Assembly (NCBI GenBank): GCA_964521295.1
Contig: CAZFRF010000001.1
Coordinates: 463,865 to 527,864, forward strand
DNA length: 64,000 nt
Direction of reading: 5' to 3'
Source: an uncultured Gammaproteobacteria bacterium
Lineage (GTDB): Bacteria > Patescibacteriota > Microgenomatia > Levybacterales > UBA12049
The notes beneath the pieces were generated by a model. It searched no databases. It was not told the DNA's origin and was given only the letters and a program-made list of their open reading frames with translations. How positions within the stretch are numbered: position 1 is the stretch's first letter; each line of letters opens with the position of its first letter. The position numbers and the translations under genes were made by a program. Shown here piece by piece: positions 1 to 64,000 of the stretch.

Positions 1-807
1 ATCAACTAAATAACCTGCTCCTAAATTGCTTGGCACAGCAGTTCCCGAAGATCTAAAAATTACTGATTTAACTATACGAGGACTTTGCTCTGCAGACGCC
101 TCTATATCATATCTATAGTAATTTTCCCAACTTGTTCCAGTGTGCTTCAATACTCCATCTATCCACACCTTTACAACGTCATTTGATGGACCATCTAACA
201 TGTCCATCGTAAGCTTAATGGTATGAGGAACTGTTCTATCTAATCCAGCCCCAATTTGTGTTTCAACAAAATTTGCAGGGCTTGTTGTCCCTTGAACATC
301 ATCAAAGAAAACATCAATACCACTAGTTCCATCAACGAATCGAAGGTAGCTCATACGTGAACCATCACCCCTATCCGGAGATACCGACATGGCCAATCCT
401 GTTTGTTGAGAGCCTGGAATTGCAGATGCTAAATCAAATTGCATTTCAAAACTACTCTGAAGCGTTCCTCTTGAAAACGTACCATCTGTTGAATCAACCT
501 CTCCGACGGCATCAACTAATGATTTTGCAAAAGTTTGATCTCCAAAACAGCCACTAGTTACTGCATTTGAAATTCTCAAGGATTTACTTCCAAATGTTGT
601 AAATCCGTAAGTATTATCTACAACTGCATGATCATAAACTGCACATCCTGAACCGATTGATCCTAAACTAGACCAACCATCTTGACTATTCACTGTTCCA
701 TTACTAAATGATTCAAAATTTGAATTAATAGAATCAGCGTAAACAGGAGTTACTAAAATTAATAGAGCTAGAAAAACAGCCGAGAATAATGTAATTAATT
801 TTTTCAT
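1..807 (-). CDS. Secreted hypothetical protein, C-terminus outside window
   Basis: ATG at 807-805 preceded by GGAGGTG Shine-Dalgarno (820-814). N-terminus MKKLITLFSAVFLALLILVTPVYA is a signal peptide. The ORF runs off the 5' edge, which is why it is absent from the ORF track. Confidence 0.5.
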   Translation of the reverse strand, partial: MKKLITLFSAVFLALLILVTPVYADSINSNFESFSNGTVNSQDGWSSLGSIGSGCAVYDHAVVDNTYGFTTFGSKSLRISNAVTSGCFGDQTFAKSLVDAVGEVDSTDGTFSRGTLQSSFEMQFDLASAIPGSQQTGLAMSVSPDRGDGSRMSYLRFVDGTSGIDVFFDDVQGTTSPANFVETQIGAGLDRTVPHTIKLTMDMLDGPSNDVVKVWIDGVLKHTGTSWENYYRYDIEASAEQSPRIVKSVIFRSSGTAVPSNLGAGYLVD

Positions 808-935
808 TTATTTCACCTCCTTTCAGTTATAAATTATCATTGCTATCATTTATAATTTCTAGGAAAAATATTGAAAATTTTTGCATACTCTCTTTGTACA
901 TGTATCAAAAATAATTGTCAAATGTTAACTTTAAA

Positions 936-1559
936 TTATAGAGGAACTGCGGTAACGATAAGTCTTTTTTCGTCATAAAATCCCGTACAAGTATAGATTG
1001 TTAATATTTCATCTTTCGTTGGTTTAATTACTTCTATTTCATTTGGATAAACTGTAGTAATTTTATTAACTTTATATCTAAACCACTTTTCTTTTGTAAA
1101 AAGATAAATTACTTCTCCTATCTTTGTGTCTTTTAAGTTATAAAATAAACCTTTCCTTGCATGTGCGAAAATAACAGTATTTGATTTACTTTGGGGATGG
1201 CCACTTCCCAAGCCATAAGATGCACTAGTATCTGAAGTTTCCCAATATCCATTTACAATTTCCGCAGGTACAACTTTTAAGTCAATCTCGCTGTTGGGAA
1301 TTAGAATCCTAACTGGAATATTTTGATTAACTTTTGAATCTAAAAGTTTTGAATTAATAACAATCGGATTATTACCAGCTGGTTTTGCTACCGGGAATTT
1401 CCAAACTAAAACTAGCATTGCCAAAAATATACAAAGAATTCCAATTACTCTATTAATTAATAATTTATTAAGAAAAGTTTTTTTAACCTGTTTCTGCTTA
1501 GGGGAGTTAGAGGATTTGTTTTTTACCTTAGGCATTTTTTTTGAAAAATTTAAATCCAA
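936..1559 (-). CDS. Sortase-family transpeptidase (membrane-anchored)
   Basis: N-terminal TM anchor. Catalytic triad motifs: His in VIFAHAR, Cys in LTIYTCTG (TLxTC), Arg in RLIVTA. Track start is TTG; an ATG at 1535 (MPKVK) is the alternative. Overlaps the upstream surface-protein gene. Confidence 0.75.
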   Translation of the reverse strand: MDLNFSKKMPKVKNKSSNSPKQKQVKKTFLNKLLINRVIGILCIFLAMLVLVWKFPVAKPAGNNPIVINSKLLDSKVNQNIPVRILIPNSEIDLKVVPAEIVNGYWETSDTSASYGLGSGHPQSKSNTVIFAHARKGLFYNLKDTKIGEVIYLFTKEKWFRYKVNKITTVYPNEIEVIKPTKDEILTIYTCTGFYDEKRLIVTAVPL

Positions 1560-1995
1560 CTATACTTAAAACTAGCGCTAAGACTAATTGCCCAAATTGA
1601 ACTATTGGGTTAATGTCTGAGCTCGTAGAAGATAATCCCAAAACAGCTTGAATAGGTGAGCTTGACTTATCATCTGATTTCCCACTACCAGAGTCTCCTC
1701 CGCCCTGTGGTTGATTTGTTGGAGTAGGTGTTAATTTTTCTGTTGGTGTAGGACTAACTTCTGTAACAGGAGTAGGAGTTACGGTAACTGTTGATGTTGG
1801 CGTTGGAGTAACCTGACTAGTAGTTGGCGTTGGAGTACAATCACAATTTTTAATATTTATATTAACTTGTGTTTCAACAACGTTTTCAGCTTTTGAATCA
1901 CCAGTGGTTGTTGCTAAAGAAAATGTTTGGCTTGATATCGATACCAAAATAACAATAGTTGAAACAAAAACAATAGATTGAAAAATTTTATTCAT
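1528..1995 (-). CDS. Thr/Pro-rich cell-surface protein, putative sortase substrate
   Basis: Signal peptide, TPTPT linker, Gly/Ser-rich stalk. C-terminus is INP + hydrophobic helix + KFFKKNA basic tail, a sorting-signal-like architecture. Overlaps the sortase gene start by 8-32 nt. Confidence 0.5.
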   Translation of the reverse strand: MNKIFQSIVFVSTIVILVSISSQTFSLATTTGDSKAENVVETQVNINIKNCDCTPTPTTSQVTPTPTSTVTVTPTPVTEVSPTPTEKLTPTPTNQPQGGGDSGSGKSDDKSSSPIQAVLGLSSTSSDINPIVQFGQLVLALVLSIVGFKFFKKNA

Positions 1996-2183
1996 GTAAT
2001 TAGGAGGCAGTATCAGGCAGTGGTCATGAAATTATATTGTAGAGAATTTATGTTGTCAATAAGCTATTCACAATCTTATTGAGAATTAACTAATTTTTAC
2101 TATAAAATAAATCAATATTAAACCCCAGAAATATTTACCTTATCCGTATAATTGCAAATTTACCTTTTGAAAATCAGGTAAAA

Positions 2184-3497
2184 TTAATTACAGACTGAAG
2201 CTGGATAATAATTATTCGCCTTAGATCCAAAAACTTCTTTTGATCCATTTTCTGTCATATTGTTTCCACATATTTTACCTTGAGGTTCTGTCTCTATTTT
2301 TAAACCGCCAGCTTGATTTTGTTTAAATGTATTGTTATATACATTATTATCTAAACCATATACAGTACCACCTACTGTATGCCCCCCAAGCCTTATTCCA
2401 GCTCCCTTATTACCAAATGTAAGATTATATCTAAATGTATTTTTATCTCCTCTTGCGTCTAATCCGCCCGATTCAGGATCCATCTGACCAGTACATGAAT
2501 TATATTCAACAATATTTTCACTTGATCCCTCTTTTATATCAACGCATTCATTTCCTTGAGTATTAATAGTATTGTGGTGAATATAATTTTTAGTTGATTT
2601 ATCTGGCCCACTTGTAGGATTCTTACCATCGTCCCATTGATCAGCAGCAGTACCTAAATAAATTGCCTCTCCATTTTTATTGTCACTTTTAAACTTGAAG
2701 TCAAAAGCTCCACAGGGACCAATTGTATTATAAGAAATTTCATTACCTAATGCGTAATATCTCAGTCTAACACATTCTCCGCCAGCATTCTTAATCAACA
2801 TCTTTGTTATTTTTAAATTACTGACACCGCTATATTCCTTTTTACCTAAAACATATATAAGCTTATCTCTATAGCTTTTCTCATCTTTTGGATCGCCTAT
2901 CAAACCATCTACAGTAAATCCTTCGAGATTAATATTGCTATGATTTATTTCGATTACACGTTGGGTCCCTGCACCTTTTACTATTGCCTGCCTTCCCCCT
3001 CTTAAGGTTATTGGCGCATCTTTTAAACCATCCCTAACTGAAATAACATCTTGAAAATATACTCCATCTAAAAGGTTTACAACATCAGAAGGATTTGCCA
3101 GTATTAATGCTCTCTGAATTGTTTTTAGCGGAAGATCTTTACTTAAACCATTGTTTTCATCATTTCCTTTATTTGGATCGACAAAATAATTTATACCAAC
3201 TTTTTGCTGATTTTTTCCTTCACTATTTAAATCCTGAGCTGGAGATAACGATTCTTCATTCCCAACAACCTTTTCCTCATTTTGATTTTTTGATGCATTA
3301 TTTTTACTAAGTAATGAAAAAACAATTGAAATTGAAAGTATAAAAATAATTACTAAGGAAAATATTTTTATCATTGGCATTTGCATAGGACTAACTATTA
3401 TTTTTTTCTTTTTTGCATTTTTTACAACTTTAGACCTAGATTTTTTTCTACGCATTTTTATTATTAGAGTATAAACTGGGATTACAAGAAGTGTCAA
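2184..3497 (-). CDS. Membrane-anchored secreted right-handed beta-helix (PbH1/pectin-lyase-fold) protein
   Basis: Basic N-terminus plus TM. Repeated N-x-I/V-x-N-N beta-helix rungs (NNVYNNTFKQNQAGGLKIE, GNKGAGIRLGG). Confidence 0.5.
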   Translation of the reverse strand: MTLLVIPVYTLIIKMRRKKSRSKVVKNAKKKKIIVSPMQMPMIKIFSLVIIFILSISIVFSLLSKNNASKNQNEEKVVGNEESLSPAQDLNSEGKNQQKVGINYFVDPNKGNDENNGLSKDLPLKTIQRALILANPSDVVNLLDGVYFQDVISVRDGLKDAPITLRGGRQAIVKGAGTQRVIEINHSNINLEGFTVDGLIGDPKDEKSYRDKLIYVLGKKEYSGVSNLKITKMLIKNAGGECVRLRYYALGNEISYNTIGPCGAFDFKFKSDNKNGEAIYLGTAADQWDDGKNPTSGPDKSTKNYIHHNTINTQGNECVDIKEGSSENIVEYNSCTGQMDPESGGLDARGDKNTFRYNLTFGNKGAGIRLGGHTVGGTVYGLDNNVYNNTFKQNQAGGLKIETEPQGKICGNNMTENGSKEVFGSKANNYYPASVCN

Positions 3498-3510
3498 CAG
3501 AAAATATATT

Positions 3511-4422
3511 TTATAATATATTTTTTACTTCGTAGGAGAACTCATTCAAACCAAGTCTTTTAACAAATACATCGTTTACATCGATTGCAGTTTTAAGAAG
3601 TGCTGCGTCAAAACCTTTTTCTGTTGCCCAATTATAAAATGCTCTAGTATCTTTTGGAAGACAACTTCCTTGGAAAGGACCCATATCTCTAATTCCATAT
3701 TTTGGATTCCACATTCCTTCACAACTGATTGCTGTATATTTGAATATTTTATCTGCATCAACATCAATCTTTCCTGCAATCTCTCTCATTTCATTGTAGA
3801 AACTAATTTTTACTGCATTAAATAAATTATGAACATATTTTTGCATTTCTGCTTCCATTAACTTACATCTGTTAATTGGACATTTAAACTTATCTTTATA
3901 AACAGCTTCTAAAATATCTCCTGATTTTTTATCATACTCCCCAATTAAAATTATCCACGCATTTAAAGTGTCATCGTATGAAGTTTCTTCTCTTAAATAT
4001 TCTGGATTCATACATGCACCAAAATCTACTCCAACTTTTTTACCAGAATATTTTTCTATTAATGGAATTACTAAATTTTCTGTAGTTCCTGGGGGAACAG
4101 TGCTTTTTACTACAACCAAATGATATTTATTTGTTTTTGCTAATCTTTTTCCTAAATCGGTTGCTGCTGACTCCATTGCTTCAAGATTAATTTTTCCCAT
4201 TTTTGTAGGAGTTGGAACCGTAAGCATGGAGATATCAAAATCATAATCTCCATCCATTAGCTCCCCTCTTTCATATGCGTCAAATCCTTCTTCTCTTAGT
4301 TTCTCTATTTTTTTAATATTTCCACCTAAGAATGCAACCTTATACCCCTTAGCTGCGAAAACTTTTCCGGTTGCTTGACCGACTACTCCTGGACCAATAA
4401 TACAAATTTTAGGATTATTCAT
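3511..4422 (-). CDS. UDP-glucose/GDP-mannose dehydrogenase-family protein, short form lacking the C-terminal nucleotide-sugar-binding domain
   Basis: N-terminal Rossmann motif IIGPGVVGQATG. Catalytic Cys motif GSCLPKDT aligns with GGSCFPKD of the full-length ugd at 37497-38789. Length is 303 aa versus 430 aa. Confidence 0.6.
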   Translation of the reverse strand: MNNPKICIIGPGVVGQATGKVFAAKGYKVAFLGGNIKKIEKLREEGFDAYERGELMDGDYDFDISMLTVPTPTKMGKINLEAMESAATDLGKRLAKTNKYHLVVVKSTVPPGTTENLVIPLIEKYSGKKVGVDFGACMNPEYLREETSYDDTLNAWIILIGEYDKKSGDILEAVYKDKFKCPINRCKLMEAEMQKYVHNLFNAVKISFYNEMREIAGKIDVDADKIFKYTAISCEGMWNPKYGIRDMGPFQGSCLPKDTRAFYNWATEKGFDAALLKTAIDVNDVFVKRLGLNEFSYEVKNIL

Positions 4423-4545
4423 TTTTTATTGAAACTTAACCTTTATTCTTAGTAGATCTTTTCGGGGCAGAAAGATTTAAGTTTTACTATTGTAAATTGT
4501 TTATTTAAAAAAAACAATAGGTAATTTAAGTAAATTTGAACAGTT

Positions 4546-7449
4546 TTAATTTACTTGATCTATCATTCCCATTACATCTTTTCTATTTCTATATAATTCA
4601 TTAGTGCCTAAAATATTACTTACATCTGTGGTTACTTTTGTATAAATTCCATAAATCTTACTTTGTTTTATTTGATTTTGAGCAAGCTTATTATTTAAAG
4701 CATTTTCTTGGAAATATATTCCAACTCCATTATTAAATAAAATATTTTTACTAATTTCGTTTAAATCAGATTTTATATAAACACCAACTTTATTTCCTTC
4801 AAATGAGTTATTGGCAATTAAATTACTATTTGCTTTATCATAAAAATATATACCATATAATTGACTACCGTTAATATCATTATCTTTAATAAGATTCTTA
4901 TTCGAGCTAACATTTGCCCTAACACCATGTCTATTATTTTGAATTGTATTATTGGAAACTATATTATTACTTGACCTCCAAAGAGCGACTCCGCTAACAT
5001 TACCCCTTATAACATTATTTTCTATGACATTATAATCAGATGTCTCATGGAGCATTATTCCATGTAATTTATTGTTATAAGAAATATTATCTCTAATGGT
5101 GTTGTACATACATCTTTTTGAAAAAATAATTCCATGCGTTCCATTATCATGAGCTATATTTTTTTCTACTATAAAACCGTTAGAATCATCATGTGGATCT
5201 AGTCCATATCTTGTGTTCTCGTAAAACTCATTGCCTCTCCAGATCATTCCAGTTGCTCCGTAGGTAAATGCACCGAAATAATTATGGTGGAATTTACTAT
5301 TAACAACTTCTCCAGTTAAAAGATGATTCTTAAGTTTTAAACTCGATAATTTCCACGATATTCCATATGGGGAAACCGCAATATCAGATGCTGTTGGATA
5401 TCCAAGATAAGAAATTTCTGAATCAAATAAATCCATTCTTGCATTATCCTTTACCATAATAAAACTTCTGCCATCTTTTAGTTCTTTATCGTAATCGTTT
5501 TTCGAACTATCCCATGAAGTAATTTTTACACCATTAATAATTATGTCGCCATTTCTACTTCTAAGCATTGCAAAGCCGTCTTTATTACTTTCAAGCTTTA
5601 ACCATTTAACTTCACTTTTATCTAACTTAAGAGTTACACCATCTGCTAGGAAAATTGTTGCTTTAGAAAGATATGTATAGGGCTCAAGTTCTAAAATATA
5701 GTCTTTTCCTGCACGTGAAATAATATCTTTTAGGGTAACAACCTTTCCTCTTCCTGTTACTAAAAGTGTATTTGTTTTACTATCATATGTAACAGCAATT
5801 CCTCCATCATCCCTAAACGGCCTAACTAAACTAAATTCGGAAATTAACTCAAGATCTTTTCCGGGAATAGAAATAATCTGCCCTTTCGTAATTTGTCTAT
5901 TTGGTGCCTTTGCCATATTTGCATAATAGAGTTGCTCACTGTTAACACCAAACTTGTTCGCTATTTGATCCAAAGATTCATCATTTAATACTTCATATCT
6001 TTTTGACAAAAGATCTTTCTGTACTGAACCCGTTCCCAATACGCTTACTGAAGCAATTTTTTTTGTATCATTAGGCAAAGCTTGGGACAATATTTGCATT
6101 TTTTGTTGATTTGGTAGTAAATATGTATATTGTTTATATAAATAAACACCATATGCTAAAAACAAAACTATAGTAAAAGTTGCTAGATATGGAGGAAGTG
6201 AATTAATAAATTTCATATGTGGAAGCCTCGATTTATCCCATCTTGTAATCCAGCCCTGTGTATTTAAAGTGAAAAATGCATATATCTTTACCAAACCAGT
6301 AAAGAAGGAATATAAAACATAACCAGGTAGGATATAAATATTTTTTGGATTCTTTGATAAATAAGGATGAATCTTAATCGCCCTACTTACAAACCACCAG
6401 CAAAAGATTATTGCTGCAGCAACATAAGATCCAAGATAAATCGAAACAAAGAAATATATTGGACTTAAAATGACTACAAATGATTGCAAGAATTTATCAA
6501 TTTGAAAAAACAGTAATGCAGGATGTTTCAATGGCCAACCATTTAATATGGCTCCAAGATCAGCTCTTAACCCATTTCTTGTCCATCTGAGTCTTTGCTT
6601 AAGATATGCTCTTAAACTCTCCATCCCAGGAGTATAAACATGAGAATTACTTTGAAAAGCAACCTTATAACCTGCTGCTAAAACTAAATATGTTAACCTC
6701 TTATCATCACCTGAGATAACTGGTCTACCTAAAAACTTTTCGTTTACTAAATCGTCAAGCATTGGTGTTATTATTTCTCTTTTATAAAATGCGGTTCTTC
6801 CCGAAAGACAGACTAATGCATCTCCACATGCTGCTAAGAATGGGTACTCATGCTTGTACCTTAAATCAAGTTGGATATCAAATATTTTCTGTGCAAATGT
6901 TTTAGGATTTAATACGTTTTGATATGTTGCTACTCCTCCCATTTTTTTATCGTTAAAGGGCGGAAGTCCATTTTCTAAAGTATCTTTTACCCAAATAGTA
7001 TCACTATCTACTAAAGCAACAATCTCACTCTTTGCAACTTTTATTCCATCTACTAAAGCCTGCCTTTTCCCTGGAACTTTAGTAATAATTAATTTTGCAC
7101 CAGGAAAAGTTTTCTTAAACTTCTCGAAAATCTTAATACAAATTTTATCTGTATAATCAATTACTGCAATTATTTCATCTGGCTTATTTCTTTTCCAAGA
7201 TTCTAGAGCTTGTGTAAATACTTTTGGATTTTCATTATATACTGGAGTAATTATAGAAACTTTTGCTTTATAAGATTTTGTTTTGGGATGATAATGAAGC
7301 CCAACTATTTCTTTCATCATCCAAATAGACCATCGCCAAATACCGATTATTCCAAGCGGTACTAAGAATGAATATCTGTCTAAATATTGTTGCGAATAAA
7401 ATGATAAATCTCCAATGAATAATTGAAAGTTCAAAATAAACGATTCCAT
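4546..7449 (-). CDS. Processive GT2 polysaccharide synthase (NodC/chitin/hyaluronan-synthase-like) fused to a LysM motif and a C-terminal PbH1 beta-helix domain
   Basis: GT2 motifs DSDT, SGDDKRLT (GEDRxLT-like), QRLRWTRN (QxxRW), followed by multiple TM helices. LysM-like segment: YEVLNDESLDQIANKFGVNSEQLYYANM...ITKGQIISIPG. C-terminal repeats NNVIRGN / NNTIQNN / IKDNDINGS are typical of parallel beta-helix. Confidence 0.7.
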   Translation of the reverse strand: MESFILNFQLFIGDLSFYSQQYLDRYSFLVPLGIIGIWRWSIWMMKEIVGLHYHPKTKSYKAKVSIITPVYNENPKVFTQALESWKRNKPDEIIAVIDYTDKICIKIFEKFKKTFPGAKLIITKVPGKRQALVDGIKVAKSEIVALVDSDTIWVKDTLENGLPPFNDKKMGGVATYQNVLNPKTFAQKIFDIQLDLRYKHEYPFLAACGDALVCLSGRTAFYKREIITPMLDDLVNEKFLGRPVISGDDKRLTYLVLAAGYKVAFQSNSHVYTPGMESLRAYLKQRLRWTRNGLRADLGAILNGWPLKHPALLFFQIDKFLQSFVVILSPIYFFVSIYLGSYVAAAIIFCWWFVSRAIKIHPYLSKNPKNIYILPGYVLYSFFTGLVKIYAFFTLNTQGWITRWDKSRLPHMKFINSLPPYLATFTIVLFLAYGVYLYKQYTYLLPNQQKMQILSQALPNDTKKIASVSVLGTGSVQKDLLSKRYEVLNDESLDQIANKFGVNSEQLYYANMAKAPNRQITKGQIISIPGKDLELISEFSLVRPFRDDGGIAVTYDSKTNTLLVTGRGKVVTLKDIISRAGKDYILELEPYTYLSKATIFLADGVTLKLDKSEVKWLKLESNKDGFAMLRSRNGDIIINGVKITSWDSSKNDYDKELKDGRSFIMVKDNARMDLFDSEISYLGYPTASDIAVSPYGISWKLSSLKLKNHLLTGEVVNSKFHHNYFGAFTYGATGMIWRGNEFYENTRYGLDPHDDSNGFIVEKNIAHDNGTHGIIFSKRCMYNTIRDNISYNNKLHGIMLHETSDYNVIENNVIRGNVSGVALWRSSNNIVSNNTIQNNRHGVRANVSSNKNLIKDNDINGSQLYGIYFYDKANSNLIANNSFEGNKVGVYIKSDLNEISKNILFNNGVGIYFQENALNNKLAQNQIKQSKIYGIYTKVTTDVSNILGTNELYRNRKDVMGMIDQVN

Positions 7450-7451
7450 AA

Positions 7452-8327
7452 TTAATTTTTCTTTCCTTTCTTAATTTTTTTCATGACACTATTTTTTACT
7501 TCAGTATTTTTATTCTTATTTATAAATTTTCCTATAAATGAAAAATTTATATATTTATTTTTATAAATAATGATAAATGCCATAAATAAAATGACATTTA
7601 ATTGAGGAAAATATTCACACCAAAAATTATCATTTGGACATGAACCGTTTATCCTTTTAAAAATTATGAATATCATTAAGGGTATTAATACTGAATAAAT
7701 TTTTTTCAATTTAACATATCTATTAGAAAAATAAAAAAAACTAATCAATAAAAGTAATTCGATTCCAAGCATTTTTAAACCAACGCAACTTGTGCAACTT
7801 AATGATTGACCTTCAATTGTTGTTAATGGCGCTGGCGGGGGCGCTTTATCATCATCACTATTATTTATTTCTCCTGAGTCTGTTGCGCCCTCAACAGCTT
7901 TATATATCGATAAGTTTGGCTGCCTTGAAGTTGTAATACCATTTGGATATCCAGCAATAGCTGAAAGTTTATTGGAAAATTTTCCAGGCTTACAACCGTT
8001 TTCTCCACGTACTTTAAAATAATACTTAACTCCATTTGTTAATTCATTAACAGTATAAGTAGTGGTACCTTTTGGTCCAACGTTTGGATTTCCAAACTCA
8101 ACATCTAATTCATTTCTAGAATACGCAACCAAATAATGCGTTACAGGATCCGATGCTTCTTGCCATGTCAAAACTACACTTCTATCTTTTGCTTCTGCAG
8201 ACAAAAGAACAGGTGGTGTAAATGGTCTTTCATTTTTACAACTAACCGCATATCCTTTATTTATAGATGAAGACCCCAATAAAAAACAAAAAAGTAGTAT
8301 AACTACTACAAATATTTTTCCCGCCAT
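7452..8327 (-). CDS. Membrane protein with fibronectin type III-like domain
   Basis: Signal peptide. FN3-like block (LTWQEASDPVTHYLVAY...YYFKVRGENGC). Pro-rich linker. C-terminal hydrophobic helices with a Lys-rich tail. Confidence 0.4.
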   Translation of the reverse strand: MAGKIFVVVILLFCFLLGSSSINKGYAVSCKNERPFTPPVLLSAEAKDRSVVLTWQEASDPVTHYLVAYSRNELDVEFGNPNVGPKGTTTYTVNELTNGVKYYFKVRGENGCKPGKFSNKLSAIAGYPNGITTSRQPNLSIYKAVEGATDSGEINNSDDDKAPPPAPLTTIEGQSLSCTSCVGLKMLGIELLLLISFFYFSNRYVKLKKIYSVLIPLMIFIIFKRINGSCPNDNFWCEYFPQLNVILFMAFIIIYKNKYINFSFIGKFINKNKNTEVKNSVMKKIKKGKKN

Positions 8328-8819
8328 ATTTTTAATATGGCAAATTGTAACATAAAAATTTAAAAAAGTCTTGAGTTAATTTTACTAATATTTCCATTTT
8401 CCCAACGATCGAGAAATTTTGAATATATTTCTAAACAAAATAAATATAAATATTACTATTTAAAAAAATTGTCTTACTAATCTCTTACTCATAAATATGT
8501 GTTTTAAAATAAATAAATTTTATATTTAATACATGAAATATTTAGTTGCTTGGATACTAGGAGTCCCAGTTGGGGTGTTGGTTATTATTTGGATTATCAC
8601 GCAAATAATATAATTTATGAAAATTACATTATTTAACAAAAAATCTTCTCAGAAAATATATTTAGATGAAAATCAAAAAAAATTAATTCTTTTTACAAGA
8701 TTTCAAATTAAAAAATTACAAGAAAAAGGCCTTAAAATTCCCATTACCTTCTTATAATCTTTACACAATTATTACATTTTCTTCATATTGTTTTTCAAAA
8801 TAAGAGTTATAAATAAATT

Positions 8820-9158
8820 ATGAATTTTAACGCAGGCAGAATTTTGCTTTTTTTTGTAAACTTTGTATTTGGACTTATTGAAATAATAATTGGTTTTAGA
8901 ATTTTACTTCTTATGTTAGGTGCAAACCCTAATACCCCAGTTGTGAGCTGGATATACTCAGTAAGCGCAAATCTTTTATATCCATTTCAAAATATTTTTC
9001 CTTCTCCAGTATTAGGAAAAGGTTTTGTTTTAGATATGTCCGCCCTAGTTGGTTTATTAATTTACGCTGTAATAAGTTATTTAATTACTGAATTAATTAA
9101 ATTTATAAGTTATACTTCAAACAATTATTATGTATCAGATAAAAGAAAACATGAATAA
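8820..9158 (+). CDS. YggT-family small membrane protein (putative)
   Basis: 112 aa, 3-4 TM helices. FVLDMSALVGLLIY resembles the YggT repeat. Confidence 0.4.
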   Translation: MNFNAGRILLFFVNFVFGLIEIIIGFRILLLMLGANPNTPVVSWIYSVSANLLYPFQNIFPSPVLGKGFVLDMSALVGLLIYAVISYLITELIKFISYTSNNYYVSDKRKHE

Positions 9159-9204
9159 TTTAAGGTAAATTGCCGAGTTTTCTGTTAACTGTTAAAATTT
9201 AAAA

Positions 9205-9882
9205 ATGAATAAAACAATATTAGTAATCGAAGATCAAAAAGATTTACAGAATTATCTAAAAGAGTTCTTACTTGATAATGATTTTCTTGTCTTAACTGCA
9301 AACGATGGCATCACAGGATTAAATCTTCTAAAAAGAACGCTTCCAGACTTAGTTCTTCTAGATCTGGGACTTCCTAATATGGATGGGGAAAGCGTTTGCC
9401 GTGAAATCAAAAAGAATTGGCCGGGACTTAAGATTATTATTCTCACAGCTAAAAATGATACCCTCGACATAGTTCATGGTCTTAATCTAGGTGCTGATGA
9501 TTATATTACTAAACCTTTTCAGCTAGAAGAATTAATTGCAAGAATAAAAGCAAGACTTAGGCATGATACTAAAAACACTCCCACTAAAAGCCTAGAGGAT
9601 CTTGAGCTAAATGAAGAAACCCACGAGGTAAAAAGAAATGGAATAAACATAGACCTTACAGCAACTGAATTTAAACTTCTCGATTATTTAATGTCAAATC
9701 CAGGCAAAGTTTTAACCAGAGAAATGATTTTAAGTAAAATTTGGTCCATGGCACCAGATATTGAATCTAGATCGGTTGATGTATATATTGGCTATTTAAG
9801 AAGAAAAATAGACAGTAATTCTCCAAAAAAACTAATTCAATCAGTAAGAGGATTTGGCTACACAATTAAATCATCTAACTAA
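9205..9882 (+). CDS. Two-component response regulator, OmpR/PhoB family
   Basis: Receiver domain (DQKDL...LLDLGLPNMDG...K). C-terminal winged-helix trans_reg_C (LTATEFKLLDYLMSNPGKVLTREMI...VDVYIGYLRRKI). Confidence 0.85.
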   Translation: MNKTILVIEDQKDLQNYLKEFLLDNDFLVLTANDGITGLNLLKRTLPDLVLLDLGLPNMDGESVCREIKKNWPGLKIIILTAKNDTLDIVHGLNLGADDYITKPFQLEELIARIKARLRHDTKNTPTKSLEDLELNEETHEVKRNGINIDLTATEFKLLDYLMSNPGKVLTREMILSKIWSMAPDIESRSVDVYIGYLRRKIDSNSPKKLIQSVRGFGYTIKSSN

Positions 9883-10144
9883 TCGTCAATAGTTTCGATG
9901 TCTTTGCTTTAGATTTTTCCGTAAAATATGTTGTTGCATTTGGATTATTACTAAGTTTATGAGTGTAATCAAACTTAGAAGAATATTTTCTCTTCTTTAA
10001 TTTTACTGTATGTTTTACCTCTAGGGGCGATGACCAAATAATGTAAAAAGAGTTTACTAATGGAATGTTATTTATTATGTTTTTCATATTTTTATAATAG
10101 TGAAAAAATATTGTAAGTTGAGGAAAGTGGAGTAAGAAAAAAGT

Positions 10145-10191
10145 AAAAAAAAAGAGGCTTGTTCAAAGCGCTAAACAAACCTCATTTTTTT
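10145..10191. terminator. Bidirectional rho-independent terminator
   Basis: A8-GAGGCTTGTT-loop-AACAAACCTC-T7 hairpin flanked by A- and T-runs, between the convergent response-regulator gene and the 10198-10470 gene. Confidence 0.45.
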
Positions 10192-10197
10192 AGGGAT

Positions 10198-10470
10198 TTA
10201 TTTTTTATTACTTTTACTTGATTTATTTTTTATTACTTTTTTTAATTTATCTTTTCCCTCTTCCAAATTCACATCGTCTTTGTGGGAGTTTATATATTCA
10301 ACAGCCTGATCCTTAGCTGCTGTTACAACTTCCTTAACCTTTTTCTTGGCATTTTCATTTTTAAGAGCTTGAGCTGCTGCAATTGCTACACCTGCTCCAA
10401 CTACTGCTCCAGTTACGGCACTCGCTATTGGATTTATTGAATTGTCCTTCTTCTTATCATTACTAAACAT
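10198..10470 (-). CDS. Small Lys-rich protein with one hydrophobic segment (stress-protein-like)
   Basis: 90 aa. AVTGAVVGAGVAIAAAQAL helix flanked by K/E-rich tails. Confidence 0.4.
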   Translation of the reverse strand: MFSNDKKKDNSINPIASAVTGAVVGAGVAIAAAQALKNENAKKKVKEVVTAAKDQAVEYINSHKDDVNLEEGKDKLKKVIKNKSSKSNKK

Positions 10471-10482
10471 AATCTCACCTCC

Positions 10483-10695
10483 TTATTTTTTAGAATCTAT
10501 ATTAACGTTTATATCTTTAGGAACATTAATCTCTGGTGATGTGGAATAAGAGTTAAAAAAACTTGCTAACATTGGGAATAAATATACTACTAATATAACC
10601 ACTACCACCAATAACAAAATAATTCCTAAAATCATTCCCATTCCATTTCCTGATGAATCATTGTTTGCTGGAGGATTTACGATTGTCGTTGCCAT
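10483..10695 (-). CDS. Small membrane protein
   Basis: 70 aa, single strong TM (ILGIILLLVVVVILVVYLF). Confidence 0.35.
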   Translation of the reverse strand: MATTIVNPPANNDSSGNGMGMILGIILLLVVVVILVVYLFPMLASFFNSYSTSPEINVPKDINVNIDSKK

Positions 10696-10696
10696 T

Positions 10697-10939
10697 TTAT
10701 TTATGCACCATCCTTCCTATGGTAATTAAAATTACTGCTCCAATAATCGCTACTACGAAACTATAAATATTAAAACCCGTCACTCCTGATTCACCAAGAA
10801 GGTTCATAATAAAACCACCCACAAATGCACCAAGAATTCCTAAAATGATATCCTCAAGTAAACCATGATTACCCTTAGTTAATAAATCTGCAATCCAACC
10901 CACTATTGCTCCGAACACTATCCATACAATGATATTCAT
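10697..10939 (-). CDS. GlsB/YeaQ/YmgE-family transglycosylase-associated membrane protein
   Basis: 80 aa. Pattern IVWIVFGAIVGWIADLL...GILGAFVGGF is typical of this family. Confidence 0.7.
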   Translation of the reverse strand: MNIIVWIVFGAIVGWIADLLTKGNHGLLEDIILGILGAFVGGFIMNLLGESGVTGFNIYSFVVAIIGAVILITIGRMVHK

Positions 10940-11026
10940 AAGCTCATCTTAATAAAGGATGTAAAAAATCAAAGAAGACTAATGTAAGAAATAAGTAAGA
11001 AAGATCATTTATGGATTATTTTTTGT

Positions 11027-11032
11027 TATAAT
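11027..11032 (+). promoter_or_regulatory. Extended -10 element (TGTTATAAT) about 10 nt upstream of the kinase ATG; near-leaderless transcript likely
   Basis: TGtTATAAT at 11024-11032, ATG at 11043, no Shine-Dalgarno. Confidence 0.35.
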
Positions 11033-11042
11033 TTAGGCTCAA

Positions 11043-12227
11043 ATGGAAACAATTGATGTAAAAATTAAAAATGAAAATATAATGGATTTAGTTTATAAAT
11101 CCGCTATCAAATTTCTTACTCCGCTCAATCTGGAGGAAACATATAAAGTATTTATAAATGAAGCATTAAAGATTTCCAAAGCTCAACATGGATCAATTAT
11201 CCTGATAAAAAATGGACACTTTACTAGAGCTTATTCTACAAGTACTCTTTTAAATCAAATTAAACCTCGAACGAGAGGCTACACATATAATGCATATAAA
11301 ACGAAAACAATTAAAATCTTAACAAAAACTCAACTTGCTAAAATTCATCCCGAAATATTAGAGCAACAAATTGAATACGATATTATTATTCCCCTAGTTA
11401 ACGATAATAGATCAATTGGAGTTTTTACAATTCTTTCTAAACATAAGCTCTCTAAAGATCAAATAAGAGCTCTAAAGCTATTTAGTCCCTTGGGAACTCT
11501 AGCAATTAGAAAAGCTCAATTATATTTGGATGTTCAAAAAACTATCGAAGCAAGAGACCTCTTTGTATCAATTGCTTCCCATGAACTACGAACTCCTCTA
11601 ACCACTTCCTACATATATCTTCAGCTAATTGAAAGAAATTATGCAAAAAATAAACCTTTTGATATTAAGTGGGTAACGACTTTAAAAGATGAAACTGAGA
11701 GGCTTTCTTCAATAATTAACGAGTTATTAGAAATAAATCAGATTAACATGGGAAAATTCTCATATAATTTAGAGGTTTGCAATATTGATGACGTCATTAA
11801 TAGAGTAATTAGTAACTTTAAAATTAAATATAAAAATAGATTTACAGCTATTAATAAGATTCCTTCTGAAAACAAATTAATAATTTGTGACTCTAATAAG
11901 CTAATCTCCGTATTTATTAATTTATTAGATAATGCTATTAAACATTCTGATGAAACTTCAAAGGTAACAGTTTTACTTGAATCAGATCGAAAAAAATATA
12001 TTACCATTTCAATACAGGATAAGGGAGAAGGAATTCCTAGAGAAGATTTAAAAAAAATATTTGATGATTTTTATAAAGCCAAAAATAATACAAAACCAGG
12101 AATGGGTTTAGGTCTTTTTATTGCTAAAAGAATTATTGATAAACACAGGGGCAAAATCTTAGTAACATCCCAGCTTAACAAAGGTACCAATGTTAGTGTA
12201 CAATTACCATTCATTAAAGATGCTTGA
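11043..12227 (+). CDS. Cytoplasmic sensor histidine kinase (GAF-like N-terminus, HisKA, HATPase_c)
   Basis: H-box SIASHELRTPLT, N-box NLLDNAIKHS, G-boxes DKGEGIP and GMGLGLFIAKRII. No TM segments. Confidence 0.85.
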   Translation: METIDVKIKNENIMDLVYKSAIKFLTPLNLEETYKVFINEALKISKAQHGSIILIKNGHFTRAYSTSTLLNQIKPRTRGYTYNAYKTKTIKILTKTQLAKIHPEILEQQIEYDIIIPLVNDNRSIGVFTILSKHKLSKDQIRALKLFSPLGTLAIRKAQLYLDVQKTIEARDLFVSIASHELRTPLTTSYIYLQLIERNYAKNKPFDIKWVTTLKDETERLSSIINELLEINQINMGKFSYNLEVCNIDDVINRVISNFKIKYKNRFTAINKIPSENKLIICDSNKLISVFINLLDNAIKHSDETSKVTVLLESDRKKYITISIQDKGEGIPREDLKKIFDDFYKAKNNTKPGMGLGLFIAKRIIDKHRGKILVTSQLNKGTNVSVQLPFIKDA

Positions 12228-13248
12228 GCAACAACCAACATCCAGGATAAGGCAAATTGTACCACCAGTAGATCAAGGCGCAGCAATTCTAAATAATGCG
12301 CTCTTAATAGATGGTCAAAAAGCAGCACCGGCTATTTTGGAAAAAGTCGCAGATTTCCCAATCAGAAGAATAGTTGTGTTTGGTGAACCAGGCGCAAACA
12401 AAACAACCATTTTACTACAACTTGCGACTGCTATAACCCAGCAAGATCCAAGTATTAAACCTCAGTATTTATTTTATGATTCTGTGCTTGCTAGATACAG
12501 ACAGGAAACAGGTACCACAGAGATGAAACCAAAAGATCATCACGCTGTGTCAAATAGGCTAACGCATGAGATGGAATCAACTTTTAGACCAAAATCTAAA
12601 CTCGATGGCAAAAGACCCATTCAATTCCTAGAATTAGTAGGAATGAGCAGGCAAGACAGAGGAGTGTCTACTTTAAGAAAAGCAGCGGCAAGAACCACGA
12701 ACATATCTCCTATCGAAAGAGATACGTTAGCGATTGGAATAGTGGCAGATCCGCGATCACTTAGAGACGCTGGCGAAGTTAGACAACAAGTAAGAGATTT
12801 AGTAAATCCTCAAGACGTATACAGAGTTTTAAGAGATTATAGAATTTTTATCTCTCGCTTCAACCAAGGAGCTTCTTATGAGCAAATGGCTGAACGAATT
12901 GTTGAATTTTTCAGAAACATGGCTCCTCCTCACAAAATTGAAGAGGTACATAGAGAAGTTATGAGTCAAGCAAGACAAAGCTCAGAAGAAGATGAATATA
13001 GACTTTTTAAACAACTAAAGCTTCCCCAACTAGATTTTCCCATATCTGATGCTGCTATAAAAACAGATTATCTTCTCAGTCTTTCATATATGCAAACACA
13101 TATGGCAGATTTAGGTTTAGTTGCTGATCCTCTCTCACCTACTCCAGATTACTTAAGAGATTCTGGACTAACAATATTCAGTCCCTATAATCCAAATATC
13201 CCAAAGGTTTTAGACCTAGCTCAAGTATTAGAGGCAACAAAACATTAA
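12220..13248 (+). CDS. Hypothetical protein with degenerate P-loop (GEPGANKTT), translationally coupled to the histidine kinase
   Basis: ATGCTTGA start/stop overlap with the kinase. Arg/Gln/Asp-rich and higher GC (~40%) than its neighbours. RecA/KaiC-like Walker-A-like segment RRIVVFGEPGANKTTILLQLA. Confidence 0.5.
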   Translation: MLEQQPTSRIRQIVPPVDQGAAILNNALLIDGQKAAPAILEKVADFPIRRIVVFGEPGANKTTILLQLATAITQQDPSIKPQYLFYDSVLARYRQETGTTEMKPKDHHAVSNRLTHEMESTFRPKSKLDGKRPIQFLELVGMSRQDRGVSTLRKAAARTTNISPIERDTLAIGIVADPRSLRDAGEVRQQVRDLVNPQDVYRVLRDYRIFISRFNQGASYEQMAERIVEFFRNMAPPHKIEEVHREVMSQARQSSEEDEYRLFKQLKLPQLDFPISDAAIKTDYLLSLSYMQTHMADLGLVADPLSPTPDYLRDSGLTIFSPYNPNIPKVLDLAQVLEATKH

Positions 13249-13307
13249 TTACTCAATTCTTACGCATTTATTTAAACATTTATAAATTTTATCTTTATAT
13301 TAATAGT

Positions 13308-13478
13308 ATGCCAAAAGGTAAACACCTAAAAGGAGTAAGTACAAAAGAACAACGAAAATATGAACATATCAAAGAATCAGCTGAAAAGAGTGGAAGATAT
13401 GGAAAAAGAGCGGCTGAAGTTGCTGCTCGAACTGTAATGAAACAACACGGTGAAAAACATCATCTCAAAGGTAAATAA
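13308..13478 (+). CDS. Small basic protein (56 aa), possible ChaB-like; not in ORF track
   Basis: ATG at 13308, stop at 13476-13478. MPKGKHLKGVSTKEQRKYEHIKESAEKSGRYGKRAAEVAARTVMKQHGEKHHLKGK. Confidence 0.35.
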   Translation: MPKGKHLKGVSTKEQRKYEHIKESAEKSGRYGKRAAEVAARTVMKQHGEKHHLKGK

Positions 13479-13489
13479 CAGTATTAAAT

Positions 13490-13942
13490 CTAAATACTTC
13501 CAAATAATTTAACCCCAAAATAAAGCGAAAATATTATCGAAAAAATAAGGCAACATTGCCAAAAAAGCTGATAAATAAACCAAATTGAATCCCCTTGAAA
13601 AATTTTATGAAACTTAAGAGTATGAGGCGGATTACGATTTTTCCCTGCAAACTGCTCGTTAATCCAATAAATGATTTCACCAAAACTCCTTACTAACCAA
13701 AACAATGAAACTATAAGTAAAAATAGATTAAAATTATTTAATATTAAAGACATTAAAGATACTATTAGCCAAAATGGGCCCAAAATAAACATATCTCCCC
13801 ACACGAAACCTCCTAGGAAAAATAAAAATGGAGTTAATCCATAAACATTCTTTCGGTTTTTTATCTGCAATAACGAAGTAAGAAAAAATATTAATCCCAA
13901 AAATCCAATTGTTAAGATTATAATTTGCTGAAAATTATTCAT
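13490..13942 (-). CDS. Small integral membrane protein
   Basis: 4 TM helices. Start reassigned to ATG at 13942 (MNNFQQ) because the TTG-initiated track ORF runs into the tRNA. Confidence 0.45.
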   Translation of the reverse strand: MNNFQQIIILTIGFLGLIFFLTSLLQIKNRKNVYGLTPFLFFLGGFVWGDMFILGPFWLIVSLMSLILNNFNLFLLIVSLFWLVRSFGEIIYWINEQFAGKNRNPPHTLKFHKIFQGDSIWFIYQLFWQCCLIFSIIFSLYFGVKLFGSI

Positions 13943-13961
13943 AAAGTATGATTGAGGTGTG

Positions 13962-14032
13962 CTGCCGAGCAGGGATTCGGACCCCAATAAACGGATCCAG
14001 AATCCGTTGTCCTACCATTAGACGACTCGGCA
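13962..14032 (-). tRNA. tRNA-Gln (anticodon CUG)
   Basis: Manual cloverleaf on the minus strand: acceptor TGCCGAG/CTCGGCA with U1:A72 and G73; D-arm GTCT-AATGGTA-GGAC; anticodon stem ACGGA/TCCGT with loop TTCTGGA; T-arm TGGGG-TCCGAAT-CCCTG. No encoded CCA. Confidence 0.6.
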
Positions 14033-14066
14033 ATAAATTGATTTTACTAAAAAAGAAGCTAAAAAG

Positions 14067-14417
14067 CTATTTAAATAAATGAGGAGTAAAAATTACTATT
14101 CCACAAATTAATGCTCCCAAAGAAACAACCAATACCATCCCTGCACTTACATCCTTGGCAATTTTAGCCTCTAGCCTATGCTCGTTAACTAATAAATTTA
14201 CAACCTCCTCAAGCGCACTATTAATCATTTCGGCACTAAAAACCAGCATTATTAATATAACTACAAAAATAAGTTCTAAATGACTAAGGTTAAAAATGAT
14301 ACCAGCAACAATCGCAATTACCGCTAAGAATAGATGAATTTTTAAATTCAAATTTAATTTAAAGGCAGTTAATACTCCTGCGATAGCAAAGCCAAAAGAT
14401 TTTAATATCTTATTCAT
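14067..14417 (-). CDS. dgkA: Diacylglycerol/undecaprenol kinase (DgkA family)
   Basis: 116 aa, 3 TM. SAEMINSALEEVVNL...HRLEAKIAKDVSAGMVLV matches the DgkA signature region. Confidence 0.7.
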   Translation of the reverse strand: MNKILKSFGFAIAGVLTAFKLNLNLKIHLFLAVIAIVAGIIFNLSHLELIFVVILIMLVFSAEMINSALEEVVNLLVNEHRLEAKIAKDVSAGMVLVVSLGALICGIVIFTPHLFK

Positions 14418-15007
14418 ACTACTATTATATATTCAAAAACTAAGTAAACTGCAACAGTTAATATAAAACCAACTATTCCCCCAATAACTATTTCTTTTAA
14501 CGTATGATTCCTAGTTTTTATTCTTGACCATGCAACTAAAGGCACCGACAAATATAATGGTATAAAAATTAATCCATAAACCTCAACAACTGTCGTTACA
14601 AAAGCTACCAAGGTTCCAACATGCAAACTAAGTTTAATTTTTGAATTAATAATTTCCCCTATTGCTAAGAATAAGCAAAGCGCAATTGCTGCAATGTATA
14701 AAACAAGAGGTGCCTGTAAAACAAACAATGTTATTAAATAAATTAATGCCATTGAAATTGCTAATGAATACAAAAGAGGCCTTTGAGTTCTTTTTGAAAT
14801 ATCTAAGTTGGAAAAATATCTAAATCTTACACCAAGTAAAACAAACAAGGAAAAAATTAAAATAAAAATAAAAGATATTTCAGTCCAATAAATTGCTAAA
14901 TGTAAATTACTAGTAGTTTTATGAATTAACAAAAAAGGAACAAGTGAAATTAAAGCAATAGGATTAATAACCGTGGAAATTAATTTAGCTATTAGGGCAG
15001 ATTTCAT
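14414..15007 (-). CDS. PAP2-family membrane phosphatase (undecaprenyl-diphosphatase-like)
   Basis: KRTQRP (KxxxxxxRP), SLHVG (PSGH-like), SRIKTRNHTLKE (SRxxxxxHxxxD-like). 4-nt overlap with dgkA. Confidence 0.55.
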   Translation of the reverse strand: MKSALIAKLISTVINPIALISLVPFLLIHKTTSNLHLAIYWTEISFIFILIFSLFVLLGVRFRYFSNLDISKRTQRPLLYSLAISMALIYLITLFVLQAPLVLYIAAIALCLFLAIGEIINSKIKLSLHVGTLVAFVTTVVEVYGLIFIPLYLSVPLVAWSRIKTRNHTLKEIVIGGIVGFILTVAVYLVFEYIIVV

Positions 15008-16240
15008 TTATTTTAAATTACTTAGTAGAAAATCTTTTCCAAAAATCTGATTTAGCTCTAATATTCCAATGCCTTGCTCTTTACCTGTTAGTAAGAAGAA
15101 AATAGTTTTAAAAGGAACTTTTTCAGTTTTACTAAACTCTTTCATTGCAGAAAGAAGTTCTTCATCTTCCCAATTATCAGTTAAATTATATATTAAAAAT
15201 TCTGATAGTTTTCTTGCAATCTCTTTTTCATCTGCTGTTCTCTCTCGAGTTTTTGCAAAAGTAACTAAATTTTTAAAATCTTTCAAAGTTTTCATTCTGG
15301 TTGTAGCAGCTGAAATAAGTAAATCAGATTTTGGAGAATTCATAATATTTAAAACTTCATTATCGTCCTTATAGAAATCAATAAGCCTTGTTTTTAATTC
15401 AATAAGGCCAATTTCTCTAATCCAAACCCCATTTAACCATTCAAGCTTAGTCTGATCAAAAATGGGGTTTGCTGTATTAACATCTTCAAGTGCAAATAAA
15501 TTTTCCATTTCAGATAAACTCATCTGCTCTTTATCTCCACCAGGATTCCAGCCCAATAAAGCCATGTAATTTAAAAGAGATTCTTTAAGATAACCCTCTG
15601 CGCGATAATCCAAAGCAGATTTTGCACCATGCCTTTTAGAAAGTTTTGTTTTGTCTGGTCCCAAAATAACAGGTAAATGTGCAAATCTTGCTGGCTCCCA
15701 ACCTAAGCTCTCATATAAATATAGATGCTTAGGAGTTGAAGAAATCCACTCTTCTCCTCTTATAACATGGGTTATCTCCATTAAATGATCATCTATAACA
15801 TTTGCTAAATGATAAGTTGGAAATCCATCAGATTTTAGAATTACAAAATCTTCTACGTCTTTACCTGCAAAAGAAATATGCTTTTTACCAATTAAATCTT
15901 CCCACTCAAAATTTTTTTCATCAGGAACTTTTACCCAAATCGCACCTTCCTTTTCATAAGCAATTTGCTTTTCGACTAACTCTTTTGCATATTTGTGATA
16001 TATATCTAATCGTTGAGATTGATAGGTTATTTCCCCATCAAACTTAAGTCCTAACCATTCTAATATTTCTAAAAGTGCTTCCCTTGCGCCTTCAACCAAT
16101 CTCTTCTGGTCAGTATCCTCAACACGTAAAACGAATTGACCATTGTTTTTTTTAGCAAACAGATAATCAAAAAGTGCTGTTCTTGTATTGCCGATATGAG
16201 GTATCCCAGTTGGACTTGGAGCAAACCTAACTTTAACCAT
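15008..16240 (-). CDS. gltX: Glutamate--tRNA ligase (short form, 410 aa)
   Basis: Class I HIGH-type motif PSPTGIPHIGN and KMSKS-type motif KLSKRHG. About 60 aa shorter than typical GluRS. Confidence 0.85.
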   Translation of the reverse strand: MVKVRFAPSPTGIPHIGNTRTALFDYLFAKKNNGQFVLRVEDTDQKRLVEGAREALLEILEWLGLKFDGEITYQSQRLDIYHKYAKELVEKQIAYEKEGAIWVKVPDEKNFEWEDLIGKKHISFAGKDVEDFVILKSDGFPTYHLANVIDDHLMEITHVIRGEEWISSTPKHLYLYESLGWEPARFAHLPVILGPDKTKLSKRHGAKSALDYRAEGYLKESLLNYMALLGWNPGGDKEQMSLSEMENLFALEDVNTANPIFDQTKLEWLNGVWIREIGLIELKTRLIDFYKDDNEVLNIMNSPKSDLLISAATTRMKTLKDFKNLVTFAKTRERTADEKEIARKLSEFLIYNLTDNWEDEELLSAMKEFSKTEKVPFKTIFFLLTGKEQGIGILELNQIFGKDFLLSNLK

Positions 16241-16280
16241 ATGCTTGCATTGTACATGAATCTTTTTTTATACTCAATAT

Positions 16281-17333
16281 ATGTTCACTTTAACTAATGC
16301 TAGTAAAGATACAAAATTAATTATTAAATGGTTAATAGTCTTAATAGTGTTAGTATTGATAGGTTATGGAATTTTTAGAACTGCCATAATTATCAAAGAT
16401 ACGCTTTATCCCCCACCACCAGTTGTTGCTGAAAAAGCTTTTGGAAAATTACCTGCTCCAGATTTTATATTAAACGGAGAAAATAATGATTTAACTTACT
16501 CTATTAATACAATATCAGGTTTTATACCTACTCTGCCTAATCTTGCAAATGTTTATATATTCACTGAAAATAAACCGGATTTATTAGGACTGCAAAACAC
16601 AGAAAACACGATCCAATCTGCAGGTTTTATCAGCGATAAAAAACAAATAGACGGAAATATTTATGAATGGAATACGCTTGATAAATATAGCTTAGTAAAA
16701 ACAATTAAGATGAATATTCTTAGCCATACTTTCCAAGTCACAAGTGATTTTTATAATGACCCTGATGTAATCGCAGCCGAGAATTTACCAGATCAAAAAA
16801 AAGCGATTACAACCGCTACCAACTTTTTGAATTCCTTAGGCGGATGGACTGACACATTAAACGTAGACGGCGCTAAAACACAACTTCTTAGAATAGATAA
16901 TCAACAATTAATAGAAGCAACAAGTATCTCTAATACTCAGATTATTAAAGTAAATCTCTTTCCCACCGATATAGATGGCTTAACTGTATTTCCTCCAAAC
17001 CCAAATGAGGCCAATGTAAATTTATTAATTGCGGGTGGACAAGATATGCCTCAAGTAATTTATGCAAACTATATAACTAGAAAATTGGGAGATTCAACAA
17101 CTTATTCAATTAAAGATACTGCAAAAGCAATTGAAGAATTAAAAAATGGTAAAGCCTATATCGCTTCCTATAATGGAGTTGATAAAAATATTTCAATAAC
17201 AGATATCCTGCTAGGTTATTATGATTCGGGTAAAGAAGAACAAAAATATTTAACTCCCATAATTGTATTTAAAGGGTCAAACAATTTCTATGCATACATA
17301 AGCGCAATTAAGGATGAAGAGATAGGTAAGTAA
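16281..17333 (+). CDS. Membrane-anchored extracytoplasmic hypothetical protein
   Basis: N-terminal TM followed by a PPPP linker and a 300-aa soluble domain. No recognisable motifs. Confidence 0.45.
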   Translation: MFTLTNASKDTKLIIKWLIVLIVLVLIGYGIFRTAIIIKDTLYPPPPVVAEKAFGKLPAPDFILNGENNDLTYSINTISGFIPTLPNLANVYIFTENKPDLLGLQNTENTIQSAGFISDKKQIDGNIYEWNTLDKYSLVKTIKMNILSHTFQVTSDFYNDPDVIAAENLPDQKKAITTATNFLNSLGGWTDTLNVDGAKTQLLRIDNQQLIEATSISNTQIIKVNLFPTDIDGLTVFPPNPNEANVNLLIAGGQDMPQVIYANYITRKLGDSTTYSIKDTAKAIEELKNGKAYIASYNGVDKNISITDILLGYYDSGKEEQKYLTPIIVFKGSNNFYAYISAIKDEEIGK

Positions 17334-18291
17334 TATTGTCTTTAAGCAAATCCAACAATCTTCTTGTATCTAAAAATCTATCCTGACTTCCCATTACTAC
17401 TATAATAATTGTCTTATCTTTTTCTTTTTTTGAGGTTACCAGTACCTGTCCCGCTTCTTCAGTAAAACCAGTTTTTACTCCGTTCACTCCATCAACCCCA
17501 AGCAATTCATTTAGATTGCGAATCTCATAAGTATTTAACCCACTAGTATCACTAATAACTTTATATTTAGTATTTACGACTTCTGCGATTAAAGGACTCT
17601 TAACTGCAAAAGAAGCTAAACTAGCTAAATCAAAAGGGGTAGTATAATCCTCACTATCTGCGAGTCCAATAGAATCACCATAATGCGTATTTTTTAATTT
17701 AAAAACTTTAGCCTTATCATTCATTTTTTTAATAAATGCTTTTTCGCCACCAGGAAAATTTTCTGCCACAGCTAATGCAGCATCATTTGCTGAAGGCAAC
17801 ATCATTGCATACATTAAATTTTCAAAAGTCATCTGCTCATTAATTGAAAGTCCTAACGTTGAGCCCTCAACTCTTCCTGTTTTTACAACTAGTATCTCTT
17901 CTGGCTTAAAATGTTCTGCCGCTACGATGGAAGTCATAATTTTCGTAGTGGAAGCAGAGGAAAACCTGAGATCTTTATTTTTAGAATATAAAACTACTTT
18001 TGAATCAGCATCCATAATTATTGCCCCTGTAGCTGATATTTGAGGGTTAAATTTATTCTTAATAATTGGATAATAAAAATTATTGCTTGTTTTAAATGGT
18101 GGATTAAATAACTTATTACTTTCGTTCCAATATCTTAAGAATAAATTTGCACCAAAAACAAAAATAAATACAAAAAATAGAAACAAAGGAAGTATGAAAT
18201 ATACCTGAATTAAATCTTTATTTTGCAGAAAGCCTTTCATCAATTCTTTCCATATCTCGAGGAAACATACTTGCTTCCCTAATATTGGCAA
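17308..18291 (-). CDS. D-alanyl-D-alanine carboxypeptidase (PBP5/DacA-type serine peptidase)
   Basis: N-terminal TM. SxxK motif SASTTKIMT, SAND-like motif SANDAA, KTG motif VKTGFT. Confidence 0.75.
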   Translation of the reverse strand: MPILGKQVCFLEIWKELMKGFLQNKDLIQVYFILPLFLFFVFIFVFGANLFLRYWNESNKLFNPPFKTSNNFYYPIIKNKFNPQISATGAIIMDADSKVVLYSKNKDLRFSSASTTKIMTSIVAAEHFKPEEILVVKTGRVEGSTLGLSINEQMTFENLMYAMMLPSANDAALAVAENFPGGEKAFIKKMNDKAKVFKLKNTHYGDSIGLADSEDYTTPFDLASLASFAVKSPLIAEVVNTKYKVISDTSGLNTYEIRNLNELLGVDGVNGVKTGFTEEAGQVLVTSKKEKDKTIIIVVMGSQDRFLDTRRLLDLLKDNITYLSLHP

Positions 18292-19564
18292 GTCCTAGTA
18301 TTTGCATGGTCATTCTTTCTGCGCCAAATGCAAAACCACCCTCCGGAGGCACTCCATATCTAAATGCATCAAGAAAAAGCTTAATCTTTGCGGGATCCAT
18401 TTTCCACTCATCAACATGCTTCATTAACTGATCGAAATCATTAATTCTTCTTCCTCCCGATAGCCACTCAAGACCCTTGCATAAAAGATCCATACCTTCG
18501 TTATATTCAGGATCTTCTGGGTTTGGATAAACATAAAAAGGTTTTTTCTTAGTTGGATATCCATAAATAAAAACAAAATCAGATCCTGTTTCCGCTTTAA
18601 TAATCTCACAAATTTCTCTTTCATCTTCAGGATTTAGATCTTTTTCTCCTCTAACATCTCTGCCGCTATGCTCAAATATTTTCTCCTGCGCCTCTTTCAA
18701 GGACAAATATGGAGTCTTATCGATCATACTTGGCAAAGTAACATTATAAAGCTTAAGCTCTTTAGAACATTCTTTATTAAGTCTTTGTAGAATACTCCTG
18801 ACAACTTCTTCTGCCATATTTTTTACATCTTCCCATGTGTCAATAAATGCCATCTCTGCATCCAAAGAAACAACCTCTGTTAAGTGTCTAGTCGTGACTG
18901 ATGGTTCTGCTCTAAATATCTTATTAACTGAAAAAACTCTTTCAAATGCAGACATTACAATTTGCTTATAAAGCTGAGGACTCTGAGACAAATAGGCTTT
19001 CTTATCAAAATAATCAACCTTAAACACTTCTGCCCCTCCTTCAGCTACTGCAGGGGCGATACTTGGAGCTTGAAATTCGAAAAAATCTTGGCTTTTTAAA
19101 TACTCTCTAAATTGATCTATAACTACTTCTTGAATTTTAAATATAGCTTGCACTTTTGGATGTCTTAAGACTAAAGCCCTATTGTCTAAAAGAGTAGGTA
19201 ATTCTAATTTCAAATCTTCTCCACCCATATCAAAAGGGAGAGTATCAGCTTTAGCAATTATTTTTATTTCCGTAGCCTCAAGCTCTACAGATCCACTATC
19301 TAAATCTTTATTAACTGCGTTACCTGGTCTTTCGTTTACCTTACCAACTATCTCCACCACATATTCTGGTCTTAATTCTTGCGCTACGCTGTAAGCTCCT
19401 TCAGCAACATGTGAGTTCACAACAACTTGAATTACACCACTCCTATCTCTAATATCTAAAAAGATAAGTTTGCCATGATCACGTCTTATTCTAACCCAAC
19501 CTTTAATTAGAATTGATTCGCCGACATGATTTTTAGCAGCAATTGATAAAACTCTTGCTCTCAT
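18218..19564 (-). CDS. aspS: Aspartate--tRNA ligase, archaeal/eukaryal type (likely non-discriminating)
   Basis: N-terminal OB fold. Class II motifs QSPQLYKQ and FRAEPSVTTRHLTEVVSLDAEMAF closely match archaeal AspRS. 448 aa. Confidence 0.85.
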   Translation of the reverse strand: MRARVLSIAAKNHVGESILIKGWVRIRRDHGKLIFLDIRDRSGVIQVVVNSHVAEGAYSVAQELRPEYVVEIVGKVNERPGNAVNKDLDSGSVELEATEIKIIAKADTLPFDMGGEDLKLELPTLLDNRALVLRHPKVQAIFKIQEVVIDQFREYLKSQDFFEFQAPSIAPAVAEGGAEVFKVDYFDKKAYLSQSPQLYKQIVMSAFERVFSVNKIFRAEPSVTTRHLTEVVSLDAEMAFIDTWEDVKNMAEEVVRSILQRLNKECSKELKLYNVTLPSMIDKTPYLSLKEAQEKIFEHSGRDVRGEKDLNPEDEREICEIIKAETGSDFVFIYGYPTKKKPFYVYPNPEDPEYNEGMDLLCKGLEWLSGGRRINDFDQLMKHVDEWKMDPAKIKLFLDAFRYGVPPEGGFAFGAERMTMQILGLANIREASMFPRDMERIDERLSAK

Positions 19565-19613
19565 ATTCGTAAATCATATCATTTGGATATGAAGAAGACA
19601 AGCAATATTGATC

Positions 19614-21260
19614 TTAGGAAGACAAAATATCCCTAACAATTAATTGTAAATTCTTATTTCCATTCCACTCATTTAAGCTCAAATTGTAAGCAACTGAAAT
19701 AATATCGCCGATTCTTAGCGTGTTATCCTGTCCACCACCAAAATATATTGCCTCAAATACCTGACCTGAGGCAGACTTTAACCTTAACTTTATATGCCTA
19801 CCTTCTTTTCCTATTATTCTTAGATCCGAAATCTTAATTTCTTTTGTTAAAAAAAGTGGCTCTGGGTTTGCCATACCAAAAGGATATAAACTTAAAATAT
19901 CTGTATATAATTCTAAATTAATATTATTACTCGTAAGTTCTAAGTCAATATTAAGTATTCTTTCTAAATGATTTTTAGAAATAAGCTTCTCTGCTTTTTC
20001 ATAAAGCTTCTTTTCTAAAAGATCTAATTTATCTGTTTCAACAGTAAAACCAGCGGCCATAGGATGACCACCCAAATCTACCATCAAATCCGAAGCTTCT
20101 CTTAGAAATTCAATAATATTAAACCCTTGAACACTTCTAGCTGAGGCTTTGCTTAGCTTTTCTCCTTTTGAAATAACAATTGAAGGCAAATAGAATTCCT
20201 CAACCAATCTTCCAGCAACTAAACCAATTACTCCTTGCTGATAACTTTTGTCTGCTATAAAAATTAAATTTTTTAAAGCTTTTTCCTTAGCCCTTAATTT
20301 TGCATTCAACAAAATTTCTCCAGTTATCTCTTGTCTTTGTAAATTAGTTGTAGACAGTAAGCTGGCTAAGTCTTTCGCCCTTTTAGAACTTGTCGTACAT
20401 AAAAGCCTAAGTGAATCCATAGCAGAGGATAATCTTCCCATGGCATTAAGTCTTGGAGCTATTACATGACCAACCTGATATACATCTATTTTGTCGGTTT
20501 CAATACCGGCAACATTAAAGAGCTCTAAAAGCCCAACTCTTTTTGTCTTCTGCAGTCTTCTTATTCCTTTAGAAACAAAAACTCTATTTGCGTTTGTCAA
20601 AGGCACTAGATCTGCAATAGTAGCTAAAACGACTAGCTCTAGGTGACTATCTTCCTTTTCTATTTCTTCTTTTTTTAATTGCTTTGATAAAACATAAGCA
20701 ACCCCTGCCCCACAAAGCTTAGTAGTATGAACTATTGAATATGCTTTTGGTAATGATTTTGCAGCAACATGATGATCTGTAATAATAACTTCTATGTCTT
20801 TTTTATTTGCATAATCAACTGCGCCTGCTGCAACGATTCCATTATCAACAGTTATAATCAATTTTGTGTCAGGATTTTTTTGTAATACATTATCTATTCC
20901 AGCCTCAGACAAACCATAACCCTCGTCAAATCTGTTTGGAATATAAGGCAAAGCTCTTGCGCCAAGATTACTTAAGGTCTCCCATAAAATGGCACTACCA
21001 CAAATACCATCAACATCATAATCACCAAAAACAATTATCTGCTCTTTGTTTTGTATAGCTTTTTTAATCCTTTGAATAGATTTTTTTATTTCCTTTACAT
21101 CTAAATCAAGCGATTTTAAATTGATATTTGCAAATGTAGGATTTAAAAACTCTTCCTGCTCCTTTTTCGTTACTATTGACCTATTTTCTAAAAGAATTGT
21201 AAGTATTTGTTGATTAGTTAAATCCTTTTTTCCTTTATGAATTACGTTCCATTTTTTCAT
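19614..21260 (-). CDS. recJ: Single-stranded-DNA-specific exonuclease RecJ
   Basis: DHH motifs FGDYDVDGICG, ITDHHV, DHHA1-like GGHPMAAG. 548 aa. Confidence 0.85.
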   Translation of the reverse strand: MKKWNVIHKGKKDLTNQQILTILLENRSIVTKKEQEEFLNPTFANINLKSLDLDVKEIKKSIQRIKKAIQNKEQIIVFGDYDVDGICGSAILWETLSNLGARALPYIPNRFDEGYGLSEAGIDNVLQKNPDTKLIITVDNGIVAAGAVDYANKKDIEVIITDHHVAAKSLPKAYSIVHTTKLCGAGVAYVLSKQLKKEEIEKEDSHLELVVLATIADLVPLTNANRVFVSKGIRRLQKTKRVGLLELFNVAGIETDKIDVYQVGHVIAPRLNAMGRLSSAMDSLRLLCTTSSKRAKDLASLLSTTNLQRQEITGEILLNAKLRAKEKALKNLIFIADKSYQQGVIGLVAGRLVEEFYLPSIVISKGEKLSKASARSVQGFNIIEFLREASDLMVDLGGHPMAAGFTVETDKLDLLEKKLYEKAEKLISKNHLERILNIDLELTSNNINLELYTDILSLYPFGMANPEPLFLTKEIKISDLRIIGKEGRHIKLRLKSASGQVFEAIYFGGGQDNTLRIGDIISVAYNLSLNEWNGNKNLQLIVRDILSS

Positions 21261-21270
21261 TTATTTTTCT

Positions 21271-22659
21271 TTGCTATACTATAGCAAGATGGTAAATATT
21301 ATTCCACAAGAAATTATTGATATTTATAGAAAACTTGAATCAGCAAATTTTGAAGTTTATCTAGTTGGTGGCTCTGTTAGAAATTTAATGCTTAAAAGAG
21401 AAATTAAAGATTGGGATTTAACCACTAATGCCACCCCTGAAGAAATATTAAAACTATTCCCCAACGGATTTTATGATAACAAATTTGGCACAGTTGGTGT
21501 TCCATTTGCATTAGAAGGAAATCAAAAAATAGCCGAAATAACTACATATAGAACTGAATACGGCTTTTCAGATAAAAGACATCCTGAAGTTGTTGCTTGG
21601 GGAAAATCCATTGAAGAGGATTTGCAAAGAAGAGATTTTACTATAAATGCTATTGCATTAAAGCTGACTGAAAAAAATAATTCCTTTGAGCTCGTTGACC
21701 CATACGATGGGGAAAATGATCTAAAGAAAAAAATCATTAAAGCAGTAGGTGATGCGAATCTAAGATTTAAAGAAGACGCATTAAGACTTATTAGAGCAGT
21801 TAGAATTGCCACTGAACTAGGCTTTAAAATTGAGGCCAACACTTGGAAAAAAATAATAGAAGACGCATCTCTTATTGAAAATGTTTCTTTTGAAAGAATA
21901 ACAGCTGAACTTTTTAGAATCTTAAAATCAGAAAACGCCTATGATGGTATTATGCTCCTTTATACAAGCGGTCTTTTAAAGCATGTCTTACCAGAGCTTC
22001 TAGACGGAATTGGCGTTTCTCAAAAAAGACCCGGCAGGCACCATACGGAAGATGTATTTACTCATAATGTTTTATCATTAAAGTTTTGCCCATCCAATGA
22101 TCCTGTTGTGAAATTTGCAACCTTAATTCATGATGTGGGAAAGCCTAAGGTAATGTCTAAAGATAAAGATGGTCTAGTTATTTTCCATAACCATGAGGTG
22201 GAAGGCGCTAGAATTGCCAATGATATTTGCTTAAGACTTAAGCTCTCAAAAAAAGATAGAGAAAAAGTTATTAATCTAATTAGATGGCACATGTTTTCAG
22301 TTAATGAAAACTTAACAGAGTCCGCAATTCGCAGATTTATTAGACGAATTGGAGTAAGCAATGTTAAAGATATGATGGATTTAAGAGTTGGAGACCGACT
22401 CGGTGGAGGAACACAAACGGCTGAAAGCTGGAGACTTAAGCTTTTTAAAGAAAAAATAGAAAAAGAACTTAGTCCCGTTCCTTTTTCTATTAATGATTTA
22501 AAGATCGATGGAAATGATATAATGAATGTGTTACAGTTAAAACAAGGTCCCAAAGTTGGGGACATATTGCAAAAATTATTTGAAGAAGTGGATGAAGACT
22601 TGTCTAAAAATAACAAAGACTATCTCCTCAAACGAATAAAGGACCTCGCTAAAAACTAA
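21271..22659 (+). CDS. cca: CCA-adding tRNA nucleotidyltransferase with HD domain
   Basis: Pol-beta-type head (LVGGSVRNLML...DWDLTT). HD domain (HHTEDVFTHN, IHDVGKP). Confidence 0.8.
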   Translation: MLYYSKMVNIIPQEIIDIYRKLESANFEVYLVGGSVRNLMLKREIKDWDLTTNATPEEILKLFPNGFYDNKFGTVGVPFALEGNQKIAEITTYRTEYGFSDKRHPEVVAWGKSIEEDLQRRDFTINAIALKLTEKNNSFELVDPYDGENDLKKKIIKAVGDANLRFKEDALRLIRAVRIATELGFKIEANTWKKIIEDASLIENVSFERITAELFRILKSENAYDGIMLLYTSGLLKHVLPELLDGIGVSQKRPGRHHTEDVFTHNVLSLKFCPSNDPVVKFATLIHDVGKPKVMSKDKDGLVIFHNHEVEGARIANDICLRLKLSKKDREKVINLIRWHMFSVNENLTESAIRRFIRRIGVSNVKDMMDLRVGDRLGGGTQTAESWRLKLFKEKIEKELSPVPFSINDLKIDGNDIMNVLQLKQGPKVGDILQKLFEEVDEDLSKNNKDYLLKRIKDLAKN

Positions 22660-22669
22660 GATTTATTTT

Positions 22670-24427
22670 ATGGAAAACTCAATTCCTAAGAATCCGTTTA
22701 AGTTTGGTATTTATGGATCAAAAAAACATTTAAAATGGGTGATATTTGCCCTATCTTTCGTTGTGATTGCAACAGGTGTTGGTAGATCTACGGCTTTAAT
22801 TCTTAAAAACCTAACAGATTCACTATCACACCAACCAATAATATTTAACGACATCTGGTTTTGGGCTCTTGCCTATCCCTTAGTTGATTTTATTGCTGGA
22901 CTTTGCTGGAGAATGAGTGGATTTACGGGTATGCGTTGGTTTATGAATTTCAGATTCACCGCCTACGAATCTTTATACAAATATATAACCCTGCATAGTA
23001 AAGATTACTTCAACAGTAGATTTGCTGGAAGCTTAACAAATAAAATCAGCAATGCGGTTGATGGAACAGAAAGTATATTTGAAAATATTTTATGGCAGTT
23101 CATTCAATTATTTATTGGTATCTTTTGGTATATCATTTTTACAAGCTTAAGTAATCCAATCTTGGGACTAATTATTTTTGTCTGGTCAGTTATTTTTCTA
23201 TCAAGTAATTTTTTGTTTGCAAGAAAAATTCAACCTTTATCATATGCGTTTGCTAAATCTCTATCAACTCTCAAAGGTAGAATCGTTGACTCTTTATCAA
23301 ACATATCTTTAGTTCACGAAAGTGCATACCTGGAAGAAGAACGAAGCTATATTAAAGAATATATTGAGAAACAAAGAGAAAAAGGCTTATCAGAATGGCA
23401 ACTAAGTGAATGGATGTTGCTTACTAATAACATATTAATACTCATATTTATGGTTGCCATGATTGGCACATCTGTTTTTATGTTTCAACATGCAATTGTC
23501 TCAATTGGTGTTGTCATAATGGTAATAGCAATTACTGCAGATTTATCTGGTCAACTATTTTTTATTGGGCATGAAATTAAAAATTCTACAAAATATTTTG
23601 GTGAAGCGAAGGAAGGGTTAGAAGAAATTTTAAATAAACACTTAATTGTTGATAGTAAGGTCGCAAAGAAAGTTCATATTTTAAACGGTAATATTAAAAT
23701 TGAAAATATAGATTTTGAATACGATAATACAAAAGTTTTTGAAAACTTTTCATTAAATATTCCCCAGGGGCAAAAAGTAGGAATCGTTGGCAGAAGCGGA
23801 GCTGGAAAAACAACTTTTGTTTCCCTACTTCTAAGACACTTCGATCCACAAAAGGGCCAAATCAGTATTGATGGCTTTAATATTAAAGATATTAAATTAG
23901 AAAGTTTAAGAAGAGCAATCGCGTTTGTCCCACAGGATACTACCCTATTTCATAGAACGATTTTAGAAAATATTAAATACAGTAATCCCGATGCCTACGA
24001 AAAAGATATTAAAGAAGCTGCAAAACTAGCTCAAGCAGATAAATTTATTCAACAACTTCCTGAAAAATATGCCACAATTGTTGGCGAAAGAGGCGTTAAA
24101 TTATCTGGAGGACAAAGGCAAAGAATTGCTATTGCCAGAGCATTCTTAAAAAAATCACCTATTCTTATTCTAGATGAAGCAACCAGCAGCTTAGACAGTG
24201 AGAGCGAACAAGCAATTCAAAATGCTTTAGAAGAGCTGATGCATGATAAAACAGTCATTGCAGTTGCTCATAGATTATCTACCTTAAAGAGCATGGATAG
24301 AATAATAATTATCGAAAATGGCAAAATAATAGAAGATGGAGCTCCAGAAGAATTATTAAAAAATAAAAATGGGGTATTTAAAAAAATGTGGGATAAACAA
24401 ATCAAAGGTTTCATAGCCGATGAATAA
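22670..24427 (+). CDS. ABC exporter, fused permease/ATPase (MsbA-like)
   Basis: 6 TM N-domain. Walker A GRSGAGKTT, signature LSGGQRQRIAIARA, Walker B ILILDEATS. Confidence 0.85.
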   Translation: MENSIPKNPFKFGIYGSKKHLKWVIFALSFVVIATGVGRSTALILKNLTDSLSHQPIIFNDIWFWALAYPLVDFIAGLCWRMSGFTGMRWFMNFRFTAYESLYKYITLHSKDYFNSRFAGSLTNKISNAVDGTESIFENILWQFIQLFIGIFWYIIFTSLSNPILGLIIFVWSVIFLSSNFLFARKIQPLSYAFAKSLSTLKGRIVDSLSNISLVHESAYLEEERSYIKEYIEKQREKGLSEWQLSEWMLLTNNILILIFMVAMIGTSVFMFQHAIVSIGVVIMVIAITADLSGQLFFIGHEIKNSTKYFGEAKEGLEEILNKHLIVDSKVAKKVHILNGNIKIENIDFEYDNTKVFENFSLNIPQGQKVGIVGRSGAGKTTFVSLLLRHFDPQKGQISIDGFNIKDIKLESLRRAIAFVPQDTTLFHRTILENIKYSNPDAYEKDIKEAAKLAQADKFIQQLPEKYATIVGERGVKLSGGQRQRIAIARAFLKKSPILILDEATSSLDSESEQAIQNALEELMHDKTVIAVAHRLSTLKSMDRIIIIENGKIIEDGAPEELLKNKNGVFKKMWDKQIKGFIADE

Positions 24428-24447
24428 TTTTATGCTATAATCCATTT

Positions 24448-24900
24448 ATGACTAAGGTTGACTTACAATCAGAATTAAAAAATTCAATGCTTGCCAAGAA
24501 CGAGGTAAAAACTTCAGTTTTAAGAATGCTTTTATCAGCAATTAACTATTATGAAATTCAAAAAGGTGGAGCGGGATATGAAGCAACTGAGGAGGATGTT
24601 ATGAATGTCATTGGCGCACAAGCAAAACAAAGAAAAGATTCTATAACAGAATATGAGAAGGCTAATCGACCAGAACTTGTAGTAAAAGAGACTAAAGAAC
24701 TAGAGATACTTCAAGTTTTCCTACCGGCTCAAATGACAGAGGATGAAGTAAAAACTCTTGTTCGGGAAGCTATTTCAGAAACTGGATCACAGACCATGGC
24801 AGATATGGGAAAAGTTATGGCAGCGCTTATGCCAAAAGTAAAAGGAAAAGCAGATGGTGGAATGGTGAGTAACTTAGTAAAACAATTACTTACTTCTTAA
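24448..24900 (+). CDS. GatB/YqeY-domain protein
   Basis: 150 aa. LKNSMLAKNEVKTSVLRMLLSAINYYEIQKG is typical of the YqeY N-terminus. Confidence 0.7.
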   Translation: MTKVDLQSELKNSMLAKNEVKTSVLRMLLSAINYYEIQKGGAGYEATEEDVMNVIGAQAKQRKDSITEYEKANRPELVVKETKELEILQVFLPAQMTEDEVKTLVREAISETGSQTMADMGKVMAALMPKVKGKADGGMVSNLVKQLLTS

Positions 24901-25794
24901 TCTTTTATTAGTAAATTCTTGCCAGACAACCAAAAGTGGAGCTGCATTAAAAATAGATGAAAAAGTACCTGAAACTATTCCAATCAAAAGCGCAACTACA
25001 AACCATCTAATACTATCCCCTCCAAAAAGAAGAAGAGCTAGTAAAACTAAAACAACTGTTAAGGATGTATTCAATGATCTATCAAGTGTTTGTAAAATAG
25101 AATCATTAACTATCTTTTCAAATGATTCTCCTCCAAATCTCTTCAAATTCTCTCTGATCCTATCAAAAACAACAATTGTGTCATGAACCGAAAAGCCAAT
25201 AACAGTTAAAACAGCAGTAACAAACAAACTGTCTATTTCTACATTAAAAAAGTGTCCCAAGATTGAAAAAACCCCTATTAAAACTAACACATCATGAACT
25301 AAAGCCAAAATTGCACTTATACCAAATTTAAAACTACTGGCTGGTTTTGGAACTTTTCTAAATGACCAGGTAATATATAAAACAATTAAACCTGATGCCA
25401 CCAGCATACCCTTTAACGCATTTAGAGTTGTTTCTATACCAATAACCGGACCTACTGTTTCAAATTGTGTTTGTCTAAAATCGGAATATTTAGATTTTAG
25501 ACTCGTTATTATACGTGAATCTTTATTTTGATCTAAAGGCTTACTTCTAATAAAAATGGTATTTTTAGTTGTCTCTATTTGCTGAATATGAATGTTTTCT
25601 TTTTGAAATGCTGCCTCTACAGTTTTAATATGATTTTGCTCTACGGTTTGATTGAAGGAAAATGTCAATCTACTTCCTCCGGTAAAATCGATTGACATAT
25701 TGAGGCCAAACAAAATTAAAGAAATAATTCCAGGAATAATAACTATTCCCGAGATTAAAAAGTAAATATATTTTTTCTTACCTAAAATATTCAT
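24886..25794 (-). CDS. secF: Protein translocase subunit SecF
   Basis: 6 TM. SecD/SecF family motifs (VHDVLVLIGVFS, FDRIRENL). Immediately follows secD. Confidence 0.85.
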   Translation of the reverse strand: MNILGKKKYIYFLISGIVIIPGIISLILFGLNMSIDFTGGSRLTFSFNQTVEQNHIKTVEAAFQKENIHIQQIETTKNTIFIRSKPLDQNKDSRIITSLKSKYSDFRQTQFETVGPVIGIETTLNALKGMLVASGLIVLYITWSFRKVPKPASSFKFGISAILALVHDVLVLIGVFSILGHFFNVEIDSLFVTAVLTVIGFSVHDTIVVFDRIRENLKRFGGESFEKIVNDSILQTLDRSLNTSLTVVLVLLALLLFGGDSIRWFVVALLIGIVSGTFSSIFNAAPLLVVWQEFTNKRLRSK

Positions 25795-25795
25795 C

Positions 25796-27124
25796 TTATT
25801 TATATACTGCTCTTAAAAACGTTCTGGTCACTACGATTGCACTAAACATTGAAACCAAAACACCAATCGCAAGCACTAACGCAAATCCCTTAACAATTCC
25901 TGTCCCAAAACTATATAATACAAAACTCGTAATTAAAGTGGAAATATTAGAATCCCTAATTGAAGTCCAAGCTCTAGAAAAACCTAACTCAATTGCCATA
26001 GATTTTGACTTACCAGACCTTAATTCCTCTTTCATTCTCTCAAAAATTAAAATATTTGCATCAACCGCCATTCCAATTGAAAGAATAAAACCAGCAATAC
26101 CAGAAAGTGTCAAGGTAATTCCAAAAGGAGAAATAGAACTTAATTTAAAAATTGCTAAATTGAAAATTGCATATAAAAGCAAGGCCAGAGAAGCAACTAC
26201 GCCAAGTCTGCCATACAAAACACACATGAAGATTACGATAATTACAAAGCCCAAAATTCCGGCAAACAAACTCTTCTCAAGCGAGGAAGTTCCTAAAGTT
26301 GGAGCAATTATACTGCTGGAAAGAATTTTTAAAGGAACCGGTAGAGCACCAGCATTTAGTTGGGTACTCAACTGATTAGCTGTTGCTGTCGTAAAACCAC
26401 CCGAAATAACAGCGTCCCCTGTTAAAATTGCTTGATTAACAACTGGACTTTCGATTATTTGATTATCTAACACAATGGCTAAGGGCTTATTAATGTTTCT
26501 CTTAGTAATGTCTGCAAATTTTTTTGCACCATCAGAAGTAAATTGTAGCTGAACTTGAGGCTTACCCGTATTCTGATCAAAACTTACTGATGTTTGCTTT
26601 ATATCAGCTCCCGTTAAATTTGTTTGTTTAAATCCAAGCTGAGCGGCACCCGAAGCATCTAAATTCGCAGATGTTGATGCGACTTGTTCCCAAAAAGTAA
26701 GCTGCGCAGTTGTTCCGATTAAACTCTTGACTTGCTCAATATCTGTAATTCCTGGAAGCTCAACGATAATTCTATAATCCGAACCCGAAATTGCAGTTTG
26801 CACCAAAGGCTCTGAAACCCCAAACAAATTAACGCGTTTATCGATAACAATCTTTGCGCTGTCTAGCGCTGCAGTTTTCTGAGATGAAGAAATCTTAGAC
26901 ATATCAGCTTGAAGTACCAAGCTTGTTCCGCCTTCTAAATCCAGACCTTTTCTAAAATCTAACTTCTTATCTACTCCAAACTTTTGAAAAATAAAACCTG
27001 GATCAAAGCTAATGGTTTTATTTAGAGGTTTAATTTTAAAATCTTTGAACGAGGGAAGATTAATAAATAAAGATAAAATGGTTAGGACAATAATTGTCCA
27101 AAATAAATATCTTGGATTTTTCAT
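25796..27124 (-). CDS. secD: Protein translocase subunit SecD
   Basis: N-terminal TM, large periplasmic domain (LGLDLEGGTSLVLQAD), C-terminal 5-TM bundle. Confidence 0.85.
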   Translation of the reverse strand: MKNPRYLFWTIIVLTILSLFINLPSFKDFKIKPLNKTISFDPGFIFQKFGVDKKLDFRKGLDLEGGTSLVLQADMSKISSSQKTAALDSAKIVIDKRVNLFGVSEPLVQTAISGSDYRIIVELPGITDIEQVKSLIGTTAQLTFWEQVASTSANLDASGAAQLGFKQTNLTGADIKQTSVSFDQNTGKPQVQLQFTSDGAKKFADITKRNINKPLAIVLDNQIIESPVVNQAILTGDAVISGGFTTATANQLSTQLNAGALPVPLKILSSSIIAPTLGTSSLEKSLFAGILGFVIIVIFMCVLYGRLGVVASLALLLYAIFNLAIFKLSSISPFGITLTLSGIAGFILSIGMAVDANILIFERMKEELRSGKSKSMAIELGFSRAWTSIRDSNISTLITSFVLYSFGTGIVKGFALVLAIGVLVSMFSAIVVTRTFLRAVYK

Positions 27125-27696
27125 GACAACATGCTTTCTTCATCGCCAACAAGCATTACCCTAGATCCTGACAAAATGGCAGTGATGAATGGATCTCTTT
27201 TTTTCTTTCTGAAATCAAATTCATCCTCAGTCATAACTGTATAGTTAATTTCAGTTGTGAGCCTTTTTTCTTCTTCACGAACCAAAAGCGCTAATTCTGG
27301 CAACACCACAGTACCGACAATAAGCAAATCTACTTCATCTGGCTGTTCCTTAATTCCTCTTAAAAATCTACCAGAAAACATAGCGTATTTTATTTTACCT
27401 AGCTTTACTTTATTCTCTAAAATTTTTCCACCCAAACCAATATTCTTAGACCCAATTCTAAGGAGATCAAAATAAAATGGGTAATTTTTGGACATAGAAT
27501 AATAGACTCTATTTGCTCTTGGCTCTCTAGAGAGAATTCCTTTTTGCTCTAAAAATGAGAGCTCTCTTCTTACAGCATTTATCTCATCTTTAGTGCGTCT
27601 CACTAATTCTCTTACGTGGAACATATCATTTGGATTAGCCAAAAAAACATTAAGAAGTTTTACCCTAGATTTTGATGTAATAAGATCTGAAAACAT
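27121..27696 (-). CDS. Winged-helix DNA-binding protein with C-terminal minimal nucleotidyltransferase-like domain
   Basis: wHTH (HVRELVRRTKDEINAVRRELSFLEQKGIL). C-terminal MFSGRF...PDEVDLLIVG resembles the GS...DxDLL minimal-NTase motif. 4-nt overlap with secD. Confidence 0.45.
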   Translation of the reverse strand: MFSDLITSKSRVKLLNVFLANPNDMFHVRELVRRTKDEINAVRRELSFLEQKGILSREPRANRVYYSMSKNYPFYFDLLRIGSKNIGLGGKILENKVKLGKIKYAMFSGRFLRGIKEQPDEVDLLIVGTVVLPELALLVREEEKRLTTEINYTVMTEDEFDFRKKKRDPFITAILSGSRVMLVGDEESMLS

Positions 27697-27764
27697 AATT
27701 TGTTCTTTTTATTTCTGAACATAAATATACAACTATGATGAGCAATCTGCAAGTATTAATTGCG

Positions 27765-28937
27765 TTATTTTACGTCCAAAACGCCATCGGTCGGAAGAAC
27801 CGTAAACCAGATTAAGCCTCTGTTAAATTTCATCTCTTTTCCGCTTGCGTCGGTAATAATTGTTCTATCTATTCTAGATTTTTTCGACCAAGTTGCTTTT
27901 ACCTCTTCTCCATCTTGAAGCACAACGGCCTTACCTGTTCCTTTGTTTTTATATAAAAGATGAACATTGTTTTCATAACCGTCATTTGCGTGTGACTCTA
28001 CCATATACATGACTACAATGGTTTTGGCGGTAATTTGTTTTTTCGTATTCACATCAATATGTGGAGCTCCACCATTGTTTCTTGCATACAGATTAGTTTT
28101 AGGATCATATTTCCAATCTACGTCATAATCTTTGTCTCCCCAGAACTCTATATGCGCCACTTGACTTGCACCCCTATCAGCAACAGGAGCATCATCTTTA
28201 AATGAATATTGCACAAATGTTGTATCCCAAGCTTTACCATCTTCATCTACATTAGTTAACTTTCTATTTTTTGCTGCATAATCCCACAAGCTTTGTGTTT
28301 TAGAATACATTGTATGCTCCGAAGCAACATCTCGACCTTGTCTTGCATCAATCTTTTTATATATTGGAAATGGAACACTAAACTGGCTTAAATCGTTATA
28401 TAAATGCCAACCATATTGATCTAACTGACCCAATGCATCAGCAGGACCAGGCTGAGCCGCGCCTCCTACGTGAGCATATAATGGATAATTGCCATACTCA
28501 GAAATAAAATCAATAAAGTATGTTCTAGCAGATCTAATTGGCCCAATATATTCTCCGCCATCCTGGCAATAATAAACAGCTAAAAATCTAGTTATTCCAC
28601 CCTCAGCAACGATCTCATAAACGACGTCTGCCTTAGAAAGACCCGATTGCGGTCTCGACTGTTCATGGTTTTCTGTCATCACGCCCAATGGCCTATGTTT
28701 TTGCCACCAAGCTTCTTGTTGCTTTGAGTACATTGCTCCATTTAGAGGACACTCTTGAGTTTTGGGTAAAGTTTCATCAAATGCAACACTACCGCTAGAA
28801 GTGACCTTAGGGGCGCTTACAGGCGTTGCTACTACACCAGTTAAACCTTGGGAAAAGATAAAAAAAGAAATACCTGTAGATAAAAAGTATAAAGCTAACG
28901 CAGAAAGTAAAATTATTAATTTATTGTTATTTTTCAT
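27765..28937 (-). CDS. DUF3048-family secreted/membrane-anchored protein (YerB-like)
   Basis: N-terminal anchor. RPLGVMTENHEQSRPQSGLSKADVVYEIVAEGGITRFLAVY closely resembles the DUF3048 core. Confidence 0.6.
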   Translation of the reverse strand: MKNNNKLIILLSALALYFLSTGISFFIFSQGLTGVVATPVSAPKVTSSGSVAFDETLPKTQECPLNGAMYSKQQEAWWQKHRPLGVMTENHEQSRPQSGLSKADVVYEIVAEGGITRFLAVYYCQDGGEYIGPIRSARTYFIDFISEYGNYPLYAHVGGAAQPGPADALGQLDQYGWHLYNDLSQFSVPFPIYKKIDARQGRDVASEHTMYSKTQSLWDYAAKNRKLTNVDEDGKAWDTTFVQYSFKDDAPVADRGASQVAHIEFWGDKDYDVDWKYDPKTNLYARNNGGAPHIDVNTKKQITAKTIVVMYMVESHANDGYENNVHLLYKNKGTGKAVVLQDGEEVKATWSKKSRIDRTIITDASGKEMKFNRGLIWFTVLPTDGVLDVK

Positions 28938-29398
28938 TTAGCAACTATAGATTCTTTGAGGGCCTTTTTCTCTTCTTCAGAAAGCTCTAGCTCTACTCCT
29001 TTTCCATTTGCCACTCTTTTTGCATACCATCTTGTCCCAGCCCTGGAGTATAAACCTGAAAGAATTACGCCTGTATCATTTTTATCTACTAAAGATAAGA
29101 TAAAGCTTTGTTCTCCGCCAGTATCCTTAAATGGATTAAACCTGACTAAACCAACCTTCTGAATATGAAAAGTGCCGTCTTTATCTATTCTATCAGAATA
29201 GTGCTTTAGGTAGTCAATATCCTTTTTAGAAACTTCCATATTTTTAACCAATTCCTCAAGTACAGATTTAAGCGTTTTATTACTTACACCATTAGTTAAT
29301 CTGTTGTAATGATTGATAATTCTCCAGAAGAAAAACGACAAAGCAGCAAGCCAAACAAAAATTACAGCAATTAAAAAAATTAGGAAATTTGCGGGCAT
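28934..29398 (-). CDS. Membrane-anchored hypothetical protein (DUF4446-like)
   Basis: N-terminal TM. Conserved-looking GLVRFNPFKDTGGEQSFILSLVD...GVILSGLYSR. 4-nt overlap with the DUF3048 gene. Confidence 0.4.
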   Translation of the reverse strand: MPANFLIFLIAVIFVWLAALSFFFWRIINHYNRLTNGVSNKTLKSVLEELVKNMEVSKKDIDYLKHYSDRIDKDGTFHIQKVGLVRFNPFKDTGGEQSFILSLVDKNDTGVILSGLYSRAGTRWYAKRVANGKGVELELSEEEKKALKESIVAK

Positions 29399-29420
29399 AA
29401 TATTTACCTATATTAGCCTC

Positions 29421-29450
29421 TTGACAGCCTTGCTGTCAATAGTGTAATCT
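29421..29450 (+). promoter_or_regulatory. Sigma70-like promoter with operator-like palindrome
   Basis: TTGACA (29421-29426), 18-nt spacer, TGTAATCT -10 (29443-29450). Palindrome TTGACAGC-CTT-GCTGTCAA overlaps the -35. ATG at 29462 gives a near-leaderless transcript. Confidence 0.4.
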
Positions 29451-29461
29451 AGCCTCTATAC

Positions 29462-29734
29462 ATGGCTAAGAAGAGAAAAACACGAGAGCAAAAACAAATA
29501 TCAGACTCTCGCCATAATTTTGAACACAAACTAGTCTTAAATAGCTTCCAAGCTAAACCTTCTTCTAATAAAAATGTAACCACAGTAGCAGTTAAAAGTG
29601 AAAATTTATATCCATATCTTGCGCAAGATCTTACTAAAACATTTGCCCTATCCGCTACGATAATTGCAGCGCAACTAATTCTTTTTTTCACTTTAAAATT
29701 ACACTTAATTAAGATTCCAGGATTATCTTATTAA
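29462..29734 (+). CDS. Small Lys-rich protein with C-terminal TM helix
   Basis: MAKKRKTREQKQ... N-terminus typical of this genome. Preferred over the Cys-rich antisense ORF 29449-29691. Confidence 0.4.
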   Translation: MAKKRKTREQKQISDSRHNFEHKLVLNSFQAKPSSNKNVTTVAVKSENLYPYLAQDLTKTFALSATIIAAQLILFFTLKLHLIKIPGLSY

Positions 29735-29756
29735 TTGAAGGGGGGTGAAATATATT

Positions 29757-29900
29757 ATGGCATCAATGTATTGCGTAAAATGCAGAGCAAAGAGAGAAGA
29801 CCCAAGTGCAGAAAGAGTTACCATGAAAAATGGTAAACCTGCAATGAAAGGTAAATGCCCAGTCTGTGGTACAGGAATGTACAAGATCGGCGCAGCCTAA
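29757..29900 (+). CDS. Small zinc-ribbon protein (47 aa, CxxC...CxxC); not in ORF track
   Basis: Strong Shine-Dalgarno GAAGGGGGGTGA, ATG at 29757, TAA at 29898. MASMYCVKCRAKRED...KGKCPVCGTGMYKIGAA. Confidence 0.6.
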   Translation: MASMYCVKCRAKREDPSAERVTMKNGKPAMKGKCPVCGTGMYKIGAA

Positions 29901-29975
29901 CTTGCTCTTGAAAATCCTTCGAAGGAATAAGCCCATTTGTTAAACAGATGTGGAAATTCTTCAAGAGATATAAAA

Positions 29976-30004
29976 AACCCCGACCCATTTGGAAGGGGTT
30001 TTTT
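29976..30004 (+). terminator. Rho-independent terminator
   Basis: AACCCC-loop-GGGGTT followed by TTTT, downstream of the zinc-ribbon gene. Confidence 0.45.
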
Positions 30005-30091
30005 AGTGAATTTTTATTAATAATTGTCAACCCCCATTTTTACCCATTTTTGAGGCCAATTTATATATATAAATATATATAAATTATAAGG

Positions 30092-30637
30092 GTGTATACT
30101 CCACCCAAGATGTTAAAAACACATAGGCAAAACACTTTTGAAGGCTGCCTTCCCATCTGTCTTTTAATTATTGAGGATAAAGATATAAATAAGAAAAATG
30201 AACTAGAGATTATTTACAATGCCCTCTTAAAAAGACGTGATAATTTTTATGCACTCAACATTCTTTCTTCATTTGCAGAAAAATATTCAAAAGACATAAC
30301 TCTATTTGTAGGAATTAATGAATACGCAAAATATTTAAATAAACATAAAGATAATCAACGAATTAAAATTTTTTACCAAGAAATAAACTTAGAATTTTTA
30401 CTTAAAACAAAAATACCATATATTCTACAAATTGATGATTTTGCGCTTGGAGACATTGTCCATGCCATGCATTATGTAATAATTGAAAATATAGATGAAA
30501 ACGAAGTCATAATAAACGATCCCTGGAGTGGCTCAAGAAATAAGCTTAAAACCTCTACACTACTAAACGGCATTGAATTACTTGAGAATCATTTACTTTT
30601 CTCTCCACTTTTAATTTCTATTAATAAATATGAATAA
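30092..30637 (+). CDS. Cytoplasmic C39-like (Peptidase_C39_2-type) cysteine peptidase domain protein
   Basis: Cys motif FEGCLPICLLII. His/Asp region HAMHYVIIENIDENEVIINDPWSG resembles the C39 H...DP signature. No signal peptide. Confidence 0.45.
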   Translation: MYTPPKMLKTHRQNTFEGCLPICLLIIEDKDINKKNELEIIYNALLKRRDNFYALNILSSFAEKYSKDITLFVGINEYAKYLNKHKDNQRIKIFYQEINLEFLLKTKIPYILQIDDFALGDIVHAMHYVIIENIDENEVIINDPWSGSRNKLKTSTLLNGIELLENHLLFSPLLISINKYE

Positions 30638-31058
30638 ATTATTTGGGTTAACAATTATACTAACCGAAACATTTCTCTATGCCTTGCTAAGTCCGTTGCT
30701 AAAGAAAGCTAATTTAAATTTTCAACCTTTCACAGTCATGACTTTCTCGATGTTATCTTTATTTATTTTCTCCTTAATTATGAGCGTTTGTTTTGAAAAT
30801 TTATTAAGTATTAATCTTCAAAAAGACTCGCGAACAATTTTATTTCTTTTTGTAATTGGACTCATTAATGGCGTGGCTTTTTGGTTAGGAATAAAAACCT
30901 ATAAAATCTTACCTCTGTCACAGCTCTCACTTTTTGCACTACTATCTCCAATTTTTATAACAATATTGGCATATTTTATCTTGGGAGAAAAATTTTCTTA
31001 TAAAATTTTCATTAGCCTAGCTATTATGGGAATAGGTCTGATTTATTCTTTGATCTAG
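30630..31058 (+). CDS. Small 4-TM membrane protein (EamA/DMT-half-like)
   Basis: 8-nt ATGAATAA overlap with the upstream C39-like gene. Four hydrophobic helices. Confidence 0.4.
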   Translation: MNKLFGLTIILTETFLYALLSPLLKKANLNFQPFTVMTFSMLSLFIFSLIMSVCFENLLSINLQKDSRTILFLFVIGLINGVAFWLGIKTYKILPLSQLSLFALLSPIFITILAYFILGEKFSYKIFISLAIMGIGLIYSLI

Positions 31059-31059
31059 A

Positions 31060-31188
31060 TTATTCACAACACGGATCTTTGTAGCCACACTGTGGGCAAT
31101 ATGCATCCCTACTTCCAGGCATATCTCCCATAGGGGTTTGGCAAACAGGACATGGCTGAGTTCTTAAAGAAGATTTTTTAGATTCCAT
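31060..31188 (-). CDS. Small Cys-rich zinc-ribbon protein (42 aa); not in ORF track
   Basis: MESKKSSLRTQPCPVCQTPMGDMPGSRDAYCPQCGYKDPCCE. Its ATG (31188-31186) overlaps the last codons of the HAD gene. Confidence 0.4.
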   Translation of the reverse strand: MESKKSSLRTQPCPVCQTPMGDMPGSRDAYCPQCGYKDPCCE

Positions 31189-31876
31189 TTATCTCTTTAA
31201 TAATATCAATTACACTTCTTAAATTGTCAATTTTCTTCCAAGCCGCTTTCTGCAACTCATCGTCTTTATGCCACCATGAATCGCTTAAATGGTTTGGATT
31301 TTTCGTTCTATACAAAAGCCCTCGCTTTGTATACTTAAAAGCGTCTAAATCATTGTTAGCATCCCCTATAAATAAAGAATCTTCTGGGTTTAGATCTAAC
31401 TTTTTACAGAAATCATCAATTGCAATTACTTTAGCTTTTGGATCCAAATCAGTATAAGAGGTATTAAGAAAATTTCCATCTTCAGCAAAATGAAAGACTG
31501 CATTTGCATGATAATAATCAGTTCCAAAATACTTCGCAATTTGACTAATATAAAATTCTATACCACTAGATATAAAAGCAAACTCAATATTTTGAGATTT
31601 AATAAAATTAATTAAATCAATGGCTTCTTTGTTTAATTCAAAGTTTTTAATATCCAGAATTTCCTCATATTTTTCCCTAGTTAAACCTTGACCCCTATAA
31701 TGCTCAACGACTTTTTGATTCCACTCATCATAGCTAATTTCGCCTCTTGAGTATGCGTCGTACCATTCTCTATCTAATTCTGGAGAAACGTTCATCGCCC
31801 TATGAAGCCTAAGCCAAGGATTACCAAAAATTACAACGCCATCACAATCAAAAAATACAATTTTTACTTTATTCAT
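31178..31876 (-). CDS. HAD-superfamily hydrolase (PSP/SerB-like subfamily)
   Basis: Motif I VFFDCDGVV. Later KxxxD and DxxxD-type motifs (FIGDANNDLDA). Confidence 0.7.
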   Translation of the reverse strand: MNKVKIVFFDCDGVVIFGNPWLRLHRAMNVSPELDREWYDAYSRGEISYDEWNQKVVEHYRGQGLTREKYEEILDIKNFELNKEAIDLINFIKSQNIEFAFISSGIEFYISQIAKYFGTDYYHANAVFHFAEDGNFLNTSYTDLDPKAKVIAIDDFCKKLDLNPEDSLFIGDANNDLDAFKYTKRGLLYRTKNPNHLSDSWWHKDDELQKAAWKKIDNLRSVIDIIKEINGI

Positions 31877-31892
31877 AAGAAAATATTATACC

Positions 31893-33470
31893 CTATTTAC
31901 CTTTATAGTGGACTAATTTATAAATCTCTACAACGGAAACTTTCCATTTCTGATCAATCTCTGCTCTACCAAAACCTGCAATTTCCCATAACGAATTTCC
32001 TAATGGCTCACAAGGCAAACTTTCACAAACTACAAATAATTGATCGGTTACAGTTTCTCTTTTCGGATCAGCGTTTGGATCTTTTATTGTCGTTGGCGGA
32101 TGTCCCCAAATTGTAAAGAAATATCGATATGCGTGATCACTATTGCCTCCCGTAACTAAAGCGAAATTAAAAGGCTTTGCATCGGTATGCACCATTACAA
32201 ACTCAGCGATACTTCGCATTTGATTTAATTGCTGATTAGCTGGATATGCAAAGGGATTACTCCAGAGATTTTGAATTAAAATAATAACAAAAATAATAAT
32301 TACTAAGACTTTAGAAAATATACCTATAATTTTTTTATTGTTAAAAATAAATTCTAAAAGTAAACTTACTAAAATAAATGGTGCTGGGAAAAGAAAGGTA
32401 AAATAATAATCGTAAATTGCTTTTTTATAAAATCCAAAAAGTACAATTCCTAATACTAACCAAAAAAAGAGTAAAGAATATTTATAAAAATCATTATCTT
32501 TATTTTTAAATGAATTATAAAGTCTATAAAAAAGTAGAGCTAAAGAACAAACGGCCAAAACAAGAACGAATATATACCAGATATTTAAAACTTCCTTGGA
32601 AAAATGCACTTTTTGATCTATATCTGGATATGCAAATACCAATCTTCCAAAAATTCTGAAAAATACATCGTAAACAGTACCCAATAAATTAACTGATGGA
32701 CCTGTGTCTCCTGAGTTAAATAAAAAAGTAGTAATATTTTTAAAATCAGGAAAACCATGACGTACCTCAAATGCAATAAACGGAGACCAACCAATTAAAA
32801 ATCCAACAAAAATAGTTAAATAATTTTTAAATAAACTAATTACAGCTTTTTTAAAGTTTGATTTATAAAATCCAACAAACAGTAAATATAAAAATATGAC
32901 CCCTCCCAAAAATAGCGCTAAATAATGCAGCTGCATGGCAATTCCTAGTAGAAAACCTGAAAAAGCAAAAAGCTTTAGAGAATTTTTACGAAGTGCAAAG
33001 TAAACCGTAAATAAGGTAAGTAAAGAAACAAAAGGTAAGGGATTTGGATTCCAACTTGACCTAGAATAAGTTACGACCAAAGGTGATATTGCATATAAAA
33101 AAGAAGCAAGCAACGCTACCTTTTTGTTAAAAAAATTAGCAACAATTATATACAAAAGCAAAACTGTTAAAATTCCGATTAAAGCAACTCCCACCGCAGG
33201 ACCCACAGGATTAAAGTTAAATAGCCATAAAAAGGGAGCCATATAATAGTAATAAATAGGACCCAAGAAAAATCCACCAACTGATGAGGTAGGACCTAAA
33301 AGAGTTAAGTGCCCATGTAAAATATTATAAGCAACTAACACATCTCTTCCTTCGTCACCCAAGAAACGTAAATACTTTTCTATCTTATATAGCCTAAAAA
33401 AAGCAGATATTACTAAAATGATTAAAAGAGCAATATTCTCTTTTGTAAGAAATGATTTTAACTTGTTCAT
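31893..33470 (-). CDS. GT-C membrane glycosyltransferase, PMT/ArnT (GT39/GT83)-like
   Basis: About 12 TM. First-loop DE motif (FLGDEGRDVLVAYN). 525 aa. 4-nt overlap with the upstream Dpm1-like gene. Confidence 0.6.
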   Translation of the reverse strand: MNKLKSFLTKENIALLIILVISAFFRLYKIEKYLRFLGDEGRDVLVAYNILHGHLTLLGPTSSVGGFFLGPIYYYYMAPFLWLFNFNPVGPAVGVALIGILTVLLLYIIVANFFNKKVALLASFLYAISPLVVTYSRSSWNPNPLPFVSLLTLFTVYFALRKNSLKLFAFSGFLLGIAMQLHYLALFLGGVIFLYLLFVGFYKSNFKKAVISLFKNYLTIFVGFLIGWSPFIAFEVRHGFPDFKNITTFLFNSGDTGPSVNLLGTVYDVFFRIFGRLVFAYPDIDQKVHFSKEVLNIWYIFVLVLAVCSLALLFYRLYNSFKNKDNDFYKYSLLFFWLVLGIVLFGFYKKAIYDYYFTFLFPAPFILVSLLLEFIFNNKKIIGIFSKVLVIIIFVIILIQNLWSNPFAYPANQQLNQMRSIAEFVMVHTDAKPFNFALVTGGNSDHAYRYFFTIWGHPPTTIKDPNADPKRETVTDQLFVVCESLPCEPLGNSLWEIAGFGRAEIDQKWKVSVVEIYKLVHYKGK

Positions 33471-34600
33471 TGTTGGGGTTTTTTACGCCAAATTATCAAT
33501 CTGTAGACCGAAAAATTATAAATAAGTAATATTCCTGTTCCAAAAATAAAATAGACAAAGTAATATTGTCTACCAAAAATAATATCTCCTAAATAAATAA
33601 TGCCTGACTGAATGATAATTACACCAAAAGCTGAAGTAGCATAGAAATTAAGCATCTTCCAAATATATTGAGCTATAGTTTTTACTCTTTCATTTTTAAA
33701 TGTCCATAAATTATTTAAATTGTAATTTGAAAATACTGCAACAACTGCACCTATTAAACTTGCAACAGCTGGAATAAAATGAAAATTTTCTACTAAAACT
33801 CTTAAAATTATTGCCTGAAGAAAAAAGCCTATTCCTCCAACTACTAAAAATTTACCAAAAGAACCATGAAGTAATTCATTTACTCTTACTTTAATGACAA
33901 AAGCTAATGTCTTAATTATTGTTTCTATCCCAGGTATTTTAGATTTTCCCATTGTTCTATCTTTTGCATTAAAAGGCACTTCAGCTACTTTATAACCATC
34001 TTTTACTGCATTCCACAAAAATCCTACTTGAAAAGTATATCCTGTAAATGAACCTAACTTATCCTTTTCTTTTAGAAAAACTTCTTTCTTAATTGCTCTG
34101 TAGCCCCCGGTCCAATCATCAATTCCTTTTCTTCCAAATAAAAGTCTAATAAAAACATTTCCCCACACAGACATTATTTTTCTATGAATTCCCCAATCTG
34201 CAGGTATTGAACCGCCTTTACTATAACGAGTGCCCACAACAAAATCATTTCCTTCATCGATTTTTTGCAAAAATTCTGGAATTTTCTGAGGATCATGAAA
34301 AAAATCCGCATCCATTTCAAACATTACATCAGCATTCATTTTTTCAACCGCATAGGTCATTGCTCTTATATAAGCTGCCCCTAAACCAGCTTTTTCGCCT
34401 ACTAATACCTCTAGGTTTTTATATTTACCCTGCAACTCCTTAACAACCTCTCCGGTTCCATCAGGCGAACTATCATCTGCAACCAAAATACTCATTTGAT
34501 GTGTTTTAATTTGGGGAAAAATTTCTTCTTCTAGGTTTTTAATTAGGAGCTCTATGTTTCCTTTTTCATTATAGGTAGGAATAATAATTACTGCATGCAT
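33467..34600 (-). CDS. Polyprenol-phosphate mannose/glucose synthase (Dpm1-like GT2) fused to a GtrA-like 4-TM domain
   Basis: IIIPTYNE...VADDSSPDG...GAAYIRA GT2 core. C-terminal GtrA-like helices. Confidence 0.75.
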   Translation of the reverse strand: MHAVIIIPTYNEKGNIELLIKNLEEEIFPQIKTHQMSILVADDSSPDGTGEVVKELQGKYKNLEVLVGEKAGLGAAYIRAMTYAVEKMNADVMFEMDADFFHDPQKIPEFLQKIDEGNDFVVGTRYSKGGSIPADWGIHRKIMSVWGNVFIRLLFGRKGIDDWTGGYRAIKKEVFLKEKDKLGSFTGYTFQVGFLWNAVKDGYKVAEVPFNAKDRTMGKSKIPGIETIIKTLAFVIKVRVNELLHGSFGKFLVVGGIGFFLQAIILRVLVENFHFIPAVASLIGAVVAVFSNYNLNNLWTFKNERVKTIAQYIWKMLNFYATSAFGVIIIQSGIIYLGDIIFGRQYYFVYFIFGTGILLIYNFSVYRLIIWRKKPQQ

Positions 34601-34612
34601 GATTATATTAAA

Positions 34613-35569
34613 TCATAAAGATCTGAAATATTCTATTGTCTTAGTAAGTCCAGTCTCTACATCGATCTTAGGTGCCCAACCAAAAAGCCTTTGTGCTTTA
34701 GAAATATCTGGTTTTCTTTTTTTGGGATCATCTTCAGGTAAAGGTTCGAATATGATTTTAGAATCTGAATTTGTCAGTTTTAAAACCAATTTTGCTAACT
34801 CTAGAATTGTTCTCTCGTCTGGATTACCTAAGTTCAAAACTTCACCATTTGTCATATCTGAAAACATCGCCATTGTTAACCCATTGATTAAGTCACTAAT
34901 AAAACAAAAGCTTCTTGTCTGATCACCTTTACCAAAGACTACTATATCTTCATTTTTTATTGCCTTGTTAATAAAATCAGAAACAACCCTTCCGTCATCG
35001 GGCTGCATATTTGGACCATAGGTATTAAAAATTCTAATAATTTTTATATCTAATCCAAACTTACGATAGTAGGTCATAACCAGCGCTTCACCAAATCTTT
35101 TCGATTCGTCATAAGGAGACCTAATTCCATTAGGATTCACATTGCCAAAATAATCTTCAGTTTGAGGGGAAATTGCTGGATCTCCATAAACTTCCGATGT
35201 CGAAGCATATAAAAACCTTGCATTATTAACCTTGGCTAACTCAAGTAAATTATGGGTGCCTTGAGAGTTAACTAATAAAGTTTCTAAGGGAAAATTAATA
35301 TAACTTCTTTTACTTTTTTTATTTGGAGACGCAGGGGATGCCAAATGAAATATGAAATCTATTTTTCCAAATTCATTTGGATCAATATTTTCAATTATAT
35401 TTTTTTCAATTAAACTAAAATTGGGATTTGCCTTTAACGCTTCAACGTTTTTCGCATCGCCAGTAATATAATTATCTACAGCTATAACTTTGTAACCTTT
35501 TTCGAGAAGATCTTTACAGAGGTGTGATCCGATAAAACCTGCTCCGCCAGCAACCAAAGCAGTTTGCAT
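34613..35569 (-). CDS. UDP-glucuronate decarboxylase (UXS)-like NAD-dependent epimerase/dehydratase
   Basis: GGAGFIGSHL Rossmann fold. YDESKR (YxxxK). UXS-like length and motifs. Confidence 0.65.
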   Translation of the reverse strand: MQTALVAGGAGFIGSHLCKDLLEKGYKVIAVDNYITGDAKNVEALKANPNFSLIEKNIIENIDPNEFGKIDFIFHLASPASPNKKSKRSYINFPLETLLVNSQGTHNLLELAKVNNARFLYASTSEVYGDPAISPQTEDYFGNVNPNGIRSPYDESKRFGEALVMTYYRKFGLDIKIIRIFNTYGPNMQPDDGRVVSDFINKAIKNEDIVVFGKGDQTRSFCFISDLINGLTMAMFSDMTNGEVLNLGNPDERTILELAKLVLKLTNSDSKIIFEPLPEDDPKKRKPDISKAQRLFGWAPKIDVETGLTKTIEYFRSL

Positions 35570-35571
35570 AT

Positions 35572-36534
35572 CTATTTTTCCCTTTCTAACTCAGCTTCAA
35601 CCATCATCTTTACCAAATCCTCAAATGACACCTCTGGCTCCCAGCCTAATTTTTCTTTGGCTTTTGTATAATCTCCGATTAGATAATCTACCTCTGCTGG
35701 TCTTGTATGTTCTGGATGGTCTTGAACAACATAGTGTTCCCAATCCTCAATTCCTGCGTTTTTAAACGCTAATTCAACAAACTCTCTAACACTGTGGGTC
35801 TCACCGGTAGCGATTACATAATCGTCAGGTTCTGGTTGCTGAAGCATCATCCACATAGCTTTTACATAATCTCCAGAGTAACCCCAATCTCTCTTTGATT
35901 CTAAGTTTCCTAAAATAATTTTACTTTGCTTACCAAGCTTAATCCTAGCAACACCGTTGGCAATTTTTCTAGTAACAAATTCTATTCCTCTTCTTGGAGA
36001 CTCATGGTTAAAGAGAATTCCTGAACATGCAAAAATTCCATAGCTCTCTCTATAATTCTGAGTAATGTAATGACCATAAACTTTCGCTACTCCATAAGGA
36101 CTCCTTGGATGAAATCTCGTTGTTTCTTTTTGTGGAGTCTCAGTTACTTTTCCAAACATTTCGGAGCTTGATGCCTGATAAAACTTAATCTTTGGATTTG
36201 TAGTTCTAATTGCCTCTAAAACCCTAGTAACACCTAATCCTGTAAATTCTCCTGTTAAAACTGGTTGATCCCAGGATGCTTTTACAAATGATTGCGCAGC
36301 AAGATTGTATACCTCATCTGGCTTTGCCTTATGGATTGCATCTGTTAAAGATCCCTGATCTAATAAATCTGCAGATACTAAATGAATATTATCAACTATA
36401 TCTTTAATATTCTCCATGTTTGGAGTAGAGAGTCTCCTAACTGTTCCCCAAACATCATAACCCTTAGAAAGCAAAAACTCTGCTAGATATGGTCCATCCT
36501 GTCCTGTAATACCAGTAATTAATGCGCTTTTCAT
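35572..36534 (-). CDS. gmd: GDP-mannose 4,6-dehydratase
   Basis: [23 protein letters not shown] and the remaining sequence closely match Gmd. Confidence 0.85.
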
Positions 36535-37493
36535 TGTTTAATAAATCCTCTCCAATATTCTAGAATATCTTGGAGTGTTTTCTCAAGTGGTATTTCTGGC
36601 TCCCATCCAGTTAAACCGCTAATTTTTGTATTATCGCAAATTAAATTAGGATTGTCAGTAGGTCTTAATAAACTTGGATCAACCTCGATTTTTATTTCTG
36701 TATGAGAAAAAGCCAACAGCATGTCCAAGACTTCTGACATCTTATATGATTTACCTGAACCAATATTGTATACATCTCCTATTTGCCCCTTTTCCATGAG
36801 TAAAATATATGCTCGTACTACATCTTTTACATCCGTGAAGTCTCTTTTTGAATCTAAATTTCCCACTGTTAGCACAGGCGGCCTAATTCCTTTTTCAATT
36901 TCAGCAATTTTCTTAGCAAAAGCAGAAGTAGCAAATTGATCACCTTGACCTGGCCCTATATGATTAAAAGGCCTTACCCTGAGTACATTTAATTTATATG
37001 AATTAAAATACTGCAAGGCCATAAAGTCCTGGGCAATTTTTGAAACAGCATATGGATTAGCAGGATTTAATTTTGTTTCTTCATCTATAGGTAAATCTTC
37101 CTCTGAAACAATTCCGTAAACCTCGGCTGATGAGATAATCATAATTCTAGTCTGCAAATTTAATTTTCTTACTGCTTCAAAAATATTTAACTCACCAACA
37201 ATGTTATTTGTCATAACATCCTGAGGATTATCAAAACTAACCCTTGCTGAAGTTAATGCTGCTAAATGATAAACTTCATCGGGTTGAATTTGTTCAATAA
37301 TTTCAAATACATTTTTAGCATTCATTAAATCAACCTTTGCAAGTTTAATTTTAGAAGTAAGCTCTGTAAGAGAAGTTAGGCTTTTATCAGAAAGATATGT
37401 CCCAAAAATTTCTACATCAGGATTCTTTATTAATTCCTTAACTAAATAGCTGCCTACAAAACCTGAGGCACCGGTTATTAAGATTTTCTTCAT
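36531..37493 (-). CDS. NAD-dependent sugar epimerase/reductase, likely GDP-4-dehydro-6-deoxy-D-mannose reductase (Rmd)
   Basis: [15 protein letters not shown] (YxxxK). [12 protein letters not shown] resembles the Rmd C-terminal motif. 4-nt overlap with gmd. Confidence 0.5.
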
Positions 37494-37496
37494 AGA

Positions 37497-38789
37497 TTAT
37501 CTACCAACACCAAGATAATTAAAACCGAGTCTTTTTACCTCAAGAGGGTTATAAATATTTCTACCATCTAAAAGATTTGGATTCTTCATTAATGACTTTA
37601 TTTTTTCTAAATTTAGCTGCTTAAATTCATTCCATTCTGTAACCACGATTAATATATCCGCTTCCCTAGCAGCTTCATACGAATCATCTACAAATTCTAT
37701 TCCATCAATTAACCTTATAGCATTTGAAACTGCAATAGGATCATAGGCTCTAATTTTTGCACCAGTTTTCTTAAGCTCATTAATAATTACGATTGAAGGA
37801 GCGTCTCGCATATCGTCGGTATTTGGCTTAAAGGAAAGTCCTAATACTCCAATCGTAGAATTCTTAATCTTTTCGCCTAATATTTTCTTAGCTTTCTTAA
37901 CAATATCTAACATTGCTTCTTCATTGATTTCCTCAACTGCTTTAAGCAATTTAAAATCATATCCATAATCCCCGGCAATAGAAATTAAGGCCTTAACATC
38001 CTTAGGAAAACAACTACCACCATATCCTGCTCCTGGAGATAAGAATTGATTACCAATTCTCTTGTCGTAACCTATACCCTCTAAGACCTTAATGCCATCT
38101 GCCCCACTTAATTCAGAAAGCCTTGCAATTGCCCCTGCAAATGAAATCTTAGTAGCTAAAAATGCATTTGCTGCGTATTTAATCATTTCAGCTGTCTCAA
38201 TGTTAGTTAATACATAATTACCATCAATTGGCTCATGAAGCTCAACCAAAATATCTTTAGCCTTATCTGAAACTGTACCAATAACAATTCTATCTGGATG
38301 CAACGTATCAGAAATTGCTTGTCCTTCTCTTAAAAATTCAGGTACAGATCCTAATTCAAATTCTGCTTTTTCTGGCTTATTTTGCTCAATAATCTCCCTA
38401 ACTTTTTTGTTAGTACCAACAGGAACCGTGCTCTTAGTAACTACAACTGTATACCCATCTAAATGCTTTGCGATTTTTTCGGCAACATCAAAAACTACTG
38501 TCAAATCTGCTTCCCCTGTTGGTCTTGGAGGAGTACCAACGGCAATAAAAACAACTTTAGACGCTGGAATTGCCTGGTCGTAATCTAGAGTAAATAATAA
38601 TCTTCCTGCCTTAACATTTCTTTGAACAATTTCTGCAAGACCAGGTTCATAAATAGGAATAATACCTTTTTTGAGATTTTCAATTTTTTCTGGAGTATGA
38701 CCAATTACCCAAACAGTATTCCCTAAATCGGCGAACACTGCTGCTGTAACAAGTCCCACATATCCGTGTCCTAAAAAAGTAATTGTCAT
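37497..38789 (-). CDS. ugd: UDP-glucose 6-dehydrogenase
   Basis: TFLGHGYVGLV. Catalytic GGSCFPKD. C-terminal SFKPNTDDMRDAP UDP-sugar-binding motif. 430 aa. Confidence 0.85.
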   Translation of the reverse strand: MTITFLGHGYVGLVTAAVFADLGNTVWVIGHTPEKIENLKKGIIPIYEPGLAEIVQRNVKAGRLLFTLDYDQAIPASKVVFIAVGTPPRPTGEADLTVVFDVAEKIAKHLDGYTVVVTKSTVPVGTNKKVREIIEQNKPEKAEFELGSVPEFLREGQAISDTLHPDRIVIGTVSDKAKDILVELHEPIDGNYVLTNIETAEMIKYAANAFLATKISFAGAIARLSELSGADGIKVLEGIGYDKRIGNQFLSPGAGYGGSCFPKDVKALISIAGDYGYDFKLLKAVEEINEEAMLDIVKKAKKILGEKIKNSTIGVLGLSFKPNTDDMRDAPSIVIINELKKTGAKIRAYDPIAVSNAIRLIDGIEFVDDSYEAAREADILIVVTEWNEFKQLNLEKIKSLMKNPNLLDGRNIYNPLEVKRLGFNYLGVGR

Positions 38790-39652
38790 GAGTTTTTTAG
38801 TAAATGCAATCCTTCTTCAAAGGAATGCATGTTAACGCTTAACTTTCTTATTTTAGCATTGTTAAGTGCTGAATAAAAGGGCTCCATTGGCCTCGAAACT
38901 AGAAACTCAGCTCTCGTAGTCTTACCAATTAAACTACTATCTAGACCAAAAACTTTAGCAATTAAATTAACCGCATCATGAATACTTAATATTTGACCGC
39001 CAACAGAATTATATAAACCAGTTGCTCCATGTTTTAATAATGTATTAATAGCAACTGCTACGTCGTCAACATATGTTGGAGAAATAACTCTATCTGTTAA
39101 TACTGATATCGGCTTTTGATCTGTCAAAGTTTTTCTAAAAAATCTTACAAAATCTGGTTTTGAGAAGTCGTTTCTATAAGGATACGCAGGCCTTAAAATT
39201 ATCCATGGTGAACTTAAACCTTTCACTATCTTTTCACCCTCAACTTTCGTTTCGGCATAAAAATTAAATGGATTATAACTTGCTTCTTCCGTAAAACCAC
39301 CTTCCGGCATTTCATCTCCACCTACTACTAAATCTGTAGAAAAATGAATCATTTTTTTATTTGTTGCCTCACAAGCTTTAGCTACATTTTGTGTGCCAAT
39401 AACATTGATCTTCCAGACTTCACTATCTTTTCCTAAGTTTTTTTGCACTTCTGCAGTTCTTACGTCTGTATACGCTGCTAAATGAAGTACAAATTCTGCT
39501 GAGGAAGCTTTTATCACTTGATAAACCTGATCAAAATTTGTGATATCTACTCCGGTTGACCTACTTACATTCTCGAATTCAAACTGTTCTGAAAGTAATT
39601 CAACAATTCGAGAACCAAAAAGTCCATTGAGGCCTGTGCCTAAAATCTTCAT
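38786..39652 (-). CDS. dTDP-4-dehydrorhamnose reductase (RmlD)-like
   Basis: RmlD-type substrate-binding-domain architecture. 288 aa. Operonic with rmlB. Confidence 0.55.
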   Translation of the reverse strand: MKILGTGLNGLFGSRIVELLSEQFEFENVSRSTGVDITNFDQVYQVIKASSAEFVLHLAAYTDVRTAEVQKNLGKDSEVWKINVIGTQNVAKACEATNKKMIHFSTDLVVGGDEMPEGGFTEEASYNPFNFYAETKVEGEKIVKGLSSPWIILRPAYPYRNDFSKPDFVRFFRKTLTDQKPISVLTDRVISPTYVDDVAVAINTLLKHGATGLYNSVGGQILSIHDAVNLIAKVFGLDSSLIGKTTRAEFLVSRPMEPFYSALNNAKIRKLSVNMHSFEEGLHLLKNS

Positions 39653-40674
39653 AAATCTTCAACGTGACCTGCTAAATTATTGTGTAAAATTTCTTGATAA
39701 TCCTTTGCAATAATTTCCTCCCACCAATCCCTATGATCCTTATACCATTGAATTGTTTTTTCTAGCCAAACATCAAAATCATGAAGTGGCTCCCAACCTA
39801 ATTCTTGATTAATTTTTGTCCAATTTACATCATACTTTCTATCATTTCCTTGTCTGTCATTCACAAATTTAATATAACTTTCATCCTTACCCATTATCTT
39901 TAAAATTCTATTTACAACTTCATGGTTAGAAATTCCTTTATTCATACCTCCGATTAAATATGTTTCACCAATTTTTCCTTTTTCCAAAATAAGCTCTATT
40001 GCTCTGACATGATCCTCAACATATAACCAATCTCGAATATTTCTTCCGTCTCCATGTAGTGGAATTTTCTTGTCCTGTAAAAGATTAGTAATTGCAATTG
40101 GTATTAATTTTTCAGGATACATTGCTGGACCATAATTGTTAGAACAATTACTAATTGTTATGGGTAAACCATAAGTATGATAGTAAGCTCTTACCAAATG
40201 GTCAGCACCAGCTTTAGTTGCAGAATAAGGACTAGATGGAAAATAAGGTGTTGTTTCCGTAAATTGAGCAGGATTATCTAATTCAATACTTCCGAAAACC
40301 TCATCAGTTGAAATATGATGAAATCTTTTTACATTATTTTTCTTAGCAGCTTCTAAAAGTGAATATGTTCCCACAAAATTAGAGTGAATAAATGGATAAG
40401 GATCCATAATAGATCTATCTACATGTGTTTCTGCGGCAAAATGAACAACGATATCAACACCCCTCATTACCTCATCCATCTTTTCTTTATCGCAAATATC
40501 GTAATTTTTAAATGAATAATGAGGATTATCTTTTACCTGATCTAAATTAACTAAATTTGCAGCATAAGTTAATTTATCAACGTTTATAACGTCATCATCT
40601 GAATGATTTTTCATCCAGTATAAAATGAAGTGTGAACCAATAAAACCTGCTCCACCTGTAACAAGTAACTTCAT
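39649..40674 (-). CDS. rfbB: dTDP-glucose 4,6-dehydratase
   Basis: LLVTGGAGFIGSHF...YAANL, YSATK (YxxxK). Classic RmlB. Confidence 0.85.
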   Translation of the reverse strand: MKLLVTGGAGFIGSHFILYWMKNHSDDDVINVDKLTYAANLVNLDQVKDNPHYSFKNYDICDKEKMDEVMRGVDIVVHFAAETHVDRSIMDPYPFIHSNFVGTYSLLEAAKKNNVKRFHHISTDEVFGSIELDNPAQFTETTPYFPSSPYSATKAGADHLVRAYYHTYGLPITISNCSNNYGPAMYPEKLIPIAITNLLQDKKIPLHGDGRNIRDWLYVEDHVRAIELILEKGKIGETYLIGGMNKGISNHEVVNRILKIMGKDESYIKFVNDRQGNDRKYDVNWTKINQELGWEPLHDFDVWLEKTIQWYKDHRDWWEEIIAKDYQEILHNNLAGHVEDL

Positions 40675-40704
40675 AAATAACTTTTTTATATTACCATTTA
40701 TTGT

Positions 40705-41370
40705 TTGTCAACACAACCTTGGTATGCTATATTAAACGGTATGGACAATCCATATAAATTAGCTCTAAATCCAACAGATCCAGAATGGCCACAATTTATA
40801 CAGACTACTGAAATACCAGGTCTTTTAGTTTCACAACGTGAAGTTTTTGCTGACGATAGGGGCTTCTTCCACGAAGCAGTAGAGCTTAGAGATTTTGAGA
40901 AAGTTTTAGGCAAAAAAATATCTATAACCCAATGGAATCATTCAAAATCTCACCCAAATGTAATTAGAGGAATTCATAGTGAACCTTGGGAGAAAATTAC
41001 TTATGTAGCAAAAGGAAATGCAATTGCTGTAATTGTTGATTTAAGACTTGATTCCCCAACTTTTGGCAAAGCAGTTAAAATTGAAATTGGAGAAAATAAT
41101 AGAAAAACTCTCTATCTACCCCAAGGCATGGGAAATTCTTTTTGCGCAATTGGAGATGAAGATGTTGAATATATGTATATGATTACAGGCTATTTTGAAG
41201 GCAAACCAACACCTGCAATCTCATTTAAAGATCCAATTATTACTAAACAGTTTGGCGGCTGGCCAGTAGAAAATCCAATTGTTTCTGAAAAAGACTTAAG
41301 CTATCCAACTCTTAAAGAAAAATATGAAGGGCAAATAGATTTCTCCAATTTTCCTTGGCTACAAGACTAA
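40705..41370 (+). CDS. rfbC: dTDP-4-dehydrorhamnose 3,5-epimerase (RmlC, cupin)
   Basis: FADDRGFFHE, VIRGIHSEPW, AVIVDLRLDSPTFGK match RmlC. True start may be ATG at 40741. Confidence 0.75.
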   Translation: MSTQPWYAILNGMDNPYKLALNPTDPEWPQFIQTTEIPGLLVSQREVFADDRGFFHEAVELRDFEKVLGKKISITQWNHSKSHPNVIRGIHSEPWEKITYVAKGNAIAVIVDLRLDSPTFGKAVKIEIGENNRKTLYLPQGMGNSFCAIGDEDVEYMYMITGYFEGKPTPAISFKDPIITKQFGGWPVENPIVSEKDLSYPTLKEKYEGQIDFSNFPWLQD

Positions 41371-42299
41371 TTAGCTGGTTTTAAAGAGGCTAATGTTTTT
41401 TTCTCTAAAATATTTATTCCATTTTGAATTAACCAATATATTATAAAAGGATATTTGGTTCTATAATTTTTTTTATAGAAAATTCGCATCGCATTAAATC
41501 TAGCCTTTTGTAGTCTTTTTTTTGATTCAATATTTTCTTTTGTAATGTTAGCAGTTTTCTTTTTTATTCCACTTGAAGCTCCTCCAATATGCATTATATT
41601 TTTCTCACCAATATAATAGATTTTTCTACCTAGTTTTTGAATGTTATAGCAAAATTGCAAATCTTCTCCGTAGAAAAAATAATCCTCATCCCACCAGCCA
41701 ACTTTTTCTCCAACCTCCCTTGGCACCATCATAAAAGCTCCTTCGACTGCATCTACCTCATGAGTGGTGTTCATGTTTTTCCATCCTTGCGTGTAACCTG
41801 AAAAAAATCTGTTTTTGGGAAAAAGTCTTGAAATGCCACTGAAATAGCAAAACGCATTCCAAGGGGTAGGAAAACCCCTATGACAATTAAAATCTATTTC
41901 CCCGTCTTGGTTAATTAACTTACAAGACACCGCTCCGACCTCTTTATGATTATCCAAAAAATTAATCAAATACTCTAATACATTTTTATAGACAATTGTA
42001 TCCGGGTTTAAAAATAGTACATATCTACCATTAGATAAAGCAACGCCTTTATTATTTCCTGCTGAAAACCCAATATTTCCACCGTTATCAACTATATGAA
42101 AATTTTTTATCTTACTTGTCTCTTTATATTTTCTAAAATATTCTAATGACCCATCAGTTGATGCATTATCTGCTACGATCACTTCGTACTTTCCCGCTTT
42201 AACTTCTTCTAGGTAATTTTCTTCAATCGATTTCACCGCCTGAGCAGTAATCTCTTTAGTGTTGTATGTTAAGATAATTATTGATAAATCTACCTTCAT
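41367..42299 (-). CDS. GT2-family glycosyltransferase
   Basis: IIILTYNT...VADNASTDGS...DTIV GT-A fold motifs. Confidence 0.7.
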   Translation of the reverse strand: MKVDLSIIILTYNTKEITAQAVKSIEENYLEEVKAGKYEVIVADNASTDGSLEYFRKYKETSKIKNFHIVDNGGNIGFSAGNNKGVALSNGRYVLFLNPDTIVYKNVLEYLINFLDNHKEVGAVSCKLINQDGEIDFNCHRGFPTPWNAFCYFSGISRLFPKNRFFSGYTQGWKNMNTTHEVDAVEGAFMMVPREVGEKVGWWDEDYFFYGEDLQFCYNIQKLGRKIYYIGEKNIMHIGGASSGIKKKTANITKENIESKKRLQKARFNAMRIFYKKNYRTKYPFIIYWLIQNGINILEKKTLASLKPAN

Positions 42300-42300
42300 T

Positions 42301-43185
42301 TTAATTTATTGCTTTAATTGCTTGAGAATAAGTATCTTTTAAGTATGAATTTTTAGTTAGAATACCAATGATCTGCAAAGCATAAGCCTTTGTTAACAAG
42401 GCGATTTTTATAAGAATATATTCAAATTTAGTCCTATGTTTTTTATAAAAATATAAAAGATTTTTATAAATATTCACAATCGCAAAAGTTCTATTGGTAC
42501 TACCATATTCTGCATGTAATACTGAAATATAAGGATAAAAATAGGTTTTATATCCATTTAATAAAGCTCTATAGCAAAGCTCCATATCTTCCGTGTACAT
42601 AAAAATCTTCTCATCAAATCCACCTAATTTATCAAAGACATCTTTTACAATCATAAGCAGACCTCCTTTTACCCAATCAACCCTTTCGATTTCTTTGGGA
42701 CTTTTATCTAATAATCCAAATTTCTGAAACCCCAAAAGGAGCATAATCGCTCGCGTTAATGTATAAAACTTTCCCGTAGAGGGCTGTAGACTACCATCCT
42801 CGTTTTTTAACTGACCACCCAAAATAGCAACGTTTGGGCTTTCGTCTAAGTATCTAGCCATTTTTATGAATGCATTATCACAAACTACAGTATCATTATT
42901 TAAAAACAATAAATATTTTCCTTTAGCTTTTTTTGCTCCTAGATTACAACCCTTACTAAAACCACTATTTTCATCATTTTCAATCAAAATATTGTTCTTA
43001 AATTTTTTTTCTTCTATTATTTCTTTTATATTTTTAACTGAATCATCACCTGAAGCATTATCAACCACAATAACTTCCATCTGTCCTTCTTCAAATTCAT
43101 TTTTATAGAATTTATTTAATGATTCTAAGCAAGCAATAGTTAAGTGGCTTTTTTTATAATTTAAAGTGACTATGGAGATTAACAC
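42301..43185 (-). CDS. GT2-family glycosyltransferase
   Basis: SIVTLNYK...VVDNASGDDS...NNDTVV. 1-nt gap from the downstream GT2 gene. Confidence 0.7.
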   Translation of the reverse strand: MLISIVTLNYKKSHLTIACLESLNKFYKNEFEEGQMEVIVVDNASGDDSVKNIKEIIEEKKFKNNILIENDENSGFSKGCNLGAKKAKGKYLLFLNNDTVVCDNAFIKMARYLDESPNVAILGGQLKNEDGSLQPSTGKFYTLTRAIMLLLGFQKFGLLDKSPKEIERVDWVKGGLLMIVKDVFDKLGGFDEKIFMYTEDMELCYRALLNGYKTYFYPYISVLHAEYGSTNRTFAIVNIYKNLLYFYKKHRTKFEYILIKIALLTKAYALQIIGILTKNSYLKDTYSQAIKAIN

Positions 43186-43458
43186 CTAAACACCTATCCT
43201 TCCCATAAACACGAAGAATACAATTGATATACCAAGTAATCCAATTAATAAATACTCAACGACAATTTTATTTGTTAAATTATGTTCTTTTTTGTGATGC
43301 CATATTCCCCAAACTACATAGAAAATTATAGTCAAAATAATTATTATAATTTGTAAAAAAATATTTGGATAAACTACCACGGACAATAATAATCCAACAG
43401 CAAATATTGCTAAAAGCGATAAATAATAATTAAGATGTTTAATAATTTTTTTAATCAT
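43186..43458 (-). CDS. Small 2-3 TM membrane protein
   Basis: 90 aa, hydrophobic. Confidence 0.4.
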   Translation of the reverse strand: MIKKIIKHLNYYLSLLAIFAVGLLLSVVVYPNIFLQIIIIILTIIFYVVWGIWHHKKEHNLTNKIVVEYLLIGLLGISIVFFVFMGRIGV

Positions 43459-44364
43459 TTAAAGAACATATCCTTTCAATACAACTAATAATAAAATTCC
43501 TATTAATGCAAAAAGTAAAACATGGTCAAGATTATGTCCAACAAATCGAATAATCTTCTTTCTTTCAATAATAATCATATCCAATATTAAAACAAACATA
43601 AATATTACGACTGTAGTCATAGCCAAATTAGATGAAAAAGTTTGAGCGTTGATAAGCGGAGCAGCCGGAGTCGGCTGAACTGGCTCTACCTTCTTAATCT
43701 CTTCAGTCTCTGGCTTAGTCTCTTTTTGATCAGCAGGAGATGAAGCAACTTGAGGAGTTGACGATTCTACTTGCTGAGAAGGCACAGACGCAGATTCTGA
43801 TTCTCCTCTAGCACCAAACATCTCCACTACTAAAATGGTATTCTCGCCGGTCAAATTACCATCTAGGACTGCAAAGCCAACCTCTTTATAATTTGGAGAT
43901 AAAACGTTTTCCCTATGACTCGGACTTGCCATCCATGCATCCACAACTCCCGATGCCGAATCATATCCCCTTGCTAAATTCTCTCCTGCATAAAGATAGT
44001 TATATCCCGCTGATCTAATAAAATACCAAGGAGTTGTTCCGTCTGGAGCAATATGAGACCAAAAATTTTTTTCAAACATATAATTTCCTTTTGCTAAAGC
44101 TGCGCTACTCAAAGACCCATTCAGTGACAAAGGTGGCAAATTATTATTTTGTCTTTGCTGGTTAGTTAAAATAAGTAGCTGATCAATTGATATTTGTGAA
44201 GTTATTCCCAATACTGATGGGTAACTTTGCCTAGTAAATGAAGTAAGTATGCCCAGAGAAAAGAAAAATAGAATTAACAAGACTAATATTTGAGGATGTA
44301 ATAATTTTGGTCGATAATTGTTAGTTAAGTGAGGAGTAAAAAAATGGCGCAGAAATTTCTTCAT
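43459..44364 (-). CDS. CAP/SCP (PR-1-like) domain protein, membrane-anchored at both ends
   Basis: GENLARGYDSASGVVDAWMASPSHRENVLSPNYKEVGFAV matches the bacterial CAP-domain signature. Ser/Pro-rich linker and C-terminal TM. Confidence 0.65.
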   Translation of the reverse strand: MKKFLRHFFTPHLTNNYRPKLLHPQILVLLILFFFSLGILTSFTRQSYPSVLGITSQISIDQLLILTNQQRQNNNLPPLSLNGSLSSAALAKGNYMFEKNFWSHIAPDGTTPWYFIRSAGYNYLYAGENLARGYDSASGVVDAWMASPSHRENVLSPNYKEVGFAVLDGNLTGENTILVVEMFGARGESESASVPSQQVESSTPQVASSPADQKETKPETEEIKKVEPVQPTPAAPLINAQTFSSNLAMTTVVIFMFVLILDMIIIERKKIIRFVGHNLDHVLLFALIGILLLVVLKGYVL

Positions 44365-44367
44365 AAA

Positions 44368-44682
44368 TTAATTATATACTGGTAAAACTAAATCTCCAAT
44401 TTTTTCTCCGTTTACTGGAATTTTCAAAAAATATGCTAAAGTATTTGCAATTGACACACCAACCCTAAGTCCTGTAAAAGAACCTGGACCAACATTAACT
44501 TTAATTTCTGTCAAATCTTCTAATCTTATACCTGCTTGAGCAATAAGCTTATCAACTAACACAAGACATGTTTGCGAGCTAATTCTTCTTGAGTCAGAAG
44601 TAATTAAATGTTTATTATCATTAACAGTTAATTCCATTTTTGCAATCTTACTATCTGAAGTATCTATGTTTAAAATGATCAT
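44368..44682 (-). CDS. tsaB: TsaB (YeaZ)-like t6A biosynthesis protein, N-terminal domain only
   Basis: GPGSFTGLRVGVSIANTLA signature. Only 104 aa. Confidence 0.6.
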   Translation of the reverse strand: MIILNIDTSDSKIAKMELTVNDNKHLITSDSRRISSQTCLVLVDKLIAQAGIRLEDLTEIKVNVGPGSFTGLRVGVSIANTLAYFLKIPVNGEKIGDLVLPVYN

Positions 44683-45269
44683 ACATTTATATTTATATAC
44701 CCTTGTCTTAAAATTTTCCAGGGAGAATTAGTGCAATCAATAACTGTAGATGCAGATTTATACAAACATTCGCCCTCTAAGACAAAATCAACCATTTGAA
44801 TAAGATTTTTATTCAAATCTTTTAATGAGTAAGGAGTTTGTTCACCATGAAAATTTGCTGATGGCCCTAAAACGGGAATACCAACTAAATCAATTAGCTC
44901 AAGTAGCAGGCTATTATTAGGCATTCTAACCCCTAAATTAGCACTACCTCCTCTTACCAAATCTGGAACCAAATCAGTATGAGATTCCAAAACAATAGTT
45001 AATGCTCCAGGCCAATATTTATCCATTAATTCAGTCTCTACTCTTGAAGAAAATGGTTTTAGGTATTTTTTTGCCATTTCTTTACCGGAAACCAAAACAG
45101 GAGTCGCCTGAGTTAGAGGTCTTTTTCTAATTTCAAATAACTTTTTTATTGCCCTTTCGTCATCCATCCTACATCCTATACCAAATGCCGTATCAGTTGG
45201 AAAAATAATTATCCCCCCGTTGTTTATAATTTCTGCTGCTTTTTTAATTTGATCATTCATACTTGTCAA
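44679..45269 (-). CDS. tsaC: L-threonylcarbamoyladenylate synthase TsaC/YrdC
   Basis: YrdC-fold motifs GGIIIFPTDTAFGIGC, KRP. Confidence 0.8.
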   Translation of the reverse strand: MTSMNDQIKKAAEIINNGGIIIFPTDTAFGIGCRMDDERAIKKLFEIRKRPLTQATPVLVSGKEMAKKYLKPFSSRVETELMDKYWPGALTIVLESHTDLVPDLVRGGSANLGVRMPNNSLLLELIDLVGIPVLGPSANFHGEQTPYSLKDLNKNLIQMVDFVLEGECLYKSASTVIDCTNSPWKILRQGYININV

Positions 45270-45678
45270 TCGTTATTTCTCTTTCGTTATAATTTATTAA
45301 TTTAAACTTAATATCAATTCTTTTTTTAGGCAACATTTCTTGTAATTTTTCTGCCCATTCTATAGCAATAATATTTGAATTATCTTCTAAAATTTCATCT
45401 AAACCAATACTTAAAAAATCATGTTTAGTCTCCGTTCTGTATAAATCTATATGATAAAAAACAAAATCCTTTAGTTCGTAATGCCTAGCAATTATAAATG
45501 TTGGAGAGATGATTCTGTTTTTAATTCCTAATCCCTTAGCTAAACCTTGGACAAAAGTTGTCTTACCACTACCTAACTCTCCATATAAACATAAAACATC
45601 TCTTGGCTTTAATGTTCTAGCAAATTCTTCTGCAAATCCTTGTGTTTCCTGTAAACTTGTCAATCTTAATTTACTCAT
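45253..45678 (-). CDS. tsaE: t6A ATPase TsaE (YjeE)
   Basis: P-loop LYGELGSGKTTFVQGLAKGLG. 141 aa. Confidence 0.8.
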   Translation of the reverse strand: MSKLRLTSLQETQGFAEEFARTLKPRDVLCLYGELGSGKTTFVQGLAKGLGIKNRIISPTFIIARHYELKDFVFYHIDLYRTETKHDFLSIGLDEILEDNSNIIAIEWAEKLQEMLPKKRIDIKFKLINYNEREITIDKYE

Positions 45679-46477
45679 GTTTTAAAAATTTTAACTTTAT
45701 TGTCGGCCAAAAGAATAATATACCACATAGACTTAAGAAAATAACCCCGATAAATACAAAAATAAATCCAATCCAATTTGCAGGATTAAATGAATTAATA
45801 GATTTTGTCTCTTGATTAGGAATAGACGCCTTAGAATTCACAGGGTTATTCGAAGAGCCTAAGACCTCATGTGTAATAGTTTCTTCAGGCTTAGATGTAG
45901 GAGTTAAAGTATTTGTAATTTTTTTAGTAGGAGACAATACGGAAATAGAAGATGGAACAGTTGTAATGGTGGGAGTTAAAGTAGATGTTGGAATAGGAGT
46001 GGTTGTATTTGTTGGCATAGGCGTTAATGTTGGAGATGAATAATTAATAACAATATCAACTGGGGTTTGAATATCTGATGAACTAGGATTACCTGAAGCA
46101 GTATATCTTCTAATCCTTAGCTTATACGGCCCAGAACCTAGATAATCACTTGCTCCTGGGGCACCTAATCTCGCCTGAATTATTGCACTAGCAGAAGAAT
46201 TAATAATGCTCACTGGGAAATATTGCTTTCCCTCGGAGCCTGAATACCAATTCAAACTATTAAATGTTTCACCAAAATAATTAGACGTACCATCTTTAAA
46301 AAGATCAGCTCTAAAATAGTTTTGACCATCTGATGCTCCAGTAACGCTAAATGTAATACTAAAACTGTCTGTAGAAATTGAGGTAGGATAATTAACGATA
46401 CTAATGCTTACCGCATGAGCTGCAGATTTAAAAAAGATAAATACTACAAAAGCAATTATAAAAATTATTGCTTTCAC
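45671..46477 (-). CDS. Thr/Pro-rich cell-surface protein, putative sortase substrate
   Basis: Signal peptide, beta-rich domain, TPxPT linker. C-terminal FNP + hydrophobic helix + KLKFLKHE tail. Confidence 0.45.
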   Translation of the reverse strand: MKAIIFIIAFVVFIFFKSAAHAVSISIVNYPTSISTDSFSITFSVTGASDGQNYFRADLFKDGTSNYFGETFNSLNWYSGSEGKQYFPVSIINSSASAIIQARLGAPGASDYLGSGPYKLRIRRYTASGNPSSSDIQTPVDIVINYSSPTLTPMPTNTTTPIPTSTLTPTITTVPSSISVLSPTKKITNTLTPTSKPEETITHEVLGSSNNPVNSKASIPNQETKSINSFNPANWIGFIFVFIGVIFLSLCGILFFWPTIKLKFLKHE

Positions 46478-46483
46478 AAATTT

Positions 46484-47710
46484 TTAAAACCCGTTAATTT
46501 TATATACCACGTATACGCTATTCGTTGAATATTTATCGGTAAAAGGAATCTTATGCCCACTTGCTGTAAACGGATCATTCATCAAATAATTTCCGTTATT
46601 ATAATCTGTGAGCACAACAAAATGAGTGTCTCCATTTGCATACTTTATTCCCACAACAACTGGTCGACCACTCTGCAATTCACCATCTGCTGCCGAAATA
46701 TAAGTGCCGATTTGCGACCTAGTTGTAGTTATCCCATCTGCTCTAATTGTAAAATTTAAATATGCTGGATAATATGATGCAAAATTCCATGAATCCGAGT
46801 TAATACTTTGTGGAGTAACACCTCTATGCCCATAATGGGTATATACCATTGCCATAGATGTTACCAAGCATCCATCAGATGCCAAAGAGTACTGAGTTCC
46901 ATTCAAAGCGCTCCCACCCCATTGCGAATCTCTTTGATTATAATAACAACCCCAATCATCACAAGTGGTTTGTCCAGATAAAAGCGTTGCTCCACCTTGA
47001 CTCTGAGCAAACCCTGAGAAACCAGCAAGCTGCGCTTTTGCTTGAGCAAGTAAGCTTTGATAATTTGCCTCACTACCCTTTGTTTGAGTAAGTAAATCTT
47101 GTTTTGCCTGTTTCTCAATATCTAACTGATCTGTGTATGCAACTAATTGAGTTTTTAATCCCTCAACTTGTTTTTTCTTGTCTTGATAAATATTTTTTTG
47201 ATTTGAATAATCTACTTTTGCTTGCTGCGTCTCGTAAACTAACTGCTTATCATGTGCTTGAGCTCTTTTTAAATAATTTAGTCTTGATAAAAAATTAGAA
47301 GCATTAGTAGATGTAAGCAAAACATGAAGCGGTTGAATAGTACCTACCTCATAAGTTGCGACTATTCTATTTAAAAGAACCTGTATTGAATCATTTAAAG
47401 TCACCTGTAGTTTGTCTATTTTCTTTGATGCAGTATCTATATCTAAGGTTAAATCTGAAATCTGCTGCTCAACGGACTGAATTTGATATTCAGTTAATTT
47501 TATTTGATTATCCATCACGCTGATTTGAGATGATAAGGTTCTTTCTTGACCTTGCAAATCATTTATTTTATTTTGCAAATCATTTATTTTATTTTGCAAA
47601 TCAGTAACCTGCTGCGAGTTATTAGTAGACTGACCCCAGACAACGGAGCTAGATATTAATAAACAAACTAAAAGAAAAAATATAATTTGAGCTCTTCTCA
47701 ACAATTTCAT
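46484..47710 (-). CDS. Secreted coiled-coil protein with C-terminal C39-like/CHAP-like cysteine peptidase domain (PcsB/EnvC-like architecture)
   Basis: Signal peptide from ATG at 47710. Heptad-rich coiled coil with NKINDLQ repeats. C-terminal NQRDSQWGG...DGCLVTSMAMVYTHYGH and GDTHFVVLTDYNNGNYLMNDP match the C39_2/papain-like Cys/His motifs. Lies directly downstream of ftsEX. Confidence 0.6.
   Translation of the reverse strand: MKLLRRAQIIFFLLVCLLISSSVVWGQSTNNSQQVTDLQNKINDLQNKINDLQGQERTLSSQISVMDNQIKLTEYQIQSVEQQISDLTLDIDTASKKIDKLQVTLNDSIQVLLNRIVATYEVGTIQPLHVLLTSTNASNFLSRLNYLKRAQAHDKQLVYETQQAKVDYSNQKNIYQDKKKQVEGLKTQLVAYTDQLDIEKQAKQDLLTQTKGSEANYQSLLAQAKAQLAGFSGFAQSQGGATLLSGQTTCDDWGCYYNQRDSQWGGSALNGTQYSLASDGCLVTSMAMVYTHYGHRGVTPQSINSDSWNFASYYPAYLNFTIRADGITTTRSQIGTYISAADGELQSGRPVVVGIKYANGDTHFVVLTDYNNGNYLMNDPFTASGHKIPFTDKYSTNSVYVVYKINGF
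47552..47603. repeat. 21-nt tandem repeat, about 2.5 copies (TTGCAAATCATTTATTTTATT)
   Basis: Seen directly in the sequence. Encodes the NKINDLQ repeats of the coiled-coil protein. Confidence 0.85.
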
Positions 47711-47720
47711 ATGGCATATT

Positions 47721-48587
47721 TTATTTAAGATATCTAAGTACTGCAAGAAAACTTGAAAATATTCCCAAAATAATTGCAATTAAAACTTCTATTCCTAAAA
47801 GCGCCAATAAATCAATATATGAAACTGGCAATACAGGAATCCCTTTTAGAAAGGACTCCAAAAATGGCGTTGCATAGATAAGCACTCCAGCTGCAGTCAT
47901 CCAGCCAACAAGCGCACCAAATACACCATAAAATATTCCCTCAAGAACAAATGGCCATCTAATATACCATCTACCTGCTCCAATAAGACGCATTATTTCA
48001 ATATCTTCTTTTTTGTGAGAAATCTTTATTCCAATTATGGTAACCATAATAAAAACAGACACAGCTGAAAGTAAAATTACTAAAGCAATGCCTATTTTTC
48101 TAATAGCATTTGTCCAAGAAGTTAATGCTGAAACTACATCTTTTTGATAAATAACTTGAGAAACAATGCTGGATTTTTCCAAATCTTTTGATATTTCCTC
48201 TAGCTGACTTAGGTCAATTGCTGAAATTTCAAACGAAGAAGGCAAAACATCCGCTGTTACCAAGTCTAAAAGTAACGGATCATTTTTATTTTGCTCTTTA
48301 TAAATTTTCAAAGCATCTTCTTTACTAACGTATTTAATCGAGGCAACCTTACCTGAACGAGATAGATTATTCTCTAATTCATTTATCTGCTCTTGAGAAG
48401 CTTCATTCTTAAAGAAAGCTGTTACCTGAGGCTTAGATTCAAAGAAAGTAACTATCTTAGAAGAACCTACTAGCATAAATGCAAAAAAGGAAATTACCAA
48501 AAAGGTTAATGACATAATAAGAATCGCAGCTAACGCCTGATAAGGCGATCTTCTAATATTTTTCCATGCGGTTTTTGCAAATTTCAT
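47721..48587 (-). CDS. ftsX: Cell-division permease FtsX
   Basis: N-terminal TM, extracellular loop domain, 3 C-terminal TM. 4-nt overlap with ftsE. Confidence 0.8.
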   Translation of the reverse strand: MKFAKTAWKNIRRSPYQALAAILIMSLTFLVISFFAFMLVGSSKIVTFFESKPQVTAFFKNEASQEQINELENNLSRSGKVASIKYVSKEDALKIYKEQNKNDPLLLDLVTADVLPSSFEISAIDLSQLEEISKDLEKSSIVSQVIYQKDVVSALTSWTNAIRKIGIALVILLSAVSVFIMVTIIGIKISHKKEDIEIMRLIGAGRWYIRWPFVLEGIFYGVFGALVGWMTAAGVLIYATPFLESFLKGIPVLPVSYIDLLALLGIEVLIAIILGIFSSFLAVLRYLK

Positions 48588-49363
48588 TTATCTTTCTCCT
48601 CTTCAGCTTTTTCTTCCTTTTCTATTTTTTCTGATTTAATTATCTCCTCTTCAGCTTTTTCATCTTCATTCTTCTCTTCCTTATGATGAGAGCCAGTATG
48701 CTTCTTTTCGTCTTTAATTATTTTACCTTTTTCTAACTGAACAACTCTTTTATGTAGGGTTTTAATAATATCTGCGTTATGTGTAGCCATAATAATTGTC
48801 GTACCCTTACTATTTATGTCTGATAAAATTTTTACAATTTCCCATGAAGTTGCAGTGTCTAAATTTCCGGTGGGCTCATCTGCTAAAAGAATTTCAGGAG
48901 ATAAGATTAACGCCCTAGCAATCGCCGCTCTTTGCAATTCTCCTCCGGATAATTGAATTGGAAACTTATCTTTGTGCTCAATAAGACCAACTTGCCTTAA
49001 TACATCTTCAACTTTTATCTTTGAATCATTGGATTTACCACCTGAAATCTCAAGTGGTAGTATTACATTTTCAAAAATCGTTCTATCGGGAAGAAGTTTA
49101 AGGTCTTGAAAAATAACACCAATCATTTTACGTAAATTAGATAATTTACCACCATTTACCTTAGCTAGATCTATATTTTGCACTGACACGCTTCCTGAAG
49201 TGGGCAAAGTATCACGAATAATGAGTCTTAATAAAGTAGTTTTACCTGATCCAGTGGTTCCAACCAAAAAAACAAATTCTCCCTTTTCAACTTCAAGAGT
49301 AACTTCTGATAAACCAAAAACACCTGTTCCAAATTTTTTCGATACCTTATCTAATTTGATCAT
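48584..49363 (-). CDS. ftsE: Cell-division ATPase FtsE with Lys/Glu-rich C-terminal extension
   Basis: Walker A GTTGSGKTT, signature LSGGELQRAAIARAL, Walker B LLADEPT. About 40-aa KE-rich tail. Confidence 0.85.
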   Translation of the reverse strand: MIKLDKVSKKFGTGVFGLSEVTLEVEKGEFVFLVGTTGSGKTTLLRLIIRDTLPTSGSVSVQNIDLAKVNGGKLSNLRKMIGVIFQDLKLLPDRTIFENVILPLEISGGKSNDSKIKVEDVLRQVGLIEHKDKFPIQLSGGELQRAAIARALILSPEILLADEPTGNLDTATSWEIVKILSDINSKGTTIIMATHNADIIKTLHKRVVQLEKGKIIKDEKKHTGSHHKEEKNEDEKAEEEIIKSEKIEKEEKAEEEKDK

Positions 49364-49831
49364 TTACAAAACTTGCAGCCTGCCAACATCCATTAACCAA
49401 CCAGCATGTTGAGCATCATGTGTCTGACCCCAAACCTTCACTTTTCTACCAATATATTGAGAAAAATCAATATTAGACGATGTTATGTAAACATTTTGAC
49501 TATCTCCACCTGGTCTTTCCAAGTGATGAGTACCTTCTCCCTCAATTCCACCCTCTTTTAGAACTCCCTCGGTAATATTGTTATATGTTTTCGTATCATC
49601 AGAACCAACAATCGTACCCTTTTGCGCTCCCGATGTAATTGACCCAGTAATACTAGAAATACCTCCTGAACCCCTAGAGCTTCCCGAAAGCACATATCCA
49701 GTACCAATACCGAATACTACAACTACAATTAAAACCGCAATAATTTTAGGAGTATACAAACTTTTCATATTATTTTTTTCAAAATTTTTAACTAATGGCT
49801 GAGCATTATCCACTGTGGATTCTTTTTCCAT
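49364..49831 (-). CDS. Membrane-anchored hypothetical protein
   Basis: N-terminal TM, Gly/Ser-rich stalk, small C-terminal domain. Confidence 0.4.
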   Translation of the reverse strand: MEKESTVDNAQPLVKNFEKNNMKSLYTPKIIAVLIVVVVFGIGTGYVLSGSSRGSGGISSITGSITSGAQKGTIVGSDDTKTYNNITEGVLKEGGIEGEGTHHLERPGGDSQNVYITSSNIDFSQYIGRKVKVWGQTHDAQHAGWLMDVGRLQVL

Positions 49832-49886
49832 TGAAACAATTCACCTCCTCATCTAGTAAACCATATTTTTGAGTTTTTATCAACCT

Positions 49887-50891
49887 TCATAAGCTTCGGA
49901 TCTCAGCTTCCAAAAAACCATCCAAATCGCCATCCAATACGCCTTCTGCATCTGAAGTTTCAAAATTAGTACGTAAATCTTTAACCATCTTATATGGATG
50001 TAATACGTAGGACCTAATTTGATTTCCCCATCCTGGAGTCTTGTAGCCACCCTTTAAAGAAGCTTCCTGTTTTTTTCTTTCTTCTTCTTTTTGTAACCAT
50101 AATTTAGCCTTAAGCATCTTTAAGGCATACTCTCTATTTTTACCCTGATACCTCTCTCCCTGTGCTGTAACTATTATTCCACTTGGTATATGTTTTAACC
50201 TTACAGCAGTAGAAACCTTATTTACATTCTGACCTCCATGACCACCACTTCTAAAAAAATCCCACTCTAATTCTTCATCCTTAATATCAATAGCAGCATC
50301 CTCCTCGATATCTGGCAAGACCTCAACTAAAGCAAACGATGTTTGACGTAAATTATCTGCATTAAACGGAGATTGCCTAACTAATCGATGAGTTCCAGCT
50401 TCATGTTTTAAAAAACCATAAGCAAATTCTGCTGGAATTTCCAGAGTTACACTTTTCAAACCTGCCTCTTCGCCAGGATTTTCCTCAACTATGGAAAATG
50501 TCCAACCTTTTTTTTCACATAATCTAGAATACATCCTCAAAAGCATTCCTGCCCAATCCATCGCCTCAACTCCACCCTGACCTGAATGAATAGACAAAAT
50601 TGCACCTGCTTTATCATATTCGCCTGAAAAAAAGAGATAATTTTCTAAATTACCTACAAGTTCTGCTAATTCTTTTGATTCTCCTTGTTTTATAAGTTCT
50701 GCTAATAATTCAAAATCAGCAATCTCTTTTTGTAAGTTCGCAAGCTCTTTCATCTTTTCTGAAGCTTTTTGATTATCATGCCAAAAAGTTGGCTGCATTG
50801 ACTCTGCTTCAATTTCGCTTTGCTGATGTCTTTTAGCCTCAACGTCAATTTTTTCTAAAATTTTGTTTGCTCGATCAATTAAATTTTCCAT
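49887..50891 (-). CDS. prfB: Peptide chain release factor 2
   Basis: SPF tripeptide (RQSPFN) and GGQ (GGHGGQNVNK). The single ORF is intact, so no programmed +1 frameshift is evident. Confidence 0.8.
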   Translation of the reverse strand: MENLIDRANKILEKIDVEAKRHQQSEIEAESMQPTFWHDNQKASEKMKELANLQKEIADFELLAELIKQGESKELAELVGNLENYLFFSGEYDKAGAILSIHSGQGGVEAMDWAGMLLRMYSRLCEKKGWTFSIVEENPGEEAGLKSVTLEIPAEFAYGFLKHEAGTHRLVRQSPFNADNLRQTSFALVEVLPDIEEDAAIDIKDEELEWDFFRSGGHGGQNVNKVSTAVRLKHIPSGIIVTAQGERYQGKNREYALKMLKAKLWLQKEEERKKQEASLKGGYKTPGWGNQIRSYVLHPYKMVKDLRTNFETSDAEGVLDGDLDGFLEAEIRSL

Positions 50892-50894
50892 ATC

Positions 50895-52157
50895 CTAGAG
50901 AACATATGATAGCAGAAGAAATATTCCGCACAAGCCCATAATTAAAGTTATTCCCCAACCAAGCACATTTGAAAACCTACTATTCACCCTCTCTCCCATT
51001 ATTTGTTTATTATTTGAAATTCGCATAATCAAAATAAGCAAAATTGGCGCACATAGCCCGTTTAAGACTGCTGACCAATACAACATTTCGAAGGGTTTAA
51101 TGGGCAAAAAACCAACCATTAATCCAAAAATAGTAGCTAACGCGATTACTAAATAAAATGCTTTTGCTTGTGAAAACCTTTTTCCCAATCCTTCTTTCCA
51201 ACCAAATGCTTCAGAGATTGCATAAGACGCACTTCCAGCTAAAATTGGAATTGCCAAAAGACCAGTCCCAATAATACCAGCCGCAAAAAGTAAAAATGCA
51301 AAATCACCTGCCAGAGGCCTCAGAGCCGCAGCAGCTTGATCAGCAGTAGTAATATTCTTAATCCCATGAGCATTTAAAGTTGAAGCAGTAGTAATAATAA
51401 TAGCTAACATAACTAAATTTGAAAAAAACATACCAATTACTGTGTCTAATCTAAGTTTTTTTATATCCCCTTTATTAATATGAGGTTTACCCCTTCCCAT
51501 ACTAGCGATTTTATGATTTTGAATTTCTTCTTCCACCTCTTCATCCGCTTGCCAGAAAAAAAGATAGGGAGAAATTGTCGTTCCCAATATCGCAACAATA
51601 TTTAGAACATATTCTTTTGAAAAAGAAAAGTTAGGAATAATAATAGATTTTATAATCTTAAACCAATCTTGTTTAACTATAAAAACAGTAATGATGTAGG
51701 AAAAAAGGGAGAAAGTTAAATACTTTAATATTTTTGCATAAGTTGGATACGGCACAAATATTTCCAACAAAAGAGTGGTAGCGGTAATTATTATAATCCA
51801 AAAAATAAACGGCAGATCAACTAATAATTTTGCGCTTGCGGCCATTGCCCCCAAATCAGCTCCGATATTAATAGTATTTGCAAAAAACAAAATAAAAACA
51901 GCAAGATATAAAATCCATTTAGAATAATGAGCCTTAATAACTCTAGCCAAACCCATTCCTGTAACCAAACCGATTCTTCCACAAATTTCTTGAACTACGC
52001 TCATAAATGGAAATGAAAAAAGGGCTGTCCAGGCTTGAGAGTAACCAAATAAAGAACCCGTTTGAGAATAAGTAGCAATCCCTGATGGATCATCATCAGC
52101 TGCTCCAGTTATAAATCCGGGGCCAAGTAATTTCAAGAATTTCTTAAACTTTTGCAT
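50895..52157 (-). CDS. mntH: NRAMP-family divalent metal transporter
   Basis: GPGFITGAADDDPSGIATYSQTGSLFGY N-terminal signature. About 11 TM. Confidence 0.8.
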   Translation of the reverse strand: MQKFKKFLKLLGPGFITGAADDDPSGIATYSQTGSLFGYSQAWTALFSFPFMSVVQEICGRIGLVTGMGLARVIKAHYSKWILYLAVFILFFANTINIGADLGAMAASAKLLVDLPFIFWIIIITATTLLLEIFVPYPTYAKILKYLTFSLFSYIITVFIVKQDWFKIIKSIIIPNFSFSKEYVLNIVAILGTTISPYLFFWQADEEVEEEIQNHKIASMGRGKPHINKGDIKKLRLDTVIGMFFSNLVMLAIIITTASTLNAHGIKNITTADQAAAALRPLAGDFAFLLFAAGIIGTGLLAIPILAGSASYAISEAFGWKEGLGKRFSQAKAFYLVIALATIFGLMVGFLPIKPFEMLYWSAVLNGLCAPILLILIMRISNNKQIMGERVNSRFSNVLGWGITLIMGLCGIFLLLSYVL

Positions 52158-52534
52158 TAAAGTTTATTGCAAATATTATCGCAAACATTTTTAATTTCAT
52201 TTTTAGGCAAATCTTGCAAAGATTTTAAATCATTTAATATTTTTTGCACTTGAGGAGATGAAGAAGCTACCTCTGCAACATCTAAATTGTTTGCCTCAGT
52301 TTTTAGATTATCGATTGCTTGCTTAACATTATTTGAAATATCTTGAGTTGAAATTCCCTTTACTTGCGGAAGATCTATTTTCGTTTTGGGAGCTGGAGCA
52401 TGCGACTCGCCCAATATTCTAGATTTAAGATTTATTGAAACAATAAATAGCAAAACTAAACCGATGGTAAATAATAAAATTTTTTTCTTATCCCAATCTA
52501 TCTCTGGTTTTTTTTCTTTTTTGTTTTGCGGCAT
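52157..52534 (-). CDS. Membrane-anchored hypothetical protein
   Basis: N-terminal TM, soluble C-terminal domain. Confidence 0.4.
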   Translation of the reverse strand: MPQNKKEKKPEIDWDKKKILLFTIGLVLLFIVSINLKSRILGESHAPAPKTKIDLPQVKGISTQDISNNVKQAIDNLKTEANNLDVAEVASSSPQVQKILNDLKSLQDLPKNEIKNVCDNICNKL

Positions 52535-52593
52535 ACAGCAATTGTACCAAGTTAGCTTACATTTGCAAATTAAACAAATGCTATAATCAACTT

Positions 52594-53367
52594 GTGGACA
52601 TTCTGCAAGTTATTATTCTCTCTATTGTTGAGGGCATCTCTGAGTTTCTACCTATTTCATCAACTGGACATTTGATCATTGCATCTGAAATATTAAAAAT
52701 TTCCCAATCTAATTTTGTAAAAGATTTTGAAATATTTATTCAATTGGGAGCAATACTTGCTGTGGTCGTTCTATATTTTAAATCTTTTATACAAAGTAAG
52801 ATAATTTGGCAAAAAGTATTAGCTGCGTTTTTACCTACGGCCATCATAGGATTTATTTTATTTAAATTTATTAAAAACTACTTATTAGGCAATTTATATA
52901 TCACTCTAATATCTCTTTTTATCGGTGGAATATTATTAATTATTTTAGAACTAATCCACAAAGAAAAAGATCATCACACTGCTAAAATTGAGGAAATAAG
53001 TTTTAAAAACGCTTTTATTATTGGCTTAGCACAGGCTCTTGCAGTAATACCGGGAGTATCAAGATCTGCAGCAACGATAATTGCTGCTTTATTTTTAGGA
53101 ACTAAAAGAAAAGCCGCTGCTGAATTTTCGTTTTTACTTGCGGTACCAACAATGCTTGCAGCAACAACACTTGACTTAGCAAAAGCAAATTTTAGTTATT
53201 CAAGTTCTGAGTGGACAGGTCTTATCACTGGATTTTTAGGATCTTTTATAACCGCTCTTATTATCATTAAACTGTTTCTAAGATATATTCAAAAACATTC
53301 ATTTATCTCATTTGGTATTTATAGAATAATAACTGCAATTATTTTTTGGCTTCTTTTAATTAAATAA
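52594..53367 (+). CDS. uppP: Undecaprenyl-diphosphatase UppP (BacA)
   Basis: IVEGISEFLPISSTGHLII signature. GTG start. TGcTATAAT lies immediately upstream (52579-52587). Confidence 0.9.
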   Translation: MDILQVIILSIVEGISEFLPISSTGHLIIASEILKISQSNFVKDFEIFIQLGAILAVVVLYFKSFIQSKIIWQKVLAAFLPTAIIGFILFKFIKNYLLGNLYITLISLFIGGILLIILELIHKEKDHHTAKIEEISFKNAFIIGLAQALAVIPGVSRSAATIIAALFLGTKRKAAAEFSFLLAVPTMLAATTLDLAKANFSYSSSEWTGLITGFLGSFITALIIIKLFLRYIQKHSFISFGIYRIITAIIFWLLLIK

Positions 53368-53670
53368 ATGACTACATTTGAGAAAATATATTCATTTATT
53401 GTAAAAATACCCCTGGGAAAAATTTCTACATATCAACAAATCGCCAGACTATCCCAAACAGATCCAAGAATAGTCGGGTTTGCATTGCATGCCAATAAAA
53501 ACCCAGAACAAATCCCTTGTCATAGAGTTGTAAATTCTAAGGGCAAATTATCTAAAGGGTATGCTTTTGGCGGAATGAATAAGCAAAAAGAAATACTGGA
53601 AAAAGAAGGAATTAAATTCACAAGTGACACGATTGATTTAAAAGAGTTTGAATATAACTTTAGCTCTTAA
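53368..53670 (+). CDS. Methylated-DNA--protein-cysteine methyltransferase, C-terminal DNA-binding/active-site domain only
   Basis: PCHRVV active-site motif and HTH (ISTYQQIARL). 100 aa. Confidence 0.7.
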   Translation: MTTFEKIYSFIVKIPLGKISTYQQIARLSQTDPRIVGFALHANKNPEQIPCHRVVNSKGKLSKGYAFGGMNKQKEILEKEGIKFTSDTIDLKEFEYNFSS

Positions 53671-53986
53671 CTTCTTTAATATCATTTAACAATTCCGCAA
53701 TAGCTTTACTTGCAGTTTTTTTAACCAAATTCTCAACATCTTTAATTTTTGAATTCAAATGTTGCCAAGTTTGATCATGATTATCTACAGCTACATTTTT
53801 AAGAAATGTTTTTTTATCTTCTTCCGGTAAATTATCTAAGACACTTGAAACAATTGTACTATGAATATTTGCTTCAGCCAAAGAAAGAAGATGAACTCTT
53901 TCTTTACTATCAACACTTAACTCTGCAATTTCTAATGTTAAATTTGAGGTTTCAATTATATGTGAATAAAAATGCTTATGTTTCAT
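53660..53986 (-). CDS. Hypothetical protein
   Basis: 108 aa, helical, no motifs. Confidence 0.35.
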   Translation of the reverse strand: MKHKHFYSHIIETSNLTLEIAELSVDSKERVHLLSLAEANIHSTIVSSVLDNLPEEDKKTFLKNVAVDNHDQTWQHLNSKIKDVENLVKKTASKAIAELLNDIKEVKS

Positions 53987-53993
53987 ATTTTAA

Positions 53994-54866
53994 TTATAAA
54001 TTAATTGGTCCTAAAGGCACTTCGTTATTAGGATCATCGATAAAATAATACAACACTGGTCCTTTCTGAGCGCCATCCACTCTTTCTAAATAGCGCATTA
54101 CCTCTGGCGATCCACCCAATTGCTTCTTAGTCCATCTCGCTGGACCCGCATCTGCAATATCAGCAACAATTGCTTTTCCATTTTGGGGATTAACAACTAA
54201 CATTTTACGATATTTAAAAAACTCAACATATTCCTTTACATGTTCTGAAAATCCAGGCGCCAAAAAAGTTTGAACTGCAATGTAATACTTTTCTCTTTCA
54301 ATATCCTCCTTTGTCATTGACTCCTTTGAATCTGCAAAATATCTCCAGGCGCCAAGACCAGGAGCCATACCATAATCCCAATAATTATTTGCATCTTCTG
54401 TAGTCTCAAAATGACTAAACATAGTATCTCCAGGATATCTTGCTAAATGTTGCTCTTGACCTATATATCCATATGATGTATTTAATCTTATTCCCGATAA
54501 TTCAGGCGCCACTTTTATGTTAAAATTTCTAGATAATATCTCGCTTACTTTTTGCTCCTCATCACCAGTTAAAGCCCTAACTTCATTTGGTAAAATGTTT
54601 TTGAGGTCATAAACCAGAAATACCTTCTTATCAATATTTTGTTCAGTTGCAGAATCAGATGCATAAAAACTTGTTTTTATCTGAGGAACAATCGGAGAAG
54701 ATAATAGAAATAAACCGGCAACTGAACCTATAGCTAACTGCTGAGAATTTGTTGTTAACCAATCGAAAACATTTCCATGTTTTCTAAAAATATCTTTTTG
54801 TACATCTCTATGCTTAGCTGTCCATTTATCTACTAAATGTTTATATTGATTACTGCTGGCAGGCAT
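53994..54866 (-). CDS. Membrane-anchored protein with possible RlpA-like double-psi beta-barrel segment
   Basis: N-terminal TM. LVVNPQNGKAIVADIADAGP resembles the RlpA/DPBB motif V.N..NGksvvvrinDRGP. Confidence 0.35.
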   Translation of the reverse strand: MPASSNQYKHLVDKWTAKHRDVQKDIFRKHGNVFDWLTTNSQQLAIGSVAGLFLLSSPIVPQIKTSFYASDSATEQNIDKKVFLVYDLKNILPNEVRALTGDEEQKVSEILSRNFNIKVAPELSGIRLNTSYGYIGQEQHLARYPGDTMFSHFETTEDANNYWDYGMAPGLGAWRYFADSKESMTKEDIEREKYYIAVQTFLAPGFSEHVKEYVEFFKYRKMLVVNPQNGKAIVADIADAGPARWTKKQLGGSPEVMRYLERVDGAQKGPVLYYFIDDPNNEVPLGPINL

Positions 54867-54888
54867 ACATTAATAATAGCAAATATAA

Positions 54889-56622
54889 TTATTTTTTGAA
54901 TTTGAAAATATAATCATTATCCATTTGCTTCAAAAATAACAAATTTTTGTCTTCTTTTACCTTTGATAAAATTTCATCGCCTGTAATTGTCAGAACCTTT
55001 TGCTTATGTAAGGCATCATACTCTAATTTATTAATGATGACATAGTCTACGTTCATTATTTTTATTTTATTAATTGATTCTTTATTGGGAAAATTATAAA
55101 AAAGATACAAGGCATCTTCTTGCCATTTAGCTGGAGAAAAGCCGCTATAACCATTTACAGTTTTCCTAAACGCTATTGTTGAATAGTATTCTCTCTCAAG
55201 CTCTATAGCTGAATTGGGTACATTCCAATTATAAATCGGCATTTGAATATATACAGATTCTTTCGGAATAGAATTTAACCAAGCATATATTTTAGGGAAA
55301 TCTTTTGCTTCCTTGAGTGGGTAAACTTTCATTGGAAAATTATATTCCAAAACAATGCCTAAAATTAAAAATAAAAATACTATTTTTTTGGGTTTTATAA
55401 ACTTACTAAGTAAGATACCTATCGCTACAGCAAGACAAAATATAAACATTACTTCCCAGCGCTCACTATTCCTAAAACCCTTAAACCCGGGAATAAGATA
55501 ATAAAAAAACGCATAGGGTAAAACTATAGGAAAGGGGGAATGAATTGTTTCTCTGTTATAGTGCAAAAGAGGGCCAAAGCTCAAAATTAAACTAAAAATT
55601 CCAGTAACAATAAAACTGTTGTAAATATAATCCCTTAGATTAAAGCGCTTAACATATTTATAAATTAATAAGATAACTAACAAAGAAAATACTAAACCAA
55701 TATATCCATATTTCACCTCATCATATCTTGGATATTTTTTCAGATTTGAAATACTAAGTAGTATGTTTTGCAATCTAGTTTGCTGGTTAGGATAAATTAA
55801 ATCCTCTGGTTGAAGAGCAAAATGAATTGTATCCCTAATATTTCTTGCAGCAGAATATTCACTGTAAACTTCAAAATATGGTTTTACCAACGGAATTAAG
55901 GAAATTAAACAAATGATGATTAAAAATAAATTAGTTTTATTAAAAAGTTTTTGAAATTTATTTTTATTAAATAAAAATATAAAAATTAACAAAATACTAT
56001 AAAACAAAAATAAAAAATATCCTGGTAAAAAACTGTTATACATTTGAAGATCGAAAAACAATAATGCAAAAAATAAGTATCGAGTTTTAAGAGTTTTAAC
56101 AAATATTAAAAACATTAAAATTGACAAAGGAATCCATTGAATCGATAAAATCTGAATATGAACTTCTTTATCTAAAAAGGCTGGAGAGAAGATTAATATT
56201 AATCCTGAAATAAGAGAGGGTAAGAAATTTTTTGTTAAGTAAAAAGATAATAAAAATGTAAAAAATCCCACCATGAAAATTGAAGATATTAAAGTGAAAT
56301 TAACTAAAGCTATTGGTGAATTGAATATTTTTATTAATGGGAAAGAGATTAACGCGGAAGTGATAAACACATCTGAATATGCGATTGGATTTAAATAAGG
56401 ATAATAAAATGTACCAACAAACAAATTTTGTGGACTTGTAAACAAAGAATTAATCACCCAACTAAATACATAACCATGCAAAAGTTGATCTCCATAACTA
56501 GTAACCCCGTTTGATAAATTTAAAATTAAAGGATAGGTAATATAAATTGCGGAAAATACAAAGATGAGAAATGCCAAGGAATAAAGATTAAAAAATCTTT
56601 TAATTAGATTTATTAAATTCAT
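54889..56622 (-). CDS. Large polytopic membrane protein, possible GT-C-type glycosyltransferase
   Basis: 577 aa, at least 12 TM helices. No soluble catalytic domain is recognisable. Confidence 0.4.
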   Translation of the reverse strand: MNLINLIKRFFNLYSLAFLIFVFSAIYITYPLILNLSNGVTSYGDQLLHGYVFSWVINSLFTSPQNLFVGTFYYPYLNPIAYSDVFITSALISFPLIKIFNSPIALVNFTLISSIFMVGFFTFLLSFYLTKNFLPSLISGLILIFSPAFLDKEVHIQILSIQWIPLSILMFLIFVKTLKTRYLFFALLFFDLQMYNSFLPGYFLFLFYSILLIFIFLFNKNKFQKLFNKTNLFLIIICLISLIPLVKPYFEVYSEYSAARNIRDTIHFALQPEDLIYPNQQTRLQNILLSISNLKKYPRYDEVKYGYIGLVFSLLVILLIYKYVKRFNLRDYIYNSFIVTGIFSLILSFGPLLHYNRETIHSPFPIVLPYAFFYYLIPGFKGFRNSERWEVMFIFCLAVAIGILLSKFIKPKKIVFLFLILGIVLEYNFPMKVYPLKEAKDFPKIYAWLNSIPKESVYIQMPIYNWNVPNSAIELEREYYSTIAFRKTVNGYSGFSPAKWQEDALYLFYNFPNKESINKIKIMNVDYVIINKLEYDALHKQKVLTITGDEILSKVKEDKNLLFLKQMDNDYIFKFKK

Positions 56623-57670
56623 TAATTATTTTTACTAAATTCTTAAAGTCCTGTAAACTATGCGCTGGGAAATTACCTATTCTAATTTGCTTATCTTTAT
56701 TTACCCCATAACCACTTCCAATAATAATTCCTTTTGATTTACAAAAATCTAAAAGTTTTTTAGAACCTTTCTTAACATTAATTACTAATGTAGTTGTAGA
56801 TCTTAAATTTTTATCATTAACTGGGATTGAATAATTATTATTTTTTTCAAAATAATTATAAATAAGATTTGCTTTTTCTTCTGTTTCTTCTCTTATTTTT
56901 CTTATTCCTTTTTTAAGCATGTCATTAAGCACTTTATTTAATAAATAAATACCTAAAACATTTGGGGTTTCAGGTGTTTCTCTTTTTAAAGAGTAACTTA
57001 ATAGAGTTGGAAAATTATGATAAGTTCCAATGCTTTTTTTATTTTTTAATAAAGTTTGGGATTTTTTAATAGCTTTTGGACTTAAAATTAATAAACCTAG
57101 TCCCGCTGGTAAACCAAAACCTTTTTGGACAGAAACAAATACCCCATCTAAATATTTATAATTTAAATCCTCATATGGAAGCGAAGACACACAATCTACA
57201 GCAATGAGTAAATTTTTATATTTTCTTTTTAATTTATAAATTTCTTCCATTGATATACCTTCTCCCGTACTCGTGTCATTTTGCGTTACACACAAAAGCT
57301 CTGAGGATTGTAAGTTTTCTTTTTTAATTGATTCCCAATACATCTTCTTAGGTTTTTTTCCCAATTCTTTTGCTATTTCATAAAATCTCTCTCCAAATGA
57401 TCCAGTAATCAAATGCGTACTTTTTTGAATAACTGTATTTTTAATCATTAACTCCATGGCTTCTGTTCCTGAGGTGATAAAAAATATTTGATAATCTTGA
57501 GGAATATTTAAAAGAGTTTTTAAAAGACTGACGGTTTCCGTAAAAAGAACATGAAATTTCTCCCCCCTATGATTTAAAGAAGGGACTTGCTCTTTAATTG
57601 CCATTCTTATGTATTCCTCAACTTTGGGATACAACTTAGATGGACCAACTGTGAAATAAAGGTTTTTCAT
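56600..57670 (-). CDS. serC: Class V aminotransferase (phosphoserine aminotransferase-like)
   Basis: PLP-fold. N-terminal FTVGPS motif typical of SerC/AGXT. Adjacent to the serB-serA fusion. Confidence 0.6.
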   Translation of the reverse strand: MKNLYFTVGPSKLYPKVEEYIRMAIKEQVPSLNHRGEKFHVLFTETVSLLKTLLNIPQDYQIFFITSGTEAMELMIKNTVIQKSTHLITGSFGERFYEIAKELGKKPKKMYWESIKKENLQSSELLCVTQNDTSTGEGISMEEIYKLKRKYKNLLIAVDCVSSLPYEDLNYKYLDGVFVSVQKGFGLPAGLGLLILSPKAIKKSQTLLKNKKSIGTYHNFPTLLSYSLKRETPETPNVLGIYLLNKVLNDMLKKGIRKIREETEEKANLIYNYFEKNNNYSIPVNDKNLRSTTTLVINVKKGSKKLLDFCKSKGIIIGSGYGVNKDKQIRIGNFPAHSLQDFKNLVKIINEFNKSN

Positions 57671-57673
57671 AAT

Positions 57674-59281
57674 TTACTGCTGAATTATACCACTAACTGA
57701 ACAATAACTTAATATTTTATCTCCAACATAATCGGCGATCCTTAACTGAGCCTCCTCTGTGCTTCCACCGATATGTGGTGTCAGAATAACATTATTTAAA
57801 TTTTGTAAATTTGAATGAAATAATTCTCCATTATTTGGTTCATTATTAAATACGTCAATCGCAGCTCCTTTAATTTTACCGTTCTCAATATATTTTACTA
57901 ATTCTTTTAAATCAACAACGAAGCCTCTACTTAAATTAAGAAATATCGAGTTGTTTTTCATTAATCTAAATTCTTTACCAGAAATTAGATTAATATTTTC
58001 TTTTCTTCCATCAACATGGACAGTAATAATATCTGAAATTTTCAATAATTCATCTAAGGATCTACATTTAATCGCATTGCCAAATGACAATTTATCATTA
58101 ATATCAAAATAATATACATGCATACCTAAAGCTTCTGCAAGTATTCCGACACTTGAACCGATATTTCCATAACCGACTATTCCCAAATTCTTACCAATAA
58201 TTTCATTCGAATTAGTTGCTGATTTATCCCAGACTCCTTGATGCAGTTTATTATTTTTTTCAAATATTTTTCTACTAAGAATAATTATCTCTGCAATAAC
58301 CAATTCAACTACGCTTCGCGAATTACTAAAGGGAGCATTTATTATCTGGATTTTTCTTTTTCTACATTCTTCAATATCAATTTGATCAGTTCCTATACAA
58401 AAAGCCGCGATAATTTTTAAATCATGAACATTTTTTAATATTTTTTTAGTAATCCGTGTTTTTGATCTAATACCTAAAATGTTAACATCTTTAATTTTTT
58501 TAATTAAGTCTTCTTCAGATAATGCGTCTTTGATAAATTCAACATTAAAAATATCTTTGTCAAATTTATTTAATACACTTTTGTGAACATTTTCTAAAAG
58601 CATTACATTTAATTTTTTTAATTTATAATTAAAAAGAAATTCGGTTAAAGAATTAGCAATGTAATCAGCTTTATTAGCTAAAACTTCTCTACTAATATTT
58701 TCAGTAAACAAAATGAATTTTGCATTTTTATTATTAATTTTTATCTCATAATCTGTATAACCATCTCCTAAGATATAAAGATTGCCTTTTAACTTTAAGG
58801 CCTCAATTGTTTTTGCCTTTCCTAAAGGCTTAACTAATAAATTATTCCTATCAAAATCTATAACTCTATTTTTTTTATAAATAAATTTGTTTGCAAATAC
58901 ATTTTGTTCTAAAATTCCAAACTCCTTAATGACTGGAATTATATATTCTCTAAATCCTCCGGAAATAATATAAATATTTTCCTTATTTTCTAAAATAAAT
59001 TTCTTATTCTCTAAAAAAGAACTAGAGGTATTTCGTTTTAAAATTTTGATTAACTTATCTATTTGTTTTTTGTTAATATCTAAAAGTCTTAATCTTTCCT
59101 CTAAAGATTTCGTGAATCCAATTTTTCCTTCCATTCCTTGCTTAGTAATATCTTTAATTTTATTTATTATTTGTGATCTGTTTTTACTATTTTTCAAAAC
59201 AATTTCTGCCAATAAATCCATGGCTTCACATTTAATGAATGTACTATCAAAATCAATAATAAAATAGTTAGTTTTTTCCAT
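57674..59281 (-). CDS. Fusion of HAD phosphoserine-phosphatase-like domain and D-3-phosphoglycerate dehydrogenase (2-hydroxyacid dehydrogenase) domain
   Basis: N-terminal IIDFDSTFIKCEAMD (DxDxT) and GDGYTD. C-terminal NAD-binding GIVGYGNIGSSVG and catalytic HIGGST. Confidence 0.7.
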   Translation of the reverse strand: MEKTNYFIIDFDSTFIKCEAMDLLAEIVLKNSKNRSQIINKIKDITKQGMEGKIGFTKSLEERLRLLDINKKQIDKLIKILKRNTSSSFLENKKFILENKENIYIISGGFREYIIPVIKEFGILEQNVFANKFIYKKNRVIDFDRNNLLVKPLGKAKTIEALKLKGNLYILGDGYTDYEIKINNKNAKFILFTENISREVLANKADYIANSLTEFLFNYKLKKLNVMLLENVHKSVLNKFDKDIFNVEFIKDALSEEDLIKKIKDVNILGIRSKTRITKKILKNVHDLKIIAAFCIGTDQIDIEECRKRKIQIINAPFSNSRSVVELVIAEIIILSRKIFEKNNKLHQGVWDKSATNSNEIIGKNLGIVGYGNIGSSVGILAEALGMHVYYFDINDKLSFGNAIKCRSLDELLKISDIITVHVDGRKENINLISGKEFRLMKNNSIFLNLSRGFVVDLKELVKYIENGKIKGAAIDVFNNEPNNGELFHSNLQNLNNVILTPHIGGSTEEAQLRIADYVGDKILSYCSVSGIIQQ

Positions 59282-59434
59282 AAAAAAACCTCCCTTTTCG
59301 GGAGGACTCTTTCTTTTCGTTTACAACAAAATTACCTCCCGCAGTTATTACTACTGCAGGATGGTGAAAAATTGTTGTTTACATCTACTCGACTATTCAT
59401 AATTTAATTATACATTTATTAAGCTTTGTGTCAA
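59282..59434 (-). promoter_or_regulatory. Consensus promoter plus leader containing a Shine-Dalgarno-sequestering terminator hairpin and an alternative anti-sequester partner
   Basis: On the minus strand: TTGACA (59434-59429), 16-nt spacer, TATAAT (59412-59407). Leader GGGAGG (59340-59335) ... CCUCCC (59305-59300)-GAAAA-GGGAGG (59294-59289)-U7-AUG (59281). Confidence 0.45.
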
Positions 59435-59438
59435 TTAA

Positions 59439-62117
59439 TTAATTTGGCCAATGACATTTTTTATATTTCTTGCCACTACCACACCAGCAAGGATCGTTTC
59501 TGCCTAATTTTTTCTTTACTTTTGCCTTTTGATCATCTGAAACTTCTTTATTAAAGTTATCTCCTGCTGCAACCTCTTTTACATTTGCATTATTTAGAGG
59601 ATTCTCAACTAAAGGCTCTTTATGAACATGCATTTTATAAACTCTGTGAACTATTTCATCATCAATGGAACCAATCAATTTTTCAAACATTAGAAATGCT
59701 TCGTTTTTATACTCAACTAGAGGATCTTTTTGTCCATAAGCCCTAAGACCTACTCCTTGTCTAAAGTTCATAATTGCATCTAAATGATCTGTCCATAAAT
59801 TATCAATTACTGATAAATTAACATATCTCTCGATTTGCCTCATTGTGTCGTTTCCCATTTCTTTTTCTCTTTTTTCATAAAGCTCATCAGCTAAATTAAT
59901 TAGGAAATTAATCCGTTCTTCATCAGCCCTGTGCTGCTCAAGTTGCATTGCAATCTGCTTTACTGATTCCTGATCAAAAAGGATAATTGTTGCAAATTCT
60001 TGAGCGATTCTTTCTGACACTGATTGATTCTCATCCAATGAATTTGATTGAATATTCACAATACCAACAATAGCATCATGAATCTTCTCCAACATTTCTG
60101 TTTTTAATTCATCAGATTTCTCATCTATTTCAAGAACTGATCTTCTACGTTTGTAAATAATTTCTCTTTGTTTATTTAAAACATCATCATATTCAACCTC
60201 ATGTTTTCTAGCATCAAAAAAATGTCCTTCTACTTTGACTTGGGCTTGTTCAATTGCCCTTGATACCAAAGGATGAGACAGCGGTACGTCTTCTGGCATA
60301 TTAAAACGAGTCATTAAACCAGAAATCGTATCCCCACCGAAAAGTCGCATTATTTCATCATCTAAGGCTACAAAAAATTGAGACGTACCAGGATCGCCCT
60401 GTCTTCCTGACCTTCCTCTTAGCTGATTATCTATTCTTCTCGATTCATGTCTTTCAGTACCAATAACATATAATCCTCCTAGTTTTACTACTTCATCATG
60501 GTGCTTTTGCCAAACTTCAAATTCTTTTCCTTTCTTATCTGTTCCGTCAGCATTTCGAGGAGGTTCTCCTCCTAAAATAATATCAACACCTCTTCCGGCC
60601 ATATTCGTTGCAACGGTTACAGCACCCTTTTCCCCGGCTTTGGCAATAATTTCTGCTTCTCTTTCATGATTTTTAGCGTTTAAAACTTCATGTTTAATTC
60701 CTTTTCTTCTTAAAAGTTCTGAAATAATTTCATTTTTATCAATTGAAGTTGTACCCACTAAAACAGGCTGACCTGTGGCATGAATTTTTTCAATTTGAGC
60801 TGCAATTGCACTTATTTTAGCTCTGTTTGTTTTATATATAGCATCTGATAAATCCTCTCTTACCATGGGTCTATGAGTGGGGATAGTAACAACTTCTAAT
60901 TTATAAATTTTATTAAATTCTTCAGCTTCGGTTACAGCAGTTCCTGTCATACCAGCTAAAATTTCATACATCCTAAAATAATTTTGGAGAGAAACTGTTG
61001 CAAGAGTCTTTGACTCTCTTTGAATTGGCACATTTTCTTTTGCTTCAATCGCTTGATGTAGGCCTTCAGAAAGTCTTCTGCCAACCATAAGTCTTCCCGT
61101 AAACTCATCGACAAGGATTACCTCTCCATCTTTAACGATATAATCTTTCTCTCTATGGAAAAGAGTTTTAGCCTTAAGAGCCGCTTCAAGATGATAAACA
61201 GTATCAAAATCTTTTTCATAAATATCTTTGATACCAAACATTTTTTCTACTTTTGCTAAACCATGCTCTGTTAAATGAGCTGTTCTTAATTTCTCATCTA
61301 TTTTAAAATCTGTTTCTGACGTAAGTTTTTCGACTAACTTTGCATATTCATAATATTTTTGAGTTGGCTCTTCATCGGGCATAGAAATAATATGAGGAGT
61401 TCTTGCTTCATCAATTAAAACCGAATCAACTTCATCAACGATTGCAAAATAAAACCCACGCTGAACTAAGCTTGCCTTGTCCTGTGCCATATTATCTCTT
61501 AAATAATCAAAACCAAATTCAGAATTAATTCCGTAGACAACATCTGCAAGATATGCTTCTTTTCGATCTACTGGTTTTAAATGCATAAGTCTTGGGTCAG
61601 TAGACTCAGTGCTTTTATATTTAGAGTCATAAATAAATGATTGTTCAGAAATAAGTGAAGAAACTGTTAAACCTAAATAATCAAAAACAGGAGCCATCCA
61701 TCCTGCATCTCTTCTTGCCAAATAATCATTAACCGTAACTAAATGCACGCCTTTCCCTGTCAAAGCATGTAGATATAACGCTGGAGTTGCTGATAAAGTT
61801 TTTCCCTCACCAGTTTTAGATTCAGAAATCTTTCCGCTTGCAAGCACTGCAGCTGCCATTAACTGAACGTCGAAATGTCTAAGACCTATGGTTCTTCTAG
61901 CAGCTTCCCTAACTAGGGCGAATGCTTCGGGTAGGATTGAATCCAGAGGTTCACTATCTTCAATTCTTTCTTTGAATTCTTTAGTTTTTTTAGGAAAATC
62001 AGTATCCTTTAACTTTTCGTATTTCTTCTCTAAGCCATTAATTTTTTCAATAACAGGCAGAAGCTTGGTGATTTCTTTATCGTTGGAGTCAAATAGCTTT
62101 CCGAAGATCTTTAGCAT
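59439..62117 (-). CDS. secA: Preprotein translocase ATPase SecA
   Basis: DEAD-like motor motifs. C-terminal zinc finger CWCGSGKKYKKCH. 892 aa. Confidence 0.9.
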   Translation of the reverse strand: MLKIFGKLFDSNDKEITKLLPVIEKINGLEKKYEKLKDTDFPKKTKEFKERIEDSEPLDSILPEAFALVREAARRTIGLRHFDVQLMAAAVLASGKISESKTGEGKTLSATPALYLHALTGKGVHLVTVNDYLARRDAGWMAPVFDYLGLTVSSLISEQSFIYDSKYKSTESTDPRLMHLKPVDRKEAYLADVVYGINSEFGFDYLRDNMAQDKASLVQRGFYFAIVDEVDSVLIDEARTPHIISMPDEEPTQKYYEYAKLVEKLTSETDFKIDEKLRTAHLTEHGLAKVEKMFGIKDIYEKDFDTVYHLEAALKAKTLFHREKDYIVKDGEVILVDEFTGRLMVGRRLSEGLHQAIEAKENVPIQRESKTLATVSLQNYFRMYEILAGMTGTAVTEAEEFNKIYKLEVVTIPTHRPMVREDLSDAIYKTNRAKISAIAAQIEKIHATGQPVLVGTTSIDKNEIISELLRRKGIKHEVLNAKNHEREAEIIAKAGEKGAVTVATNMAGRGVDIILGGEPPRNADGTDKKGKEFEVWQKHHDEVVKLGGLYVIGTERHESRRIDNQLRGRSGRQGDPGTSQFFVALDDEIMRLFGGDTISGLMTRFNMPEDVPLSHPLVSRAIEQAQVKVEGHFFDARKHEVEYDDVLNKQREIIYKRRRSVLEIDEKSDELKTEMLEKIHDAIVGIVNIQSNSLDENQSVSERIAQEFATIILFDQESVKQIAMQLEQHRADEERINFLINLADELYEKREKEMGNDTMRQIERYVNLSVIDNLWTDHLDAIMNFRQGVGLRAYGQKDPLVEYKNEAFLMFEKLIGSIDDEIVHRVYKMHVHKEPLVENPLNNANVKEVAAGDNFNKEVSDDQKAKVKKKLGRNDPCWCGSGKKYKKCHWPN

Positions 62118-62143
62118 TAGTTAATCTTAACACAAAACAGCCT

Positions 62144-62175
62144 CAAAAAAAATCCCTCACTTATACAAGTGAGGG
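62144..62175 (-). terminator. Intrinsic terminator/attenuator hairpin in the secA leader
   Basis: On the minus strand: CCCTCAC-UUGUAUAA-GUGAGGG followed by U8. Located 27 nt upstream of the secA ATG and 220 nt downstream of the serS stop. Confidence 0.5.
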
Positions 62176-62226
62176 AACCAATTGATCAATTGGTAATAAT
62201 TGGTAATGCTCCAAATTGCTTACCAA

Positions 62227-62256
62227 CTATTTCTTCTTCTTCTTTTTCTTTGCCAT
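62227..62256 (-). CDS. Candidate leader peptide MAKKKKKKK (9 codons)
   Basis: GGGAGGTG Shine-Dalgarno, 8-nt spacer, ATG at 62256. Seven consecutive AAG/AAA codons, TAG stop. Lies 50 nt upstream of the terminator hairpin. Confidence 0.35.
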   Translation of the reverse strand: MAKKKKKKK

Positions 62257-62395
62257 GATCAATTCACCTCCCTTGTGAGTTATATAAACTCAATTAATCT
62301 TATAATCTACCTTTTACTATGTACTGTCAAGGGTTGTTGCTTGCCTCAAAATAATAGAATTAGATTGAATTGGAGAGATAAATTATTTCTAAATA

Positions 62396-63682
62396 CTACT
62401 TAAGTACCTCTTTGCCGATATATTTCTGTAAAACCTTAGGAACTCTAATAGAACCATCGCTATTTTGATAGTTTTCTAAGATAGTAATAATTGTTCTACC
62501 AATTGCAAAACCTGTACCATTAAGAATATATACATACTTTTTCTCATTTCCATCTTGATACTTTATATTTAATCTTCTAGATTGAAAATCAGTAACAGTT
62601 GATACGCTTGTAACTTCTCTGTATATATCCTGTCCTGGCATCCAAGCCTCTATATCGTATTTTCTTGCTGCAGGGAAACCAAGATCACCTGTACACATCT
62701 TAACTACTTGATATGGAATCTCAAGAGCTTGAAAGAATTTTTCCTCTAGAGAAAGCAGGTACTCATGTTCTTTGTCATCTTCACCCTCTGGAACAAATGA
62801 AACCATCTCTAACTTATCAAACTGATGAACTCTTAAAATTCCTTTTGTATCTTTTCCGTAGCTTCCTGCCTCTCTTCTGAATGCTGTTGAAAAACCTACA
62901 TATCTTTTGGGCAATTCTTTTGCATTTAATACTTCATCTTTATGCATTGGAACCAGCGCATGCTCTGCTGTACCAACTAAATACATATCGTCTTTTTCTA
63001 GATGATACATATCTTCCTCTCCACCATTTTCCATGTATCCAAGGCCTTTCATTGTTGCTGAAGACAATAGTACAGGGGGAACAACTGGAGTAAATCCTTC
63101 TTTAATTAAAGTCTCTAAACCGAACTGAACAAGCGCAAATTCTAATAAAACTGCATCGCCCTTTAAATATGCAAATCTTGCACCGGAAACTTTTGAAGCG
63201 TTTTTTACATCAATAATTCCTAATTTCTCACCTAAATCTAAATGATCAAGTGGTGTGAAGTTAAATTTAGTTGGTTCTAGAAATTTTCTAACTACATCAT
63301 TTTCCTTATCATCTTTACCTACTTTAACATCGTCTTTTGATGGATTTGGGATTTTAAATAACCATTGATTTAATTCTTCTTCTAAAGCAACTAAAGCAGC
63401 CTCTTCTTTTTCTAAACTCACTTTTAATTTCTTACCAGCTTCAATTTGTTCATCAGTAGGTTTCCCTTTTATGGAAGCGGAGTTAGCATTTCTTTCTTCT
63501 CTTAGTTTTTGTACCTTTTGAAAAAGATCTCTATATTTTGCATCTATTTCTAATAGATGTTCAAAATCAACAGTTATCCCTTTATCTTTTGCGGCTTTTT
63601 CTACTTTTGCTTTATTTTCTCTAATAAATTTAATATCTAACATGAGCAAATTATATATCTTTTTATTTTTTTTGACTATCAA
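62396..63682 (-). CDS. serS: Serine--tRNA ligase
   Basis: N-terminal coiled-coil arm and class II core. Likely true start is ATG at 63643 (MLDIKFIREN); the track start is TTG. Confidence 0.9.
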   Translation of the reverse strand: MIVKKNKKIYNLLMLDIKFIRENKAKVEKAAKDKGITVDFEHLLEIDAKYRDLFQKVQKLREERNANSASIKGKPTDEQIEAGKKLKVSLEKEEAALVALEEELNQWLFKIPNPSKDDVKVGKDDKENDVVRKFLEPTKFNFTPLDHLDLGEKLGIIDVKNASKVSGARFAYLKGDAVLLEFALVQFGLETLIKEGFTPVVPPVLLSSATMKGLGYMENGGEEDMYHLEKDDMYLVGTAEHALVPMHKDEVLNAKELPKRYVGFSTAFRREAGSYGKDTKGILRVHQFDKLEMVSFVPEGEDDKEHEYLLSLEEKFFQALEIPYQVVKMCTGDLGFPAARKYDIEAWMPGQDIYREVTSVSTVTDFQSRRLNIKYQDGNEKKYVYILNGTGFAIGRTIITILENYQNSDGSIRVPKVLQKYIGKEVLK

Positions 63683-64000
63683 GAAAATTCCTAAATAAAT
63701 CTAAGGCTTTTTTTCTGTGAGACAATTCATTTTTGCCTTTAAGACCCATCTCTGCGTAAGTTTGGTCATAGCCATCAGGAATAACAATGGGATCAAATCC
63801 AAAACCCTCTATCCCTCTTTCTTCCAATGCCAAGGTTCCCTTTACTTCTCCAACGAACACATGAACATCTTTTCCATCGTGATAACCTAAAGCACTTTTA
63901 ACAATAACTGTTCTATTAGCCTCATCTTTTAATAGTTCAAGAATTTTTTTATTTCCCCATGAATCTAAAAAATATTTCGCAAATGGTCCGGGTAAACCGT
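63663..64000 (-). CDS. rdgB: Non-canonical purine NTP pyrophosphatase RdgB/HAM1, N-terminus outside window
   Basis: C-terminal FGFDPIVIPDGYDQTYAEM...ELSHRKKAL motif. The reading frame stays open upstream to the window edge (…SALGYHDGKDVHVFVGEV). Confidence 0.75.
   Translation of the reverse strand, partial: GLPGPFAKYFLDSWGNKKILELLKDEANRTVIVKSALGYHDGKDVHVFVGEVKGTLALEERGIEGFGFDPIVIPDGYDQTYAEMGLKGKNELSHRKKALDLFRNFLDSQKK

What the first reader, a model, noticed from the sequence alone, without database searches (positions are those of the whole stretch)
4546..7449. 967-aa fusion: NodC/chitin/hyaluronan-synthase-like processive GT2, LysM motif and C-terminal parallel beta-helix
One polypeptide carries the hallmarks of a processive beta-glycan synthase (DSDT, SGDDKRLT, QRLRWTRN, multi-TM channel). 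It also has a LysM-like segment, a fold that binds GlcNAc polymers, and about 330 aa of PbH1 beta-helix repeats of the kind found in polysaccharide lyases, hydrolases and epimerases. A synthase physically fused to a binding module and a putative modifying or cleaving module for its own product is an unusual architecture. The neighbouring genes are a truncated Ugd paralog, a secreted beta-helix protein and an FN3 membrane protein. This suggests a compact surface-polymer system, possibly for a chitin- or hyaluronan-like product, in a reduced genome.
Basis: partly seen in the sequence, partly recalled or inferred. Interest (0 to 1): 0.75.

Follow-up and report, generated by a model that had tools for sequence, protein, structure and literature searches.

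The report
Alginate-type synthase fused to epimerase
A tiny-genome (CPR) bacterium encodes one membrane protein that appears to polymerise a sugar-acid chain, push it out of the cell and edit it outside. With its neighbour genes it looks like a stripped-down alginate pathway, a polymer so far known only from Pseudomonas, Azotobacter and brown seaweeds.

Summary
ORF 4546..7449 (minus strand, 967 aa) has a membrane-embedded processive GT2 synthase, a LysM domain and a C-terminal beta-helix, all above Pfam thresholds. More than 116 full-length relatives exist in CPR bacteria.

The interpretation needs correcting. The beta-helix is a specific homologue of the alginate C5-epimerase AlgG (PDB 4NK6, E 1e-33; family profile 157 bits), with invariant Tyr, Asp and His of YGxDPHD. 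The "truncated Ugd" is a conserved ~300-aa dehydrogenase whose best solved relative is GDP-mannose dehydrogenase AlgD. It has the same short architecture as the biochemically proven brown-algal GDP-mannose dehydrogenases.

This dehydrogenase sits beside the synthase and epimerase in 32 of 43 genome loci. That includes Chloroflexi and Woesearchaeota, where the three are separate genes. In 10 CPR genomes the next gene is a PL7 lyase about 50% identical to polyguluronate lyase 1UAI.

The GT2 carries HAS/NodC motifs but aligns colinearly with authentic Alg8 (HHalign 97.9%) and shares GDDK and GIWR(W/Y)S with it.

Best reading: a minimal alginate-like (mannuronan plus C5-epimerisation) system without Alg44/PilZ, not chitin or hyaluronan. 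The product is inferred, not shown. I found no prior description.

The parts
4546..7449 (-). Whole 967-aa fusion protein: processive GT2 synthase, LysM, AlgG-like C5-epimerase
   Evidence: ORF found. Domains assigned. AF2 model has mean pLDDT 88.8. More than 116 full-length homologues.
6070..7449 (-). Synthase module, residues 1-460: two N-terminal helices, a cytosolic GT-A domain, interface helices and three further membrane helices
   Evidence: Best PDB hits are XlHAS1 8SMM at 69 bits and CvHAS 7SP7 at 59 bits. Foldseek TM-score (target-normalised) is about 0.6 to HAS. Aligns colinearly with authentic Alg8 P0329, E 5e-13. HHalign probability to Alg8 is 97.9%.
6574..7260 (-). GT-A catalytic domain, residues 64-292, with PVYNE, DSDT (148-151), GDDK (247-250) and QRLRW (285-289)
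   Evidence: Pfam PF13641 at 92.8 bits. Translation checked. D148, D150, D249, K250, Q285, R288 and W289 are invariant in 59 sequences.
6199..6270 (-). Putative cytosolic gating loop, residues 394-417, with W400-I-T402-R403. It is equivalent to the HAS WGT(S/R) loop between IFH3 and TMH5.
   Evidence: Aligned to WGTS of XlHAS1 and WGTR of CvHAS. W400, T402 and R403 are invariant. AF2 gives low confidence at 399-415, and this loop is disordered in apo XlHAS1 (PMC11750622). The loop has 4 K/R residues.
6079..6213 (-). Last membrane helix, residues 413-457 (TMH5 equivalent). There is no TMH6, so the chain exits to the outside.
   Evidence: AF2 helix at 413-457. Hydropathy peak at 414-435. Aligned to the XlHAS1 segment after the gating loop. 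HAS topology taken from PMC11750622.
5863..6003 (-). LysM domain, residues 483-529
   Evidence: Pfam PF01476 at 24.6 bits, cutoff 20.9. Family profile versus Ecp6 LysM scores 36.9 bits. AF2 models a beta-alpha-alpha-beta unit. Translation checked.
4561..5796 (-). AlgG-like right-handed beta-helix, residues 552-963: putative polymer-level uronate C5-epimerase
   Evidence: AlgG 4NK6/4OZZ at E about 5e-33. Family profile scores 157 bits. NCBIfam AlgG model at 134.6 bits. Foldseek top hit is 4NK6, TM-score (target-normalised) 0.71.
5188..5208 (-). Catalytic motif YGLDPHD, residues 748-754
   Evidence: Aligned to AlgG YGIDPHD. Y748, G749, D751, H753 and D754 are invariant. Roles of His and Tyr taken from PMC4444821. 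Translation checked.
3511..4422 (-). Short (303 aa) two-domain nucleotide-sugar 6-dehydrogenase, putative GDP-mannose 6-dehydrogenase of the brown-algal short type
   Evidence: Pfam finds N-terminal and central domains only. Best PDB hit is AlgD 1MFZ, E 3e-42. More than 120 short homologues. Catalytic residues are invariant. Adjacent to the synthase or epimerase in 32 of 43 loci. Short algal GMDs are biochemically proven (PMC4782291).
2184..3497 (-). Membrane-anchored beta-helix protein (437 aa from the TTG start; the true start is probably ATG 3455). It occupies the position that a PL7 alginate lyase holds in relatives. Candidate lyase or second modifier.
   Evidence: Pfam Beta_helix and DUF1565 hits fall just below cutoff. 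Homologues are linked to the cluster in about 10 loci. The profile reaches only N-terminal cap hits to GH120 and PL9 enzymes. Function not established.
7452..8327 (-). Signal peptide, FN3 domain and C-terminal TM segments. The gene abuts the fusion gene with a 2-nt gap. Possible accessory subunit.
   Evidence: Pfam fn3 at 43.5 bits. Linked in L001-L010 and L029. Overlaps the fusion start codon in L044 and L046. Role unknown.

Best explanation
The fusion protein and its neighbours form a minimal, monoderm-style alginate-like exopolysaccharide machine.

Step 1 (inferred). In the cytoplasm, the 303-aa short dehydrogenase oxidises GDP-mannose to GDP-mannuronic acid.

Step 2 (inferred by homology to HAS and Alg8). 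The N-terminal GT2 module, residues 1-460, polymerises the uronic acid on its cytosolic GT-A domain. It threads the growing chain through its own transmembrane channel. A WxTR gating loop closes over the active site.

Step 3 (topology inferred from the HAS architecture). The module has only three membrane passes after the cytosolic domain. So the chain continues outside the cell into a LysM domain and a roughly 410-aa beta-helix.

Step 4 (inferred from catalytic-residue conservation). The beta-helix is an AlgG-type C5-epimerase. It converts some mannuronate residues of the emerging polymer into guluronate. The conserved His abstracts H-5, and the conserved Tyr positions a water molecule that re-protonates from the other face. 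LysM most likely pins this module to peptidoglycan beside the channel exit.

Step 5 (inferred). A lyase trims or releases the polymer. In many relatives this is a PL7 polyguluronate-type lyase. In this genome it may be the 437-aa beta-helix protein.

No Alg44/PilZ, AlgK/E or AlgX equivalents are present, and none would be needed without an outer membrane.
For: Epimerase:
- AlgG is the best sequence and fold match: E about 5e-33, family profile 157 bits, Foldseek rank 1. The next beta-helix families score far lower: AlgE4/E6 about 45 bits and NosD 30 bits.
- Y748, D751, H753 and D754 are invariant, and K778/R779 sit where AlgG has Arg345. Mechanism taken from PMC4444821.
- YGxDPHD occurs in 113 of 116 homologues.

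Synthase:
- HAS-type motifs are invariant and the fold matches HAS.
- Authentic Alg8 aligns end to end and shares GIWR(W/Y)S, GKR, DxDT, (S/T)GR, GDDK, RW and VKIYxFFxLxxQxW.
- GDDK occurs in 110 of 116 homologues.

Dehydrogenase:
- AlgD is the top PDB hit.
- The short two-domain form is conserved.
- It matches the proven brown-algal GMDs in length (315-320 aa), in the GxGVVG motif and in a Pro at Cys-5 (PMC4782291).
- Algal GMDs are reported to be 40% identical to a Woesebacteria protein (PMC11468063).

Gene linkage:
- The dehydrogenase, GT2 and epimerase are adjacent in 32 of 43 loci. They are separate genes in Chloroflexi and Woesearchaeota.
- A PL7 lyase about 50% identical to polyguluronate lyase 1UAI (E 7e-60), with its catalytic motifs, flanks the cluster in 10 genomes and in L050.
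- PMM and PGI/PMI genes flank the cluster in Chloroflexi L035.

Precursor supply:
- The window also encodes GDP-mannose 4,6-dehydratase, so a GDP-mannose pool exists.
- It also encodes a separate canonical UGDH.

Topology:
- The HAS architecture (PMC11750622), the alignments, the AF2 helices and positively charged cytosolic loops agree.
- Unfused epimerase homologues have a signal/TM segment plus a C-terminal anchor.
Against: - No chemistry has been done. The polymer is inferred entirely from homology and gene context.
- The GT2 scores slightly higher against hyaluronan synthases than against Alg8: 59-69 versus 45-50 bits for the single sequence, and 79-84 versus 69-72 bits for the family profile. 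It retains the Q of QxxRW and the PVYNE motif, both of which Alg8 lacks.
- The dehydrogenase is about as similar to the archaeal UDP-glucose dehydrogenase AglM (NCBIfam 169 bits; 35% identity on plasmids) as to AlgD. The domain that reads the nucleotide is missing, so GDP-mannose versus UDP-glucose is not settled by sequence.
- All scores are far below the NCBIfam equivalog cutoffs, for example AlgG 134.6 against 700.
- LysM binds GlcNAc-containing glycans, which fits a GlcNAc-containing product as well as peptidoglycan anchoring.
- In Chloroflexi the motif is YGFDAHT and the Arg345-equivalent residue is Glu.
- One distant short dehydrogenase (P0367) lies in an unrelated context.
- This window itself has no PL7 gene.
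Confidence: 0.58

Rival explanations
1. The machine has the same architecture but makes a glucuronate-based polymer. The dehydrogenase produces UDP-GlcA. The HAS-like GT2 makes a hyaluronan-, heparosan- or glucuronan-like chain. The fused beta-helix epimerises GlcA to L-iduronate at polymer level.
For: - The GT2 is marginally closer to class I HAS than to Alg8.
- The hasA-hasB (synthase plus UGDH) operon logic is known; this point rests on my own knowledge.
- The dehydrogenase scores 169 bits against the AglM UDP-glucose dehydrogenase model and is 35% identical to AglM.
- LysM would bind a GlcNAc-containing product.
- R197/Y198 align with the XlHAS1 R287/Y288 residues that contact HA in the channel (PMC11750622).
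Against: - Every solved homologue of the beta-helix domain with E below 1e-6 is a mannuronan C5-epimerase.
- Known GlcA C5-epimerases have a different fold; this rests on my own knowledge.
- The short dehydrogenase architecture is that of proven GDP-mannose dehydrogenases (PMC4782291), and AlgD is its top solved match.
- The linked lyase is polyguluronate-lyase-like.
- The genome already has a canonical UGDH, sitting beside a UXS-like gene.
- The family has GDDK like Alg8 in 110 of 116 members, and no member has the GDDR of HAS.
Confidence: 0.15
2. The polymer is a polyuronate as above, but the fused beta-helix is not an epimerase. It acts instead as a lyase that controls chain length, or as a non-catalytic guide that protects the nascent chain.
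For: - Epimerases and lyases share the first catalytic steps, and AlgE7 performs both reactions with one active site (PMC4444821).
- Catalytically dead AlgG still protects nascent alginate (PMC4436075).
- The DPHD motif drifts in Chloroflexi (DAHT) and archaea (DFHD).
Against: - Tyr, Asp and His are invariant across CPR, Chloroflexi and archaeal homologues. That argues for retained catalysis.
- A separate dedicated lyase (PL7) or a second beta-helix protein is usually encoded alongside, so a fused lyase would be redundant.
- The closest relatives are epimerases, not PL6 or PL1 lyases.
Confidence: 0.12
3. One reading: the GT2 makes chitin or a chito-oligosaccharide as NodC does, LysM binds that product, and the beta-helix hydrolyses or deacetylates it.
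For: - NodC is the best NCBIfam hit for the GT2 at 97 bits.
- LysM is a GlcNAc-polymer binder.
Against: - The NodC score is far below its cutoff of 550.
- A neutral GlcNAc polymer gives no role to an invariably linked 6-dehydrogenase, to an AlgG-type active site that acts on uronate C5, or to linked alginate lyases.
- No chitinase or deacetylase domain was detected.
Confidence: 0.05

Closest known systems
Pseudomonas/Azotobacter alginate machinery (AlgD, Alg8-Alg44, AlgG, AlgL)
   Same: - The same four enzymatic roles are represented by homologues: an AlgD-like dehydrogenase, an Alg8-related membrane GT2 (GDDK, RW, GIWR(W/Y)S), an AlgG-type beta-helix epimerase with the Tyr/Asp/His site, and, in relatives, an alginate lyase gene in the cluster.
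- Polymerisation and modification are physically coupled in Pseudomonas as well (PMC4436075).
   Different: - Synthase and epimerase are one polypeptide joined through a LysM domain.
- There is no Alg44/PilZ (c-di-GMP) co-polymerase, no AlgK/AlgE/AlgX/AlgIJF, and no outer-membrane export.
- The dehydrogenase lacks the whole C-terminal domain.
- The lyase is PL7, or a beta-helix protein, rather than the PL5 enzyme AlgL.
- The GT2 is only 21% identical to Alg8 and keeps HAS/NodC features (QxxRW, PVYNE).
- The hosts are CPR bacteria, Chloroflexi and DPANN archaea.
Class I hyaluronan synthases (CvHAS 7SP6, XlHAS1 8SMM) and the streptococcal hasA-hasB operon
   Same: - Best solved structural and sequence match for the synthase half.
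- Same DxDT, GDD(R/K), QxxRW and W-x-T-(R/S) gating-loop motifs, and the same order of IFH and TMH elements.
- The synthase gene sits next to a sugar 6-dehydrogenase gene.
   Different: - HAS has four C-terminal TMHs and a cytosolic C-terminus. This protein has three and continues outside.
- HAS has no fused modifying enzyme.
- The motif is GDDK rather than GDDR.
- The N-terminal helix motif is shared with Alg8, not with HAS.
- The dehydrogenase is AlgD-like and short, not a canonical UGDH.
Brown-algal alginate pathway (short GMD, ManC5-E, unidentified mannuronan synthase)
   Same: - Short (~300-320 aa) GDP-mannose-dehydrogenase architecture with GxGVVG and P-x-G-G/S-x-C-L-P-K-D.
- DPHD-type C5-epimerases.
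- Algal GMDs are reported as most similar (40%) to a Woesebacteria protein (PMC11468063).
   Different: - The algal epimerases are free secreted proteins in large gene families.
- The algal synthase is unknown and reported to have no homology to Alg8 (PMC11468063).
- I could not make a direct sequence comparison with algal proteins here.
Secreted AlgE-type mannuronan C5-epimerases (AlgE4 2PYG, AlgE6 5LW3)
   Same: Right-handed beta-helix with the YG(F/L)DPH(D/E) active site. Detected at 45 bits by the family profile.
   Different: - Much more distant than AlgG.
- AlgE enzymes are Ca2+-dependent and carry R-modules.
- This domain has His at the AlgG-like position and K/R where AlgG uses Arg to neutralise the carboxylate.

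Membership tests
AlgG-type mannuronan C5-epimerase | Right-handed parallel beta-helix fold most similar to AlgG | tested here: met
   AF2 gives a beta-helix at 552-963 with pLDDT above 90. The Foldseek top hit is 4NK6, TM-score (target-normalised) 0.71. phmmer against AlgG gives E about 5e-33.
AlgG-type mannuronan C5-epimerase | DPHD motif with catalytic His, preceded by Tyr (AlgG Y314, D317, H319, D320) | tested here: met
   YGLDPHD at residues 748-754 aligns to AlgG YGIDPHD. It is invariant in 59 sequences and present in 113 of 116 homologues. Residue roles are from PMC4444821. Unfused Chloroflexi and archaeal relatives keep Y, D and H but not P or the last D.
AlgG-type mannuronan C5-epimerase | Basic residue that neutralises the substrate carboxylate (AlgG Arg345) | tested here: inconclusive
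   AlgG HGIIISRE aligns with HGIIFSKR, so a Lys sits at the Arg position with an Arg next to it, and both are invariant. This is a conservative change, not an identity. In Chloroflexi the residue is Glu.
AlgG-type mannuronan C5-epimerase | Scores as an equivalog (NCBIfam NF038177 cutoff 700 bits) | tested here: not met
   The score is 134.6 bits. It is a homologue, not an orthologue-level member.
AlgG-type mannuronan C5-epimerase | Converts M to G in polymannuronate | not testable with these tools
   Requires an enzyme assay.
Membrane-embedded processive GT2 synthases (HAS/NodC/chitin synthase/Alg8 clade) | GT-A domain with DxD, GDD(R/K)/TED-type base and QxxRW on an interface helix | tested here: met
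   DSDT at 148-151, GDDK at 247-250 and QRLRW at 285-289 are invariant and aligned to HAS and to Alg8.
Membrane-embedded processive GT2 synthases (HAS/NodC/chitin synthase/Alg8 clade) | Gating loop W-x-T-(R/S) between IFH3 and the next TMH | tested here: met
   GWITRW at 399-404 aligns to WGTS and WGTR and is invariant. The role of the loop is from PMC11750622.
Membrane-embedded processive GT2 synthases (HAS/NodC/chitin synthase/Alg8 clade) | Transmembrane channel-forming helices packed on the GT domain | tested here: met
   AF2 places helices at 2-51 and 310-457. Foldseek matches to CvHAS and XlHAS1 cover 460-515 alignment columns.
Class I hyaluronan synthase | GDDR motif, WGT(S/R)G loop, four C-terminal TMHs with a cytosolic C-terminus, dual UDP-GlcNAc/UDP-GlcA use | tested here: not met
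   The motif is GDDK, and no homologue has GDDR. The loop reads W-I-T-R-W, without the Gly that is essential in CvHAS (PMC11750622). There are only three post-GT membrane helices. Substrate use is untestable.
Alg8 mannuronan synthase | Full-length colinear homology to authentic Alg8, including GDDK (294-297) and RW (339-340) | tested here: inconclusive
   BLASTP against P0329 gives E 5e-13 at 21% identity over 453 columns. HHalign probability is 97.9%. Signature motifs are shared. However, the score is lower than against HAS. There is no curated Alg8 model or structure to score against.
Alg8 mannuronan synthase | Works with the PilZ co-polymerase Alg44 | tested here: not met
   No PilZ or Alg44-like gene was detected in the Pfam-scanned genes around the cluster or in the Pfam-annotated relatives' loci.
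LysM domain (PF01476) | Passes the Pfam gathering threshold and has the beta-alpha-alpha-beta fold | tested here: met
   24.6 bits against a cutoff of 20.9. AF2 places strands at 483-486 and 525-528 and helices at 493-500 and 504-511. The family profile versus Ecp6 scores 36.9 bits.
Short (brown-algal type) GDP-mannose 6-dehydrogenase | About 300-320 aa with N-terminal and central domains only; GxGxVG near residue 10-19 and GGxCLPKD near residue 255-265 | tested here: met
   The protein is 303 aa with PF03721 and PF00984 only. GPGVVG lies at 10-15 and GSCLPKD at 252-258. Published values are in PMC4782291. GxGVVG occurs in 117 of 120 family members and Pro at Cys-5 in 114 of 120.
Short (brown-algal type) GDP-mannose 6-dehydrogenase | Direct sequence similarity to Ectocarpus or Saccharina GMD; GDP-mannose specificity | not testable with these tools
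   No algal sequence could be fetched. The only link is the published 40% identity between algal GMDs and a Woesebacteria protein (PMC11468063).
Canonical UDP-glucose/GDP-mannose dehydrogenase (three domains) | C-terminal nucleotide-sugar-binding domain PF03720 | tested here: not met
   The domain is absent here and in all cluster-linked homologues. It is present in the window's other UGDH at 37497..38789. Alignment A3 shows the short form ends where PF03720 begins.

The most novel reading that the evidence does not exclude
This GT2 family is a second, non-Alg8-type mannuronan synthase. The compact module of short GMD, this GT2 and a DPHD epimerase is widespread in CPR bacteria, Chloroflexi and DPANN archaea. 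On this reading it represents the prokaryotic source, or a sister lineage, of the brown-algal alginate pathway. If so, alginate-like polymers are made well beyond Pseudomonas, Azotobacter and seaweeds, including in archaea. Searching brown-algal genomes with this GT2 could then identify the long-sought algal mannuronan synthase.
Probability: 0.15. Interest if true: 0.9.

Novelty: new variant of a known kind. Interest (0 to 1): 0.72.

Why it matters
- **Host range.** Bacterial alginate synthesis is known only as the roughly 12-gene, outer-membrane-spanning, c-di-GMP-gated system of Pseudomonas and Azotobacter. If this reading is right, a three-to-four-gene version exists in ultra-small CPR bacteria, Chloroflexi and DPANN archaea. 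That would greatly widen the list of likely producers of alginate-type polymers in groundwater, sediments and sludge.
- **Coupling.** In this version the polymerase and epimerase are one polypeptide. That is a natural, hard-wired form of the polymerisation-modification coupling inferred genetically in Pseudomonas (PMC4436075).
- **Tractable system.** A single-chain synthase-epimerase is an attractive minimal target for structural work and for engineering alginates with a defined G content.
- **Short dehydrogenases.** The result places the odd brown-algal short GDP-mannose dehydrogenases within a large prokaryotic family.
- **Algal synthase.** It offers a concrete GT2 candidate type for the still-unidentified algal mannuronan synthase (PMC11468063).
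- **CPR surface biology.** It suggests these episymbiotic cells coat themselves with an acidic, gel-forming polymer tied to their wall through LysM.

Tried and rejected
Rejected as the best reading because of the AlgG-type active site, the AlgD-like short dehydrogenase and the linked polyG-type lyases.
- **Dehydrogenase as a decayed pseudogene.** Rejected. More than 120 short clusters exist, the catalytic residues are invariant, and the form is conserved in three lineages.
- **Lack of an Alg8 hit in NCBIfam and PDB as evidence against Alg8.** Rejected. Authentic Alg8 itself hits nothing in either library. I retrieved authentic Alg8 by seeding a word-based search with a remembered, imperfect sequence. 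Only the returned database proteins were used afterwards.
- **Full-length archaeal dehydrogenase (L040, 432 aa) to read nucleotide specificity.** Its extra length is a second partial central domain, not PF03720.
- **437-aa beta-helix neighbour.** The single-sequence AF2 model is unusable at pLDDT 36.8. Sequence and profile searches against the PDB give only weak N-terminal cap hits. Its function is left open.
- **Direct comparison with brown-algal GMD or with MBP7967557.1.** No sequences are in the paper supplements. None is recognisable among the top 150 representatives or in the cluster look-ups. The Tenhaken 2011 and Wolfram 2014 papers are not held.
- **Viral carriage.** No viral contig encodes a relative of the fusion. 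The viral dehydrogenase hits are generic, at 33% identity or less.
- **Riboswitch or other known RNA in the 490-nt leader.** None found.
- **Promoter scan.** No more hits than in shuffled sequence.
- **Looking up the identical protein's contig for annotated context.** Not on record.
- **Geometry of the beta-helix groove relative to the channel exit.** pTM 0.68 leaves the inter-domain arrangement uncertain.

Full report
**1. The observation**

A 967-codon ORF occupies 4546..7449 on the minus strand.

Pfam places Glyco_tranf_2_3 at residues 64-292 (92.8 bits). LysM lies at 485-529 (24.6 bits, cutoff 20.9). Beta_helix and NosD cover the C-terminal third (113 and 95 bits).

An identical protein lies on a 935,984-bp NCBI contig. 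More than 116 full-length homologues (51-80% identity, about 960 aa) come from Ames-, Roizman-, Levy-, Davies-, Woese- and Curtissbacteria bins. So this is a conserved gene family of Microgenomates-type CPR bacteria. The only amendment is that the beta-helix is about 410 aa long (552-963 in the AF2 model).

**2. The beta-helix is an AlgG-type C5-epimerase homologue**

- NCBIfam's best hit for residues 570-868 is the mannuronan 5-epimerase AlgG (E 4e-39, 134.6 bits). This is far below the equivalog cutoff of 700.
- In the PDB the top four matches are AlgG structures (4NK6, 4NK8, 4OZY, 4OZZ; E about 5e-33 to 7e-32). AlgE4 and AlgE6 follow at about 1e-8.
- With a 59-sequence family profile, AlgG reaches 157 bits, against 45 for AlgE and 30 for NosD.
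- Foldseek of a confident AF2 model (mean pLDDT 88.8) ranks AlgG first, with target-normalised TM-score 0.71.
- The AlgG active-site stretch YGIDPHD aligns with YGLDPHD (748-754).
- According to PMC4444821, the His of DPHD abstracts H-5, Tyr314 positions the proton-donating water, and an Arg neutralises the carboxylate.
- Y748, G749, D751, H753 and D754 are invariant in the family. YGxDPHD occurs in 113 of 116 homologues.
- The AlgG Arg345 position holds Lys778 followed by Arg779, both invariant.

**3. The synthase half**

Residues 125-451 match class I hyaluronan synthases: XlHAS1 8SMM at 69 bits and CvHAS 7SP7 at 59 bits. The alignment runs through DxDT, C-x-SG, GDD(K/R)xLT, QxxRW and the late W-x-T-(R/S) motif. 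Foldseek gives target-normalised TM-scores of about 0.6 to HAS, with lower values for BcsA and chitin synthases. D148, D150, D249, K250, Q285, R288, W289, W400, T402 and R403 are invariant.

The Alg8 comparison needed care. NCBIfam has no Alg8 model and the PDB has no Alg8 relative: authentic Alg8 hits nothing in either. The absence of an Alg8 hit in the first searches therefore meant nothing. I retrieved authentic, source-named Alg8 proteins (P0329 is the P. aeruginosa mannuronan synthase, 494 aa) and compared them directly.

- BLASTP gives E 5e-13, 21% identity, colinear over 453 columns.
- phmmer gives 45-50 bits. The family HMM gives 69-72 bits. HHalign gives probability 97.9%.
- Against HAS the same family profile scores 79-84 bits.

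The GT2 is thus roughly equidistant from HAS and Alg8.

- Shared specifically with Alg8: the N-terminal helix motif G-I-W-R-(W/Y)-S, (S/T)GR, GDDK (110 of 116 homologues, and no homologue has GDDR) and VKIYxFFxLxxQxW.
- Shared with HAS/NodC but not Alg8: PVYNE and the Gln of QxxRW.

Motif positions in P0329 (RW at 339-340) agree with PMC4436075. The synthase sequence alone does not fix the donor sugar.

**4. Topology**

[quoted passage not shown] QxxRW lies in IFH2. The WGT(S/R) gating loop lies between IFH3 and TMH5 and is disordered in the apo state.

The AF2 model here maps onto that plan:

| Residues | Element |
|---|---|
| 2-25, 27-51 | Two N-terminal helices |
| 64-273 | GT domain |
| 279-303 | Helix carrying QRLRW |
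| 310-338, 342-366 | Two membrane helices |
| 368-393 | Helix aligned with IFH3 |
| 399-415 | Low-confidence loop carrying W400-I-T-R403 |
| 413-457 | Long helix aligned with the segment after the gating loop |

There is no further hydrophobic helix. The loops predicted to be cytosolic are K/R-rich.

With three passes after the cytosolic domain, LysM (483-529) and the beta-helix lie outside the cell. This is consistent with two further facts. AlgG is periplasmic. The unfused epimerase homologues of Chloroflexi and archaea carry an N-terminal signal/TM segment and a C-terminal TM anchor. The topology is inferred, not measured.

**5. The "truncated Ugd" is a conserved short dehydrogenase closest to GDP-mannose dehydrogenase**

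- The 303-aa protein (3511..4422) has only the N-terminal and central domains.
- Its best solved relative is AlgD, GDP-mannose 6-dehydrogenase 1MFZ (E 3e-42, 148 bits). The Pyrobaculum UGDH 3VTF follows at 124 bits.
- More than 120 clusters at 60-100% identity have the same two-domain make-up, with median length 303 aa.
- In an exhaustive search, the short form dominates roughly the best 100 representatives clustered at 50% identity.
- Aligned with the window's own canonical UGDH (37497..38789, 430 aa, with PF03720), the short proteins stop exactly where PF03720 begins. They keep GxGxxG, NPE(Y/F)LRE, K195, N199 and C254-x-x-K-D.

This puzzled me until the literature supplied a precedent. Saccharina GMD1 and GMD2 are 320 and 315 aa. 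They carry GxGxVG at 11-19 and GGxCLPKDV at 256-267. HPLC and MS show that they convert GDP-mannose to GDP-mannuronic acid. They differ from bacterial GMDs by a Val in the NAD motif and a Pro two residues before GGxC (PMC4782291).

The window's protein has GPGVVG at 10-15, and Pro249 lies five residues before Cys254. These features occur in 117 and 114 of 120 family members. PMC11468063 reports that brown-algal GMDs are most similar (40%) to a Candidatus Woesebacteria protein. Woesebacteria carry this cluster (L004).

Caveats: I could not fetch an algal sequence for a direct comparison. Haloarchaeal AglM, a UDP-glucose dehydrogenase, scores about as well as AlgD. GDP-mannose is therefore the favoured substrate, not a proven one. 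The window also encodes a genuine GDP-mannose 4,6-dehydratase (447 bits), so the cell makes GDP-mannose.

**6. Gene linkage across lineages**

- Of 43 genome loci with a relative, 32 have the short dehydrogenase adjacent to the synthase or epimerase.
- Seven of the other 11 are contigs truncated on the relevant side.
- Four are stand-alone distant beta-helix genes.

| Lineage | Locus | Gene order |
|---|---|---|
| Chloroflexi | L031 (L032, L035, L037 similar) | beta-helix 557 aa, dehydrogenase 311 aa, GT2 419 aa, as three separate genes |
| Woesearchaeota | L039 | dehydrogenase, beta-helix, GT2, beta-helix |
| Woesearchaeota | L040 | dehydrogenase, beta-helix, GT2 |

This fused-versus-unfused pattern, together with conserved adjacency in bacteria and archaea, argues independently that the three activities act in one pathway. 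In the unfused epimerases Tyr, Gly, Asp and His stay invariant. The motif reads YGFDAHT in Chloroflexi and YGMDFHD in Woesearchaeota.

**7. A linked alginate lyase**

In Amesbacteria (L044) and Roizmanbacteria (L046), the gene next to the pair is a PF08787 Alginate_lyase2 (PL7) protein. tblastn finds it beside the cluster in 10 distinct genomes, including Levy-, Woese-, Curtiss- and Moranbacteria. Pfam confirms the Moranbacteria copy at 145 bits. It also lies beside a distant 925-aa fusion in L050.

The Amesbacteria protein matches the polyguluronate lyase 1UAI at E 7e-60 (206 bits). It retains RSELREM, QIHD and YFKxGxYxQ. Guluronate exists only as the product of polymer-level C5-epimerisation of mannuronate. 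A G-type lyase beside a synthase-epimerase therefore fits alginate well.

This window has no PL7 gene. The same slot holds a 437-aa membrane-anchored beta-helix protein (2184..3497). Homologues of that protein take the slot in about 10 other loci, and L012 has both. I could not establish its function.

In Chloroflexi L035, a PMM-family gene and a PGI/PMI-type isomerase flank the cluster.

**8. Model**

- The short dehydrogenase supplies GDP-mannuronate (inferred).
- The GT2 module polymerises and translocates it (inferred from HAS and Alg8 homology).
- The chain emerges next to a LysM-tethered AlgG-type epimerase, which introduces guluronate (inferred from active-site conservation).
- A lyase trims or releases the polymer (inferred from context).
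- LysM binds GlcNAc glycans, so with a polyuronate product its likely role is attachment to peptidoglycan. It is detectable in 70 of 120 homologues, so it is not indispensable.
- The FN3 membrane protein abuts or overlaps the fusion's start codon and may be an accessory subunit.
- There is no PilZ/Alg44, AlgK/E or AlgX. Without an outer membrane they would not be needed.

**9. Rivals**

- A GlcA-based polymer with GlcA-to-IdoA epimerisation remains possible. The GT2 is slightly closer to HAS, AglM-like scores are comparable, and LysM would fit. Against it stand the epimerase, dehydrogenase and lyase affinities.
- The beta-helix could instead act as a lyase or a passive guide. Invariant catalytic residues and a separately encoded lyase argue against this.
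- The chitin/NodC reading gives no role to the dehydrogenase, the uronate-C5 active site or the lyases.

**10. Novelty**

Full-text searches found nothing combining alginate or C5-epimerase with CPR or Patescibacteria. Database names for these proteins are generic: "glycosyl transferase family 2", "right-handed parallel beta-helix repeat-containing protein", and once "hyaluronan synthase".

The parts belong to known families. What is new is the arrangement and the host range:

- a synthase-epimerase fusion;
- a short GMD;
- no c-di-GMP co-polymerase;
- occurrence in CPR bacteria, Chloroflexi and DPANN archaea.

I rate it a new variant of a known kind.

The brown-algal mannuronan synthase is still unidentified and is reported to be unrelated to Alg8 (PMC11468063). 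This GT2 family is a concrete candidate type to search for. That link is speculative.

Noticed in passing
window 31893..41370: A nucleotide-sugar island. It contains a PMT_2 glycosyltransferase, a GT2 with a GtrA/DPMS TM domain, a UXS-like SDR, a genuine GDP-mannose 4,6-dehydratase (447 bits), another SDR, a canonical three-domain UGDH (430 aa), RmlD, an RmlB-like protein and RmlC. It shows that the cell has GDP-mannose, UDP-GlcA and dTDP-rhamnose pathways separate from the cluster.
   Followed up: partly
window 936..1995 (-): A Thr/Pro-rich 155-aa protein with a C-terminal hydrophobic tail overlaps a sortase gene. A perfect TTGACA-17-TATAAT match lies upstream at 2059..2031. The sortase, often with the TP-rich protein, recurs next to the synthase cluster in L002, L003, L009, L020, L029, L038, L044 and L046. 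This may indicate a wall-anchored partner of the polymer system.
   Followed up: partly
window 3455..3497 (-): An 11-of-12 promoter-like match (3497..3468) lies inside the TTG-initiated 5' end of the 437-aa beta-helix ORF. The real start is probably the ATG at 3455 (MRRKKSRSK...), which would give a 423-aa protein.
   Followed up: no
window 1..807 (-): An ORF runs off the left edge of the window. It encodes at least 269 aa with a signal peptide, has no Pfam hit, and has no homologue in any fetched locus.
   Followed up: partly
L007 1134-7887; L011: Curtissbacteria and Daviesbacteria loci carry two tandem synthase-LysM-epimerase fusion genes flanking one short dehydrogenase, at about 60-67% identity to the query. 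This paralogy resembles the multiple epimerases of Azotobacter and brown algae.
   Followed up: no
L044 5088-8957: Amesbacteria encode a 1289-aa secreted NosD/Beta_helix, fn3 and CHB_HEX_C protein just upstream of the cluster. Its C-terminal FN3 region resembles the window's FN3 protein.
   Followed up: no
L048 4824-8787: A distant short dehydrogenase (P0367, 48% identity) lies between a GHMP sugar kinase and an Asn-synthase-like amidotransferase, not beside a GT2 or epimerase. The short-dehydrogenase family therefore serves at least one other pathway.
   Followed up: no
L040 6607-7905: The Woesearchaeota cluster dehydrogenase is 432 aa. The extra length is a second partial copy of the central domain (PF00984 twice), not the canonical PF03720 domain.
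   Followed up: partly
L001, L005, L008, L010, L012, L013 and other loci: Many contigs that encode 50-86%-identical copies of this CPR protein come from records titled "uncultured Gammaproteobacteria bacterium" (TPA MAGs). Their gene content matches Microgenomates loci, so those record titles are probably placeholder or wrong taxonomy.
   Followed up: no
window 8820..12227 (+): Transcribed divergently from the cluster are a YGGT-family membrane protein, an OmpR-type response regulator (9205..9882) and a GAF-HisKA-HATPase kinase (11043..12227). No known riboswitch lies in the 490-nt leader at 8328..8820.
   Followed up: partly

Follow-up and report, generated by a model that had tools for sequence, protein, structure and literature searches.

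A soluble GAF histidine kinase and an overlapping P-loop protein gene in a genome of probable Patescibacteria (CPR) type

Histidine kinases with nucleotide-binding partners

In E. coli, the P-loop-domain protein RapZ binds both QseE and QseF (GlrK/GlrR) and stimulates QseE autophosphorylation (PMC7073468). As a cytoplasmic P-loop kinase-like accessory sensor that acts by its ligand state, RapZ is the closest functional analogy for the role that we propose for protein X, the product of the gene overlapping the histidine kinase gene described here. The two systems differ in several respects. Whereas rapZ is not adjacent to qseE, the X gene overlaps its kinase gene in nearly every lineage; X has no separate PFK-like RNA-binding C-terminal domain, unlike RapZ; and QseE is a membrane kinase, while the X-linked kinase is soluble. 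KaiC, which works with SasA and CikA in cyanobacterial clock output, is likewise an ATP-binding P-loop protein that controls a histidine kinase.

Other described systems share single elements with the locus. Actinobacterial conservons (CvnA-D) combine a histidine-kinase-like sensor and a Ras-like P-loop GTPase in one signalling operon (PMC13343842, PMC13621833). They have four core genes, among them those encoding the DUF742 and Roadblock/MglB proteins, and their kinase is a membrane protein; X, in contrast, is not Ras-like and lacks G-motifs, and the kinase-X locus has no Roadblock gene. PII (GlnB), acting on NtrB, as well as Sda, KipI, PtsN and UspC are small cytoplasmic proteins that bind the DHp/CA region and shift kinase/phosphatase activity, in the case of PII depending on bound ATP/ADP and 2-oxoglutarate (PMC12189002, and general knowledge). 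However, their folds are unrelated to that of X, and there is no P-loop protein among them whose gene is invariably paired with that of its kinase.

Patescibacteria (CPR) have tiny genomes and few regulators, and we know of almost no experimental work on how they sense their own state. Here we describe a kinase-X pair located in a window of 64,000 nucleotides, meaning the whole stretch of DNA that was analysed (Table 1). With slightly better than even confidence, we read the pair as an ancient, vertically inherited module of the Patescibacteria (CPR) type in which X would act as a nucleotide-binding accessory subunit, by a mechanism that we infer below.

The kinase, protein X and their pairing

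The kinase matches GAF_2 (E 3.5e-6), HisKA (4e-12) and HATPase_c (1.5e-27) in Pfam. HisKA and HATPase_c exceed their cut-offs and all boxes are present, placing the protein among class I (HisKA) sensor histidine kinases. Its phospho-acceptor, H180, lies within SHELRTPL in the HisKA dimerisation domain, and H180, N293/N297, D326xGxG, F340 and G353xGxG (the H, N, G1, F and G2 boxes) are invariant among 8 orthologues. Peak hydrophobicity (KD19) is 1.16 with no transmembrane segment, so the protein is predicted to be cytoplasmic, in agreement with the original prediction of a probably cytoplasmic GAF-type histidine kinase. The kinase evolves under dN/dS of 0.02-0.05. These features show a predicted GAF-HisKA-HATPase_c enzyme that is soluble and catalytically intact.

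The X gene begins before the kinase gene ends, as had been proposed: inside ATGCTTGA, the X ATG lies at 12220 and the kinase stop TGA at 12225-12227. An alternative in-frame ATG at 12190 would extend X to 352 aa, but every homologue begins at the equivalent of 12220. The predicted reading frame was correct, although its length is 342 aa and the earlier figure of 343 counts the stop codon. X has a dN/dS of 0.07-0.11, a sign of purifying selection, and as judged from these sequences it is a real gene whose overlap with the kinase gene is not due to chance. Its dN is 4-6 times that of the kinase; such faster evolution is unusual and counts against a tight obligate subunit.

Table 1. Features of the kinase-X locus, with positions in the window
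Feature	Positions	Strand	Evidence or context
Second exact GTAAGA-N5-GTAAGA repeat	8472-8488	-	Between fn3-protein gene and small-ORF/YggT/regulator operon
OmpR/PhoB-type response regulator, 225 aa	9205-9882	+	Response_reg 1.6e-28 (99.5 bits), Trans_reg_C 6.8e-26 (90.6 bits)
Possible fourth small ORF between regulator and kinase	9875-10087	-	
Third repeat site, 1 mismatch	10132-10148	+	45 bp upstream of minus-strand ORF 9875-10087
Three-gene operon, small membrane/stress proteins	10198-10939	-	Divergent from kinase-X
90-aa Lys-rich protein	10198-10470	-	ORF
70-aa single-TM protein	10483-10695	-	ORF
Transgly_assoc gene (GlsB/YeaQ/YmgE family)	10697-10939	-	Pfam E 7e-15
Direct repeat GTAAGA-N5-GTAAGA, 11-bp period	10984-11000	+	Candidate regulator binding site
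Putative extended -10 of kinase-X operon, TGTTATAAT	11024-11032	+	Phylogenetic footprint
Sensor histidine kinase, 394 aa	11043-12227	+	GAF_2, HisKA, HATPase_c Pfam matches
Kinase stop/X start overlap, 8 nt, ATGCTTGA	12220-12227	+	Translational-coupling geometry
Protein X, 342 aa, Arg/Gln-rich, Lys-poor	12220-13248	+	ORF; predicted P-loop kinase-fold family
Walker A/P-loop GEPGANKTT, X residues 55-63	12382-12408	+	G60N variant
Y86-D87, C-terminal end of beta2	12475-12480	+	Y/F 52/56, D/E 55/56
Walker-B-like E138 (hhhhE, end of beta3) and D146-R147-G148	12631-12660	+	Conservation
Arg-rich helix after beta4 (R179, R182, R188)	12754-12783	+	Candidate LID arginines
56-aa Lys/Glu-rich protein, downstream of X	13308-13478	+	

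We examined genomic context for 13 of about 55 representative X clusters. Upstream DNA was readable for 13 distinct homologues, and in every one of them X lies directly 3' of a GAF-HisKA-HATPase_c kinase of ~385-394 aa; this adjacency persists down to about 20% X identity (~19-22%). A kinase-specific HMM showed the adjacent kinase to be orthologous in 12 of the 13; the L017 kinase is recognised by its Pfam architecture. The HMM scored 550-640 bits for every complete kinase scanned, against 57 bits for a paralogous GAF kinase in L007. Stop/start overlaps of 4 nt (ATGA) or 8 nt recur at L001, L002, L004-L010, L012 and L017, the exceptions being L003, with a 23-nt overlap as called, and L011, with a 5-nt gap. 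The original prediction had proposed X as a partner of the kinase and named orthologues at kinase-free loci as the observation that would speak against it; none occurred among these 13 homologues. As read from gene order, the data support X as a dedicated and long-standing partner of the kinase.

Synteny around the pair is maintained down to 43% identity. A relative occurs in Candidatus Blackburnbacteria; this, the low GC and a contig of 936 kb point to a host that probably belongs to the Patescibacteria (CPR). Scanning genomes for related loci with 10 X sequences returned 2 loci only. A metagenome scan returned one locus, with kinase and X ORFs scoring identically to those of L008, and a profile search of a 5.8-billion-protein set added nothing beyond P0055. 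The invariable pairing of a GAF kinase with an unannotated P-loop protein suggests a core signalling module of Patescibacteria (CPR). Operon membership by itself would equally fit a role of X that is unrelated to the kinase or purely metabolic.

The composition of X bears on a different reading, developed from the original prediction, in which a RecA/KaiC-like ATPase whose P-loop has decayed was gained horizontally and became attached to the kinase recently. The original observation that GC (given as ~40%) and amino-acid usage depart from the local norm was borne out: GC over 12220-13248 is 38.6% against 32.1% for the window, Arg (8.0%) and Gln (6.5%) each rank 2 of 64 ORFs, and Lys (4.8%) ranks 59. 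Measured on the 352-aa ORF, GC is 38.2%, the highest of 64 ORFs in the window (z 1.9) in a near-tie with 27765-28937 (38.1%). By tetranucleotide distance, X is among the most deviant 5% of windows (z 2.2). Together with a non-canonical Walker A, these values would fit acquisition from elsewhere.

Codon-level statistics argue otherwise. The GC3 of X (z 0.9) and its synonymous-codon log-likelihood (z -1.47) are native, and AGA makes up 75% of its Arg codons, matching the host. Across nine lineages, the GC excess of X over its kinase occurs at codon positions 1 and 2 only, where it results from amino-acid content, and is about zero at position 3. Kinase-X synteny reaches down to about 20% identity, no relatives of X were found on plasmids, phages or viral contigs, and a dedicated viral-contig scan for X loci returned none. 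The kinase-class fold and the conserved P-loop described below also stand against a decayed RecA/KaiC-like protein, and we consider this reading extremely improbable. Judging by codon positions and gene order, the composition of X is a property of its protein family and not a sign of foreign origin. More generally, high GC in one gene of an AT-rich genome is no evidence of horizontal transfer when the excess sits at codon positions 1 and 2.

Fold, conserved residues and possible activities of X

The AF2 model of X (pLDDT 92.6) has an alpha/beta core of three layers, and this core superposes on those of known P-loop kinases. Foldseek searches of the PDB and BFVD returned nucleotide, nucleoside or polynucleotide kinases only, all of them weak, with a best TM of at most 0.31 and no match at an E of 1e-3 or better; sequence identity to P-loop kinases is 9-19%. 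The model shows X as a predicted compact P-loop protein of the kinase class (polynucleotide, PSTK/Kti12, adenylate or APS kinase fold). X is nevertheless about twice the size of minimal P-loop kinases, with a ~120-residue helical segment (178-300) that, by secondary-structure order, apparently lies between beta4 and the last core strand. In the clade of the host it also differs from polynucleotide, PSTK/Kti12, adenylate and APS kinases in carrying the G60N P-loop variant.

No family in Pfam, NCBIfam, PHROGs or PADLOC matched X above threshold. Sequence-profile matches in the PDB covered the P-loop region only, and weak P-loop-local matches were obtained to DO-GTPase2 (E 0.002) and AAA_25. These searches show an apparently undescribed family, without an entry in Pfam or NCBIfam, which would be an addition to the few nucleotide-binding accessory factors of two-component systems. 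We also considered three established assignments. A RecA/KaiC-like ATPase, as originally proposed, was rejected, as neither fold nor profile gave a RecA-type core (ASCE catalytic Glu, oligomeric ring) and the fold is of the kinase class. Membership in the RapZ family was rejected with no pass in Pfam or NCBIfam, RapZ-type families being absent from the 25 listed Pfam families, of 37 matched, that hit most of the 56 members. A role in anti-phage defence was rejected as well, the sole PADLOC match being mad8 (E 0.0029), over the P-loop.

Conservation in X was counted over 56 aligned sequences. In the P-loop, G55 is present in 55 and P57 in 50, while K61 and T/S62 are found in all 56. Position 60 is Gly in 36, Asn in 16, His in 2 and Ser in 2, with Gly as the canonical residue and Asn as a variant. 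The Walker A motif had been described as degenerate, but with an invariant Lys and Thr/Ser and an Asn60 shared by 16 of the 56 it is probably better described as a stable subfamily variant. G60N in the host clade could weaken catalysis by X. D87 appears, by topology only, at the position of the general-base/acceptor-binding Asp of polynucleotide and small-molecule P-loop kinases, a role taken by Asp38 in CthPnk and Asp35 in T4 Pnk (PMC3902929). E138 is conserved in 54 of 56 sequences (Asp in the other 2), R147 in 52 and D146 in 43. In the Arg-rich helix (residues 178-192), R188 is invariant, the R179 column holds R/K in 36 of 56, and the family consensus has R at 183; these residues match Arg120/123 of CthPnk by topology only. 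As in P-loop kinases, the model thus places an acidic residue after beta2 and provides LID-type arginines. The alignment shows that X apparently keeps all residues of the nucleotide-binding and phosphotransfer type.

A tentative reading, to which we give well under even weight, takes these residues at face value: X could belong to a new family of P-loop kinases and be a catalytically active phosphotransferase, hard-wired to the His-Asp phosphorelay, which either makes or consumes the GAF ligand or O-phosphorylates the kinase or regulator. If so, a reduced Patescibacteria-type cell would integrate ATP/nucleotide status or a metabolite with two-component signalling by way of one bicistronic kinase-kinase module, whose regulon would consist of small membrane and general-stress proteins.

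In a rival reading, X would phosphorylate a small molecule or a nucleotide, and the GAF domain would sense the substrate or the product of that reaction, coupling the two proteins through metabolism with no stable complex. GAF domains bind small molecules, and the GAF domain is the sole sensory domain of this kinase. The P-loop kinase fold, the acidic residue at 87, the conserved arginines and the intact Lys and Thr/Ser resemble an active phosphotransferase, and the Blackburnbacteria-type operon, which adds a methyltransferase and a weak His_Phos_1-like gene, would suit a small pathway. However, the sampled loci show no conservation of further pathway genes next to the pair, X has no specific similarity above the generic core by the Foldseek scores given above, and strict overlap with 1:1 pairing over deep divergence is more typical of subunits. 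We regard a small-molecule kinase as unlikely.

Conserved catalytic-type residues and close linkage to the kinase would also fit a P-loop protein kinase, similar to HprK/P or the BY-kinases. Such an enzyme would add a second phosphorylation layer, with the histidine kinase, its regulator or some output protein as the target of O-phosphorylation. P-loop protein kinases do exist, HprK/P being an example (PMC12189002). Yet similarity of X to BY-kinases or HprK was no better than to dozens of other P-loop kinases, and an informal look at X noticed neither a BY-kinase Walker A' motif nor a tyrosine cluster, and we think this quite improbable. A further reading has X act on nucleic acid, either as a kinase of polynucleotide 5'-OH ends or as a PSTK/Kti12-like kinase/ATPase directed at tRNA, and be merely co-transcribed. 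Such a role seems distinctly improbable: the X family has no overall basic character (its median pI is 6.15 and its median net charge -3), RNA-repair phosphatase, ligase or Hen1 partners are not consistently adjacent, and the invariable pairing with one kinase lineage would be left unexplained.

The regulator, its putative operator and the proposed circuit

With a receiver and a winged-helix Trans_reg_C domain, the nearby response regulator belongs to the OmpR/PhoB family; its nearest NCBIfam similarities, PhoB and MtrA, fall below equivalog cut-offs. The original prediction had the regulator and kinase genes split by three opposite-strand stress genes, which is the arrangement observed (Table 1) and is conserved, the regulator being syntenic in L001, L002 and L005 and the three-gene stress operon maintained in L001, L002, L005 and L006. 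A terminator-like hairpin (10183-10154) lies near this operon. The regulator is the probable cognate partner of the kinase. No response regulator occurs within 5 kb in the distant lineages L011 and L012, and the link to this particular OmpR-type regulator is therefore limited to the close clade.

A direct repeat may connect these genes. Its copy between the stress operon and the kinase gene precedes the extended -10 of kinase-X by 26 nt, with the start codon of Transgly_assoc 45 bp away, and is invariant across 5 loci while the spacer has otherwise diverged. Allowing up to one mismatch, the repeat occurs 3 times in the window against 0.37 expected, a count reached in 1 of 100 shuffles, and all three copies lie at the kinase-X locus. 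The second exact copy has orthologous positions in L001 (2499), L005 (487) and L002 (2273, 1 mismatch). The position of the third is conserved in L001, L002, L005 and L006, but this site is less certain because it partly overlaps the terminator T-run. Through this putative operator, the regulator gene, the kinase-X operon and the small stress genes probably form one regulon. For the promoter, 5 loci share the columns T-G-n-T-A-T-A-A-T without change; a promoter consensus scan of the window gave matches not above chance, so the call rests on this phylogenetic footprint.

In the accessory-subunit reading that we favour, the kinase and X would be co-produced and act within one complex. The nucleotide bound by X would be ATP or GTP, its acceptor site would probably take up a second ligand, and the ligand state of X would tune the autophosphorylation or phosphatase activity of the kinase. 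This would constitute a three-component system, analogous to the action of RapZ on QseE/QseF or of PII on NtrB. Output would pass through the nearby OmpR-type regulator, which would probably bind the GTAAGA-N5-GTAAGA repeats and control the kinase-X operon together with the neighbouring small membrane and general-stress genes. The system can be tested with recombinant proteins and no cultivation, given the model, the candidate residues (K61, D87, E138, R147, R188 and N60), the putative operator and the compact regulon.

An Rfam scan of the window returned one tRNA and no other match. Ahead of the gene for the 56-aa protein downstream of X, the repeat recurs in degenerate form (13245-13264, minus strand, 3 mismatches), and in L001 and L005 the position of this gene is occupied by a KGG stress-protein gene.

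Pairing of the kinase with X

The kinase gene lies in a window of short, closely packed genes (mean GC 32.1%). Its 394-aa product has no hydrophobic segment by hydropathy and is therefore a soluble sensor histidine kinase, and the residues of its H, N, G1, F, and G2 boxes are invariant in 8 orthologues. At the 3' end of the gene (AAAGATGCTTGA), the stop codon (TGA, 12225-12227) is overlapped by the ORF of the next protein, here called X, which opens with the ATG at 12220. Gene callers chose an upstream ATG at 12190 for X (352 aa); its homologues all start at the equivalent of 12220. Between kinase and regulator are three small minus-strand genes encoding a Transgly_assoc protein (GlsB/YeaQ/YmgE family), a single-TM protein, and a Lys-rich protein. 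The original prediction had described the kinase, overlap, Walker A, regulator, and small genes accurately, with ORFs and domains correctly placed.

Coordinates of the locus and conservation of X residues (counts among X and its homologues in a 56-sequence alignment)
Feature	Position	Strand	Detail
Kinase	11043-12227	+	394 aa; GAF, HisKA, HATPase_c domains
X	12220-13248	+	342-aa ORF
OmpR/PhoB-type regulator	9205-9882		
Repeat core, site A	10984-11000	+	TGTAAGA-N4-GTAAGAAA; core GTAAGA-N5-GTAAGA, 11-bp period
Extended -10	11024-11032		TGnTATAAT; 26 nt downstream of site A
Repeat core	10132-10148	+	
Repeat core, site B	8472-8488	-	
Degenerate repeat	13245-13264	-	ahead of 56-aa gene after X
Repeats, related locus L001	2499, 3910, 4782, 7022		
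Repeats, related locus L005	487, 1629, 2496, 4730		
Repeats, related locus L002	2273, 3934, 4795		
Repeats, related locus L006	62, 905		
Walker A of X	residues 55-63	+	GEPGANKTT
X G55			55/56
X P57			50/56
X position 60			G 36, N 16, H 2, S 2
X K61			56/56
X T/S62			56/56
X Y/F86			52/56
X D/E87			55/56
X E138	end of beta3		54/56, plus 2 Asp
X D146-R147-G148			R147 52/56
X D177			40/56
X R188	helix after beta4		56/56

Only 7 close relatives of X were found in 5.8 billion clustered proteins (100, 89, 70, 48, 45, 43, and 43% identity), all without a name or Pfam domain. One relative comes from Candidatus Blackburnbacteria (Patescibacteria/Microgenomates group). Searched exhaustively with HMMER, 1.84 billion representatives yielded a wider family of 55 proteins at E <= 1e-3, all about 270-390 aa long, a length implying that none is fused to another domain. 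Genomic context was obtained for 13 distinct members out of about 55 representative clusters, with identity to the query down to 19-22%. In 13 of 13, a same-strand 384-394-aa GAF-HisKA-HATPase_c kinase was immediately upstream, and none of these homologues occupied a kinase-free locus. Across homologous loci the two genes mostly share 4 nt (ATGA) or 8 nt. A partner-kinase HMM scored 550-640 bits for each complete partner kinase scanned (locus L017 was outside the scan) but 57 bits for a GAF-kinase paralogue located 2 kb from the partner in locus L007. These scores imply that the partner is one orthologous kinase lineage, co-inherited with X. The pair is an ancient, vertically inherited bicistron, and its conservation strongly supports the proposal that X is an accessory partner of the kinase.

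Purifying selection acts on X (dN/dS 0.07-0.11); in the closest pair compared (L002), its dN is 4-6 times the kinase value. Between the window and L002, dN was 0.060 (X), 0.010 (kinase), and 0.013 (regulator), with dS similar in all three. The catalytic-type residues of X are invariant despite its faster non-synonymous change relative to the kinase and regulator.

The layout varies in some loci. In L005 (2530-3713) the kinase before X is broken into two ORFs (2530-2805 and 2751-3710) by a frameshift or else an assembly error, with X and the remaining locus intact. In the Blackburnbacteria-type clade (L007 1645-5727; L008 22-4157), a gene for a SAM-dependent methyltransferase runs up to or into the kinase start, giving a methyltransferase-kinase-X operon. 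This is followed by a ~255-aa gene, which in L008 has a sub-threshold His_Phos_1 match (E 5.6e-4). L007 also carries a single-domain receiver (1218-1601, minus strand) and, at 5825-6994, the paralogous GAF kinase, which has no X partner.

Fold and proposed role of X

No model in Pfam, NCBIfam, PHROGs, or PADLOC matched X at its threshold, and individual family members gave only weak, P-loop-local matches, including nSTAND3, AAA_16, AAA_18, KTI12, and Zeta_toxin. An AlphaFold2 model built from the 56-sequence alignment was confident and formed a single body (pLDDT 92.6, pTM 0.91). Foldseek searches of this model against the PDB returned nothing at E <= 1e-3 (TM <= 0.31), the weak matches being nucleotide, nucleoside, or polynucleotide kinases, and BFVD gave the same classes, equally weakly; the proposed RecA/KaiC-like affinity was not supported. 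Secondary-structure order in the model suggests a five-stranded core (beta1 50-54, beta2 79-85, beta3 132-139, beta4 169-176, and a C-terminal strand at 316-321). By this order, a ~120-residue helical segment (178-300) appears to occupy the LID place of kinases.

Judged from the alignment, the Walker A Lys/Thr, the acidic residue after beta2, and the lid arginines form the pattern of a working P-loop phosphotransferase. In Clostridium thermocellum Pnk, Lys21/Ser22, Asp38 (the general base), and Arg120/Arg123 hold the corresponding roles (PMC3902929), a likeness to X drawn by topology rather than superposition. The P-loop had been called degenerate, a reading that the invariant Lys and Thr/Ser do not support; by its distribution, Asn60 is seemingly a stable variant common to a sizeable part of the family, with the canonical Gly as the majority state.

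The kinase of the pair is soluble, GAF-bearing, and intact; X, from an undescribed family, has a P-loop kinase fold and looks intact. We propose that the stop/start overlap would couple their synthesis and that the two may work as a complex. X would bind nucleotide, probably also a second ligand, and modulate the kinase/phosphatase balance of its partner, which would make a three-component system. KaiC with SasA is a known kinase-plus-NTPase signalling unit. The actinobacterial conservons are others (PMC13343842). The closest functional precedent is RapZ, a P-loop-domain protein with QseE and QseF as binding partners; when free of GlcN6P, RapZ stimulates autophosphorylation of QseE (PMC7073468). 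Rival readings are that X makes or uses the GAF ligand of the kinase, or that it is a P-loop protein kinase targeting the kinase or regulator. That X is an RNA or tRNA kinase merely co-transcribed with its neighbor is weakened by the acidic-to-neutral pI of the family (median 6.15). We favor a two-component system with an accessory protein, putatively nucleotide-binding, from a family absent in current libraries. Its interest would be greater if X were an active phosphotransferase wired into the phosphorelay.

Composition and origin of X

X had been read as a horizontally acquired RecA-like gene of distinct composition. Its GC (38.2-38.6%, by start used) is indeed the highest of 64 ORFs in the window (z 1.9), and the protein is rich in Arg (8.0%) and Gln (6.5%) and poor in Lys (4.8%). 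Tetranucleotide distance is also mildly high (z 2.2), as expected from the unusual amino-acid composition. Synonymous usage in X is nonetheless native, with GC3 at 0.247 (rank 13/64, z 0.9), a synonymous-codon likelihood of z -1.47 (4th from bottom of 60, leave-one-out), and AGA as 75% of Arg codons versus 68% elsewhere in the window. The decisive comparison was of X with its own kinase in independent lineages. In 9 of 9, GC was higher in X at codon positions 1 (+0.06 to +0.19) and 2 (+0.04 to +0.14), with almost no excess at position 3 (-0.02 to +0.05), and X was Arg-rich and Lys-poor in all. The contrast is therefore a protein-family trait rather than evidence of recent transfer. No relatives of X occurred in 72,556 plasmids, 50,697 phage records, or a viral contig set. 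The unusual composition stood and horizontal acquisition was contradicted.

Operator-like repeat and neighboring genes

Gene order (YggT, regulator, small minus-strand genes, kinase-X) is kept in the window, L001, L002, L005, and L006. Across this clade, an alignment of the divergent Transgly_assoc-kinase spacer (100-120 bp) revealed two invariant elements, a direct repeat and an extended -10, in otherwise diverged sequence. The repeat core (<=1 mismatch) occurs 3 times in the 64-kb window versus 0.37 expected, a count reached by 1 of 100 shuffles. All three copies are intergenic within the two-component locus, and each recurs at the orthologous position in related loci (4 loci). Each copy has a small opposite-strand gene whose start codon is about 45 bp away. 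In L001 and L005, the site equivalent to the degenerate copy precedes a KGG stress-protein gene.

OmpR/PhoB-type regulators bind direct repeats with one-turn spacing. Judging from this footprint, GTAAGA-N5-GTAAGA is likely the operator of the OmpR-type regulator. The regulator would be the cognate partner, autoregulating kinase-X and controlling the surrounding small membrane and stress genes. As an operator, the repeat would define a small stress regulon.

Small stress-type proteins are consistently enriched around kinase-X. Just after X, the close clade has a 56-aa Lys/Glu/His-rich protein (13308-13478, plus strand); in L001 (7114-7383) and L005 (4818-5108), X is followed by a KGG-repeat (general stress) protein and then a DUF6496 protein. 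A 70-aa ORF (9875-10087, minus strand), overlapping the regulator gene 3' end by 8 nt, may be a fourth small gene in the regulator-kinase interval. At the protein level it is strongly conserved in L002 and weakly in L001 (E 2e-6) and L005 (E 5e-4). It lies past a strong terminator-like hairpin (10183-10154, minus strand) and so would require a promoter of its own. A tiny hydrophobic ORF (8534-8614, plus strand; 26 aa, MKYLVAWILGVPVGVLVIIWIITQII), situated between site B (46 bp upstream of it) and the YggT-regulator genes, is a candidate small membrane protein; a 46-aa gene is called at its place in L002 (2419-2559). Farther downstream, tRNA-Gln (CTG; 13961-14032, minus strand) overlaps the 5' part of a mechanically listed ORF (13490-13987). 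For this membrane-protein gene, annotated with 150 aa in L002, the ATG at 13942 is probably the real start.

Upstream of the locus, two minus-strand genes (4546-8327) encode a protein of 967 aa and an fn3-domain membrane protein of 291 aa. In L002, the orthologue of the former has glycosyltransferase family 2 and beta-helix/NosD domains, which points to a possible cell-surface polysaccharide function beside the putative stress regulon. Site B lies upstream of the fn3 gene, about 145 bp from its start.

Follow-up and report, generated by a model that had tools for sequence, protein, structure and literature searches.

The closest described kin of the system reported here are the Gram-positive PMT_2 systems, which include GacI/GacL (group A rhamnan), CsdC/CsdD and CsdE/CsdF in Lactococcus, GtlA/GtlB and GttA/GttB in Listeria and GtsC in B. 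anthracis. In these systems a polyprenyl-phosphate monosaccharide is produced by a GT2 enzyme, a GtrA-type element occurs and a PMT_2 GT-C acts at the outer face of the membrane, with neighbouring genes for the GT-A and the GT-C, and all of the characterised GT-Cs (GtlB, GttB, GtcC, CsdD, CsdF, GtsC and GacL) act on LTA, WTA, rhamnan or SCWP (PMC8035078). The streptococcal GtrB/PgtC2 and PgfS/PgfM1 systems similarly combine a GT2 polyprenyl-phosphate-sugar synthase with a GT-C and act, in these monoderms, on extracytoplasmic Ser/Thr-rich IDRs, demonstrating that such pairs can target proteins (PMC12041528). In the actinobacterial Ppm1/Pmt (GT39) system, the donor is lipid-linked mannose and the GT-C has a DE motif in its first loop. 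Thr/Pro-rich linkers are the classical acceptors of actinobacterial Pmt. Corynebacteriales assemble LM, LAM and arabinogalactan using arrays of GT-Cs (MptA/MptB, PimE, Emb, Aft) supplied with polyprenyl-phosphate sugars, and mycobacteria are the best-known users of such arrays with polyprenyl-phosphate monosaccharides. CPR/Patescibacteria are episymbionts that depend on contact with the surface of a host. Their envelope glycans and protein glycosylation are described in a 2024 preprint as 'unexplored' (PMC11623550), and our literature search found no papers on CPR glycosylation machinery.

The kind of system encoded in the window, the 64,000-nt stretch of DNA analysed here, is already known, and the pair of genes described below is a further member, in Levybacteria (CPR). 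The first, GT2-GtrA (33467..34600, minus strand), encodes a 377-aa candidate polyprenyl-phosphate sugar synthase with matches to the Pfam GT2 and GtrA_DPMS_TM models. A GT2 catalytic domain occupies residues 5-175, with a DAD motif at 97-99, and a GtrA/DPMS-type domain with four TM helices occupies residues 250-371 (GtrA_DPMS_TM, E 2.8e-14) at the C-terminus. The Pyrococcus furiosus DPMS (5MLZ) is a full-length match (E 6.8e-33), residues 3-370 aligning with 5MLZ residues 25-371 at roughly 30% identity with the DDxxPDxT and DAD motifs in register. The fusion of a GT2 to a GtrA-like domain reported in the preliminary description is therefore present, in an architecture already known from this Dol-P-Man synthase, with which the layout of GT2, interface and 4-TM GtrA-like domain is shared. 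By homology, GT2-GtrA is predicted to be a GT-A (GT2) synthase of a polyprenyl-phosphate monosaccharide and, as the catalytic and 4-TM domains are collinear with 5MLZ, probably one of the PfDPMS-like type. It scores far below every cutoff of the NCBIfam equivalogs for AglJ, Dol-P-hexose transferase, PpgS, ArnC and PgfS. Unlike P. furiosus, the host is expected to use undecaprenyl-type carriers, being a bacterium and with UppP and an undecaprenol/DAG kinase encoded in the window. The built-in GtrA-like 4-TM domain and archaeal-like DPMS character also separate GT2-GtrA from the CsbB/GtrB-type enzymes of the Gram-positive PMT_2 systems, and Ppm1 has no GtrA domain.

The second gene (31893..33470, minus strand) encodes a 525-aa GT-C fold glycosyltransferase of the Pfam PMT_2 type, identified from its Pfam match, topology and motifs. 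It has the polytopic GT-C fold, its first extracytoplasmic loop bears an acidic residue, and the most plausible topology has 11 TM helices, not the 12 first proposed, with the N-terminus inside and the C-terminal domain outside. This conserved C-terminal domain of ~120 aa bears two invariant Cys and is a feature by which the protein differs from the Gram-positive PMT_2 systems, as does its presence in a CPR bacterium with a genome <1 Mb. The extracytoplasmic motifs FLGDEGRD (D39/E40), YSRSSWNPNP and QLHY are invariant. The first-loop DE motif of the preliminary description is thus confirmed but, as ArnT and other GT-Cs also have it, it is not PMT-specific (PMC7801869). There are >3,600 homologs, and 7,101 cluster representatives. 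The match to PMT_2 (PF13231) scores 60.5 bits, against a gathering cutoff of 26.1, and PMT_2 is matched by 40/40 family members examined. In contrast, PF02366 (GT39/GT83) is not matched by the window protein even at E<=10, whereas E. coli ArnT, used as a control, reaches 211 bits with PF02366 and 37 with PMT_2, and the YfhO model is matched by 0/40 family members. The HMM classification suggested in the preliminary description therefore returns PMT_2 only, with GT39, GT83 and YfhO each unsupported, and the GT-C cannot be assigned to either GT39 (PMT) or GT83 (ArnT). Searches of PDB sequences, with the single sequence or a 40-sequence profile, gave no matches, and in fold searches protein-, lipid- and glycan-modifying GT-Cs rank equally. 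With no PF02366 match and a fold comparison that does not separate acceptor classes, the earlier view of the GT-C as PMT-like is not upheld. Public labels such as 'glycosyltransferase family 39 protein' and 'ArnT-like' are names derived from Pfam PMT_2 and do not indicate the acceptor.

These family data bear on whether the acceptor could be a protein, with the GT-C moving a lipid-linked sugar directly onto Ser/Thr of disordered, Thr/Pro-rich linkers in proteins that are secreted, anchored in the membrane or processed by sortase, a system that would resemble actinobacterial Ppm1/Pmt or streptococcal GtrB/PgtC2. We consider this possible but doubtful. The GT-C fold and DE motif are common to PMTs, and weak PF02366 matches occur in 3/40 family members and in three further sequences (P0143, P0154 and P0164). 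TMTCs, which bear PMT_2, are protein O-mannosyltransferases (PMC7801869), and Firmicutes GT2 plus GT-C systems glycosylate Ser/Thr-rich IDRs, with YfhO enzymes targeting either teichoic acids or Ser/Thr-rich proteins (PMC12041528), so that, as the TMTCs also illustrate, GT-C family does not dictate acceptor. However, the known protein-acting GT-Cs of monoderms belong to PF02366 (actinobacteria) or YfhO (streptococci) rather than to PMT_2, and the window protein lacks the PF02366 match that a genuine GT83 enzyme makes so strongly.

The two genes are coupled. They overlap by 4 nt (ATGA), as previously noted, and lie side by side in all 80 related Levybacteria loci, where the stop codon of one frequently overlaps the start codon of the next. 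In Beckwithbacteria and other Microgenomates, relatives combine GT2 and GT-C in one fused protein (GT2~GT-C), and the gene order is the same in two distant loci (L086 and L090). Overlap, adjacency and fusions together show that the GT-A and GT-C are genetically linked. The module ranks with the best-conserved envelope functions of Levybacteria and is carried by at least 509 species genomes, with 60-70% identity over the 525 aa. [quoted passage not shown] A hexose, mannose or glucose, is most likely, with xylose or glucuronate possible as UXS and Ugd genes adjoin. The lipid-linked sugar would then be flipped outward, possibly aided by the enzyme's own GtrA-like 4-TM domain, and the PMT_2-type GT-C, with Asp39/Glu40 at the outer face, would pass the sugar to the acceptor, a chemistry predicted from the fold, topology and motifs documented above. 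As acceptor, an envelope glycan is the likeliest, for example a wall polysaccharide, lipoglycan or its lipid-linked precursor, presumably assembled from the nucleotide sugars of the genes directly upstream (rhamnose, D-rhamnose, glucuronate and xylose); context and precedent make naked protein Ser/Thr a less likely acceptor. We consider that the best explanation, with about an even chance of being correct, is a minimal multi-component transmembrane glycosylation system most likely directed to an envelope glycan. An envelope glycan is favoured because the pair ends a nucleotide-sugar operon, because orthologs lie in clusters with multiple GT-Cs, Wzx and Wzy_C, and because of the PMT_2 precedent.

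The operon genes all point the same way, in the order RmlB-RmlD-Ugd-Rmd-Gmd-UXS-GT2GtrA-GTC, with no terminator predicted between them, and the pair forms the end of the run. Listed outward from the pair, all on the minus strand, the genes encode a UDP-glucuronate decarboxylase (UDP-xylose synthase, UXS; 34613..35569) 12 nt upstream of GT2-GtrA; a GDP-mannose 4,6-dehydratase (Gmd; 35572..36534; TIGR01472, 431 bits, above the cutoff of 415); a GDP-6-deoxy-D-lyxo-4-hexulose reductase (Rmd; 36531..37493; E 1e-80 to 2PK3) that makes GDP-D-rhamnose; a UDP-glucose 6-dehydrogenase (Ugd; 37497..38789) with three UDPG_MGDP_dh Pfam domains (TIGR03026, 459 bits); a dTDP-4-dehydrorhamnose reductase-like protein (RmlD; 38786..39652; PF04321, E 5e-48; TIGR01214, 154 bits, below the cutoff); and a dTDP-glucose 4,6-dehydratase (RmlB; 39649..40674; TIGR01181, 461 bits, above the cutoff of 365). 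The run is conserved across Levybacteria and in three distant loci (L082, L086 and L090), and rhamnose-pathway genes near the pair are a further likeness to GacL (PMC8035078). A dTDP-4-dehydrorhamnose 3,5-epimerase (RmlC; 40705..41370, plus strand; PF00908, E 4e-39; synteny) is at this position in the closest relatives only. Beyond it are two minus-strand genes for cytoplasmic GT2 glycosyltransferases (41367-42299 and 42301-43185), an insertion found in the window and 6/80 loci, whose products have ~30% identity to GT2s beside Wzx in distant clusters. At the head of the cluster, a 90-aa small membrane protein (43186..43458, minus strand) always follows the gene for a membrane-anchored CAP/SCP-domain protein (43459..44364, minus strand; identified by PF00188). 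The CAP gene is a conserved neighbour, heading the sugar operon in Levybacteria and in four distant lineages, and counterparts of the 90-aa protein, 84-91 aa in length, are present in L086, L087, L090 and L091. On the other side, 16 nt downstream of the GT-C gene, a HAD-family hydrolase (31178..31876, minus strand) is a variable accessory present in 7/80 loci. No initiating phosphoglycosyl transferase, glycan exporter or LCP ligase is encoded in the window, a point against the envelope-glycan reading. In a promoter and terminator scan, counts equalled the shuffle expectation and so were uninformative.

With Ugd and a UDP-GlcA decarboxylase adjoining the pair, as in the Arn pathway, homologs designated 'ArnT-like' by JGI and a profile alignment collinear with E. 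coli ArnT, the GT-C might instead modify a membrane lipid, as a GT83-type enzyme that changes the charge of a lipid A-like molecule or glycolipid anchor. This is extremely improbable. The hhalign comparison with ArnT is not significant (E 0.03, negligible probability), PF02366 is not matched, and the decarboxylase is a UXS1-type UDP-xylose synthase, matching human UXS1 (4GLL/2B69) at E 5e-92, with the next-best SDR at 1e-41 and ArnA at only 1e-20. The run contains no ArnB aminotransferase, formyltransferase or deformylase, and the window, from a CPR bacterium, has Gram-positive-type envelope genes (sortase, FtsEX-PcsB-like) and no LPS genes. In 30/65 loci, the end of UXS and the beginning of GT2-GtrA share a 4-nt stop-start overlap. 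A role for UXS as an obligatory partner that supplies a xylose donor is, however, weakened by the 13 loci in which UXS is missing from that position.

Of the distant orthologous loci of the pair, 9/9 lie inside multi-glycosyltransferase glycan clusters, with GT2-GtrA orthologs of 34-44% identity. The additional genes encode PMT_2, MptA_B and PTPS_related GT-Cs, Wzx, Wzy_C and GT4/GT2 enzymes. The pair is the conserved core of a cluster that reaches, in sister Microgenomates lineages, up to six GT-C genes per locus accompanied by small GT2s and a Wzx flippase. As in Corynebacteriales, MptA_B members are beside polyprenyl-phosphate-sugar synthase-like GT2s, and such arrays imply stepwise extracytoplasmic glycan building. 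The likeness lies in the sister-lineage clusters; the Levybacteria window, unlike Corynebacteriales, has a single core module, and genes for phosphatidylinositol-mannoside or DPA synthesis were not found. Accessory GT-Cs, Wzx and Wzy_C are missing from the 10-kb flanks of the pair in Levybacteria.

The distant loci also raise the question of whether the two proteins work exclusively together. L082 and L087 encode the GT-C ortholog as a fusion with a small DPM1-like GT2 and have a GT2-GtrA ortholog as well, and in L084 and L091 the gene immediately upstream encodes a small GT2, that of L084 being DPM1-like and preceding the GT-C ortholog. The small DPM1-like GT2s of L082, L087 and L084 have 25-29% identity to the window GT2, and their association with the GT-C ortholog suggests that GT2-GtrA may not be the sole or obligatory donor supplier. 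GT2-GtrA could then be a general carrier-lipid sugar synthase, perhaps also a flippase, for several GT-Cs, with the GT-C receiving its donor from another enzyme, a small DPM1-like GT2 whose gene would lie elsewhere in Levybacteria genomes. There is precedent in L. lactis, where three GT-A/GT-C pairs share a single GtrA flippase (PMC8035078). We regard this as improbable. The two genes adjoin in 80/80 loci, their stop and start codons frequently overlapping, and L086 and L090 keep that order. Moreover, no small DPM1-like GT2 is present within 10 kb in Levybacteria, where the 'small GT2' matches are the GT2-GtrA genes themselves.

More speculatively, and in our estimation rather unlikely, Microgenomates with genomes <1 Mb may build a major envelope or glycoprotein glycan largely outside the membrane, from polyprenyl-phosphate monosaccharides and via GT-C arrays, with the pair as a universally retained priming or core step. 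The donor, in that case, may be polyprenyl-phosphate-xylose formed from the UXS product, as the UXS gene is translationally coupled to GT2 in many genomes; such a donor is not known from bacteria, and our literature search found no description of undecaprenyl-P-xylose. In a variant of this proposal, the core step would add the first sugar to Thr/Pro-rich surface proteins.

Such proteins were central to the preliminary description, and two with TPTPT linkers, TP155 (1528-1995) and TP268 (45671-46477), together with one sortase, are indeed encoded in the window. They are, however, 30 kb and 11 kb from the pair, respectively, with many unrelated genes between, rather than next to it, and as neither has an LPXTG motif the label 'sortase-anchored' is conjectural. 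Retention of the TP linker in one ortholog (L066) and the location, directly upstream of the L090 cluster, of genes for a sortase, a P/T-rich 154-aa protein and an 854-aa surface protein are consistent with a protein acceptor. The proposed coupling nevertheless finds no support across relatives, with TP-rich ORFs within 10 kb in only 2/80 loci and a sortase near the pair in 0/80 Levybacteria and 1/9 distant loci (1/89 overall), and local enrichment of either around the pair was rejected. The CAP protein, described earlier as Ser/Pro-rich, has a linker that is mildly so, with 16/40 such residues where the 95th percentile of the background is 15, but its orthologs are not consistently Ser/Thr/Pro-rich, a composition that rules against it as a conserved Ser/Thr-rich acceptor. 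Both the absence of linkage to TP-rich proteins and the glycan biosynthesis context distinguish the pair from Ppm1/Pmt, as does the lack of PF02366, and the 0/40 YfhO matches distinguish it from the streptococcal systems. Retention of the highly conserved pair in Levybacteria without accessory glycan genes would also fit a universal acceptor, for instance proteins or peptidoglycan, and synteny within one lineage can reflect ancestry instead of function. Considered by acceptor alone, an envelope glycan is about an even prospect, a protein a doubtful one, and any other acceptor unlikely.

An envelope glycan acceptor remains our preferred reading and, with conservation in at least 509 species genomes and expanded relatives across Microgenomates, the module is a well-defined and easily cloned entry point to the displayed sugar and its carrier molecule. 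A 577-aa polytopic protein encoded in the window was evaluated as a second GT-C and rejected, having no Pfam, NCBIfam or PDB matches and being unlike the cluster proteins; it belongs to a Levybacteria-specific family, some members of which carry PF19830. A half-size EamA protein is encoded near the pair in the window and in one other locus (L001) only.

The two genes proposed as a glycosylation pair encode a 377-aa protein with the Pfam domains Glycos_transf_2 and GtrA_DPMS_TM (GT2-GtrA; 33467-34600, -) and a 525-aa GT-C in which PMT_2 is the only Pfam domain (31893-33470, -). The window (~32% GC) belongs to a Candidatus Levybacteria (Levyibacteriota; CPR/Microgenomates) genome; the closest related locus has 90% protein-level identity, and the relatives that carry names are Levybacteria MAGs. 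As first described, the genes overlap by 4 nt, with ATGA common to the GT2-GtrA stop and the GT-C start (…CAA CAA TGA / ATG AAC AAG…). The 377-aa protein retains DDxxPDxT and DAD motifs and aligns end to end (residues 3-370, E 6.8e-33) with the crystal-structure sequence of the Pyrococcus furiosus dolichyl-phosphate mannose synthase, 5MLZ. The architecture reported as a Dpm1-GtrA fusion is therefore that of a known single enzyme, which explains the Pfam domain name 'GtrA/DPMS'.

Hydropathy, the positive-inside rule and a model predict 11, rather than the reported 12, TM helices in the GT-C; the N-terminus would be inside and the C-terminal domain, of ~120 aa, outside. The first-loop DE motif is confirmed, as F-L-G-D39-E40-G-R-D directly follows TM1 and is invariant in the family; the same is true of YSRSSWNPNP and QLHY, which lie in outside loops, and of two Cys residues of the C-terminal domain. 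ArnT (D55/E56) and Pmt1 (D77/E78) share DE as their catalytic motif (PMC7801869), and a collinear, statistically weak profile alignment places the GT-C DE pair opposite P-D-E-T-R of ArnT. Profile matches assign the enzyme to none of the anticipated families, GT39, GT83 or YfhO. It scores 60.5 bits on PMT_2 and has no match to PF02366, the model covering GT39 and GT83, whereas for the control, Escherichia coli ArnT, the scores are 211 bits (PF02366) and 37 bits (PMT_2); the window GT-C is thus predicted to lie outside canonical GT39 and GT83. Within its family (n=40), all members match PMT_2, 3 and 5 weakly match PF02366 and STT3, respectively, and none matches YfhO. The DPMS-type GT2 would make a polyprenyl-P-sugar, this lipid would be flipped across the membrane and the DE-motif GT-C would transfer the sugar outside, a mechanism that is very probable and has good support as far as the transfer step. 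The pair is a further example of an already known kind of transmembrane glycosylation system.

An exhaustive search identified 7,101 cluster representatives related to the GT-C (E<=1e-3), and at least 509 species-representative genomes encode a relative. In all 80 related loci drawn from these genomes, GT2-GtrA is directly upstream of the GT-C, frequently with overlapping stop and start codons. Of ten scanned relatives that exceed 620 aa, nine have an N-terminal extension, which in seven of them is a GT2 domain fused to the GT-C. These fusions, from Beckwithbacteria and other Microgenomates, offer Rosetta-stone support for the predicted partnership of GT2 and GT-C. The GT2 in the fusions, however, is of a small DPM1-like type that shares just 25-29% identity with the window GT2, and true GT2-GtrA orthologs (34-44% identity) also adjoin the fusions, so that one GT2-GtrA may supply several GT-Cs, or the GT-C may accept a different donor. 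The fusions (L082 10001-12154 and L087 10001-12202; P0185, P0164 and others) have the GT2 N-terminal to a PMT_2 GT-C, and are about 710-740 aa long. Their clusters contain as many as six GT-C genes, an indication that extracytoplasmic glycan assembly is extensive in these bacteria, whose genomes are <1 Mb.

The pair closes a compact co-directional run in which no intergenic terminator is found and whose other genes encode RmlB (TIGR01181, 461 bits), an RmlD-like protein, Ugd, Rmd (E 1e-80 to 2PK3), Gmd (TIGR01472, 431 bits) and UXS, a genuine UDP-glucuronate decarboxylase (E 5e-92 to human UXS1). Upstream are RmlC, two cytoplasmic GT2s, a 90-aa membrane ORF and a membrane-anchored CAP-domain protein, and the order CAP – RmlB – RmlD – Ugd – Rmd – Gmd – UXS – GT2GtrA – GTC – DUF4446 – DUF3048 – wHTH – SecDF is found across Levybacteria. 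The UXS stop and GT2 start overlap by 4 nt in 30 of 65 loci. As 13 loci have no UXS at the position upstream of GT2-GtrA, xylose may be the donor sugar but need not be. The window also encodes UppP and an undecaprenol/DAG kinase; its remainder has no initiating phosphoglycosyl transferase, glycan exporter or LCP ligase. In Levybacteria and in four further Microgenomates lineages (L086, L087, L090, L091), the glycan cluster is headed by a conserved two-gene unit, in which the CAP/SCP gene (43459-44364, -) is directly followed by that of an 84-91-aa three-TM protein (43186-43458, -) with a conserved W-x-I-x-H-H motif and a weak DUF5656 match. The opposite strand, immediately downstream of the GT2-GtrA and GT-C pair, carries genes for a half-size EamA/DMT protein (30630-31058, +), which at 142 aa matches ArnE/ArnF-type lipid-sugar flippase subunits in size, and for a protein with a C39-like peptidase domain (30092-30637, +); only the window and L001, its closest relative, have them.

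Nine distant orthologous loci outside Levybacteria (29-48% identity), in each of which the GT-C is the top match of the window protein over its full length, including the C-terminal domain, are all multi-glycosyltransferase clusters. L082 (Beckwithbacteria) has RmlB, RmlD, Ugd, two SDRs, GT2-GtrA and a GT2~GT-C fusion, then two further PMT/PMT_2 genes, a small GT2, MptA_B-family and PTPS_related GT-Cs, a Wzx flippase, a GT2 and another PMT_2. L086 and L090 keep the order of the window (CAP, small ORF, Rml genes, Ugd, SDR, GT2-GtrA, GT-C), followed by GT2, MptA_B, PMT_2, PTPS_related or unannotated ~500-aa membrane proteins and GT2, with Wzx in L086. L084 and L087 have repeated [small GT2 → PMT_2] modules, and L089 and L092 have GT4s and Wzy_C ligase/polymerase-like proteins. 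In contrast, 76 of the 80 Levybacteria loci have a single PMT_2 gene, and no MptA_B, PTPS_related, Wzx or Wzy_C homolog is present within 10 kb in any of the 80. The window pair therefore appears to be the retained core of a larger envelope-glycan cluster. In L089 (48%-identical ortholog), a carbamoyltransferase gene overlaps the GT-C start and a YcaO/nitroreductase/ScmC-type (thiazole/oxazole-modified peptide) gene set (3393-6956) adjoins the glycan genes.

The preliminary description had Thr/Pro-rich surface proteins next to the pair as candidate acceptors. The window does encode two such proteins with TPTPT-type linkers, but TP155 (1528-1995, -), whose gene overlaps a sortase gene (936-1559, -), is 30 kb away and TP268 (45671-46477, -), with a long linker, is 11 kb away. 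Only 2 of 80 loci have any TP-rich ORF within 10 kb of the GT-C, and the proposed link to a sortase-anchored proteome fares no better, with no sortase within 10 kb of the pair in the 80 Levybacteria loci and one near it in a single distant locus, L090. Nor is the CAP protein recognizably a Ser/Pro-rich acceptor: the richest 40-residue window of its orthologs (n=52) has a median S+T+P of 13.5, against a background median of 12 and 95th percentile of 15. Gene context thus provides no support for coupling of the pair to Thr/Pro-rich proteins. LPXTG is absent from all four candidate sortase substrates, TP155, TP268 and two L090 (1-2985) proteins. An [AET]V[LQ]G[LIS][ST]-like motif is present in TP155 (…AVLGLSST…), TP268 (…EVLGSSNN…) and the L090 854-aa surface protein (…EVLGITMT…) and 154-aa P/T-rich protein (…TVQGLSPA…). 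A C-terminal TM helix and Lys-rich tail come 10-45 residues after this motif, which is possibly a non-canonical sortase sorting signal; the gene of the 154-aa protein, like that of TP155, overlaps a sortase gene.

Actinobacterial protein O-glycosylating GT-Cs are PF02366 enzymes and, to our knowledge, those known so far in monoderms belong either to this family or, in streptococci, to YfhO. YfhO enzymes have teichoic acids or proteins as acceptors. Streptococcal PgtC2 and PgfM1 are YfhO-type protein O-glycosylating GT-Cs (PMC12041528), and the PMT_2-bearing eukaryotic TMTCs are protein O-mannosyltransferases (PMC7801869), so that family membership alone is compatible with a protein acceptor. 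That Levybacteria keep the module without accessory glycan genes is the strongest argument left for a universal acceptor, such as proteins. Direct protein O-glycosylation seems rather unlikely. All seven characterized PMT_2-type GT-Cs listed in a review of Gram-positive systems (GtlB, GttB, GtcC, CsdD, CsdF, GtsC and GacL) target LTA, WTA, rhamnan, pellicle or SCWP (PMC8035078). Given this precedent and the gene context, an envelope glycan is the acceptor that we favor, at about even odds; some other acceptor is less likely still than protein. The main value of the pair is as a conserved, tractable way into 'unexplored' CPR surface glycobiology (PMC11623550).

A second glycan-related group in the window (4546-7449, 2184-3497, 3511-4422 and 7452-8327, all -) encodes, in this order, a synthase-like membrane GT2 of 967 aa, in fusion with a LysM domain and a long right-handed beta-helix/NosD region, a secreted beta-helix protein of 437 aa, a 303-aa, truncated-looking UDP-glucose/GDP-mannose dehydrogenase-family protein that lacks the C-terminal domain and an fn3-domain membrane protein. 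A 577-aa polytopic membrane protein (54889-56622, -), from a Levybacteria-restricted 'hypothetical' family (204 homologs, 41-86% identity), has no match in Pfam, NCBIfam or PDB and no relationship to any glycan-cluster protein; some members of the family have a precomputed PF19830 match. FtsE/FtsX and a PcsB-type coiled-coil protein with a C39-like peptidase domain (46484-47779, 47721-48587 and 48584-49363, all -) are predicted to be a Gram-positive-style, FtsEX-controlled cell-wall hydrolase module.
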